Shown here piece after piece: positions 1 through 51,077 of a DNA stretch of 51,077 nt. Below the pieces are notes generated by a model. The model was not told the DNA's origin. It made no database searches and saw only the letters and a program-made list of their open reading frames with translations. A program made the position numbers and the translations under genes. The first letter of the stretch is position 1; each line of letters starts with the position of its first letter. Origin of the DNA: Massalongia carnosa (taxonomy: Eukaryota); NCBI GenBank assembly GCA_965645245.1, contig OZ287072.1:2790001-2841077 (forward strand), given 5' to 3'.

Positions 1-2411
1 CCTTCTAGGCCGTCACCTATAACCTCTATTGAAGGCAGGGTTATTGGTGGTCGGTTTTCGTCTCCTACAAGTGGAATAGCTTCAAAGAGAGCTAGAGCGA
101 GCCGTAGTTGGATATGGGATTGGGGCACCAAGGCAGAGAGGGAGGGCAAGGCCTATTGGGTGTGTAACAAATGTAAAGTACCAGATTTATACTTATTTGC
201 CATGTTTGCTATGAAAATTTGTATAGAACTCAGTGTAATTCCGCCCATTTTATATGTACCGAACCATCGAGTTGTCATTTTAACATGTACTATACATTTG
301 TCCAATATCTATTTAATTTATATTAGCGATTATTAAAGCTAATTAACTACAGGTGTTGCAGACGGTTCTAATACTGAGTATATGATCACAAACGGCACTG
401 CTTCATGTGGAGAGCACTTACGAAAGGACCATAATCTTGTTCCACCTAAGGAAGCAGCTGCTAGGGCCTCTATCTCTGTTGTTGAACATCTTCAGCAAGG
501 GGTAGTAGTTGCTCCTTTTAGTCCAGAAGTCTTTCGACAAAAGCTCTTACGATTTCTTTGTATTTGTCATATTCCTTTTGCAATTGTAGAGCAGCGTGCT
601 TTTCGAGACCTGCTTTTATATTCAAGTCCGTATTTACGAGGCAATGATACACTCCCCAAGTCGGGCAATTCCATTAAAGCTGCACTATTAGAGATATTTC
701 TAGCTTGTCAACTTGTATTGATTCAGTTATTAGTGGAAAGCAACTGCCAAGTCCATATATCCTTTGACTTATGGTCGTCTCCTAATAATTTCTCTATGCT
801 AGGTCTTTGCTGTCACTTTATTGATCGTTCCTGGCAAGCACGTACAGTGATTCTTGGCATGAAGCGTCTTATTGGACCCCATAGTGGAGAGAATATGTCA
901 AAATTAATAGTCAAGGCCCTTGAAGTTTATAAACTAGAGGGTAGGCTCGGCTACTGTGTTTTGGATAATGCCGGTGATAATGACACTTGCTTGAGAGCAG
1001 TCGAGGAACATCTCCTTTTGCAGGGAGTTAGGTGGGACGCTGATACTCACCGACTACGTTGTTTCGGCCATATCGTTAATCTCGTGGCAACTGCATTCTT
1101 AGAGAACAAACCTACGAAGCAAGCGCGTCAACGACTCCCAGGGGAGCCCAAGGCAGTCTGGAAACGTCCAATAGATGCTATTACGAAGCATCATGTGATT
1201 ATTGTCTTTATAATGGCCACCGCTCAAAGGATCGAGCAGTTTGAAGGGATTAATAAGACGATTCAAGACCCTCTCTTGCATCCAATTAAAAAGCAAATCA
1301 TTAGATGGTTTTCAACTCTTAATATGCTTCGACGGGCCATTCAACTCAAAGACTCTCTTGATCTATTCGTCCATCGTAACTCTGAGCAATCATTTACTGA
1401 GAAGACTCTTTTTGATTCGCAAATGACGGTTGACGATTGGAACTACGCCAAGGAAGTGATTGCTTTTATGGAACCACTCGAAGAGCTTATGATGAGTTTA
1501 CAAGGAAGAGAGATGTCTGGTATATTATATAAGCTTTAAATAACTCGATAATCACTAAGCTTTTAATACGAAATAATGGTTACGCTCACCAAGTGCTCCC
1601 TTCATATGATTTAATAAAAAAGGGGATGGAAGAGCAGCTATTTGGCTTTGAGCTTGATGAAGTCGATCAGTCAAACCCACAGGAACTAGCTAGTAAACGA
1701 CTGGAACTGAACATTATTAACGCCATGCAAAAGCTAGAGAAATACCGTCAACTACTCACTTCCCCTATTTATTTAATGGCCGTCGTCCTGATGCCCTGGT
1801 ATAAGTGGAATTATTTTGAGGATAGTATGAGTGCTAGTGACCTTGCTCAAGCTCGTACGAAGGTCCAAAAACTTTGGCAAGACTTATATGCAAATATAGA
1901 GGTTGCTGAAGATGATACACCGTCACCTGGAAGTCAAAATAATAAGGCATATTAACACTTATTAATATAAAAACACGGCTAACTATATTTGTAGCACGCT
2001 AAGCCCTCCCTTTTGAAGGAACACCTTAAAAGGAGTACAATCAAAGCTTAATCCACTGTCAGAGATGAATATAGACGGTACTGTAATACAGAACCAGTTG
2101 ATGAAGATGGTTGCGGGTTCTCTGGCCACTTAGAATGGTGGAAAGCTCACGAGCCTCACTATCCTAGACTAGCTCAAATGGCTAGGGATATATTCTCTGT
2201 GCCTGGCATGAGTGCAGAGGTCGAACGCTTATTCTCTTCGTCCAAATTGATGATTCCAGATCATAGGAATCGTCTAAAACCCGACTTTATTGAGGCAGGA
2301 GAGTGTATTAGAAGCTGGGCTATGGGTAGGCTAGTTCTAGGAGACTATTTCGAGTACTTACCAGCGTACCAGAAGGCAGAAGAGAAGTTCGGGGATCAAG
2401 GGAACCCATAA
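1..2411 (+). pseudogene. hAT transposase (BED finger, DDE core, hAT dimerisation domain), intron-containing, disrupted
   Basis: BED finger SWIWDWG...YWVCNK|C...HLRKDH restored in frame by a GT-AG intron at 173-352. Motifs SFDLWSS, DNAGDND, RLRCFGH, RW, LEWWK...YPRLAQMARDIFSVPGMSAEVERLFS. In-frame TAA at 2049-2051; the in-frame acceptor for the intron starting at 1520 reads AC (1568-1569); the third donor reads GC (1947). Confidence 0.85.
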
Positions 2412-2830
2412 GAGGTGGGATGAGTGCATGGTTGCCAAGGGGACTAGAAGTTGATATTTGCTATGTTTGATGGCAAATTTGGCATTGCTGGAAAGGTTCT
2501 TTTAGGTATCATTTGAGTTTTTCCTAGTTAATTTTAGTTGAAAGGTTCAAAAACTACTTTGAGTTCGTGGAGAACAAATGCAAAAACACTCCTTCCTCAT
2601 CACTTCAATATCGCAACCTCAATCTACCACCTATATTTCAGACTCTACCCCCTAGCCGAGGTTTACCGGGCCATGGAAGGTGCGAAAATCCAGCGAAAAT
2701 CATCAAAACACAAAGGTCGTCGTCCTCGCTTAGCTGGGTCGTCGTCTCGATTAGGCAATTTGTATCTACTACAAAGTAGTTTTACGCTCGAGGGAGGTTC
2801 CGGAAAGGTTTGTACGCACTGCACTTTAGT

Positions 2831-3071
2831 GGAGTCCATGGAGTCCATGGATTAAATGGATTAAATGGATTTAATCCAGTGGAGTCCACTGGATTAACAC
2901 CACTGGAGATCCATGGACTCCGATCCACTCCATCCATTAAATATATTCCTTAATGGAGTCCAATCCATTAAGGTTTAATCTTAATTGACTCCAATCCATA
3001 TAGGTCTAGACTTAATGGATTGGATTGGAGCGCCACTCCAATCCAATCCAGTCACTCCATTGCGAACAATG
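2831..3071. repeat. hAT subterminal short direct/inverted repeat field and right terminus
   Basis: Multiple copies of GGAGTCCA, TGGATTAA and CTCCAATCCA in both orientations within ~240 bp. Confidence 0.75.
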
Positions 3072-3396
3072 ATCTGGGTGGTGATCTGGATGTTAGATAA
3101 ATGGTTGACGAAAGATAGTCTAGATAATGTGCAAAAGGTGCTATAAGAGGTGAAAATTCAGTTCACGAAGAATGTGGCGAAGGGCCGTTGCGGAGCGTCG
3201 ATGAACAGGTCTGGGGCAGGAATTAGGCTTTTCGGGGGTGCTTACTATATTCAGTACTATCGTCTCCGCAAAGAACACTGTTATCCTCTGCTATGTCCGC
3301 CGTTTTCAACGCTTCAGTTCTGAAGTGCCACGGACTCGTTGCCGCTTCCATGATACCTGGTAACTATTGTTAATGGTTAACGGATATTATTATACT

Positions 3397-3696
3397 ATCC
3401 CCCCATGAACAATCTTGAAAACATGGGATTTTGCAAGGGCGGTACGGGGTTATGTGCTAGTGTGAAAACAGGCGTGGATACAGGCTTGTCGCCAATCAGA
3501 CAGTCGAATCTAATGAATATTTGGGGAAGGTAAAATCACTAAGGGATTCGCTCTAAGGCTGTACAGTAAAAAATATTTACATGTCCTGATTGGCTCGAAG
3601 CCCTGGTTTTCCACCCATGTGCTGTCCTGTCAAGTCATCACTCCCGTCCTCCCCTTGCAAAAAACCCATGTTTTCAAGATTGTTCGGAGGGGGGAT
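3397..3696. mobile_element. ~300-bp MITE-like element with ~50-bp imperfect TIRs
   Basis: ATCCCCCCATGAACAATCTTGAAAACATGGGATTTTGCAAGGG at 3397 is the near reverse complement of CCCTTGCAAAAAACCCATGTTTTCAAGATTGTTCGGAGGGGGGAT ending 3696. Non-coding interior; no clean TSD. Confidence 0.65.
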
Positions 3697-4008
3697 TAAC
3701 CTTTTACAAAGATGATCTACAGTAAGCCAATATCAACTAACCCTAATCTAACAGCTAACAGGATTTTCTTGATCTTACAGTGGCTGTTTTAATCTAACAG
3801 GAACCGTTAGCATATCATAAAAAAGTCAACGATCCTAAAACGCTAGATTTGGTTGTAATGGCAAACTTGGTCGTTCTACTTTTCGCGTCGATCTCTTCTA
3901 CTTTACTCGTTTCCCAAATCCACAGGTATTTCATAATCCTTGTTGCTCCTTTTTTTCACTATATCAACATCAAAGGCAACCACTATCAACAACCCACAAA
4001 GAATCAAA

Positions 4009-6021
4009 ATGGTACGAACCTCCCCAGGATGTATAGAAACCAACGCGTATCGGCTGACTTTGCTTTTCCTTGGAGAACTCTCAGGATTTTGATGATTCGC
4101 CTTCCAAGGAAGACTTGCCTACATTGACACAACTAAAACGCTCTCGTACACAATTTGATGAAAAAAACACTTACGGAGACAACAAACGCTCACATCGCCT
4201 GTCTTGTGTGGACGAGTTGGCTGAATCTGGTACTGGCAACGACTCAAGCGATGAGAGTTTCCAGCCGAGTGTAAATAGTACAGTCATGAATACATGTATC
4301 GGGTTCTGACTTAGAACAGAAAACGCTGATAACTAAGTATGTGGCGAGGACATTACGGGCCGGCGCAGGCCGTGGTATTCAATACAGCTCAAGTTCTCTA
4401 TCTCGAAGGAGCTCCTTACGAAGGGAAACGTTCCCCTCGTCTCCACCGAGAAACCCTTCCCGCGCGCTAGATAATATCTTGTCGCCTTCACAAATACGCA
4501 CTCGTCGGGGTTTGCCTGCGACACTCTCCTCGCAAACTCTCGAGATTTCAAAGGTCCTCCCGATCAAGTCTACTTCCGGCACAAGGGCTGGCATAACGGA
4601 AGACGAGACAGTCTCCGAAATCCAAAAATATAGATGTTTATCGTTTACTCTGGGGTGACATATGGAGGCGAACCAAGTTCAACTCTAGCCCTGCTCATCA
4701 ACTAATAATACGTGCCATGATTCCTTTTTTCAACGCTCTGATAACGTCCGGACACGCGGTTGAATTATGTTCGCCTTGGGCGACTACAGAAGCCTCGATT
4801 GAGCAAATTAATGAGTCGTACTTGGCAGGACCTTGCGAAGCGTCTCGGTGACCTTCCTGGCAACCGGAACGTCGACGTAACAGAGCTTCCCACCGCCAAA
4901 GAGGCTGGCAGGGTAGGTGAGGTCTTGCTTAAAACGGATTTTTACATATAAAAGCTAATCTGAGACTTGATTTATGATTCGACAACGCATTTTCGCTCTC
5001 AAATGTTGAGCAAAGTGAGATTGCTTGAGGCTAACGAATATCCGTTCTCAGTTCAGAGCGACTGTCGAATATTCGTGTCCACTTTGCTAGACGATCTTCA
5101 TTTTCTGTGCGAAGATTTATCAACGGTTAATATGTCCTAGTTATCTTGATATAAAGTTTAACTAAATTGCGATTAGGCTCCGAAAAAGCAGTTTCTCGCG
5201 CTTGTCTTGATAAAGGCAGTTACTCTGATATTCTTCAATAACGACAATAACTGCAATTATGGACGCAATACCGACACTGCGCATTTGTTCAATCTACTTC
5301 GAGGAGAAGTGATCGTATTGATAACAACTCTGGTTCAACATGCTATTGGAGAGTACGAATACGGGCAAAAAAAGGTACAGCCTTTTGATGGGTCACAGCG
5401 AGAGAGTAAGTTTGTATCAATATAATCATTGCTCAGTTGAGGCATTAATACTGAAAAGAAATCAATACTCGAATGACGATAACCTGGAATCAACAGTCCT
5501 CGGAGAGAAAGATGTTGTTACAAAGTATCATTCATCGGCGAAATATGCGTTAGACTAGACAAAGAGATGGAGACTTTCGGCGGTCACAAAAGCTGTCCAC
5601 AATCTATTTGCCAGTTCTTGACGATCAAAGAAGGAAACCTCTTCACCTAGACCGCCGCAGTTGATAAGCCACGAGGTATGCAATCTTATTAACCGCGTTC
5701 TAACGTGGTATTAACATCTCTCCTAGAATTCTTCGCAACGTGAACCCTCACAATTAAAGCACAGCGCATCAAGTTCATCCTTCGTAAGTACTCGCTTTGT
5801 TTGTAGAATATCTGTTAGTCTAACAATTGCGTTGGAAACAGATTAACGACAAGATATGGTCAACTCCAACTCCACTCGCGCAAGACGCAATCGTGACGAC
5901 AGATTCGGGTCAAGAAGATGCGGTAGATTACGATTTACGCATGAGAAAAGACGGGCGGATTCGGATGAGGTATGATGCAACGTGGAAGGAGTGGCAGACT
6001 GCTGTGGGTATGAAAGATTGA
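4009..6021 (+). pseudogene. Multi-exon, frameshifted gene resembling the fungal DUF6532 family
   Basis: ATG (4009) followed by intron 4012-4084; further GT...CTRAY...AG introns; Ser/Arg-rich N-terminus. Then FRSQMLSKVR...VSTLLDDLHFLCED and KQFLALVLIKAVTLIFF...YG...LFNLLRGEVIVLITTLVQHAIGEYEYGQKKVQPFDG, which resembles the DUF6532 pattern as I recall it. Frame changes near 4655 and 4815. Family call by eye only. Confidence 0.5.
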
Positions 6022-6520
6022 GAGTCGTTCTGGTATACTGTATCAACAATCCCAAGGCCGTATTGAGCTTTGAGGAGGAATAGAGTTCGTTTTTGAATCG
6101 GGTGGAACAGGTGCATAGAGTAATGATACGAAGAGGAAACTGGGCGCATTCTCAAGCAGATGAAGACTCTGCGAGGGAGGACGACAATATGGGAGTACTT
6201 ACATAACATTATTTAAACCAAATCATGATAATTTACTTGACTGGTGTGTCTTTATCGTCGTATCTTGCAGCATCAAGCGCTCGAAAAGAAAACAAAAGCA
6301 GTGCATTTTGACATACTCAAGATTTGTTACAATCGTTACTAAAACAACAAGTTAATGAATAAAATTATTGGATTCAAATGCTTACAATGACACAAAAGAG
6401 TCAATAAAGCATTTACCATCATTGGACAAAGAAAGGTAAAGGTAATCAATAGTCAAAGAGCAGCTGTTTACAGGTCAAATGTTCGACTATTCGTCAAGCG
6501 CCCATGTCAAACGTGGGCGC

Positions 6521-7005
6521 TGAAACGGGGAGACCTTCTCCCAGCAGGCATTCACTACTGGAAGATGGGATCCACAGGGGCTACACAACGTGATGGTCAC
6601 AATAGAGGTACAAAATAGGTAGGGTCGGGTCAAAGGGTAGACTAAATGCTACCCTTTTGAAGTGCTTGATCATTGATCTATATAGAATAGGACAATCCAC
6701 AACCTAAGCTCTTCTTCCGTACCTTGCCCATACTACCTGGTATTTTCGGTCTCCGAAATACTTCGGTCACCGAAAGACACAGGTAGATGAGACTAGGCAG
6801 GCGAGCTAGGGGAGGTGAGGCGAGGCGAGGGGATACTTCGTGTACTACGAAAACACCTCCATAATAAGTTAAGTCCCCCCACTATGCCTAACTGGGTTAG
6901 GCGGGACCTTATTGTCTTGGTGGTTGTTTTAGCTGTACATATCCCACATAGCCACATAGGCCAGTCTTACGTTCAACGAACGCATACTTGGCCTACCCTA
7001 TTACA
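6521..7005 (-). mobile_element. Solo LTR (family X, 485 bp)
   Basis: Reads TGTAAT...GTTTCA on the minus strand; perfect 5-bp TSD GGCGC (6516-6520 / 7006-7010); homologous along its length to the LTR at 47995-48468. Confidence 0.92.
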
Positions 7006-7250
7006 GGCGCAATCGGCAGTACCTAGAACATTTCGGCTAATTGACTAATGTAGCCTATTAGTCGACTATTGGACCAATTCGCGGGTCCTCCCGATTTCCC
7101 AATGATGGATATGTAATAATAAATGTATGTATGACCGTGATGTTCCTCAGAATTCAGTTAACTAAACCTTAATTTTTCGGGATTCGATCACTTAGTTAAT
7201 TTTCAGGGTCCAACCTCAGCTAAACTTTGTCTTAAAACCCAGGGCTAATA

Positions 7251-9837
7251 ATCGTCGACTCGCTTAGTGGGATCCGACTCGGAGGCCGTCGCCTCCTAGT
7301 CGGGGAAAGCGATTTGCATCCGGAAAGCGATTAGCATCCATTCAAACTGAAATTTTGACTATTTTTCAACTTTTACCCTCAACCACATTGATTTATTGAT
7401 TCTAAATTTCATATAAAGCTCGAAAGGCATCGTCATCATTAAAGCCGTCATTAAAATCAACCTTCTGACCCCCCTGACCCCCTTGACAAATTTGACCACC
7501 CTGATTATTTTGATCTTCCTGATACCCCGCATACCCCGCATCCCCCTCATAATTCGAAGCATCTTCCAATTCGAAACCTGGATCGAAGGACACAAAATCA
7601 TCTCGTAGCCATACTTCTTCTGGAATGTCCGGAATGTTCGAAATGTTCGAAATGCATCCATTTCTAGCTTCAGTCTCATCTACAATAAATGTGACGTCTT
7701 CTTCAACATTGACACGAGCAGATGCAGATGGATTCTTTCTGGCTTCTTTTTTCGCTTCCTCAGCTATCTACACCTCATTCGTCGCTTTCCTTAATGCCTC
7801 GGGGTCAGGAATCTCCTCATTCATCTCAATTGAGATGACACCGAGCCCTTTCTGCATCTCTTTTAGTCGTTTGACTCGATCCCTTTCTGCTTTTCGAGCA
7901 GTCACCCCTGTAACATAAATTTCGTCTCTTTCCGTTCTCCACAACTTCATGAAGTTATTGTTCTCATTCATCTTCTCAATTTTCCTGATCTTTTTGTATC
8001 TTCATGGCTATAGCTTGCTTCGCATCTTCAGCGGTTATTCCCAATCTTCCGATTTCAGGTCTCAATCTTTTACGAGATATTCGTCTGCTGTTTAGCTGAT
8101 TCGTTCTTCGCTGCTGATATATTTCATGCACCGCTTCGCCGAGTATAGACTTCGAAATGATCTCTTTCGTACCAGCTATAAAAGAATCAAATTCCCCTGC
8201 TCGGGCGGGATCACTCTATTGCATAGATTCTTGAATTTTTGACCCCCATTGCCGCATTATATTTTCTATTTCGACCATATCCCTAGGTTGAATTTGACGA
8301 GGTAGAGGAAGTGAGGGCTGATCAGTCAGATCAGATTTGTTCAGACTAGAATGATCGAGAATGACTCGTTTCAGCTGACGAATTTATGCTTCTGGATTGA
8401 CCGGCCACATTCCCCAAGTTTCAACTGCATGTCGGATTGTAGAAGCTTTGAATGTCTGGTTTCTAAGTTTGATCAAATCCTGAAGATACCGAGTAAGGGA
8501 ATACTCGACAATTGACGATGCAACATTCTCCTCAATAGCCTGTTGATGCAAGTGTTTATACGGCTGAAACACGCCGACATCTAATGGCTGCATGCAATGA
8601 GTCAAATGTGTAATTAGTGGGTAGGTACGAATGTGATTTTCATTGGCCAGAAGTACAAATTCAGGAGTAACTTGACTGCTATGATTATTTATCAGGAGCA
8701 ATTTCCAATCTGCTTTAGGTCTTGCATCCGAATTTTGAATGAGATGCTTCAAATATTCAATTGCTATCTTATCAGATGTGAAACCACTGTCGGAAGGCAC
8801 AATACGCGTGCCCACCGGCAAATCCTCCGAAAACTTCGTCGCCATGATTTCCTGACCCTGTATGATGATCATGAGGGGAAGGGGATAGTCGCCAGCAGCA
8901 TTGATCGTCTAAATGACCGTCGCAGATCTGCGATTCTTCGGGCTGACGGCTTAGAATTGCTTGATTTCCATAGGAACGTAGATCTCCTGACCATTCATGC
9001 ATCCAATTCGAAAACCAGCTTCATCAAAGCTTAGAATGTTTCGTCTTCTTCTGATTTTCAATTCCCTCAATACCTCTTTATAGCCATCAAACTATTTAAT
9101 CATATCTGATTCTTCAGCGGCTTTAAAGCGAACCATTGGTAATAGTTTGGTCTTAATCTTGTGTATATTTCTACGTTTCCACCAAGACCGAAACCCTCGT
9201 CTTGATAGAGCTTTTAATTTATGAGTCTTTCTCAGACTTATAATTGCATTAAAAGCTATGTGATGCGTAGGTGGAATTCCATGTATCAATAAGGATTTAA
9301 TGAATCCATCTAAAGCCCTAGCTTCATGCTCTTTCAGTATCTGATTTTCTCCCCCCTTTTTTTTCCTTTCTTTTTTCTGTCCTTCTTTTGGATGACGACG
9401 AACAAAAGACGTCAACGTTTTAACGTGACATTGTAGATTTTTGACGCAGCAGCCTTGCTTTCTTCGGGATGATAAATCAGAAATTGTTTCGCATCTTCCA
9501 ATCTTTCCATGGGGCTGAGAGTGGAAACCAAGATTGAGGCATTATTTTCCATGGTACGAAGGGTGGTTGAAAACGTCTTTTCGAAAGTTGCAATTGCGAT
9601 AATAAAGGATCGGAAATTGAGGGGGGGGGATAATTTTGATGACAACGATGACGACGACGATGCTTTCAAGCTTTTTACGATATTAAGTAATGATTGATCA
9701 ATGTTGTTGAGGGTAAAAGGTGAAAAATAGTCAAAATTGCAGTTTGAATGGATGCTAATCGCTTCCGGATGCAAATCGCTTTCCCCGACTAGGAGGCGAC
9801 GGCCTCCGAGTCGGATCCCGCTAAGCGAGCCGACGGT
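7251..9837 (-). mobile_element. pogo/Fot1-type (Tc1-mariner superfamily) DNA transposon with ~140-bp TIRs
   Basis: TA|ATCGTCGACTCGCTTAGTGGGATCCGACTCGGAGGCC... (7251) mirrors ...GGCCTCCGAGTCGGATCCCGCTAAGCGAGCCGACGGT|TA (9837). TIR similarity extends to ~7392 and ~9697; TA TSD on both sides. Confidence 0.92.
7620..9552 (-). pseudogene. pogo/Fot1 DDE_1 transposase, frameshifted
   Basis: HTH-like N-terminal fragments (ORFs 9412-9774 and 9092-9415); FDEAGFRIG near 9000-9028; WKLLLINNHSSQ...HLTHCMQPLDVGVFQPYK in ORF 8384-8872; several frame breaks. 3' boundary approximate. Confidence 0.85.
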
Positions 9838-10298
9838 TAATCATCCGAATTTCAAAACATCGACAGCTTTAGAATGCGCTTGATCAGCTTATTAATCAAA
9901 CTAAATGTCATGCTTAGGTACAAAACAGGAGGTGCGGAGCCATATGCCCTAACGAGGGGTGTTAGTGTATCCGGCCACGCGGTGCGAAAAAAAGTTGATA
10001 TACCAAAACTCATCAGTACGCATAAAACTACACAACTATCAAAGCTTCAACATAATATAGAAAATCAACAACAGATGAACCAGTAAAACAGACTTGATAG
10101 AGTAATAGAGTTATGTGATCAAATTCACCTTAACTTTTTTGAAATATATTACTTAACGATGTAGCCTATCATAGTTAATTATCAAGCTGGTTATCGCTTA
10201 GATATGCGTAAGCTTTCCAGCTTATTTGTTAGGTAGGTTTACGTTCTAAAGAGAATCGTTTTGGATTTGATAAATTGATCTGCTTTATCTAGGATGGT

Positions 10299-11009
10299 TG
10301 TTGATGATAGAAATCATCTCTAGCTAAATATCTATTTTATTTTATCACATCACCTTTTGTGCGTACTCGGTAGCCAGCTATTCACTAAGTGCAGCACTTG
10401 CTAACCGAGTGACACTTCTATTAGTAGTGATATTGGCAGGCCACCTACTAATTAGTGTGGTCTAATCGGTTAACACACCCCCTTGGTGAAGATCTTCTTC
10501 TTCTCTATGGAGAAGATCTTTATCAACCTCTTTAGTATTGTCATTCTCCGCACCCCGATGTCGAGTAGCCTCACGAACTCTTTATGACGTTGAGGTGGTA
10601 GTGATTTGATTAATTCGCCAGCTAGAATATTGGTGGTTGATACCCATTCTATGCTTATCTTTCCAAGAGCGATCACCTGTCTTAGCTAGTGTTTGTGAAT
10701 ATCCACCTTCCTCAGTTTGGTAATTAATCGATTGGTGGTTGGTGCTCTTATGGTCTGCATATTATCACATTGAATGCTAGTGATATGATTCAACTCCAGA
10801 TGGATGGATTGGAAAAATCGAGTCCACCAGATTAGCTCCTTGCCTGCTGCAGATATAGCTAGTAATTCGGCTTCAGTGGAGCTGGTCGTTACAGTCCTCT
10901 GTTTGGAAGATTTCCAATCTATCATTCCTTTGTAGAGTTTAAATGCGTATCCCTGAGAGCTATATCTAGTAATCGTATCGTCAGCAAATGAAGCATCGCT
11001 GCTTGCTAG
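10299..11009 (-). mobile_element. Ty1/Copia 3' remnant (RNase H, PPT and probable 3' LTR)
   Basis: ASSDASFADD...SSQGYAFKL...WKSSKQRTVTTSSTEAELLA...CDNMQTI...VDIHKH; PPT AAGGGGGTG followed by TGTTAA at 10475 on the minus strand. The LTR end at 10299 (...TCAACA) is a best guess. Confidence 0.8.
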
Positions 11010-11227
11010 TGTCAGGGTCCTGAGGTCACCTGACATCAGACTAGCATCGATTAGGTAATGTGCCGAGGAACCGACTTTTCAGGGGTTATATAGAACTCCG
11101 CCCGAGTAAAGCTTTTAGACTTCGTCTGAAGATTTTGGTGTAGAACTAGGCTATTGAAATTGAACTCGATTTATCCCTCACACAATCTTCAGACCTACAA
11201 TTAGAATCATTAGGCTAATCAGAGAAC

Positions 11228-12820
11228 ATGAACTCATTAGAATCATCCAGCAGAGATGTCGCTCCCTCGGGGCCGGCCTTCAACACTAGAGCTCGCTCCA
11301 TGTCGCGACAATCGACACAGAGCATACCAGGCGAATATGAACCCGCCGACGAAGAGGTGGGAAATGACACTATTTTGCCGACAAACAAAGACAAAGGCAG
11401 GGAACCGAAGATCGAGGCCCCGACCTCAGAACAGAAAATCGACATAAGCAATTATGCCATTTATCGAAGTCTGACGGAAAGCAATCCGTCGAAATCAGCT
11501 ATGATCATCAAGGTGGCAAATCGAGAAGAGTTGAGAAGGGCCCTCGTCCTAAAGGGAGAGGGCGACATATGGTACACTGTTCTAGCCGGCACGCTCCTAC
11601 AACATGAGGTCTTGATCGAGAAATATCAGGACTTGAAAAAAAGAAACAAAGATCTAAAAGGTCTACAGGCAGAATGGACCCGAATGATAAAGAGCTGGGA
11701 TCACGAGAGACTAGTATTTGAGGAGGATATCGCGGCTGAAAAATTGGAGACTCAGAAGGTCAAAGCGGAAAACTCGGACCTCATTCGTGAAATATCAGAG
11801 ATGAAACGTCTAGCTCGCGAAGCTACTCAGACGTCGACCTCATCGACTGGTCAAACTGAAGATCAATCCGCCGTCGCTGCCCCCTTAAGCAATTATCGAC
11901 CCAAAGGCACCAACCCGAAGGAGGCCCTCGACGGTTCCAACTCAGACGCCTATAGTGCATGGGCGTTTACGGTGGAAAGAAAAATCAGAACCGACTCCCC
12001 AATGTACACTAGTGAGGAGTTGAAAATCGACTACGCCTTATCGCAGATGAAGGATCCCATTTTCGACGCCATACACACCTGGGTAGTGGATGCCGGTCCC
12101 ACTCTCTCTTTGAATACGTTCTTCAAGGAAATTGAGAGCTATCTCGGGATAGCATATTTGACAAAGGACGCGAAGAAGGAATTGAAAGAAATAAGCATGA
12201 ACAAAGATGAAACGGTGACTGAATACTATCATCGAATGTTCAAACTCTGGCAACGTGCAAAAACCCCCGCGGATGAGAGAATTGAGACGTTCAAGGACAC
12301 CCTGCGGCCGAACATCGCGCTGTCTCTATTGGGACGGGACTTCATCAGTCTAGAAACCCTCTTGCATGAAGCCAGGAAAATCGAACAGGGAAGAAAGGAG
12401 ATGAATCAGAAGTACGCGAAGTCGGAATCTCAGAAGCCCGCGAAAACGACGACTTCTCCTTCATCTTCCGTCGGTCGTGGTTTAAACAAAACCACGACCG
12501 CCACCTCTAGTACCTCGATCACAGTCAAACCAAAAGCGACTACGACCAACTCCGCCATCTCCGCCAACCCGAACTCGAAATTCGGACAGGTCTCGACCAA
12601 ACCGGAAGGATGGGTAGGAGCTTGGTACGAGGGGACGCTTCACCCGCCCAAGTTGGAGGACGGGGAACGAGAGACTCTGTCACGACAGGGCCGATGTTGG
12701 TCGTGCAGACGATCAGGGCATAGGGGCCGAGACCCCTGTTGCATTAGGCAAGCAGTGAATCTCAGTAGAGTCGCCATTCGAGAAGACTCATCCGAGTCCG
12801 AGGACTCGGAAAAAGAATGA
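11228..12820 (+). CDS. gag: Gypsy-1 Gag (coiled coil, capsid, atypical Zn knuckle)
   Basis: 530-aa ORF just after the 5' LTR; KIDYALSQM and ETVTEYYHRM capsid-like segments; CWSCRRSGHRGRDPCC. Confidence 0.85.
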   Translation: MNSLESSSRDVAPSGPAFNTRARSMSRQSTQSIPGEYEPADEEVGNDTILPTNKDKGREPKIEAPTSEQKIDISNYAIYRSLTESNPSKSAMIIKVANREELRRALVLKGEGDIWYTVLAGTLLQHEVLIEKYQDLKKRNKDLKGLQAEWTRMIKSWDHERLVFEEDIAAEKLETQKVKAENSDLIREISEMKRLAREATQTSTSSTGQTEDQSAVAAPLSNYRPKGTNPKEALDGSNSDAYSAWAFTVERKIRTDSPMYTSEELKIDYALSQMKDPIFDAIHTWVVDAGPTLSLNTFFKEIESYLGIAYLTKDAKKELKEISMNKDETVTEYYHRMFKLWQRAKTPADERIETFKDTLRPNIALSLLGRDFISLETLLHEARKIEQGRKEMNQKYAKSESQKPAKTTTSPSSSVGRGLNKTTTATSSTSITVKPKATTTNSAISANPNSKFGQVSTKPEGWVGAWYEGTLHPPKLEDGERETLSRQGRCWSCRRSGHRGRDPCCIRQAVNLSRVAIREDSSESEDSEKE

Positions 12821-15800
12821 TTCCTGATGATAGTCGCCATCAGGAATGTCGAGAAGTTTCATTAAGGGTTGTTAGAGCATCTGTTCTTTCTGTCGATCAT
12901 CTCGTTCCGGGCAAGCATCTTTTATTTAGATGTAGTATAGCCTCTAATGAAAATCAGTTGATGATCGATAACGGAAGTGAAGCTCAATTTCTTCATGAAT
13001 CCTTTGCGCGCAAAAGAAAACTAGAGACCATTAGACTAAAAAAAAGAGACAGGGTCAGACTGGAACTTGGGGATGGAAAAGTCCATCAAATCATTGATAA
13101 GGCCGTTATCGTTCCCGTCAGAATCGGAGATCATGAGGAAAAGTTATTCTGCTATCTGGCCGACATAGGTAATCATACCTTGATCATCGGTGATGGATGG
13201 CTGCAGGAGCATAACCCTCATATTGATTGGGTTGAACGCACCATGACGTTCTCCAATCGGTGCGTCAGTAAGGGATGCGCACCTCGATCTCATTCAGTCT
13301 CAAAATTTGAATCCACAATCTTGGAGAAGGAAACGACTGCCTCAGCAAAGAACGAGGCCTTTGAAAATTTCGATATTCAGTCCCTCACCCCGAAGCGATT
13401 TATGAAACTTCTTCGAAGATCGGGTCATCAGACTTACTGTTTCTATCCGAGGGAAAAGCTCAACAAGGAGTTAGATAGGTACGAGAAGAAGCTTCTGACT
13501 GCTTCAAGTATCAACGCAGTCACCAGCGACGATCATGAGAAGTTCATGAAAGACAAAGTCGAATATACTCTGGAAGAATTGAAAAAACGAGTACCCGAGG
13601 CCTATCATGGCGAGATTGAAGTCTTCATGAGGGCTAAGGCAGACGAGTTGGCACCTCATCGAAAAGAGGATCACGAAATCAATTTGATGCCCGGGATCGA
13701 GCCTCCGTTCATCAAGAATTATCGGCCCATGTCCGAACAGGAATTGACCGCGGTAAGAAAATATCTAGATGAGCACTTAGTAAAAGGGTTTATTCGTCCG
13801 AGCTCGTTAAAGGCGGCCGCGCCGGTACTATTGGTCAGGAAACCAGGCGGGGGTCTTCGCTTTTGCGTAGATTATCGAGATCTGAATAATATCACGGAGA
13901 AAAGTCGATAACCCATTCCATTGATCAGCGAGACATTGGCGAAACTCGCCAAAGCAAAGTGGTTTACTAAATTGGACGTCATTCATGCATTCAATAGGAT
14001 GAGGATTAAAGAGGGACAAGAGTGGCTCACGGCGTTCAATACTCGATACGGTCAATTTGAATATCTTGTGATGCCCTTCGGACTATGCAACGCTCCATCA
14101 ACATTTCAGAGCTATATCAATAACTCCCTGCGAGAATACTTAGATTATTTCGTCACCGCCTATCTGGACGACGTACTGGTGTTCAGTGAAACAGAAACGG
14201 AGCACATCGAGCAGGTACTGAAGGTACTTCGTCGTCTGAAAGAAAGAGGACTTCAACTGGACATAGACAAGTGTGAATTCTCTGTCTCCGAAGTCAAGTA
14301 CCTCGGAATGTTCGTGGGGGTGAATGACGTTAGAATGGACCCAGAAAAGGTGACGGCCATACTAGAATGGAAGAGGCCCCCGTCAGTAAAAGAGGTGCAG
14401 TCCTTTCTTGGATTCGCTAACTTCTATCGTCGCTTCATTGAGCGATTCTCCGAAAAGGTGAAGTGTCTGACCGAGCTAACCCGCGGAGAGCAATATGTCA
14501 CGGAAGGCGGAAAGAGACGCACCAAGTATCAAGACTTCGTGTGGACCACTGAATGTCAGCAAGCTTTCGAAGACATGAAGATTTCTTTTACCTCTGCGCC
14601 GATTCTTGCTCATTACGACCCAAGGCTAGAGACCTGGGTGGAGACAGACGCATCTGACTTCGTAGTATCGGGGATACTCTCTCAGATGCATGAAGGCGTT
14701 CTGAAACCCGTGGCTTATTTCTCGACGAAGATGAGCCCCGCCGAATGCAATTATGAGATCTACGATAAAGAACTCCTAGCCATCGTAGAAAGTTTCGTCA
14801 TCTGGAGACCGGAGCTAGCGGGAGTGGAGCAATCAACAAAGGTCTACTCAGATCATAAGAATCTGGAGACCTTCATGACTTTGAAACAACTAAATCGCCG
14901 TCAAGTGCGTTGGGCTGAGATGCTGGCGGAATATAATTTTCGCATTATGTATAGACCAGGCAAGCAAGGGGGCAAACCGGACGCCCTCACCAGAAGAGAG
15001 CAAGATCTGCCGATGGACGCGGAAGATGATCGCACCAGATATCAATATCAGGTGCTGCTAAAAGAAAATCAGCTGGACGATGAAGTGAAACAGGACCTGA
15101 ATCTGTACGTGACAACCAGATCCATGGCCAATCGAGAACGGGTTGAAGACAACATTACTACTGACTCATCCGATCAAATCAGGGATGAGGAAGTAGAGGA
15201 CTTGACGGTAGAGGAGTTCACAATCAATTCGAATGATGATTCGGATGCAGAAAAGCCTGATGAATTATTAGAAAATCTTTTAGCGGAGGCATATCAAGAA
15301 GACGCAATGATTCAGGAAGTCATGAAGGCTAAGTTGGAAAATCTGAAGAAATTGCCCGATAAAATTCTAAGCAACGGGCTGAGACTGGCGATGGGTGACT
15401 TGGAAGTCCGTCACGAAAGACTATACTACAAAACACGCCTCTTCATTCCGAATTTCGACAAGCTGAAGCTGCGTCTTTTATATGATCATCATAATCCCCC
15501 GATGCAAGGACACCCCGGGTATCGAGGCATGTATGCCAAAATGCTGGAGAACTATTTCTGGATGTCCATGAAGGATGATTGTCGAAGATACGCTACTAAC
15601 TGCTCTACATGCCGAAGGTCCAAGGCGTACAACGATCAGAAACAGGGACTATTAGCCCCACTATCCATACCTCAAAGAAAATGGACAGACTTATCTCTGG
15701 ACTTTGTAGTCAAACTGCCCAAATGTCACAGACGGGGCCGGACGTACGAAAATATCTTGGTTATCGTGGACAGATTGACCAAACGTAGGTTGTACGAACC

Positions 15801-16887
15801 TATGGTGGATATAGGCACGAAGGACGTACTAGAAGTCCTCAAACGTCGGGTCTTTTCAACATACGGCTTGCCAAACTCCATCGTCCACGATCGCGGGACG
15901 CAATTGACAGCCCATCTGTGGAAGCGAATTTGTCAGCGATTAGGAGTCAAATCGAAACCGTCCTCCGCGCATCATCCAGAAACAGATGGTCAAACCGAAA
16001 ATGCGAATAAGGTTATGAAGAACTACCTGAGAGCATACGTCAGACATGCTCAAGACGACTGGGTGGACTACTTAACAGATGCCGAATTTGCAGTCAATAT
16101 TCATACGAACGCTTCAACCGGAATGTTCCCCTTCTTCGCTGATCACGGTTATCACCCTCGTAGTGGCTCGGAGCCGCTTCAGCCTTTTGACTCAAATGTC
16201 ACCGGACGCGCGGAACTGATGTCGGCAGACAAAATAACCGCCCGACAAGAAGCCATGACCAAATGGCTTATCGAGCACCTAACCTGGGCACAGGCAGATC
16301 AGATGAGATATGCCAATGAGTCGCGGGCCCCACATCCAGACTACAAGATAGGAGACATGGTATATGTCAACACCAAAGATTTCTCCGTCGACAAGCAGAG
16401 TCGCTCCCTGAGTTCCAAAAACGCGGGGCCATGGAAAATCATCCGAAACATAGATAACAAGGCCTATGAATTGGAAATTCCCGAACACTTGAAAAGAGTG
16501 GGGCTCACACCCATATTTCATCCATGGAAACTTCATCAGGCTCCTACGAACCCATTCCCCGGTCAACTTATTGAACCGGGTCCCCCGATACTGATTCAAG
16601 AAGACGCCGAATCCAGTCCTCATGAAGAATATGAAGTCCTCGAAATCGTCGACTGCCGTGAAACTAAGAAATACGGCACTCAGTATAAAGCAACCTATAT
16701 CGGCTCATGGGATGACTGGAACGCAAACCCACCTTGGCAGCCATGGACTGATTTCATTCGCGCCAAAGAAGAAATCAGAAAATTTCATACAGACAATAAA
16801 GGAAAACCCAACGCCCCAAAGGATGTCCTATTCATGAATAACAGTCAACCATCGACGTCCGGAGCCGCCGTCTCAGAGGAGGGGTAG
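12817..16887 (+). pseudogene. pol: Gypsy-1 Pol with a single in-frame nonsense codon
   Basis: Protease IDNGS; RT LRFCVDYR...YLDD; RNase H ETDASD; integrase H-H-C-C and DDE; chromodomain EEYEVLEIVD. TAA at 13909-13911 replaces the Tyr of the conserved K.RYP.P motif; the two ORFs share a frame. Confidence 0.92.
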
Positions 16888-17372
16888 TGTCAGGGTCCTG
16901 AGGTCACCTGACATCAGACTAGCATCGATTAGGTAATGTGCCGAGGAACCGACTTTTCAGGGGTTATATAGAACTCCGCCCGAGTAAAGCTTTTAGACCT
17001 CGTCTGAAGATTTTGGTGTAGAACTAGGCTATTGAAATTGAACTCGTTTTATCCCTCACACTATGTGAGGGTGTCGATATATCATTTATTACCACCCGAA
17101 TTGCCCCCTTATAATATAAACTTGAGGAAGAATTTATACGCGCTGCCCATCTTTAGAAATCAAACGTTTATCTGATCTTCCTCAACAAGGTCCTTGATTG
17201 TTTCAAACAACAAGTAAGATTTATTGCAAAAATTGAGTTTTGAACATGGTATAGCACGATTAATTAGTGTTTTTTTATAAGAGATATATTAACCTAATAT
17301 AACTATCTCATTGAGATATGGGCAAAGTCCATAAAGACGAATAATAGAGTGGAATATATTCATCGCAAAATT

Positions 17373-17508
17373 GAGTACCTTCTCCCTTCCTTCCAATGCT
17401 CACCGGTGCATCCCTTCCGCCTCTTCGTACTTGCCCTGCCTCGACAACACCGACCCAAGCTGGCTGACACTGGTGAGCGTGTCTGGGTGCTCTGGCCCAA
17501 GTACCTTC
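17373..17508 (-). pseudogene. Distal TPR repeats of the NLR gene, separated by the TRIM/Gypsy insertion
   Basis: Translates KVLGPEHPDTLTSVSQLGSVLSRQGKYEEAEGMHR*ALEGREKVL; continues the repeat interrupted at 25925 across TSD CCTTC; contains a CGA>TGA stop. Confidence 0.9.
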
Positions 17509-18852
17509 TGTTAAATAAACAGTTCACGGCATAATGTTGAAATTACTACGGAGGTGACTGCTTATAGCAGTCATGGCAGCCTGCAGGGCTGAGCTAGAAC
17601 TAATGGGGCTAAGCGAGTATTCCAACACTCCCCTTCGAGCGTGGCTCCCCTTTCGCCTCCAAAATTGAAATTATCCAGCTTTTATCACTCCCCTTGCGAA
17701 GTGCTTCATCCAGCTGTGTCCGATTCGCTCCCTGTAATACGGATGGCGCTAGAGGGATACGTGATCGCCTATGGCGGTTGCGGGATTAACTAGCGTGGAC
17801 CATGTCGTAGTACGAAGTCGCATAAGCCGTCGAGGCTGACACACTGCCATCTTGCCCCGAAACTTCGGAGTTATTGTTATCACGTTCTTGACTACTTACA
17901 GATCAAACACCTGTCGAGGCCGTGGTGGTAGATTGCCATGGAGTGTAAGGCGGACTCCTGTGGAGACGCCAAGGAACTCTATATGGGATCTACTGCCCTA
18001 CTCGGAGCTACTGGATCTCTTGATGGATCAAGAGAGGTAGCAGGAGGCACGGCTCGCTGGACGCAGCTTGAGCTAGGCTCCCTGGTGTAAACTTCAGCTT
18101 CAACCTTTATTACTACGTTGGTAGTGATGTCGGCTGAATGAACCTACATGACCTCGTTGTCTAGACCTTGTGTTTAGAGGCAGGTCCGCAGTGTAGCGAG
18201 GTATTCAGTCGGAGGTAACCTTCCATCACTAGGTAGTGGTGACGGCGAAATGAAGCTACATAGCCTGAGGCATGTAGTGAGGGATCTAGCCGGGGGTAGA
18301 ATTGTTCTACCTTGCAAGGGAAGGTCTAGAAGGCTGCTCGAGGCTGACTAGATGATCCAGCGAACGCCGAGTTCGTGGATGGATCCTGAGGGATGGTTGG
18401 ATGTAATGCGATAAAGTCGGATGTGGATTGCAAGGCTGTAATGCTCGCAAGACTCCCAAGGCTTGCAAGGCTCCTAAGGTTCCAAGGCTCCCAAGGCTAT
18501 AGGCTTGGGGTGAGTAGGATAAATATCAGAACGAATCTTGTAGTATTCGTTAGCAATTAGTCTTTATTCTATGAACAACCTACGTTTGGGTCTCGGACGA
18601 GATCTCTTGGTCCAAGCACTTCCACATCCATTAGTTCTTTGGATCACATATACTCTCGGAGACTAGCACGTAGTAGCTATCTTCCTCCTCTCACGCTGAG
18701 CATTTCCCCTTTCGAGATCAGTGTCGCTCGTGATAAGCTTACTGGTCTCGTAGCCCATTACAATTCTAATTGCTCTCATACCCTACGGGTCAGCCAGCCC
18801 GTTTGGAGGAAGCTTAGCTAGTGGAGCCATCTGTTCTTGAACTCCGCAAACG

Positions 18853-20004
18853 ATGTCTTCAAGCTCTCGCCCTCGCAGGAACGTTCGGCAAGGTCCAACA
18901 AGATCTCCCCAGGCAGAAGATACTTCAAGGCCTGCGGAAGATACGCCGACACCAAGTACTGAGGAAGCTACGGGTCCTGCCAAATACACAGAGGAAGATC
19001 TGCAGAGAATCACAAAGCTCTGCATGGAGTCGTTCCTCCAGGCACAAGGTAGTCGACATGAAGGCCCCCGAGAAGGTCAGTTGAAAGCTCGGTTCCCGGA
19101 TCTCTACTATGGGAAGTCCCATATGGAGTGTTACCATTTCTGCCAACAATGCGAAGACCACTTTGACACCGCCGGCGCCACTGGGTCTAACCGTACACCC
19201 TTTGCCGCATCTTTCCTTCGTGGCCGGATCAGCTTTCGTTGGCACCAGCACAAACGTCGAAGCCAAGGCGAAGAGGTAGGACCTTTGTCTTGGATCGAGT
19301 TCAAGGCTTTCCTTCGGAAGAATCTTGGGGACTCCAGGGCTTTTGTGGACGCAACCTGGAGTAGGATCAAGCGGGACTCACAGTATCAACAAGAAGAAGT
19401 TCAGGATTGGGCTTCTCACCTGGAACATCTGCAATCTATACTCCTGGAGTTTGATGCTGAGGGAGCTCCAGAGGAGTCGGACCTTATCCGGTTCTTTCGT
19501 GAAGGCCTCAAGCCTTCGATAAAGGCCCAGATGGAACAACGAGGAAGGGAACTAGACAGTTGGGAGGAGCTGGTCGAAAAAGCGATCGATGCTGAGGCAA
19601 AAGCTAGCCTGCAGCCGCAATCGATCCTTCGTGAGATGGATCAGCGTTGTCCACATGGAAACCGGCCCGCTCATGCCACTGTGGCCAAACCCCAGACCTC
19701 TACTCGAGACCCTCGAGACGAGCCTAGCGAAAAGCCCAAACCGTCGGGTCCGAAGCAATTAAACTCCTCGCGCCCAGAGAACAGCGAGATTGCCGACAAG
19801 AAAGCTCGGAGAGAAAAGAAAAGGCAGCGACGTCTTGATCAAGCTCGAGGTCGGAAAGGCTCGGAGTCCACTCCGGCCACCGGTGCCAACACTTCCAGTG
19901 GCACCAGCAAGGACGTGTCCCAAATAACCTGCTTCAATTGCAACAAGAAGGGACACTACGCAAGTACTTGTCGCGAGCCCAAGAAGGATGCCTCAAAAAA
20001 CTAG
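18853..20004 (+). CDS. gag: Gypsy-2 Gag with CCHC zinc knuckle
   Basis: 383-aa ORF; CFNCNKKGHYASTC; ends in A AAA AAC TAG. Confidence 0.92.
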   Translation: MSSSSRPRRNVRQGPTRSPQAEDTSRPAEDTPTPSTEEATGPAKYTEEDLQRITKLCMESFLQAQGSRHEGPREGQLKARFPDLYYGKSHMECYHFCQQCEDHFDTAGATGSNRTPFAASFLRGRISFRWHQHKRRSQGEEVGPLSWIEFKAFLRKNLGDSRAFVDATWSRIKRDSQYQQEEVQDWASHLEHLQSILLEFDAEGAPEESDLIRFFREGLKPSIKAQMEQRGRELDSWEELVEKAIDAEAKASLQPQSILREMDQRCPHGNRPAHATVAKPQTSTRDPRDEPSEKPKPSGPKQLNSSRPENSEIADKKARREKKRQRRLDQARGRKGSESTPATGANTSSGTSKDVSQITCFNCNKKGHYASTCREPKKDASKN

Positions 20005-23000
20005 TATCGGTCTTGGCAACCTCCGCGCCTATGACTGAAACTAGTAAGGAGGCTAATCTTGAGCGGGTTCCTTGTATTCGATATCCGGTCCGTTTGAGGA
20101 AGGATCAAGACGAGGTAGAAGCTTTGATAGATTCCGGCAGCGAGGTCAACGCAATGCACCCCGCTTATGCCGCGAAACTAGGGCTTCGTGTTAGGGAAAC
20201 AGATGTTGGGGCGCAGAAGATTGATGGATCTCACCTGGATACCTTCGGTATGGTTATCGCAGGGTTCTCGGTCGAGGATAAGCTAGGGAAGGTTCGATTC
20301 TTCCAGGAAACCTTCTTGTTGGCTAATATTAGCCTGGAGGTGGTCCTGGGAATGCCTTTTCTTACACTCAGCAGTGTGGATATACGGTTTCCAGAGCGAG
20401 AGCTTGCCTGGAGAACTTACACAGCTGCCGAGGCTTTACCAACAACCAGACGTGTGGAGATCATCGATAAGGAAGAGTTCGCGGAGACGGTCCTTGGAGG
20501 AGACGATGAGGCATATGTGGTGCATGTAATGGCCGTAAGCAAGCCATCGTCCATGCCGATCCACGCCTCTCGCCAGGCCCAAGTAGCCTCGCTAGTGAGC
20601 GAGGAGGCCAATATCCCCGTTGAATATTCCGACTTCTCTGACGTTTTCTCCCCTGACTCTGCAGCGGAACTACCGGAGCACACCGGCTTTAACGACCATC
20701 CTATCGATCTAGTAGATGGTAAGCAGCCACCTTATGGCCCAATCTACAGCTTAGGTCCTATGGAACTAGAGACACTGAAAACCTATATTGAAACCAACCT
20801 AGCCAGCGGTTTTATTAGGCCTTCTCAGTCTCCGGCTGGTGCTCCTATACTGTTCATCCGCAAAAAGGACGGTAGTCTCCGCCTGTGTGTGGATTATCGA
20901 GGACTCAATACCCTGACGATCAAGAATCGGTACCCGTTACCCTTGATTGGAGAGTCGCTTGATCGACTAGGCCGTGCCAAGCGATTTACGCAGCTAGATC
21001 TCACGAACGCGTATCATCGGATGCGAATTCGAGAGGGTGATGAATGGAAGACAGCCTTCAGGACTCGATATGGTCACTTCGAGTATCAGGTTATGCCCTT
21101 CGGCCTTTCCAATGCCCCAGCTAGTTTCCAGGGCTATATCAACAAAATTCTAGCAGAGAAACTCGACGTCTTTGTCATCGTATACTTAGATGACATCCTG
21201 ATCTATACCGAGGACGTAGGCCAAGGCCATGTTGAGGCTGTTAAGTGGGTCTTGGAGAATCTCCGAAAAAACGGACTCTTTGCCAATCTAAAGAAGTGCC
21301 GTTTTCATCAAGATGAGGTTCGCTTCCTAGGCTACGTTGTCTCTGGCCAAGGAATTCGTATGGAAGAGGAAAGGATTGAAGCTGTCACGAACTGGCCAGA
21401 ACCCAAGTCAGTACGAGACGTCCAGGTGTTTATGGGATTCGCCAACTTCTACCGGCGGTTCATCCGGGGGTTCAGCAAGATTGCTGCTCCTCTCACCTCG
21501 ATGCTCAAAACAAACTTGGTAGCCAATACTGGGCCATCCCCAAAGGCAAGGTGCGGAGAGGAAGAATGTTGTTTCCTAACTCCTGCCGCTAAGTTAGCCT
21601 TTGCCCAATTAAAGCAGGCGTTCACTGAAGCACCGATCCTCCGACATTTTGACCCTGAGCGCCACATCCGACTTGAGACGGACGCCTCGGGTTACGCCAT
21701 AGGTGGCGTTCTTAGCCAGCTGGATATCGAAACCGGCCAATGGCACCCAGTAGCGTATTTTTCTCGGAAAATGATTCCTGCAGAAACTCGTTACGAAACT
21801 CACGATGGGGAACTACTGGCCATCGTTGAAGCCTTTAAGAATTGGAGGCATTATCTCGAAGGTTGTAAGCATGAAGTCCTCGTGCTTACAGACCACAACA
21901 ACCTGCGGCGATTTATGGATACGAAGAGTTTAAGCCCCCGCCAGGTTCGCTGGGCGCAAGAACTCTCTCGTTACAATTTCCGCATCGATTATCGTCAAGG
22001 CAAGGCTAATGGAGCTGCCGATGCTTTATCTCGCTATCCTCAGAGGAGCCAAGGCGAAGAGGAAGTGCTTCGAGCTGAAAATACTCGAATCCTTCACCGA
22101 TTGCAGTCCTCGCTGACCAGCGCCAGCATCTCTGGTATCACTAGTACTCAGCATCTCACCCCTCCACACCACATCATTATCTGTGGAACGCACGTCTTCC
22201 CTCAACTGCGTCAGTTTTGGGATACGCTCCGCCAAGACTTGACCTCAGAAGGTCCTTACAAAGTCAGCATTGGTGGCATGAGGTTGAGGTTGCAAGAGTT
22301 GCAGGAGGAAGATACCCAAGCTCAGACGATCAGAGCAGAGAAGCTTGGAAAAGATGGTTGGGAAGACACCGAGGGGATTTTGCATTATCAAAGCCTGCCT
22401 TATGTCCCTGAGATCCTCAGAACTGAGCTAATCAGTAGGCATCATGATGATCCATTAGCAGGACACTTCGGCATCGAAAAGACGCGAGAACTCATTGCGA
22501 GAAAGTACTTCTGGGAGACTCTCCGCCGCGATGTCGAGAGCTATGTCAAGGGTTGCGACGTCTGCTTATCTTCTAAAGCGGTCAGACACAAGCCTTACGG
22601 AGACCTACAGTCACTGCCAGTGCCAACTCATCGCTGGAAGGACTTGTCTATGGATTTCGTGACGGGGTTGCCTGAATCTGCGGATTGGAAGCGCGACAGT
22701 TACGATTCGATCCTGGTTATCGTCGACCGGCTTACGAAGATGGTGCACTATGAGCCAGTGCTAACAACGATCACTGCGCCATTGCTAGCAGAGGTAATCA
22801 TAGACGTGGTAGTTCGTCACCACGGCTTGCCCGACTCTATCGTCAGCGACCGCGGCTCAGTTTTCACTTCTAAGTTCTGGTCTTCCTTGTGCTACTTTTT
22901 AGGCATCAAGCGACGCCTCTCTACCGCGTTCCATCCACAGACCGATGGGCAGACCGAACGTCAGAACAGCACCATGGAAGCCTATCTTAGGGCGTTCGTC

Positions 23001-23855
23001 AACTACGAACAAGACGACTGGGCGCGCCTGCTTCCGATGGCTGAGTTCGCGTACAACAATGCGAAAAACGCGAGTACTGGGCATACGCCGTTCGAGCTCA
23101 ACTGTGGCTACCACCCCCGTGTCTCGTATGAGGAAGACATCGACCCCCGTTCCAGGTCCAAGTCAGCAAATGAACTAGCTGCAGAACTAAAGGACTTGAT
23201 GGCTATCTGTAAGGAAAACCTTCAGCACGCACAAGAATGGCAGACAAAGGCCCACAACAAAGGAACCAAGCCACGGAGCTATGCACCTGGCGACAAAGTT
23301 TGGTTGAACAGCAAGTATATTAAAACCAAACGCAATCGCAAGCTAGAGGCTAAGTTCTTTGGGCCATTCCGTGTCTTGCAACCAATGGGCAAGCAAGCCT
23401 ACAAGCTGGAGCTTCCAAAGCGGTGGCGCATCCATGATGTCTTTCATGTATCACTGCTGGAGCAGGACACCACAAGGAAGGGGCGGGTGGACGAGAAGAT
23501 CGCGGAACAGCTGGAATTCGAAGCTGGTAACGATGAGGAATACGAGGTTGAAGGCATTTTGGATAGCGCGGTCTATGCCAAGGAGTCAGAAGCTGGCCAC
23601 CTACCAGGCCTCTACTATCTGGTCTCCTGGAAGGGCTATCCAGAGGATGAAAGTACGTGGGAACCGGCGGCAGCGATCAAACACTTACGGAAGATCGTCA
23701 AAGCCTACCATGAGGGTAACCCCACCAAGCCGACAGCAACCTCTCCTCCTATTGACACCGCACCGCCAATGGCTAAGCCGGCCGTTAAGCCTCAAGGCAA
23801 GAGGAAACGCGGCCGACAAGCTACCAGCACTGGGAGCAAGAAGGCGAAGAAGTAG
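19995..23855 (+). CDS. pol: Gypsy-2 Pol (PR-RT-RH-IN-chromodomain), probably via -1 frameshift
   Basis: ORF 19938-23855 lies in the -1 frame. LIDSGS, LRLCVDYR, YLDD, ETDASG, HDDPLAGHFG...C..C, SDRG, GQTER, GPF, EEYEVEGILD...YLVSWKGYP...TWEP. Confidence 0.95.
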   Translation, partial: KKLVSVLATSAPMTETSKEANLERVPCIRYPVRLRKDQDEVEALIDSGSEVNAMHPAYAAKLGLRVRETDVGAQKIDGSHLDTFGMVIAGFSVEDKLGKVRFFQETFLLANISLEVVLGMPFLTLSSVDIRFPERELAWRTYTAAEALPTTRRVEIIDKEEFAETVLGGDDEAYVVHVMAVSKPSSMPIHASRQAQVASLVSEEANIPVEYSDFSDVFSPDSAAELPEHTGFNDHPIDLVDGKQPPYGPIYSLGPMELETLKTYIETNLASGFIRPSQSPAGAPILFIRKKDGSLRLCVDYRGLNTLTIKNRYPLPLIGESLDRLGRAKRFTQLDLTNAYHRMRIREGDEWKTAFRTRYGHFEYQVMPFGLSNAPASFQGYINKILAEKLDVFVIVYLDDILIYTEDVGQGHVEAVKWVLENLRKNGLFANLKKCRFHQDEVRFLGYVVSGQGIRMEEERIEAVTNWPEPKSVRDVQVFMGFANFYRRFIRGFSKIAAPLTSMLKTNLVANTGPSPKARCGEEECCFLTPAAKLAFAQLKQAFTEAPILRHFDPERHIRLETDASGYAIGGVLSQLDIETGQWHPVAYFSRKMIPAETRYETHDGELLAIVEAFKNWRHYLEGCKHEVLVLTDHNNLRRFMDTKSLSPRQVRWAQELSRYNFRIDYRQGKANGAADALSRYPQRSQGEEEVLRAENTRILHRLQSSLTSASISGITSTQHLTPPHHIIICGTHVFPQLRQFWDTLRQDLTSEGPYKVSIGGMRLRLQELQEEDTQAQTIRAEKLGKDGWEDTEGILHYQSLPYVPEILRTELISRHHDDPLAGHFGIEKTRELIARKYFWETLRRDVESYVKGCDVCLSSKAVRHKPYGDLQSLPVPTHRWKDLSMDFVTGLPESADWKRDSYDSILVIVDRLTKMVHYEPVLTTITAPLLAEVIIDVVVRHHGLPDSIVSDRGSVFTSKFWSSLCYFLGIKRRLSTAFHPQTDGQTERQNSTMEAYLRAFVNYEQDDWARLLPMAEFAYNNAKNASTGHTPFELNCGYHPRVSYEEDIDPRSRSKSANELAAELKDLMAICKENLQHAQEWQTKAHNKGTKPRSYAPGDKVWLNSKYIKTKRNRKLEAKFFGPFRVLQPMGKQAYKLELPKRWRIHDVFHVSLLEQDTTRKGRVDEKIAEQLEFEAGNDEEYEVEGILDSAVYAKESEAGHLPGLYYLVSWKGYPEDESTWEPAAAIKHLRKIVKAYHEGNPTKPTATSPPIDTAPPMAKPAVKPQGKRKRGRQATSTGSKKAKK

Positions 23856-23895
23856 AAGCCTCGGGGTTTCTCTCCTGCCACTTGCTATGGAATCT

Positions 23896-24137
23896 AGGAT
23901 CGGTTTTCCCTTCGTTTTCCCGTTATCTTATCAGGGTTTAAGGGTTTTTCATCGATCTTGAGAAGTCGGTTTTCCCTACGTTCTCCCGTTGTCTTATCAG
24001 GGTTTTAGGGTTTTTCATCGATTTCGATAAAGTCGGTTTTCCTCCTCAGTTCCCACTGGGTTAGGAGGTTTTTCATTGACTTCGGAGGCCGGTTTTCCTC
24101 CTTGCTATCATACAAGGAAGGAGGTTTTTCACCGCCT
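23896..24137 (+). other. Array of four ENE-like (U-rich internal loop) RNA hairpins in the Gypsy-2 3' UTR
   Basis: Four units of stem-CGG-TTTT-CC(C/T)...(G/A)GG-TTTTT-CA-stem at 23896-23959, 23962-24025, 24030-24082 and 24086-24137; paired arms covary (CCCTT/AAGGG vs CCCTA/TAGGG). Confidence 0.75.
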
Positions 24138-25924
24138 GCCATACACATCATACCACCCACCTAACGTGTCGTTATTATCCAGTACACGCTCGGCGGAGCT
24201 CGCGTCCTAGAGGGGAGGCAATTGTAATACGGATGGCGCTAGAGGGATACGTGATCGCCTATGGCGGTTGCGGGATTAACTAGCGTGGACCATGTCGTAG
24301 TACGAAGTCGCATAAGCCGTCGAGGCTGACACACTGCCATCTTGCCCCGAAACTTCGGAGTTATTGTTATCACGTTCTTGACTACTTACAGATCAAACAC
24401 CTGTCGAGGCCGTGGTGGTAGATTGCCATGGAGTGTAAGGCGGACTCCTGTGGAGACGCCAAGGAACTCTATATGGGATCTACTGCCCTACTCGGAGCTA
24501 CTGGATCTCTTGATGGATCAAGAGAGGTAGCAGGAGGCACGGCTCGCTGGACGCAGCTTGAGCTAGGCTCCCTGGTGTAAACTTCAGCTTCAACCTTTAT
24601 TACTACGTTGGTAGTGATGTCGGCTGAATGAACCTACATGACCTCGTTGTCTAGACCTTGTGTTTAGAGGCAGGTCCGCAGTGTAGCGAGGTATTCAGTC
24701 GGAGGTAACCTTCCATCACTAGGTAGTGGTGACGGCGAAATGAAGCTACATAGCCTGAGGCATGTAGTGAGGGATCTAGCCGGGGGTAGAATTGTTCTAC
24801 CTTGCAAGGGAAGGTCTAGAAGGCTGCTCGAGGCTGACTAGATGATCCAGCGAACGCCGAGTTCGTGGATGGATCCTGAGGGATGGTTGGATGTAATGCG
24901 ATAAAGTCGGATGTGGATTGCAAGGCTGTAATGCTCGCAAGACTCCCAAGGCTTGCAAGGCTCCTAAGGTTCCAAGGCTCCCAAGGCTATAGGCTTGGGG
25001 TGAGTAGGATAAATATCAGAACGAATCTTGTAGTATTCGTTAGCAATTAGTCTTTATTCTATGAACAACCTACGTTTGGGTCTCGGACGAGATCTCTTGG
25101 TCCAAGCACTTCCACATCCATTAGTTCTTTGGATCACATATACTCTCGGAGACTAGCACGTAGTAGCTATCTTCCTCCTCTCACGCTGAGCATTTCCCCT
25201 TTCGAGATCAGTGTCGCTCGTGATAAGCTTACTGGTCTCGTAGCCCATTACACTCCCCTTGTGGAACGAATCTAGCTCCCTCTTACTCCATTTCCCTTAA
25301 GCACGTAGTTCTTTCTTATGTCTTTTGTTGTCCTGCTTTGTAGCCTCATTAAACCCATAACCATCTCTCGAAACGTAGCTTTTGTGAGTGTATGGGTGGA
25401 TGGGAAGAGTACTATGGACGTGTTTTGTTGATGGCCTGAGCAGGGCTTTTCTCGATGTCTCTGTTAGACATTATCCCGAAGACCATTGACGTTGGTGGCC
25501 TGATCGCAGGGCTTTTATCTCCCCTTGCTGATCTGACCAGTAATGCAAGATGTGAAGTCTTCGAGGCACCGCCCATTGTAGATGTCCTTCTCAGCACGTT
25601 TCGTACGTACACCACTTTCGATGACGTTTCCGCTTCGTTTCCGCTTCGTTTCTCATCCCTTTCGATGTCGTTTCCGCTTCGTTTTCGCGCTTTCCACGTC
25701 TGAACTTTCACCTCATCATCTTCTTGATACGACATGATAGTATGTAGTCTATGCATGAAGGATGCCGTCGGAGGGGCGCAAAGCACAAACCCGAGACTCA
25801 TAACCTGTTAAATAAACAGTTGACGGCATAATGTTGAAATTACTAAGGAGGTGACTGCTTATAGCAGTCATGGCAGCCTGCAGGGCTGAGCTAGAACAAA
25901 TGAGGCTAAGCGAGTATTACAACA

Positions 25925-26700
25925 CCTTCTCGTATCCTTCCAATGCTCGCCGGTGCATCGCTTCCGCCTCTTCGTACTTGCCCTGGCTCGACAACACCGA
26001 CCCAAGCTGGCTGACACTGGTGAGCGTGTCTGGGTGCTCTGGCCCAAGTACCTTCTCAGATCCTTTCGAATCTCGTCGGTGCATCGCTTCCGCCTCTTCG
26101 TACTTGCCCTGCCTCGACAACACCGACCCAAGCTGGCTGACACTGGTGAGCGTGTTTGGGTGCTCTGGCCCAAGTACCTTCTCAGATCCTTTTTTTCAAA
26201 TCTCGTCGGTGCATCTCTTCCGCCTCTTCGTACTTGCCCTGCCTCGACAACACCGACCCAAGCTGGCTGACACTGGTGAGCGTGTGTGGGTGCTCTAGCC
26301 CAAGTACCTTCTCCCTTCCTTCCAATACTTGCCGCTCCATCGCTTCCGCCTCTTCGTACTTGCCCTGGCTCGACAACACCGACCCAAGCTGGCTGACACT
26401 GGTGAGCGTGTCTGGGTGCTCTGGCCAAAGTACCTTCTCCCTTCCTTCCAATGCTCGCCGGTGCATCGCTTCCGCCTCTTCGTACTTGCCCTGGCTCTCA
26501 AACAACGACCCAAGCTGGTTGACACTGGTGAGCGTGTGTGGGTGCTCTGGCCCAAGTACCTTCTCCCTTCCTTCCAACGCTCGCCGGTGCATCGCTTCCG
26601 CCTCTTCGTACTTGGCCTGGCTCTCAAACAACCACCCAAGATGGCTGACACTGGTGAGCGTGTCTGGGTGCTCTGGCCCAAGTACCCTCTCTCTTGCTTC
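25925..26700 (-). repeat. High-identity 126-bp tandem repeats encoding TPR units
   Basis: About six near-identical 126-nt units, plus one more at 17373-17508; variation concentrated at a few codons (S/R/E, AL/DL/VL, R/S/Y, D/H/N). Confidence 0.92.
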
Positions 26701-29630
26701 GACTGACATTCGAACAACTTTCTCCGCCGTTCGGTACTCACCTCTAAGGAGTAAGTACCATCCTAAGTTTGAAGCAACCTGTGCCTGATTTGTCACGTCC
26801 ACCTCATCTTCTGTTCCATGGCCAATAGCTTCTCTTGCGTGGGGAAGGAGTACTTGACAATCCGCCCACGTCTTATAGTCTCCGTTGGGGAATGCTGCGG
26901 CTAGAACTCTTATCGACTCCTTTGTCCATTTGCTTAGCTGCTTGGCCGCCTCGAGCCACTTTCTCATGGATAGCTGCACTAGACGGTGCATCTCAAATGA
27001 CTGCTTTCCGATCTCGGCCCGCACAAGGGAGAAGCTTAGCAACGGCGCCAGAGCGTCGTCAAAGTCGAGTCGACTGGTGCTGTTCCGCAGTAGGGCTATT
27101 GGAATTCCCTGCCTATCGAACATGCTCATCAATGCAAGCAAATCTGCAGCTGGCTGCTCCGTCTTCTGGATCTGAGTGAACGAGATCTGCCACGTCGCGA
27201 TAACCGCATGCCGTATGCTGTAGTTTCGCCGAAGGTCCTTTAGAACGTTCTTGCCTAGGAGACGCACCTGATTGGCCTCGCTCTCACGGAACAGCTCAAG
27301 GTAATCGGACATGGTTGTCGTGGATGCTCTTGTCTTGATGTACGCCGCAGCGTGTGTAATTGCAAGAGGTATGCGTTCTAGAGCCCGGACAAGCGCCTTC
27401 GCATCCGCTCTACTAGACTCGCTAAATGGTAGCCGTGTGTTGAGCAGCGCTAGAGCGTCCTCTTCATCCATTGGCTCCACCTTGACAACTCTGCCATGCG
27501 GCTCAACGAGATTTTGTGCCGCAGTTTCGTTCCTCGAGGTGATGAGAATCGTTCCGTTCGGCGTTTGAGGAATGAAGCTTTCAAGCGGCCTGGTGTGGCT
27601 GGGGATGGCGCTCTTCTCCGCAATACCGACGTTATCTTCGTCGGCGGCAAAGAAAACCTCATCGTCGTCGGCATTGTCGATTACCATAAGCCATCGGCCG
27701 TTTCTCTCATCGCCGAGCCAGTCATATATGAGTTGGAGGATATCAGCCTTTGCTTCATCGCGGCTGGGGAGTTCGACCTTGGTAGCGATGTCTCTGTAAG
27801 CTTGCTCAAATCTGTTGGCGTTGCTCGCATGCACCCAAAACACCCAGGTTTGCGGAGTCGACTCTCTGACTCTGTACGCATACTCGATAGCGATCTGGGA
27901 CTTCCTAGTACGAACATGAGCATTACCTCTCACAGCACAATGTATGGAAATGCATACCCTACGCCTGCTAGACCGCTCAGGGCCACTCGACCGTGATCAG
28001 GCAAGGCTGCTTGTTCAAGCTTCTTGCTTATTGTTGCAAGAATGCCCTCTCGGCCCACGAACGCGCTATCTCTCTGGAAGGGGACCGTGGAACAAGGCTT
28101 GGGTCTGTTTTGCGCTCGCACTAGAACTCGGCCGTTATTACCCAGAAGCAAGCATAAGGACGGTTAAACAAGGACTAATCTTGATGTGATCTAGCATAGA
28201 ATAGAAGGCTACGTACAAAATCGAGCCGCAACCACACTCGGTGCATCCTGCTCAAACTGTTTAAGCTTGTCCCGCGCACTGGTATACCCTCGATTATTCC
28301 TGTTATCAAACTTGACAATCATCGAGTGATCGGAGTCTAGAGGGATCTTTTCCTCCATGGAATCTGGCAGCTGAAGAAGGGCCGAGTCGATATCTACTGT
28401 CGTGATGAAGTCGCCAGTCCTTCTCCAGCATTTGCTTTCGCGGTCCTGTTGCCAAAATATCAATGGTCTATTATAATCTTATCCTAGAGGATCATACAAA
28501 CTCAAGCTGCCTAGTCTGCCCCGTCTCGTAGAAGCTTACCACCTTCCGGTCTCGGATGAGATTCTTGAAATCTGCTAGCTGAAACGCTAGCGAGTCAGAC
28601 TTAGATCGGATCTGCTGAAGTAGTGCACTTCGCGGGTGATTGTCCTGCCCAGCCAGCATCTTCTGGATATTATCTACCACGAGCCCCTTGTGTGGAATCC
28701 CAAACAGAAGCATGCCGTACGTAGCTCTGTAGAGGGTTGCTATCGTTGGATGATCATCTTCGTTGGCCTGAACCGCCTTGACAAGGCACTATGCTGCTGC
28801 TTAGCCTTAGGCATATAGCTGTCACAGCAGACGACCTACGTGAGCAAGTATAATACCACCAAAGCTGTGCGCGATAAAGAAGAGCGGCCGCTGTCTCAGC
28901 TAGCGCATCGCAGCCATCAGCTTCATGCTTCCGCTCGCGATGGTACATTGTAACAGCCGCTTACCTCTTCAGTGTTCCGCACCTTCTTGAGCTCTTCTTC
29001 CAGCTCCCGGCCGTAGTCCATAATTGTGTCGATCCCATGGCTTGACAGCTTGGAGTTGTAGCCATAGATCATCGTGCGGCAGCATGGCAGGTCCTTGGAC
29101 AGGAAGTGGTGCAGCCACATTCGCCCGAGGTTTCCCTTTCCCCTCCATGACCCGTATGCGTGTCCGTCAAGGCCGGTGATTGCAATTATACTGAGACGTG
29201 GTAGATTAGCAGTGAGCAGTAAGAAAGCTGTCAGGAATAACGGACACAGGCTACACATTCAGATAAGTGCTACGTACTCTGCGGCAACCGGCGCATCTGA
29301 CTTTGGCGCGTACAGTTGAGTGAATCCGAAGAAGTGGCAGTCAAAGCTAATGTCCGTGTCCGCCATCTCAACCTGCCAATCTCCCAGCAGGTTGGCTGTC
29401 AGCTCGGACAGGAAGCTAGGCACCCCGCCGTGGAACTCCACCAGCGCGACCCTTTCCTGCTCATTTTCGTAGCAAGAGGGTACAATAGCTGCACTTATAT
29501 CTAGCTTCGAGTGTTCTTCTTCCGACAGCTTGTTGTTGATGGCATCCCTCAGCGTTATTTTCAGTTCGTCGTCAGACTGCGAGGCTGCGAGACCGGTGAC
29601 GCGGAAAACGGTGCCCTTCTTCGTGGCCAT
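25925..29630 (-). pseudogene. Fungal NLR-like gene: N-terminal SesB-like alpha/beta hydrolase, NB-ARC, 42-aa TPR repeats; disrupted
   Basis: Spliced exons give DIIAITGLDGHAYGSW...MIYGYNS, RPLFFIAHSFGGII (nucleophile elbow), LFGIPHKG, DSDHSMIVKF; P-loop GLAGVG|KSQ split by an intron; WLMVIDNADD, ILITSR, IPLAI, MHRLV; TPR GPEHPDTLTSV. A +4 homopolymer frameshift at 26190-26196 and the LTR element inserted at 25924 disrupt it. Confidence 0.9.
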
Positions 29631-30180
29631 CCAGTTTAAGGGCTAATCATCGAGCGCAGCTGTCACCAAGCGTCTTTGAGCGGCGGATCGATAGCGGGCC
29701 GGCGAGGGTCGGTTCAGCAGTGAAGCGCTAAACAGAGAGCGGCAACTCGCCTCGCGATGGTCCCCTGCAGGGCTGAGCTGACATGATAGCCACACCCAAA
29801 TTAGTATGGCGTGGCCCCTCTCCCGGCACTATTACTTAAGCAACGTATGAATTTCAATTAGTGCCCAGTCTTTGTACTCTATAAATACAAGGAAGAACAC
29901 AACCCAATTGACTAATTGCACCATATTTTCCATTTTAAACTTCATCCCCTTCGCCATCTTCTTAACTGTCTCTTTCTTCTAGCCTACACCACTATATCTG
30001 CATAACGTTACCTAATGATTACGGTTGTATCCTTATATAACGTTGGGTAATGTTTTCTATCAATGTTTTACCACCACGAGGGATACTGGTTACTAGGTTT
30101 TTATTCCTTAAAAGGTTTTCCTATGTACAATAGTCATATAGAACCCCGCCCGTATGGGCCGGCCTTCGGCCAGTGACATA

Positions 30181-30270
30181 TACGCCGCGGAATGGGTTGG
30201 GTTGGGTTATTAAAATGAGAACCCAACCCAATGGGTTTTGGGTTGGGTTGGGTTATCGTTGGGTTACCCA
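30181..30270 (+). repeat. Terminal segment of a GGGTT-rich DNA transposon (same TIR as the 30826-30987 MITE)
   Basis: Starts TACGCCGCGGAATGGGTTGGGTT, followed by GGGTT/AACCC subterminal repeats; matches 45798-45876. Confidence 0.65.
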
Positions 30271-30278
30271 ATAGAAAA

Positions 30279-30353
30279 GGGTACTGATATATGGACACCC
30301 CATCCACTACCTAGACTCTAGGTAGCGGATAGGGTGTCCATATATCAGTACCC
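30279..30353. mobile_element. 75-bp mini-element made only of two fused TIRs (derivative of the MULE at 45877)
   Basis: GGGTACTGATATATGGACACCC...CTAGACTCTAG...GGGTGTCCATATATCAGTACCC near-palindrome with 8-bp TSD ATAGAAAA (30271-30278 / 30354-30361); the left arm matches the MULE terminus at 45877. Confidence 0.8.
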
Positions 30354-30715
30354 ATAGAAAAAATCTGCGAGTGTAAATGATGATTACTAGCATGACTACC
30401 ACAAAACACGAATGCAATATTTATCACATGAGTTAGGATTTTCAATCATTTTATATTTATTTTAATGACTAGCATAAAGTAAAATGTAGATTATAGTTAA
30501 ATTGTATATCAAGTAGGGTGGAGAGAAGACTGCATGAAGGTGTGTTCTGTTGAGATCTGTCTACATGCTATTATATACTGCCTAGCGCGCCAAGGCTCAC
30601 AGGGCTGCGCTACACCCGCAAAGGGGTTGGAGGATAATTTAACAATTATAGATAAAACATTTATTTCGTTGACGTCGAACTACCATAAAGAGTATCACAA
30701 ATTCAAATGCTATCT

Positions 30716-31904
30716 TGTCAGGCGCTTGGAGGTCACATGACCCACGAACCCCTATGAGATATCCCTCAGTTAGCTAGCCTAGACCTCCTATAGATCGATA
30801 TACACCACTCCTTTTCACCCATAATTACGCCGCGGAATGGGTTGGGTTTTGCTACAGTTGGGTAACCCAAGTTACTAATATTAGTATACTTTTAAGGGTT
30901 TAACTCTATGTATAGTATACTAGTATACTAAATATAGTTGTTTGGGTTGGGTTTTCAAGGTCAGAACCCAACCCATTCCGCAGCGTACGCATAATCCACA
31001 TTAGCCCATACAGCTTGCTATTTATGAGCCCGGTGAGCATAGAAGCTTCAAATTCCTTCTCATTGATCTAGTTGAATAAAACCCTCTTCCCAAAAGGATC
31101 CAACAAAACGATCAAAATGGAGGAGACCAACAAAGCAACGATGATCGCCCTAACTCCCAAGAATTATTATCTATGGATTAGGGAATTACAAGGAATGTCC
31201 GAGAAAGCGAAGGTATGGCAATATGTGGACCCCAATAGTTCAAAACCGGAGCCAGAAGAGGGAGAATATCCGGAAGTTTCACAATATCCAGTCCCTATTC
31301 AAGCACAGCCAGCAGGGGGAATTGCTTACCCTAATATAAAAGATGGATTTGTAATAGCCACCAAATCGGCTGAGAAATACGGCGATTTATCAGCTGAGCA
31401 AAAGGAGGACTATAAAATAGAGATATCAGCCTATAAGATAAGGGAAAAACAGGTGGAGAAGGTCGCCCAAGGACTCAGAATAGTGGACAATGCACTAATG
31501 AGCTCCACACGAGCATAGATCCCCCCCAATAAGATGGCTTCATCGGTTAGGGAAATAGTGGAAATTCTGGCTGCAAGATATAAGCGGTCAGATGACCAAG
31601 TCAAAGAGCAATTGCATGAGCAATTTCTAGCCCTAAAAACCCCGCCCATTTAAGATAAAATAGAGGCATGGGTAGCTGATTGGGAGAATATTAAGGGACA
31701 AATTATTGAGCTCAATGTAACAGGCCTATCTGTCTCCGAGACCATATTCATCAATGAATATCTCCAATCAGGGAAGAAATGGGCGCCAAATTTCTGTGAA
31801 AACTGGGTAATGCAGCATAGGGCTGCTAAGACGACGGTTGAATTTTACGAGACAACCAGGGAATATCGTATAGCGGTGGAATCATTCCTGAAAGAGACAA
31901 AATC
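30716..31904 (+). mobile_element. Ty1/Copia 5' remnant 'Copia-B' (probable LTR, PBS, partial gag)
   Basis: TGTCAGG start at 30716 (tentative); PBS TTATGAGCCC at ~31022; gag-like reading NYYLWIRELQ...VWQYVDP from 31072 with a TAG at 31516-31518; cut at 31904 by the Copia-A LTR. Confidence 0.7.
30826..30987. mobile_element. 162-bp MITE (hAT-like 8-bp TSD) inserted in the Copia-B LTR region
   Basis: TIRs TACGCCGCGGAATGGGTTGGGTT / AACCCAACCCATTCCGCAGCGTA; flanks CCCATAAT / CGCATAAT (7 of 8 match); AT-rich palindromic core. Confidence 0.8.
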
Positions 31905-33565
31905 TGTCAAATTATAGGATAACTAAACCTAAACATCAGTGGTAACTCAGGATGATATATCCGAAGGGTTTTTCCGGCCCGACTAGACACGTGGCCTCCC
32001 CCCTTAGATAGATTACCACATTTCCACATCCTCCACAATACAATCAACATCTACCCAATTCCCTGATCATGCCTTTTGACCCTTATATATTTGACAATTA
32101 TGAGCCCGGATAGTCGTAAAGACACCGCAAATCGTCAAGAGCATTAGATTCTTAAATTCAACGAGACAGCAATCGCGAAAATGGCAGCAGAATCCAAAAC
32201 GATGAGGACAATCCTCGAGACATCAGAGGATTGAGAGACGTGGTATGATGAATTGAAAACGATATCAGCTATCGAGTTTTGGAATATGGCAGATCCAGAC
32301 TAACCTACTGTTCTTCCTGCGGCAGCTCACTACAAGCCGGTAGTAGCAGACATAGTACAAGGATAGACACTATACACAAAACTCTCAGCCGCAAATCAGC
32401 GAATGTTCGATAATGCAAGAAAACATTACGAGTCGGATCAGAAAGACTATATAAGACGAGAAACCTCGTTGACGACGATAAGAAAACACATGGTAGAAAC
32501 AGTTCAGATCACAAACCAAACGAGCCTGAAAGCGAGTATGTCAGTAAAGGAGTGTATCATTATCTTACGAAAACTTATGGCACCTCCGACGGGACATTCC
32601 CTGGCGTTGGCGAAGGAGAAATATGATAAGTTGCTTAGGATGAAGGCGAAACCACTAGACTGGTTGGATAAGTGGGAGAAGGTAGTAGCCAAGGCCCGAC
32701 AACACGATTTGTCGGAGTTCAAGCACGGAATATGGCTTGGAAATATGTCGTCGTGGATGAAACCACACGCACCAGAACTATCCTATGCACTTCGATCCAG
32801 AGGCAACGACGCCGCAAGAAATGACATATCGCAATATCCAGAAGTCCTACGAGAAATCTGAGAATACTTGAGAGATGGAGTGAAGCAGACGGTCCGGGAA
32901 GCCGCGTTCAAGACGTTAGTGGACGACGAAGACGAAGATGGCCTACTAGAAGAAGTAGCCAATACAGCCACTAAGAGAAAGAGGGCAAATACAACTGGAC
33001 AATCTCACCGTGGAGGGAAAAGGCACGATAAGATATGCCCTGCGTGTGAAAGACCAGGCCATAATCTCGAGAACTGTTGGTTTATATTTCCAGAAGGGAA
33101 ACCAGATGACTACACTCTAGGGAAAAGTAAAATCGCTGGTCGGTTGTTCATTAAGTTCCATAAGTTGATTCTACCCCCACCTCCCAAAACCATACGTGAC
33201 CTGGAGGGTCACATGTTCGAGTCTCACTTCATCGATGCCATCAGAGAACATCTCGGTGAGCATGAGAAGATGGAGACGTTTTGAACTAGTCGAAAGCAAG
33301 CATACCATAAGAAATCAAGTGCTGGACTGCATGTGGGTTTTCACCTACAAGACAGACAGTGATGGCTATTTGGTAAAATGCGAAGCTAGATTAGTAGTAT
33401 GTGGGAATCAACAAGAGGTTGGGGAACTACCAACACGAGCGACCACTTTGGCCAGCTCAGCGTTCAAGTCTATGATGGCGTTAGTTGCGAAGTATGAGCT
33501 AGAAACTAGACAACTCGATGCAGTAAATGCATTTGTCAACTGTCCGCTGGAAGAGGTGGTATACA

Positions 33566-36500
33566 TGTCAGATGGTAGGGGCTACCATCATGGGCATTCA
33601 TCTAGTGCTTATCTTCGGCGACTCTACCACGGGGACCGAGATGACCTCCGGGGACCGAGATGACTTCCGGGGACCGAGATTCAGTGGACCGGCTGACTCC
33701 TTATGAAAAGGGTCGCCGAAAGGTCTCCAATGTGACTGCTATATAATGAAGTAGATAGCTCACATATAATCCATACCTTCAATGACAATAATGCTATTAT
33801 ACCTACACGTGAATTTTACTATTCATCAGGTTATGAGCCCGGCTCACTTCCACTTCGTCGAATAAGCCCCCACATTGATTGTCAAAACATACCTCCACCT
33901 CTGCATCTGCCCCATCCTTCAATATATATATATATTCCCTGCTAGTATCCCCTCCATACCGGGAGACCCTTCCCTGCTTCTACACCACTTTCTCTGGCAT
34001 GGCTAAAGGAGAGAGTCTGTACACATTCCCCAAACTCATGGGGAGTGGTAACTATAAGAAATGGTCTAGAGACATGGCCTTCGCCCTGCAGGAAGCGGAA
34101 CTCTGGAGTTATGTGACTGGTGCTCGGAAACTGCCCCGAGAGATTCCCCTTCCACCTAATAAACCTAGTGAGAAAGAGGGAGACCCTCCGGAGGAAACAT
34201 CAGAAACAGATGAACAACTCGACAAAAGAGACCAAAGGGACCTTGAACGACTAGAGTTCTTGGAGAAACAAAGGAGGGTAGTTGGTAAGATAGGAAAGAT
34301 GTGCACGGACGACGTGCAGCAAGAATTCCTGTCCATGAGAGACCTAGCTAATGGAGCAGTCTGGGACCCAAAAGATCTTTGGGAACATCTAAAAACCCGG
34401 TACACTCTAAAGAATTGGAGTGCCAAATGGAGCACCTTCAACCGGCTAGAGGAGATAAAATATGAAAAGTGCAAGTCCATCGAAGAATACGGAAGCCTTG
34501 TCAGGGACATCAAGGCCGAGATCACCGACATGGCCCTGACTGTCGAACAAATAGTTGTGCTCAGGCTCCTGAATGAACTAGGAAACTCGTTCAGCACCTA
34601 TCTTACAATACTGAACGAGCAAGCCCGGCGTGAGGATAAATTCCCTGCGCTGGATGCTTTGTTGAAAAACCTGGAGGACGAGGAAGCTCGCATGCGCCAG
34701 GACCCCATTGCCACAGCCAATGTGCTAAAGACAAAAGGGAAGACTAACAACAAAAAGCACCCCTCCGGAGCAAGGTCCGGAGAGGGTAAGACCAAATGCA
34801 AGTGTTGCGGGAAGTTTCACCCCGGAACTTGCAGGAATATCGACTCCAAATGCAAAACATGTGGTAAAGTAGGCCATTTAGAAAGCGTTTGCGAGGAAGG
34901 AGGCCATGAAGCCTCAAAGCCACAAATAGTCTGTATGATAAGGGAATGTTCCGGGAAAAGTACCCAGGAAACACCGCTTATTTGTATGGCAAAACCGTCC
35001 CAAAGCCCCCAACGTCCCCAAAGCTTGTTACTCGACTCCGGTGCAACCTCACATATTCTCTGCAACAAGGACTTCTTTCTAGAAGGAACCTTTCGGAGCG
35101 AGTACAACTTTCTAGAGACAGGGTCCGGAGAAGTACTACCAACAGAGGGCACAGGCTCTCTGCTTATCCCGCTGGACAATAGCAATGGGAGTCAAACTGA
35201 CCTCATTCTGACCGATGTCCTATACTCCCCACGCCTAAAATTTAACCTCATCAGCACCATTAAGCTTGGTAAGAAAGGCATAGCAACATACCTGATGGCG
35301 GACGAGCAGCCCGCACAATTAGTGCACAAAGGAAAGGTGATTGGACTGGCCAAAACGATAGATAATCAATATATTTTGGAAACCACCGTCAGCCCTATCG
35401 GTGCACGAGCCCTCACCACCACAAATTCTGCAAAGTCCCCTATTCAAATATGGCACGAACGACTCGGCCACCTCAGCTATCCAAACCTCCTAAAACTAAA
35501 TCACTTAGCCAATGGAGTCACTATCGAAGGACCCATACCAGAAGAAGTATGCAGCCCATGCATGATGGGTAGACAACAGCGGAAAATAAATCGCACTCCA
35601 AGGACCCGAGCAACAGAATTCCTGGGTCTAGTGCATAGCGATTTGGGGGGACCATTCCCACTGACAAGGTTCGGTGAACGTTTTTATGCTACAATAAAAG
35701 ACGATTTCTCCGGAGTAGTGTGGGTTTATTTGCTGAAAACAAAGGGTCAGACCTTTGAAATTTTCAAAGAGTTCAAAGCATGGATAGAAAATCAATCAGG
35801 AAAGAAAATAAAGCGCCTTCGAGCTGATGGAGGAGGAGAGTACACGGGTGGAGACTTCCAGAATTTCCTAAAAAAGGAAGGCATTCAATGGGAAGCCAGG
35901 GCACCGAATGTGCCCGAGCAAAACGGAAAAGCCGAAAGACAGATGGTCCCTACCCGGTCCATGTTGAAAGCAAAGAGACTTCCAAAGTCTCTTTGGGGGG
36001 AAGTCCTGAAGACTGCTGGGTACATCAAAAATAGAAGTCCCGGGGTCGACGAGGTCACTCCATATGAACGCATGAACAATGCGAAACCCTTCCTCGGCCA
36101 TATGAGAACGGTCGGGGCAAGGACGTGGGTACATATCCCAAAGGAGAAACGAAAGAAATTGGATGATCGTTCCTGGCAAGGAATATTTGTCGGGTATGAT
36201 GGAAACAATCAGTATCGAATCTACGATCCTCTCACTGGAAAAGTCCATGTTTGTCGCGATATCTCCGTCGACGAAGGCAATATATATGATCCCAAGGATA
36301 AAAAGGCCTCGGACCTAGTCGACATTCTATGGGAGAAGAATGATGATGGTTTATCTGATGATCCGGACGACTTTATCGAAAATGAAGTCGAAATCCCAAA
36401 TTCGTTATCTCCGATAAACCCGAACTCCAAAATATCGAGAAGTTCGGAAGACCAACAGGTATCGGCCCCATCAACTCCACGAATAATGCTTCATCCAATG

Positions 36501-38596
36501 GGAGTAAATGCGTCGGGGGGAGGCCAAGCCGAGGAGAGTGAGGGGGAGGATGATCCAAGTGAAACGGAAGAAATTCCTTCACCCCTCATCGAACCTCGAA
36601 GATCTGGGCGATTAAGAGTTCCCAGTCAAAAGTCAATAGAGAACTCCCGTCCCAGCATAAATATATTCAGGTCAAACCAGGTGCCAGAATCCCATAAACA
36701 TATGGTACGAGTGCTAATCACCCTGGCAAGAGGCGAGGACACAGAAGGCCTCGATGAACCTCTGACACTGAAAGAGCCAATGTCCTCATCCCACTGGGAA
36801 CAATGGAAAAAGGCCATGGAAGCCGAATACCAATCCCTAGTGGAGAATGAAACATGGACACTAGAAAAAGCACCGAGTGATCGAAAGGTGATCACCGGTC
36901 GCTGGGTGTTCAAACTTAAGAAAGACAGAAATGGGAAAGTACTAAAGTACAAAGCAAGATGGGTAGTTCACGGCTATAAACAAAAGGAAGGCCTGGACTA
37001 CCTCGATACCTTTGCTACAGTGGTAAAACCAGTCTCCTACAAAGCATTGATGGGAATCAGTGTTAAAAAGGGGCTTTCCATTCACCACATGGATGTGGTG
37101 ACTGCTTTCCTATATGGCTTCCTAGATGAAGCTATTTATGTCATACAACCCACCTTGTTCGAAAAAGGGGAGGACAAGGTCTGCTTACTACGAAAGGCCC
37201 TATATGGCCTAAAACAATCCCCTCGTGTATGGTACCAGACCTTGCAGGATTTTCTGCAAAAGATGGGGTTTAAACGGACATATTCGGACCATGGAGTTTT
37301 TGTATCGGACGATATGTTTATAGCGATTTACGTCGACGACCTCCTCATCTTCGGCAAAGATACTACAAAATTGCAGCAACTGCAACACGAATTGAAGTCT
37401 CGTTTCCGCATGACGGACTTGCGAGAAGTGTCCCATTATTTGGGAATTGAGGTGAACGTCAACACCGAAAAATCGATTATAACTCTCCGACAAACAACTT
37501 ATCTGAAGAAGATATTGCAGCGATTTAATATGGTCGACTGCAGACCTATTTCCACCCCCATGGACCCCGGTGCCGGAAACACACTCATGCCGTCGGAAGA
37601 CCAGGCCGACAAGAAAACAATTACCTGGTACCAGTCGGTGGTAGGCTCGCTCATGTGGCCAGCCATGCATACACGCCCCGACATCGCTTATGCAGTGGGA
37701 GTACTGAGTCGATATTGTTCGAACCCAGACCCATTACACTGCAAATATCTTCATCGCATTATGCGCTATATCTCCAGTACCCTAAATGCAGGACTCGTGT
37801 TTAGAAAAGATACCGAGGATGACATTGTGGGGTACTCGGACTCCGACTATGCTGGAACGAAAGATGGAAGAAAATCGACAGGGGCCTATACATTTTTGTT
37901 AGCAGGCGCCCCGATTTCTCACTGTTCCAAGCTACAACCTACCGTCGCCCTATCCACCTGCGAGGCCGAATATATGGCCCTAACAGAAGCAGCTAAAGAG
38001 GCCATTTGGTGTGCACGTTTTCTGACGGAGCTGGGATACCGGAAGAAGGGCCACCCAGTCCTACTTCGAGGGGACAATCAAGGGTCAATTGCACTGGCCG
38101 AAAACCCGGAGTTTCACCGTCGCACCAAGCACATTGAAATCAAATGGCATTGGATACGGGAGGTGGTTGAATTGGGAAAGATAAAAATCAAATTTATCTC
38201 GACCAAAGAGATGGTGGCAGATGGGCTTACGAAGCCACTGGCCGCTAAACCCTTTGAGGACTTTAAGTTAATGCTTGGCATGAACTAAGCTCAAAGAGGT
38301 AATATTCGAATAGTCTCAAGATGACTGTAGGAGTGTCAGATGGTAGGGGCTACCATCATGGGCATTCATCTAGTGCTTATCTTCGGCGACTCTACCACGG
38401 GGACCGAGATGACCTCCAGGGACCGAGATGACCTCCGGGGACCGAGATTCAGTGGACCGGCTGACTCCTTATGAAAAGGGTCGCCGAAAGGTCTATAATG
38501 TGACTGCTATATAATGAAGTAGATAGCTCACATATAATCCATACCTTCAATGACAATCATGCTATTATACCTAGACGTGAATTTTACTATTCATCA
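33566..38596 (+). mobile_element. Ty1/Copia 'Copia-C', full length, 263-bp LTRs
   Basis: LTRs TGTCAGAT...TTCATCA at 33566-33828 and 38334-38596 (about 6 differences; each has ~19-bp tandem GGGGACCGAGATGACCTCC units); TSD ATACA; PBS GGTTATGAGCCC. Confidence 0.96.
33999..38288 (+). CDS. Copia-C Gag-Pol polyprotein (gag-PR-IN-RT-RH), single ORF
   Basis: Open from ATG 33999; two Zn knuckles, LLDSGATSH, WHERLGH...C..C, VHSD...RADGGGEY...NGKAER, YKARWVVHG, MDVVTAFL, YVDD, GYSDSDYAG, STCEAEY, HIEIKWHWIRE. Confidence 0.93.
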   Translation: MAKGESLYTFPKLMGSGNYKKWSRDMAFALQEAELWSYVTGARKLPREIPLPPNKPSEKEGDPPEETSETDEQLDKRDQRDLERLEFLEKQRRVVGKIGKMCTDDVQQEFLSMRDLANGAVWDPKDLWEHLKTRYTLKNWSAKWSTFNRLEEIKYEKCKSIEEYGSLVRDIKAEITDMALTVEQIVVLRLLNELGNSFSTYLTILNEQARREDKFPALDALLKNLEDEEARMRQDPIATANVLKTKGKTNNKKHPSGARSGEGKTKCKCCGKFHPGTCRNIDSKCKTCGKVGHLESVCEEGGHEASKPQIVCMIRECSGKSTQETPLICMAKPSQSPQRPQSLLLDSGATSHILCNKDFFLEGTFRSEYNFLETGSGEVLPTEGTGSLLIPLDNSNGSQTDLILTDVLYSPRLKFNLISTIKLGKKGIATYLMADEQPAQLVHKGKVIGLAKTIDNQYILETTVSPIGARALTTTNSAKSPIQIWHERLGHLSYPNLLKLNHLANGVTIEGPIPEEVCSPCMMGRQQRKINRTPRTRATEFLGLVHSDLGGPFPLTRFGERFYATIKDDFSGVVWVYLLKTKGQTFEIFKEFKAWIENQSGKKIKRLRADGGGEYTGGDFQNFLKKEGIQWEARAPNVPEQNGKAERQMVPTRSMLKAKRLPKSLWGEVLKTAGYIKNRSPGVDEVTPYERMNNAKPFLGHMRTVGARTWVHIPKEKRKKLDDRSWQGIFVGYDGNNQYRIYDPLTGKVHVCRDISVDEGNIYDPKDKKASDLVDILWEKNDDGLSDDPDDFIENEVEIPNSLSPINPNSKISRSSEDQQVSAPSTPRIMLHPMGVNASGGGQAEESEGEDDPSETEEIPSPLIEPRRSGRLRVPSQKSIENSRPSINIFRSNQVPESHKHMVRVLITLARGEDTEGLDEPLTLKEPMSSSHWEQWKKAMEAEYQSLVENETWTLEKAPSDRKVITGRWVFKLKKDRNGKVLKYKARWVVHGYKQKEGLDYLDTFATVVKPVSYKALMGISVKKGLSIHHMDVVTAFLYGFLDEAIYVIQPTLFEKGEDKVCLLRKALYGLKQSPRVWYQTLQDFLQKMGFKRTYSDHGVFVSDDMFIAIYVDDLLIFGKDTTKLQQLQHELKSRFRMTDLREVSHYLGIEVNVNTEKSIITLRQTTYLKKILQRFNMVDCRPISTPMDPGAGNTLMPSEDQADKKTITWYQSVVGSLMWPAMHTRPDIAYAVGVLSRYCSNPDPLHCKYLHRIMRYISSTLNAGLVFRKDTEDDIVGYSDSDYAGTKDGRKSTGAYTFLLAGAPISHCSKLQPTVALSTCEAEYMALTEAAKEAIWCARFLTELGYRKKGHPVLLRGDNQGSIALAENPEFHRRTKHIEIKWHWIREVVELGKIKIKFISTKEMVADGLTKPLAAKPFEDFKLMLGMN

Positions 38597-39983
38597 ATAC
38601 ATACGTATTCTACCATATTATCCATTCACAGGTAGGCATTCGCATTCGCCGTCGAGCGGGCGGTCACTGAAAAGAGGACGACTCAATCAGAAGACCAAAC
38701 AGCGGCGAACCCTGGTGAAATGATGACTTCCGTAAAATGAAGGCCTTCACACCCAAGATAAAACGCTGCCAGTCTAGGTGAGAAACAATTCGGGAGAACT
38801 AGTCGACAAGGACTAATCACCTTGAGTCGGTATAATCCCGGACAGTAAAGCTCAAAGATGGAAGAGGTTAAATCATAGATATAGTCTAAAACAAAAATAT
38901 GTGTTAAGACTGAGAAAAGCAATCTGCGGCCTGAGACGGTCACCATATCTATGGCAGAAGCATCGGTCAAAAACATTTCAATCCATGGAATTTAGGGCCA
39001 TACCTCAAGAATCATGTATAATGATGAGAGGCGGAATTCTAGCATTCTATTATGTGGATGACACGGTATTTTGTTATCACAAATCGATCGAGGGTCAGGC
39101 CTTGAAAGCCATCGAGCATTTATGTTCAATATACACCATGAAATCACTGGGTGAAATCGAATGGTTCTTAGGAATCAGAGTCATAAGAGATAGGTCTAAA
39201 CGACTTCTATGGCTATCCCAAGAGGCCTATATTGATAAGATGGCTAATAAATTCGAAGTTTAACTAGATAAGAAACTACTAGATACTCCTATGATATCAA
39301 CTCAATATACAGTCTCAGAAAACCAAGCTTCCCATCGGTCCATTCACTTTTATCAACAAAGGATAGGAACAGCCCTATTCGCAGCCATAACCACCAGACC
39401 AGATTTCGCATTCACGGTGTCCAAACTATCCCAATTCTCCATAAATCCTTCCGATGAACATCACCAGGCAGCGATGCGAGTCCTAGAATATCTATACGCT
39501 ACCAAAACCCTGGCGATTCAATATGAAGGAAACAAGAGGAAGGGATACAAGGGTTCCTATGTGCTAGCGACGCGTCCTTCGCGGACAACAAGGATAGGAA
39601 AAGTTCTCAAGGATATATAATGACGCTGTTCGGAGGACCGGTTGCATGGGAAGCAAGCAAACAGGCGACGGTGACTACATCGAGCACTGAGGCCGAATTG
39701 CTGGCCTTGTCGGACACCACCAAAGAAGCAATGAATCTGTCAGGACTCGGGTATGGGAGCGCTAAATCCAACGGCTCTTTCCGACCGAAGCTTCGGAGAT
39801 AAGCTTCTAGAGCCGGATGGAAACTTCGAGAAGAAGGGCAAACGGGCATATAGATTTCACATTCTTCTTTGTAGATAGATTTCTCTTCTTCATGCTTAGT
39901 CTCTTAGGTAGCTGACTACTATTCGTCTTCCCTGGATAGTGGTTCTTACATTAGACTAAGCATCCCCATATAGCATCGACTCC

Positions 39984-41156
39984 GTGGATAGACTGAATGA
40001 ATTTGTCCGCCAGGACCCCCAGCGGGTGGTGGAAATGATAACTGAGTTGAAGACGGAGTCCCGAACGAAGACCCACCTATTGAACAAGGTGGCCGAAAGA
40101 TTCAATGAAACGTTAGAGATAGCCCGGACCCTTCGCGATGAGCGGGACTCGGCCCAAGAGGAATTGGATAAAGCTAAGGTGATAATCCAATTTCTTCAAA
40201 ACACCAACATATCGTCCGCAAGCACCGTATCGGCCGAGAATGTGCATACACACACGACCACTACCGCGTCAACACCTGCCCCCGAAGGAGTTGGCAAATC
40301 TTCCAAGCTTCCTGACCCACCCATTCTCGAAAATAATAAAGACGACAACTTCGAGGACTGGCTATCTAGCATGCGAAATAAGCTAGAAGGCAATGCGGAT
40401 TGGTACCCTACCGAGGCCATGAAAAAGGCATACGTACGGACTCGGGTTGGTGGTGAGGCAGTCAAGCATATAGCCTCTAGATTTAGAAAGGAGTCTACCA
40501 AACCATTTACCACTGCTGAAGAGATTTTCGATGATTTAAACCGAGTATATGGTGACCCTCACAAGGAACAAACAGCACTGCGAGAATTCCGCGACCTTAA
40601 ACAAGTGGGTAAATATCGAGAATTCCATGCCTTCTGGTCAGAATTCCAACGCTTAGCCAACGAACTTGAATATTCCGAAAAGACCCTACTGAATGAGCTC
40701 CGCAACAAGATGAACTTTGAGCTCCAGAAGATGCTAGCCGTCGAGGCCTACAAGGCCACCGATTTGTATGAATTCGCACGCCTATGCATGCATACTGATC
40801 AGACCATCCGCGAGGTTGAGACCAAGACGAAAGGCTATCGAAAGAACTTTGTTGGCCCCTCAGTACCTATCGCAAGCACGGCCGGTGGGACCACCTCCAT
40901 CGTAAAGGCCTCCACCCCCGCATTAACCCGTACTCCCGCAATGCCTTCCGCCACCAGCAGCCGATCTTCAACGCCCTTTATGGCCCGAGCCCCCCATCCC
41001 GATCCAATCATGGAGAAAAGAATGAAGGAAGGAAGATGTTTTAACTGCGATCTGACCGGGCATATGGCCAAAGACTGCCCTCAGCCTAGAAAGGGACGGG
41101 TTAGCGAGATGGGCGCAGAAGCAGAAGATTCGGGAAAAGACGCACCTCCGTCATAG
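39984..41156 (+). CDS. gag: Gypsy-3 Gag (start uncertain)
   Basis: 390-aa ORF opening at GTG only 33 nt after the LTR (first ATG 40035); KLPDPP...FEDWLSSMRNKL, YGDP, CFNCDLTGHMAKDC. Confidence 0.85.
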   Translation: MDRLNEFVRQDPQRVVEMITELKTESRTKTHLLNKVAERFNETLEIARTLRDERDSAQEELDKAKVIIQFLQNTNISSASTVSAENVHTHTTTTASTPAPEGVGKSSKLPDPPILENNKDDNFEDWLSSMRNKLEGNADWYPTEAMKKAYVRTRVGGEAVKHIASRFRKESTKPFTTAEEIFDDLNRVYGDPHKEQTALREFRDLKQVGKYREFHAFWSEFQRLANELEYSEKTLLNELRNKMNFELQKMLAVEAYKATDLYEFARLCMHTDQTIREVETKTKGYRKNFVGPSVPIASTAGGTTSIVKASTPALTRTPAMPSATSSRSSTPFMARAPHPDPIMEKRMKEGRCFNCDLTGHMAKDCPQPRKGRVSEMGAEAEDSGKDAPPS

Positions 41157-44100
41157 ACGCGGCGGGGGTAGATAAGTTGGTTATTACATCTTTCTTTATG
41201 GAGGATGATTTATTCGATGACAATCCAGTAATGGAAGATTGTATCGTAGGAAATAAATTTAATACGAGAGCGATGATTGATACTGGATCTACTGGTTATT
41301 GTTTTGTTGATAGACTAACTGCGCAGGAAATATGTGAAAAGGCTAATATCTCACCGGTGACGTTAAATAGACGGAAAGAGATAAAGGCATATGATGGAAG
41401 AAAAGGCAAGCCTATTACCCAGGCCATTTATCCATCTCTGAAAATTGGAAATCATACCGAGAGCTCAACACCAATGTTGATCACCGAGCTGGGCCAACAA
41501 ACGATTATTCTTGGCAAGCCTTGGATGCGAAAACATGGTGTTAGCTATCATGGGCATACGAATTCGATTTCTTTTCGTCCCGATCATTGCAATCATCTAG
41601 GTGCCCCTGAAAGGCCTTTCCCATCGTCGCCAATCAGGAGAGAAGAACCGGGCTCAACAAAGGACACCACGCCTATATTCCAACCAAAGAAGATATTGAA
41701 AAGAGACGAACCCGATGAAAAGAATCATAGCAACTCGAACCCGATTTCAGTTCGAAGATCAAGAAAGGAAGATATCTTGAAGCAAAAGTCTTGGAGAAAA
41801 GACGCCGAGAGCGAAGAAGCCCTGGATATAGCGATGATAGGTGCAGACCCATTTAATGTATTAACGAAACAAAAGGATGTCGAGATATTTGCAGTCTCGC
41901 TGAGAGATATCAACTTTGAACTAGCCAAGGGAGAAAAGCCAATCACCGATCCTAAGACCATAGTCCCCCCCGAGTATCACGATTTTCTTGATGTTTTCTC
42001 TAAGGAAAAAGCTGATGAACTGCCCCCTCATAGAAAGCATGACCATACCATCGAATTGCTAGAAGGTAAAGGACCCGGGCATGCCCCGCTATATAATATG
42101 TCAGAGGGAGAACTCCTACTGGTCAAGAGATATTTGGAAGAAAATCTGAAGAAAGGATTTATTACAGCCAGCTCGGCCCCTTTGGCCTCGCCGATACTAT
42201 TCGCCAAGAAACCGAGTGGTGGACTTCGGTTCTGCGTCGATTATCGAAAGCTAAACGAAATCACCAAAAAAAATCGATATCCCCTACCTCTGATATCTGA
42301 GATAATGTCTCGATTGGCCAGGGCTAGATTTTTGACAAGAATAGATATTCGACATGCCTTTAACCGACTTAGGATGAAAACCGAAAAGGACGAAGATCTC
42401 ACAACCTTCCGCACGCGATTTGGGTCATATAAATCTCTAGTATTACCCTTCGGACTGACCAACGGCCCTGCTACGTTTCAGAACTTCATCAACGATACCT
42501 TCTTAGAATATCTAGACGAATTCCTAATAGCCTATCTGGACGATCTCTTGGTTTATAGTGAAACCATGACTGAACACCGAAAACATGTTCGAAAAGTTCT
42601 ACAAAAGCTTCGAGAAGCTGGTATTCAGGCTGATGTGGATAAATGCGAATTCCATGTGACCGAAACAAAGTTCCTAGGAGTGGTAGTCGGGCGGAATGGG
42701 ATCAAGATGGACCCTACCAAAATTGAGGCAGTCGTCGAATGGGCCATCCCTAGGCATCTTAAACAGGTGCAGGCCTTTCTAGGATTTATCAACTTTTATA
42801 GACGTTTTATCAAAGACTTCTCCAAAATAGCCAAACCCCTCGTACATCTAACTCGAAAAGACGAACCATTCAATTGGACCCCAGCCTGCCAAGCAGCTTT
42901 TTCCGAATTGAAAAGACGGGTGACCGAGGCCCCGGTCCTCGCGCATTTCAGCCCAAGCCGAGAAACGTTCGTGGAATCGGATTCATCTGATTATGTGTCA
43001 GCCGGAGTATTATCGCAAAGAGGTGAAGATGGACTTATCAGACCAGTAGCCTTCTTTTCAAAGAGCCTGTTGCCAGTCGAATGCAATTATGAAATATACG
43101 ATAAAGAATTGCTTGCAATAATCAAATGTTTCGAACAATGGAGGCCTGAGCTGCAATCCACCGAGCTCCCAATCAAAGTGTTGACCGACCACAAAAGCTT
43201 GGAATATTTCATGACAACCAAAAAGCTAAATAGGCGACAGGCCAGATGGGCTGAATTTCTGGCCGATTTCAATTTTGTCATCACATACCAAGCTGGAAAA
43301 TTCCATACAAAGGCAGATGCACTAACTAGAAGACCAGGACACAGGCCCGAATTAGAGGAAGATGACAGGCAAAGGCATCAACATCAGATAATCTTACCTC
43401 TCGAAAGCCTAGACCCTCAAATCCAAAAGGAAATAGGGTTTGAAATGAACGAGATCAACGCGGAAAAGTCGAAAGATCCGCTCGAGAATAATGCCAAACT
43501 ATTTGTCCCCGAAGAAAAGAGAATGAAGCTGATACAGGAAGTTCACGATCAACCAGCCGTTGGCCATCCGGGAATAAAGCGGACCTACGAGATGATGAAG
43601 AAATTCTTTTTTTGGCCAAAGATGAAAGGGACCATAGAACAATACATTCGAAATTGTCATACATGCAAAAGAGCAAAAGCTCCAAGGGACGGTTATTCCG
43701 GACTATTAAATCCGCTACCTATACCAGACCGGCCCTGGACAGATATATCAATGGATTTCGTAACTGGCCTACCTGAAAGCAAAGGTCATAATGCAATATT
43801 AATGGTAGTAGACCGATTTTCCAAGATGCATCATTACATTCCATGCACCACGGACGAAGAAGGGACAACTGCCGAAGAGACGGCCCGAATGCTAATAAAA
43901 CATGTATGGAAATTGCATGGCCTAGCGACCACGATAATCTCAGATAGGGGACCTCAATTCGTATCGCTAGTATGGAAATCGCTATGCGTAATGCTGGGAA
44001 TAAAAGCCAAGTTATCAACCGCATTCCATCCCGAGACCGACGGTCAAAGCGAAATATCCAATCAAGAAATGGAGCGATATCTGAGAACCTATGTCAATTA

Positions 44101-44839
44101 TCAGCAAGATGACTGGACAGAGTGGCTATCGATGGCCGAGTTCGCATCAAATGCCTGTGTCTCAGCTTCAAGTGGATTATCTCCATTTCAGGTCAACTAT
44201 GGGTTTGAACCGAGGATGAGCTTCTATCCGATTGACGCATCTACCGGATCGGCCAGAGAAAGAATATTGAAAACTCGAGCAAAAAATATCGGCCAAGCAA
44301 TGGAGAAAATCTGGGAATTCGGAAAAGAAAACCTAGTACGAAGCCAAGAAAGTCAGAAGAGATTCGCGGACAATCATCGGGAGGAGGCACCAACCTATAA
44401 AGAAGGAGATGAAGTTTGGCTATCAACCAAAAATATCAAAACGGAAAGGCCTTCGAAAAACCTAGATCATAAGATGATCGGACCGTACAAGATATTAAAA
44501 GCTTTGGGGAATAGCTATAAGTTAGATCTTCCAGCATCGATGAAAATACACGATGTTTTCCATTCATCATTACTCCGACCAGCAAGTAAAGACCCATTGC
44601 CCGGACAAATACCCCCGCCTCCACCACCGCTAATTATTGAAAACGAGGAAGAATTTGAAATTGATTATATTTTGGATTCAAGAACTTTCAACAAGAAGCT
44701 ACAATACAAGGTAAAATGGAGCAATTACCCACCGGATAACACATGGTATCCGGCCCAAGATTTTGCGAATTCAAAAGAAACTGTGGAAGAATATCATCGG
44801 AAATATCCAAAGAAGCCGCGACCGAAGCTAATCACATGA
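41132..44839 (+). CDS. pol: Gypsy-3 Pol (PR-RT-RH-IN-chromodomain), probably via -1 frameshift
   Basis: ORF 41177-44839 is open upstream to the G GGA AAA heptamer at 41132. MIDTGS, YLDD, ESDSSD, HDQPAVGHPG, SDRG, GPY, EEFEIDYILD...YKVKWSNY. Confidence 0.93.
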   Translation, partial: GKRRTSVIDAAGVDKLVITSFFMEDDLFDDNPVMEDCIVGNKFNTRAMIDTGSTGYCFVDRLTAQEICEKANISPVTLNRRKEIKAYDGRKGKPITQAIYPSLKIGNHTESSTPMLITELGQQTIILGKPWMRKHGVSYHGHTNSISFRPDHCNHLGAPERPFPSSPIRREEPGSTKDTTPIFQPKKILKRDEPDEKNHSNSNPISVRRSRKEDILKQKSWRKDAESEEALDIAMIGADPFNVLTKQKDVEIFAVSLRDINFELAKGEKPITDPKTIVPPEYHDFLDVFSKEKADELPPHRKHDHTIELLEGKGPGHAPLYNMSEGELLLVKRYLEENLKKGFITASSAPLASPILFAKKPSGGLRFCVDYRKLNEITKKNRYPLPLISEIMSRLARARFLTRIDIRHAFNRLRMKTEKDEDLTTFRTRFGSYKSLVLPFGLTNGPATFQNFINDTFLEYLDEFLIAYLDDLLVYSETMTEHRKHVRKVLQKLREAGIQADVDKCEFHVTETKFLGVVVGRNGIKMDPTKIEAVVEWAIPRHLKQVQAFLGFINFYRRFIKDFSKIAKPLVHLTRKDEPFNWTPACQAAFSELKRRVTEAPVLAHFSPSRETFVESDSSDYVSAGVLSQRGEDGLIRPVAFFSKSLLPVECNYEIYDKELLAIIKCFEQWRPELQSTELPIKVLTDHKSLEYFMTTKKLNRRQARWAEFLADFNFVITYQAGKFHTKADALTRRPGHRPELEEDDRQRHQHQIILPLESLDPQIQKEIGFEMNEINAEKSKDPLENNAKLFVPEEKRMKLIQEVHDQPAVGHPGIKRTYEMMKKFFFWPKMKGTIEQYIRNCHTCKRAKAPRDGYSGLLNPLPIPDRPWTDISMDFVTGLPESKGHNAILMVVDRFSKMHHYIPCTTDEEGTTAEETARMLIKHVWKLHGLATTIISDRGPQFVSLVWKSLCVMLGIKAKLSTAFHPETDGQSEISNQEMERYLRTYVNYQQDDWTEWLSMAEFASNACVSASSGLSPFQVNYGFEPRMSFYPIDASTGSARERILKTRAKNIGQAMEKIWEFGKENLVRSQESQKRFADNHREEAPTYKEGDEVWLSTKNIKTERPSKNLDHKMIGPYKILKALGNSYKLDLPASMKIHDVFHSSLLRPASKDPLPGQIPPPPPPLIIENEEEFEIDYILDSRTFNKKLQYKVKWSNYPPDNTWYPAQDFANSKETVEEYHRKYPKKPRPKLIT

Positions 44840-45876
44840 CAGCGATCAGGAGCTCGCTAACCAAGAGGGAGGGTAGTGTCAGGACTCGGGTGTGGGAGCG
44901 CTAAATCCAACGGCTCTTTCCGACCGAAGCTTCGGAGATAAGCTTCTAGAGCCGGATGGAAACTTCGAGAAGAAGGGCAAACGGGCATATAGATTTCACA
45001 TTCTTCTTTGTAGATAGATTTCTCTTCTTCATGCTTAGTCTCTTAGGTAGCTGACTACTATTCGTCTTCCCTGGATAGTGGTTCTTACAGTATCTAAGAC
45101 GACTGTTAAAGGCCATCAAGGTGAGACTGGAGGGACCGGTGATCATCGACTGCGACAACAAACAGACTATCAACTTGATAACTAGTGAGTATATGAAGCT
45201 TCAAACTCGGCTTCGCCATGTAGACATACATAATCACCGATTGAGACAGGAATATTAGGCCGGTAGGGTGTCGTTAAGATGGTTGGCCACAGCTAAGATG
45301 CCGGTGGACGGATTGACGAAGGCCTTATCAAGGCATAAGCACGAGGGATTCATAAGATTGATAGGATTGGTGAACATATTGGAGAGATTGGACTCGATAC
45401 GAAAGATGGAAAGTTTGAAAAATCGTCTAATGCATACACAATCGGGCGTTCAGGTGGCATGTTTCGGAGGACAAAGCATCAAGATGTGGAATATAAGGGA
45501 TTATACTGGACTGATTCCAGATCTATAAACGGTGTTTCTAGATCTGAGGGGGTATGTCAAATTATAGGATAACTAATCCTAAACATCAGTTGTAACTCAG
45601 GATGATATATCCGAAGGGTTATTCCGGCCCGACTAGACACGTGGCCTCCCCCCTTAGATAGATTCCCACTTTTCCATATCCTCCACAATACACAATATCC
45701 TCCACAATACAATCAACATCTACCCAATTCCCTGATTATGCCGTTTGACCCTTATATATTTAACAAAACCCAACCAAATGGGTTATGGGTTGGGTTGGAT
45801 TGGGTTATTAAAATAAGAACCCAACCCAATGGGTTTTGGGTTGGGTTGGGTTATCGTTGGGTTACCCAACAGAAAA

Positions 45877-47913
45877 GGGTACTGATATATGGACACCCCA
45901 TCCGCTACCTAGACACACCCTCTCCGGCTACCTAGACACACCACTTCCGGCTATTTAGATATCCCACACAAAAAAATTCTATGGGGAGGGCTGGACCCCT
46001 CCCTTAACCTCATTAGGATAAGCGACTGAAAATTTTCGCCCACGTTCAAAATTTGAATTGATAAGTATGTATACATCTCTCATGGACAGCAATTGCCTTG
46101 ATGAAATTGAGTCGATTAGCAACATCTTCATGAATAAGACTCTGATTTCAAGCTACTAAACCTCATTCGGTATCGCCGCTTCTTGATTTGTAGCAGCGCC
46201 CCTTGCCCGAGATGCCCTACCTCGTCTGCGCCCTCTTCTCCGTCCCTGTTCCTGTCCCTGTCTCGATTCCTGTCGCTGTCGCTGTCCCTGTCCTCGTGCT
46301 CGTACCCCCCGCCCGCGCCCCCTCCCTGGAGCTGGATCTGTTGGATACCAACCTATGGCGCTAAACATTATTATGGTCCCGTGTTACAGTAGACCTATTC
46401 CGGTATGCGGCACACATCCTGGACTAGGATGATTTTAGACCTTAGAAGTAGAGTCATAGAATCATTAATATAACAACAATAAATAACCTCATTCTTTTAC
46501 AAGATCAGCTCGATGTACGACAGCTTCCACGTCCGGAGCCACCTCCCCGCCTTGTAGATCACCTATTTCCGCCTCAATCCGCTCGAGTAAGGAAGGTGCG
46601 CGCAGGGTAGAAGCTTCAAAGACTTGTGTCATCTGTTTTCGGAACCTCGAGGGCGTCCGCGAGGTCTCACGACAGCGGGATCCTGTACCGTCAGCAAGGG
46701 ATCATTATTATCAGCTGGAAGGTCTCTTTCAAATCTAGATGTAGAATTAGATGAATTCAACAATGTTTGATCAAAACCAACCTCCAATAAGGATTGACAT
46801 CCTCCAGCAACAAAACACCGTCATCGTACAGTCGTTCCTGAATTATGTAACTACAGGGTAGGCCGGTGACAGTAGTAAAGACCTCGGTGCAGGCCCTGAT
46901 CGCCGTTGGTTGATCAACCAACAAATTGTACTGACCAGGAATTTTTCGAAGTGCAAACGGGGTGACCCGACTCGCCAAACGCTGGAAAATCGGTTTGCGC
47001 AAGTCGGTAGGATAGCGATCCTTAGCCGAATTTATGGCGATGAGGTGATTATAAAGCTCATTGGTTAGTAGCAAGGCGACGCCCTCTACGACTGCTTTTA
47101 AGTCACCATTGGAGGTTCCCAGCTGCCTTTTCAGTACAGCATGTCCACCCTCACCTCGCGAAGTAGTCGTTGTCTCGAAATACCTCACTCGGTCAGTCTA
47201 GCACTTTATAAATCTCTGACGAAAAGAAATGTAGGTGGCATTAAGATACTTCACCAAATTAGCATTTGTACGGTTGTATGTGATTTGAAACTGTCCCCAC
47301 AGCTCTTCAAAATTCGGCTCGGAATCAGCCTTAATAAGTGATTTCCATCGTCCGTAAAAGACTTCCCATGCCTCAGTACTGAATGATTTCTTGCAACGAG
47401 CTAGGACATTCTTATTGATGTACCAGATACACAATAAATGACTGGTAGATAGAAAAATCAGCTCAATTGCCGAAATCAAACCTCTATCCATGTCGGTGAC
47501 TGTCGTCGTTGGAGAAGGAAGTTCTAGCTGCGAGTACAAGACTTTCAAACGAGTCATGGCCCAGATGTAAGACTCAATTGTCTCCTCATGCATGAAGCAG
47601 AAGGCGACATAGACCGTAGTATGCAATGCGGTCTGTGCGCAGATGATCAACAAAGGTATTTTGAATCTGTTGGTTTTGTAGGTGCAATCTATCAATAAAA
47701 CTTCCGGATTTGCCTTCAAAAGAGTCTGAGTACTGCATTTACTGAAAAAACGATTGACGATCTGATTGGTTCTCGTCATTAGTCTGCAACTTCAGTTTTC
47801 CATTCCTTGTCAAACTCACCTGATTCTCATCATTTTGTCTGCAACTCGTATACCCAGTCACCCTTGTCAAACTCCTGAATCAGACTCTGTATCTGAGTCA
47901 ATGAGCCCAAAGC
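45877..47913 (-). mobile_element. Mutator/MULE transposon remnant (one TIR plus decayed transposase; 5' part lost)
   Basis: TIR GGGTACTGATATATGGACACCCCATCCGCTACCTAGAC with tandem CTACCTAGACACACC units. Minus-strand PEVLLIDCTYKTNRFKIPL, VTDMDRGL, HLLCIWYINKN, TTSRGEGGHAVLK, SWIM-like CTEVFTTVTGLPCS; stops and frameshifts. Confidence 0.88.
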
Positions 47914-47994
47914 TGTCATGGTGTAAGCGCGAGATGCTCTGCTAAGCGATACCTCCCGACACGTTAAATGTTTTAGATATCGCGTTAGCCTTAG

Positions 47995-48468
47995 TGTAAT
48001 AGGGTAGGCCTAGTATGCGTTCGTTGAACGTAAGACTGGCCTATGTGGCTATATGGGATACGTACAGCCAAAACAACCACCAAGACAATAAGGTCTCTCC
48101 TAACCCAGTCAGGCATAGTGTGGGACTTAACTTATTATTTCGTAGTACACGAAGTATCCCCTCGCCTCGCCTCACCTCCCCTAGCTCGCCTGCCTAGTCT
48201 CATCTACCCGTGTCTTTCGGTGACCCAAGTGTTTCGGTGACCAAAAATAACAGGTATTATTGGCAAGGTACGGAAGAAGAGCTTAGGCTGTGGATTGTCC
48301 TATCCTATATAGATCAATGAACAAGCACTTCAAAAGGGTAGCATTTAGTCTACCCTTTGACCCGACCCTACCTATTTGTACCTCTATTGTGACCATCACG
48401 TTGTGTAGCCCCTGTGGATCCCATCTTCCAGTAGTGAATGCCTGCTGGGAGAAGGTCTCCACGTTTCA
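47995..48468 (+). mobile_element. Solo LTR (family X, 474 bp)
   Basis: TGTAAT...GTTTCA; perfect TSD CTTAG (47990-47994 / 48469-48473); inverted homologue of 6521-7005. Confidence 0.92.
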
Positions 48469-48920
48469 CTTAGTTGGGAGCTAACCGCATTCAGGTAAGG
48501 AAATGGGTTCCGGGAGTTATTCAATACGCCATCAGCCGCTTAGAGGGTCGTGCCATGGCGCAAGTGCAACCCTATGTCAAGTCTCACAACGAAGTGAGTA
48601 TCCCCGATGTGGCAGGGTTATTGGCTATATTGGAGAGGGCCTTTGGGGACCCGGACAAAAAGGCCACGGCACAGCGGGAACTGCGGTTCCTGCGCCAGGC
48701 CAACAAGGAATTCCATGTCTACCTCTCGGACTTCCAGCGTATTGCCCCGGATACCAATTTCGACGAGGAGGCAATGCGCTCAGCTCTGCTGGAAGGCATC
48801 AGTGACGAGCTGAAGCAGCTCATGGTTACCCAAATCACTCCCGAGGACCTCGACGAACTGGTGACCCTCCTCCAACGGCTAGACACCGCCAACGGAATGT
48901 CAATGCTTCCCTCCGGAAGC

Positions 48921-49041
48921 TGTCAAATATATAAGGGTCAAAAGGCATAATCAGGAACTGGGTAGATGTTGATTGTATTGTGGAGGATGTGGAAAAGTGG
49001 GAATCTATCTAAGGGGGGAGGCCACGTGTCTAGTCGGGCCG
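48921..49041 (-). mobile_element. Partial LTR of the Copia-A family
   Basis: Reverse complement of the 3' ~120 bp of LTR 31905-32096; sits at the junction between the Gypsy-4 gag and protease fragments. Confidence 0.88.
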
Positions 49042-49441
49042 TCGAGCCAATAGATCTCTCAGAAGATTCGTTAGACGGTAGACATTGTGTCATATCTATA
49101 GCACTCTCTATGGAAAATCGAGTTATACACACCCATGCTTTGAGTGATTGCGGTGCCTCGAGCTACGCATTCATTGATTCATCCTTCGCGCGAAACAATT
49201 CGCCGCCTTTCACCCCTCTTGTCCGTCCTCGTATCCTCGAAGTAGTCGTTGATCGCCCCGCGGCGGCCGGAAAACTTACTCATCTGATCAAGTCAAGGAT
49301 GCGAATAAACCGTCATTCCGAGCAAGGCTCGTTCTTAGTTACCCAACTGGGTCATTATCCTGTCGTCCTGGGAGTCAAGTGGCTTCAAATTCATGACCCC
49401 TCCGTCAGCTGGACTGAAAATGCCCTGACCTTCTCGTCCAC

Positions 49442-50468
49442 TGTAATACGGATGGCGCTAGAAGTATACGTGATCGCCTACGGCGGTAGCGGGATTAACT
49501 AGCATAAGCCAGGCCGTAGTACTTAGTCGCACAGCCGTCGAGGTTGACACGACGCCACCTTGCCACACAACTCCGAATTAGTTGTTACTACGTTCTAGAC
49601 TGCTTACAGATCAAAAACCTGTCGAGGCCGTGGTGGTTGATTGCCATGGAGTAAGGCGAACTCCTGTGGAGAAGCCGTGAACTCTATATGGAATCTACTG
49701 GCCTACTCGGAGCTACTCGATCTCTTGCTGGATCAAGAGTTGTAGCAGGAGGCATGGCTAGCTGGACGCAGCTTGAGCTCGGCCTCCCCGGGGTAAACTT
49801 CAGCTTCCACCTTTATTGCTACGTTGGTAGTGATGTCGGCTGAGTGAACCTACATGACCTTGTAGTCTAGACCTTCTGTCTAGAGGCAGGTCCGCAGTGT
49901 AGACAGAGATTCAGTCGGAGGTAACCTTCCATCGCTACGTTGGTAGTGGTGACGGCGAAATGAAGCTACATAGCCTCGGCGTCTAGACTTTATGTTTAGA
50001 GGCAGGCTAGCAATGTAGTGAGGGATCTAGCCGGAGGTAGAAGTGTTCTATCTTGCAAGGGAAGGTCTAGAAGGCTGCTCGAGGCTGACTAGATGATCCA
50101 GCGAACGCCGAGTTCGTAGATGGATCCTGAGGGATGGTTAGATGTAAGGCGATAAGGTCAGAAGTGGGTTGCAAGGCTCCTAAGGTTCCAAGGCTCCCAA
50201 GGCTATAGGCTTGGGGTGAGTAGGATAAATACCAGAACGAATCCTGTAGTATTCGTTAGCAATTAGTCTTTATTCTATGGAAAACCTACGTTTGGGTCTC
50301 GGACGAGATCTCTTGGTCCAAGCACTTCCACATCCATTAGTTCTTTGGATCACATATACTCTCGGAGACTAGCACGTAGTAGCTATCTTCCTCCTCTCAC
50401 GCTGAGCATTTCCCCTTTCGAGATCAGTGTCGCTCGTGATTAGCTTACTGGTCTCGTAGCCCATTACA
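49442..50468 (+). mobile_element. Solo LTR of the Gypsy-2 family (diverged variant)
   Basis: TGTAATACGGATGGCGCT...CATTACA, colinear with the Gypsy-2 LTR but with many substitutions and indels; perfect TSD TCCAC (49437-49441 / 50469-50473). Confidence 0.95.
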
Positions 50469-50914
50469 TCCACGTACTGTTTCCAGGAGTGTTTGGAGAA
50501 TAAACATGTCCCTCTTGTCATTTCTGGCCTTCCTGATCCATCTGAAGGGACTCCTGACTCCGCTTCGTCCCTGTCCTTGAAAACCGTCGAATCACGCAAG
50601 AACGAGGTCTCTTGTATGAAAACTCCTGAAACCCTGAAAGTCAGTGAGAACAAGGTCTCTCGCTCAACTCCTAGAACTCTCGAAGTCAGTGTATTAAACG
50701 CTCCTTTAAGTCCTGAATCCCGAACACTTCTTGAGCCACCGATCTCGAACGCACGACCAATAATGGTCTGCACGGAATCTCCTGATCCCTCACCTATGAG
50801 CATTTACATGGTTGGAGCCGCTCCATTCTCGACCCTGATAAAGGACCGGAAGAACGAAATCGTCACCGCTTCCATGTATGAAATTGACAAAGCCCCTAAA
50901 CAACTCAGAAATCC

Positions 50915-51077
50915 TTAGGGTTAGGGTTAGGGTTAGGGTTAGGGTTAGGGTTAGGGTTAGGGTTAGGGTTAGGGTTAGGGTTAGGGTTAGGGTTAGGGTT
51001 AGGGTTAGGGTTAGGGTTAGGGTTAGGGTTAGGGTTAGGGTTAGGGTTAGGGTTAGGGTTAGGGTTAGGGTTAGGGT
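50915..51077 (+). repeat. Telomere, (TTAGGG)27 + T
   Basis: Perfect TTAGGG array running to the end of the window, G-rich strand 5'->3' toward the end. Confidence 0.97.

Follow-up and report, generated by a model that had tools for sequence, protein, structure and literature searches.

The 51,077-base stretch of DNA analyzed here, which we refer to as the window, carries an intact Ty3/Gypsy chromovirus on its plus strand (positions 17733–25252), with paired LTRs, a target site duplication (TSD), gag and pol all in place (Table 1), and the genome that hosts this element is probably fungal. The element is very young, with LTRs that are 100% identical over 1030 bp. The ORF coordinates place pol in the −1 frame relative to gag. 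The pol stop codon is separated from the 3' LTR by a spacer of 367 nt, and this spacer contains an entire array of four hairpins that resemble the ENEs known from viral and transposon RNAs. The array begins 41 nt 3' of the pol stop codon and ends 69 nt 5' of the polypurine tract (PPT). The initial annotation of the locus had placed it between the pol stop and the PPT of an intact Gypsy element, and with LTRs, TSD, gag and pol all present, this context stands. Two further Gypsy elements and one Copia element in the window have a pol stop that runs nearly straight into the LTR, and an ENE-like hairpin was absent from all three of these LTR retrotransposons. Two ORFs of 398 aa, at 343–1539 and 39960–41156, were also considered and are unrelated.

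Table 1. Coordinates of the Gypsy element and of the four ENE-like units in its 3' spacer (positions in the window).
Feature	Position	Strand	Remarks
TSD CTCCC, left copy	17728..17732	+	same 5 bases follow the 3' LTR at 25253-25257
5' LTR, 1030 bp	17733..18762	+	TG...CA termini; 100% identical to 24223-25252
AGCAATTAG copies within the LTRs	18552-18560 and 25042-25050	+	complement of CTAATTGCT
PBS-region 9-mer CTAATTGCT	18766..18774	+	complementary to AGCAATTAG in the LTR; candidate Tf1-like self-priming site
gag ORF	18853..20004	+	CCHC zinc knuckle; ATG 18853, TAG 20002-20004
pol ORF	19839..23855	+	protease, RT, RNase H, integrase, SH3, chromodomain; stop TAG 23853-23855
A_AAA_AAC heptamer	19995..20001	+	candidate -1 frameshift site into pol; directly 5' of the gag stop
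ENE-like unit 1	23896..23960	+	lower stem AGGAUCGGU/AUCGAUCUU; loop UUU(U)/UUUUUC(A); upper stem CCCUU/AAGGG
ENE-like unit 2	23962..24025	+	lower stem GAAGUCGGU/AUCGAUUUC; upper stem CCCUA/UAGGG
ENE-like unit 3	24030..24082	+	lower stem AAGUCGGU/AUUGACUU; upper stem CCUCCU/AGGAGG; weak top helix CCC/GGG
ENE-like unit 4	24084..24140	+	G+C-rich bulged lower stem GGAGGC(C)GGU/ACCGCCU(G)CC; upper stem CCUCCUU/AAGGAGG
Polypurine tract AGAGGGGAGGCAAT	24209..24222	+	adjoins the 3' LTR
3' LTR, 1030 bp	24223..25252	+	putative U3 24223 to ~25041; putative R start ~25042
TSD CTCCC, right copy	25253..25257	+	

The array covers positions 23896–24140 on the plus strand, and its four adjacent hairpins, which are only 1–4 nt apart, share one design, as the initial annotation had described, which is of the single-domain ENE type with U on both strands of the internal loop and invariant flanking C-G pairs. 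Each unit has a lower stem of 8–9 pairs, which in unit 4 is longer, G+C-rich and bulged, followed by an internal loop in which UUUU on the 5' side lies opposite UUUUU-CA on the 3' side in all four units, and by an upper stem of 5–7 pairs that begins with two C-G pairs, invariant in four of four units. Several lower-stem pairs are G.U. This includes the pair next to the loop in units 1–3, which is G-C in unit 4 only, whereas the second pair below the loop is G-C in three of the four units. All sequence features that had been listed for the stems and loops of the hairpins are present. In the case of unit 4, the annotated hairpin exists, but its lower stem is not the short one originally assigned, as it continues with bulges (GGAGGC-C-GGU/ACC-GCCU-G-CC) to position 24140.

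The minimum free energy fold of region 23890–24145 on the plus strand, as predicted by RNAfold, consists of exactly these four hairpins (−78.4 kcal/mol, z = −3.92), and none of 200 shuffled sequences folded as well. When the array was folded in a 900-nt context (23600–24500), the pair probabilities of the stems were all high, most of them 0.8–1.0, and the lowest values were found for the top helix of unit 3 (~0.5), one pair of unit 4 (0.51) and the outermost pair of unit 3 (0.68). In the same context, the U tracts were predicted to be unpaired at 0.89–1.00, with the exception of the first U of each 5' tract, whose predicted partner is the A in the conserved "CA". The folding energies of the plus and minus strands were −17.3/−12.2, −16.6/−10.0, −16.5/−13.8 and −23.4/−21.3 kcal/mol for units 1–4, respectively. 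Every unit is thus more stable on the plus strand, which fits an RNA element that resides on the sense transcript.

Such hairpins occur more often than expected by chance. The motif GGTTTTCC-N10-40-GGTTTTTCA has four matches on both strands of the 51,077 bases, all of them in the array, and the mean over 100 dinucleotide shuffles was 0.00. With a relaxed descriptor of our own design (U-run, 4-bp upper stem, U-run, 3-bp lower stem), six matches were found in the array, namely the four units and two cross-unit combinations, and two elsewhere on both strands of the window, compared to a mean of 0.3 matches in 50 mononucleotide shuffles. When the four units are aligned, the columns without any change are CGGTTTTCC and GGTTTTTCA together with four isolated positions, and it is the stems that differ. 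Pairing nevertheless holds in the differing stems, as had been claimed: 92.3% of the 52 cells that should be paired across the four units are paired, compared to 79.3% after shuffling (0 of 500 shuffles reached as high a value), and 5 of 13 pairs have changed on both sides. The T-A to A-T compensatory change pointed out in the initial annotation is real and corresponds to CCCTT/AAGGG versus CCCTA/TAGGG (alignment columns 18/46). When partners were slid against each other as a control, only 29–56% of the cells were paired, which is a flattering comparison since the two-helix structure was taken from the same sequences. Furthermore, units 1 and 2 represent a recent tandem duplication (66-nt period, 89% identity according to TRF) and are therefore not independent of each other, so that the covariation among the four units is based on few independent comparisons. 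Units 3 and 4 are far more diverged than units 1 and 2.

The stretch is present in public sequencing runs under several organism labels, including one lichen metagenome. Family copies were compared in the contigs of runs X1, X2, X3 and X7. The Gypsy family is very abundant, with 6,833 contig pieces placed in run X1, and the array region was found to be near-identical in X2 (record 13; 2 differences over 337 nt) and in X3 (record 17; 10 differences over 953 nt), while the array bins in run X7 were without depth (contigs only). Among the variants listed in the array are 23927 C>A, which falls in the apical loop of unit 1, the loss of one nucleotide at 24029, and 24023 T>C, which accounts for about half of the X1 depth at this position and would break an A-U pair in the lower stem of unit 2. 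At least 12 variants were found in the 596 nt of pol upstream of the array and at least 24 in the LTR, numbers from which no rate comparison is drawn. As the family copies in these runs are nearly identical, little purifying selection can be read from them.

More distant relatives were found when metagenome contigs were scanned for the C-terminus of pol, which resulted in 80 loci with 30–48% identity, 67 of them with at least 300 nt downstream of pol. Three of the 80 loci (L015, L027 and L056; 36–42% identity in pol) have one hairpin with a GGUUUUCC...GGUUUUU core on the sense strand, starting 9–18 nt after the pol stop, and by our own arithmetic only ~0.1 matches to this core hairpin would be expected by chance in those loci. 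The upper stems of these three hairpins covary with each other, and their lower stems are weak. No such hairpin was found in 64 of the 67 relatives with at least 300 nt downstream of pol. The hairpin is single and occurs in 3 of 80 relatives, so this type of element is patchy and single-copy where present, and the four-fold array appears so far to be specific to this Gypsy family. LTR pairs were sought in L015 and L027 to measure the spacers, and none were found within these loci. A pol scan of viral contigs yielded no relative, and an apparent tandem pair in a viral contig (L096) turned out to be a plain repeat without stems.

When the three distant hairpins were added to the alignment, 84.6% of the cells were paired, compared to 67.1% after shuffling, and 7 of 13 pairs were changed on both sides. 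Two covariance models were built, one from the four window units and the three relatives (R1) and one from the four window units only (R2). In a search of the window and the 80 pol loci, R1 recovered only its own seven training sequences. As a control, viral contigs were scanned for the exact motif, which gave at least 120 matches, of which 80 loci were scored. With R1, these phage-contig loci reached at most 23.4 bits, compared to 55.6–60.8 bits for the window units, and since the latter are training sequences of R1, this control shows only that the bare motif comes without stems. With R2, two of the relatives scored 28.8 and 18.6 bits and one remained below the listing threshold, and as phage loci with a chance motif reached 20.1 bits, only L027 scored better than these.

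These comparisons bear on the possibility that the array has no function at all and is a minisatellite, formed by tandem duplication of a palindromic unit in a tolerant spacer and as yet undecayed. The repeat structure of units 1 and 2 (66-nt period, 89% matches) would be compatible with such an origin, as would the very young age of the element with its identical LTRs and the near-identity of the family copies. However, units 3 and 4 differ at most stem positions and still pair, no long block is invariant other than the U tracts and the pairs that close them, and the same core recurs behind the pol stop in elements whose pol identity is just 36–42%. Three observations thus argue against neutrality, namely the compensatory changes in the stems, the constancy of the U tracts and the fact that the core recurs in distant elements, and we regard a functionless repeat as very improbable.

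The interpretation of the array depends on where the RNA of the element starts and ends. In Tf1-type self-priming, the RNA folds back so that its 5'-terminal bases pair with the primer binding site (PBS). In the Gypsy element, CTAATTGCT is located 3 nt after the 5' LTR and is complementary to AGCAATTAG at position 25042, and a TATA-like ATAAATA near 25010 precedes the latter by ~32 nt. This pairing looks like self-priming of the Tf1 type and would place the beginning of R at around 25042; a single 9-mer match has a chance of ~0.12 by our own arithmetic, and the R start is therefore something we infer. Judged from these positions, the poly(A) site must be located between ~25050 and 25252. If R starts at ~25042, a U3 of ~820 nt and a 3' UTR of ~1.2–1.4 kb are plausible, so that the initially proposed 3' UTR of more than 1 kb is tenable on the condition of this R start, and the array would end ~0.9–1.1 kb upstream of the poly(A) site. 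Transposon ENEs were reportedly described as close to the tail in the 2016 survey by Tycowski. In the Arabidopsis retrotransposon Copia93/Evade, the ENE likewise lies upstream of the entire U3, according to the study of this element (PMC12501189). As to the possible binding partner of the U-rich loops, no A-rich tract was detected within the element (no 15-mer with at least 12 A), which leaves the poly(A) tail as the only obvious A-rich partner; a reading of the MALAT1 type, in which an internal A-rich tract would be the partner, was rejected for this reason.

Triple-helix stability elements are defined in the literature as stem-loops in which G-C pairs adjoin a U-rich internal loop (PMC7583470). 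The placement and the design of the array match those of the proven ENE of Evade, which makes the clamping of poly(A) the best reading: with moderate confidence, we propose that the array represents four tandem single-domain ENE-type hairpins that would clamp the poly(A) tail of the sense RNA. Like Evade, the Gypsy element has an unusually long spacer between its last ORF and the 3' LTR, and in both cases this spacer contains a fold-back with U-rich internal loops that are flanked by G-C pairs (PMC12501189), which in units 1–3 of the Gypsy element directly adjoin the loop on its upper side only. The Evade ENE is reported in that study to form a triplex with A20 in vitro, for which the U tracts and the flanking G-C pairs are needed, and to raise RNA stability as well as transposition, and it was shown in 2025 that an ENE drives the exceptional mobility of a plant retrotransposon (PMC12501189). 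It acts there on the poly(A) tail of the exceptionally active element itself (PMC12501189), and we propose the same for the array. The two systems differ in that the plant element Evade, of the Copia type, has a single hairpin with four U tracts (two loops), whose function has been proven experimentally (PMC12501189), whereas we describe a Gypsy chromovirus with four hairpins and eight main U tracts plus weak extra loops, for which clamping is a proposed function. The succession of a lower stem, a U-rich loop and an upper stem-loop with G/C next to the loop is also that of the ENE of the KSHV PAN RNA, whose contacts with the tail, U.A-U triples and A-minor interactions, are the ones that we propose for the array (PMC7583470). 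PAN is a viral nuclear noncoding RNA with a single ENE near its 3' end (PMC7583470), unlike the retrotransposon mRNA described here, which has four elements at a distance of ~1 kb from its putative 3' end.

If the array functions in this way, by analogy with PAN, with transposon ENEs and above all with Evade, the two U strands of each loop would sandwich an A run of the RNA's own poly(A) tail and form 3–4 U.A-U triples, and the minor groove of the lower stem would accommodate neighboring A's. Clamping would hide the tail from deadenylases, the intronless genomic RNA would be longer-lived, and transposition would be increased. With four clamps side by side, a tail that begins ~1 kb downstream may be caught more readily, and their joint capacity could be roughly 30–40 A's, as estimated from the ~9 A's per PAN-type ENE. 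Here, we infer that the array is transcribed, where the poly(A) site lies, and that the hairpins bind poly(A) and stabilize the RNA.

The arguments for poly(A) clamping are the U tracts on both strands and their predicted accessibility, the invariant C-G closing pairs, the compensatory changes in the stems, the preference for the sense strand, the position in an intact element, the precedent of Evade, the long spacer that sets the element apart from the three other LTR retrotransposons in the window, the core hairpin of the three distant relatives, and the youth and abundance of the family. There are also findings that speak against it. Each loop can form at most four U.A-U triples (U4/U5), or three if the U-A pair with the "CA" persists, whereas five are seen in the crystal structure of the PAN ENE with A9 (PMC7583470). 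The G.U pair next to the loop in units 1–3 is unfavorable as well, since the adjacent G-C pair is described as essential in Evade (PMC12501189). The distance of ~0.9–1.1 kb that would separate the array from the poly(A) site, the weak cross-validation with R2, the 64 of 67 relatives without the hairpin, the small number of independent comparisons among the units, and the 24023 T>C variant in unit 2 also have to be counted on this side. A search with covariance models gave no match to the ENE class that the initial annotation had assigned: Rfam 15, which may lack a model for transposon ENEs, had 0 matches in the whole window at the gathering score, and three unrelated weak matches but no ENE in region 23800–24250 at E values up to 10.

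A different role in the fate of the RNA would be that the hairpins are bound by a protein, such as a U- or pyrimidine-binding factor, that exports the unspliced RNA or keeps nonsense-mediated decay away from an mRNA whose 3' UTR is long. The constitutive transport element of MPMV and the stability element of Rous sarcoma virus are both located between the last ORF and the 3' LTR, and these structured, repeated elements aid the survival of unspliced RNA with a long 3' UTR in a protein-mediated manner. The analogy is functional only, as their sequences and structures differ from the array, and to our knowledge the known transport and stability elements do not have an ENE-like design. A protein-binding function would go well with the start of the array 41 nt after the pol stop and of the hairpins of the relatives 9–18 nt after it, with a putative 3' UTR of more than 1 kb, and with repeated accessible loops that suit multivalent protein binding. 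However, no protein-binding motif was identified in the array, and its invariant features, namely the U tracts on both strands and the C-G closing pairs, are exactly those that are described as required for the Evade triple helix (PMC12501189). This exact match to the triplex requirements favors poly(A) over a protein as the ligand, and we consider protein binding unlikely.

The array is part of the sense genomic RNA and ends close to the PPT, at a distance of 69 nt, which could also point to replication, in which the array would act as a packaging or dimerization signal, or would aid plus-strand priming or strand transfer near the PPT. The near-identical stem halves of the units would indeed allow cross-unit pairing, as seen in the two cross-unit matches of the relaxed descriptor. 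Against this speaks that no complementarity beyond chance to the PBS, R or the gag leader was found, the sole 9-mer being outside the array, that the other chromoviruses in the window manage without any spacer, and that the conserved U tracts would have no obvious role in these processes. A function in replication thus has a very low probability in our estimate.

To return to poly(A) clamping, it is conceivable, albeit rather doubtful, that the four clamps act as one cooperative cassette. Such a cassette would take up most of a fungal-length tail, loop out the ~1 kb of U3 and park the 3' end of the RNA behind the pol stop, which would block deadenylation and at the same time make a 3' UTR of more than 1 kb look short to nonsense-mediated decay. 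The copy number would then set an adjustable dose, which tandem duplication would have raised from the one hairpin of the distant relatives to the four of the Gypsy element described here. This would be a previously undescribed multi-ENE architecture and a previously undescribed mode of 3' UTR compaction.

ENEs are among the few RNA structures that are known to protect RNA without the help of any protein, and some herpesviral PAN homologues have been reported to have two of them. In transposons, ENEs as such are not new: about 200 cases of ENEs and double-domain ENEs (dENEs) are on record for plant and fungal transposons, with a strong association with LTR retrotransposons (PMC12501189, citing Tycowski 2016), and ENEs directly behind an ORF are already known (PMC13541005). 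In the literature searched, which did not extend to the Tycowski 2016 survey and its supplements, we found no account of separate ENE hairpins arranged in tandem, and none of a four-unit array. If the four hairpins clamp poly(A), transposons would raise the dose of tail protection by tandem duplication, and the natural series from one to four units could be used to determine how many clamps a poly(A) tail needs. It would also be a system for asking whether clamping works over a kilobase, and whether clamping close to a stop codon blunts nonsense-mediated decay, and the array could serve as a compact stabilizer for engineered intronless RNAs. If the hairpins do not bind poly(A), they would still be a conserved structured module at a position where most relatives have nothing.

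A last point concerns the second loops in the upper parts of units 1 and 2, on which the initial annotation had based two double-ENE-like units and up to six U-rich loops. These second loops do exist above the 5-bp duplex, with CGUUUU/UUU in unit 1 and CGUUCU/UUU in unit 2, and the CCC/GGG helix that closes them has a pair probability of 0.92–0.97 in both units. A weaker vestige of this top helix is seen in unit 3 (~0.5), and there is none in unit 4. With two stacked internal loops separated by a short duplex, units 1 and 2 superficially resemble the transposon-borne dENEs such as that of the rice hAT element TWIFB1 (PMC7583470, PMC13541005). However, the canonical domain of TWIFB1 is described as the upper one (PMC7583470), whereas in units 1 and 2 the canonical loop is the lower one and the upper loop appears degenerate. 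The dENEs are further characterized by a conserved adenosine triad and a pocket for the 3' end of poly(A) (PMC13541005, citing Torabi 2021). The U-rich quality that had been ascribed to the second loops is at most weakly supported, as they have only 3–4 U's opposite three and are in one case interrupted by a C (U4/U3 and UUCU/U3), and each of them could form at most ~3 triples. The multiplicity of the array thus differs from that of dENEs in that it comes from side-by-side hairpins and not from stacked loops, and the number of solid U-rich loops is four rather than six.

The four ENE-like hairpins of the array lie between the pol stop and the PPT of the Gypsy under study, and this region was compared with the corresponding region of other elements (see the table for coordinates). 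In all three further LTR retrotransposons of the window, the pol stop is followed almost immediately by the LTR, and neither a spacer nor an ENE-like hairpin is found between them. Single ENE-like hairpins are present at three metagenome loci that encode distant relatives of the Gypsy pol C-terminus (L015, L027, and L056), chromoviruses whose pol sequences are only 36–42% identical. There, the hairpin begins 9–18 nt after the pol stop and is preceded by an A-rich run (in L027, for example, AAGAAAGAAAGG), and the three hairpins have weak lower stems and share a conserved apical sequence, GUGGaCAaGcAAACGC.

Features of the analyzed elements, loci, and insertion site (window positions unless a locus is named)
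Feature	Position	Strand	Remark
Candidate −1 frameshift heptamer A_AAA_AAC with gag stop TAG	19995–20004	+	Canonical-looking heptamer
PBS-region 9-mer	18766–18774		3 nt past 5′ LTR; complement inside LTRs at 18552–18560 / 25042–25050
Short tandem repeat GCTCCCAAG in U3 of LTR	24918–24988		6.3 copies; same place in 5′ LTR
126-bp tandem repeat	25924–26691 (also 25798–26825)		6.1 copies, 91% matches
NLR-like ORF, DUF7779 + TPR	26182–27996	−	604 aa
Further LTR-retrotransposon coding regions: Gypsy, Copia, chromodomain Gypsy	11219–16887, 33879–38288, 39960–44839
ENE-like hairpin, one per locus	L015 5404–5462; L027 5400–5458; L056 906–964

At the gag–pol junction of the array-bearing Gypsy, the gag stop is read directly 3′ of the candidate heptamer, and the −1 frame is open for pol from 19839. 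The sequence 3 nt past the 5′ LTR lacks a tRNA-type TGG primer-binding site. As the 9-mer found there is complementary to an LTR-internal 9-mer that follows a TATA-like box (near 25010) at a distance of about 32 nt, the sequence suggests Tf1-like self-priming, and transcription would then begin close to LTR position 820.

The U3 tandem repeat can also be read with periods of 17 and 35, and several contig joints and indels from public sequencing runs are located in this part of the LTR. The runs that carry the element family (X1–X7, region 23300–25300) bear several different organism labels, a lichen metagenome among them. Their summed LTR depth exceeds the internal depth several-fold, which is consistent with many solo LTRs of the family, with contig-derived depth not being equivalent to copy number.

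As repeats that are 92–96% identical are found on both flanks of the Gypsy (17374–17644 and 25924–26691), the element appears, as judged from these repeats, to have inserted in or beside the 126-bp repeat tract. This tandem repeat encodes the 42-residue TPR_10/TPR_12 repeats of the NLR-like ORF, a gene type that we take to suggest a fungal host.
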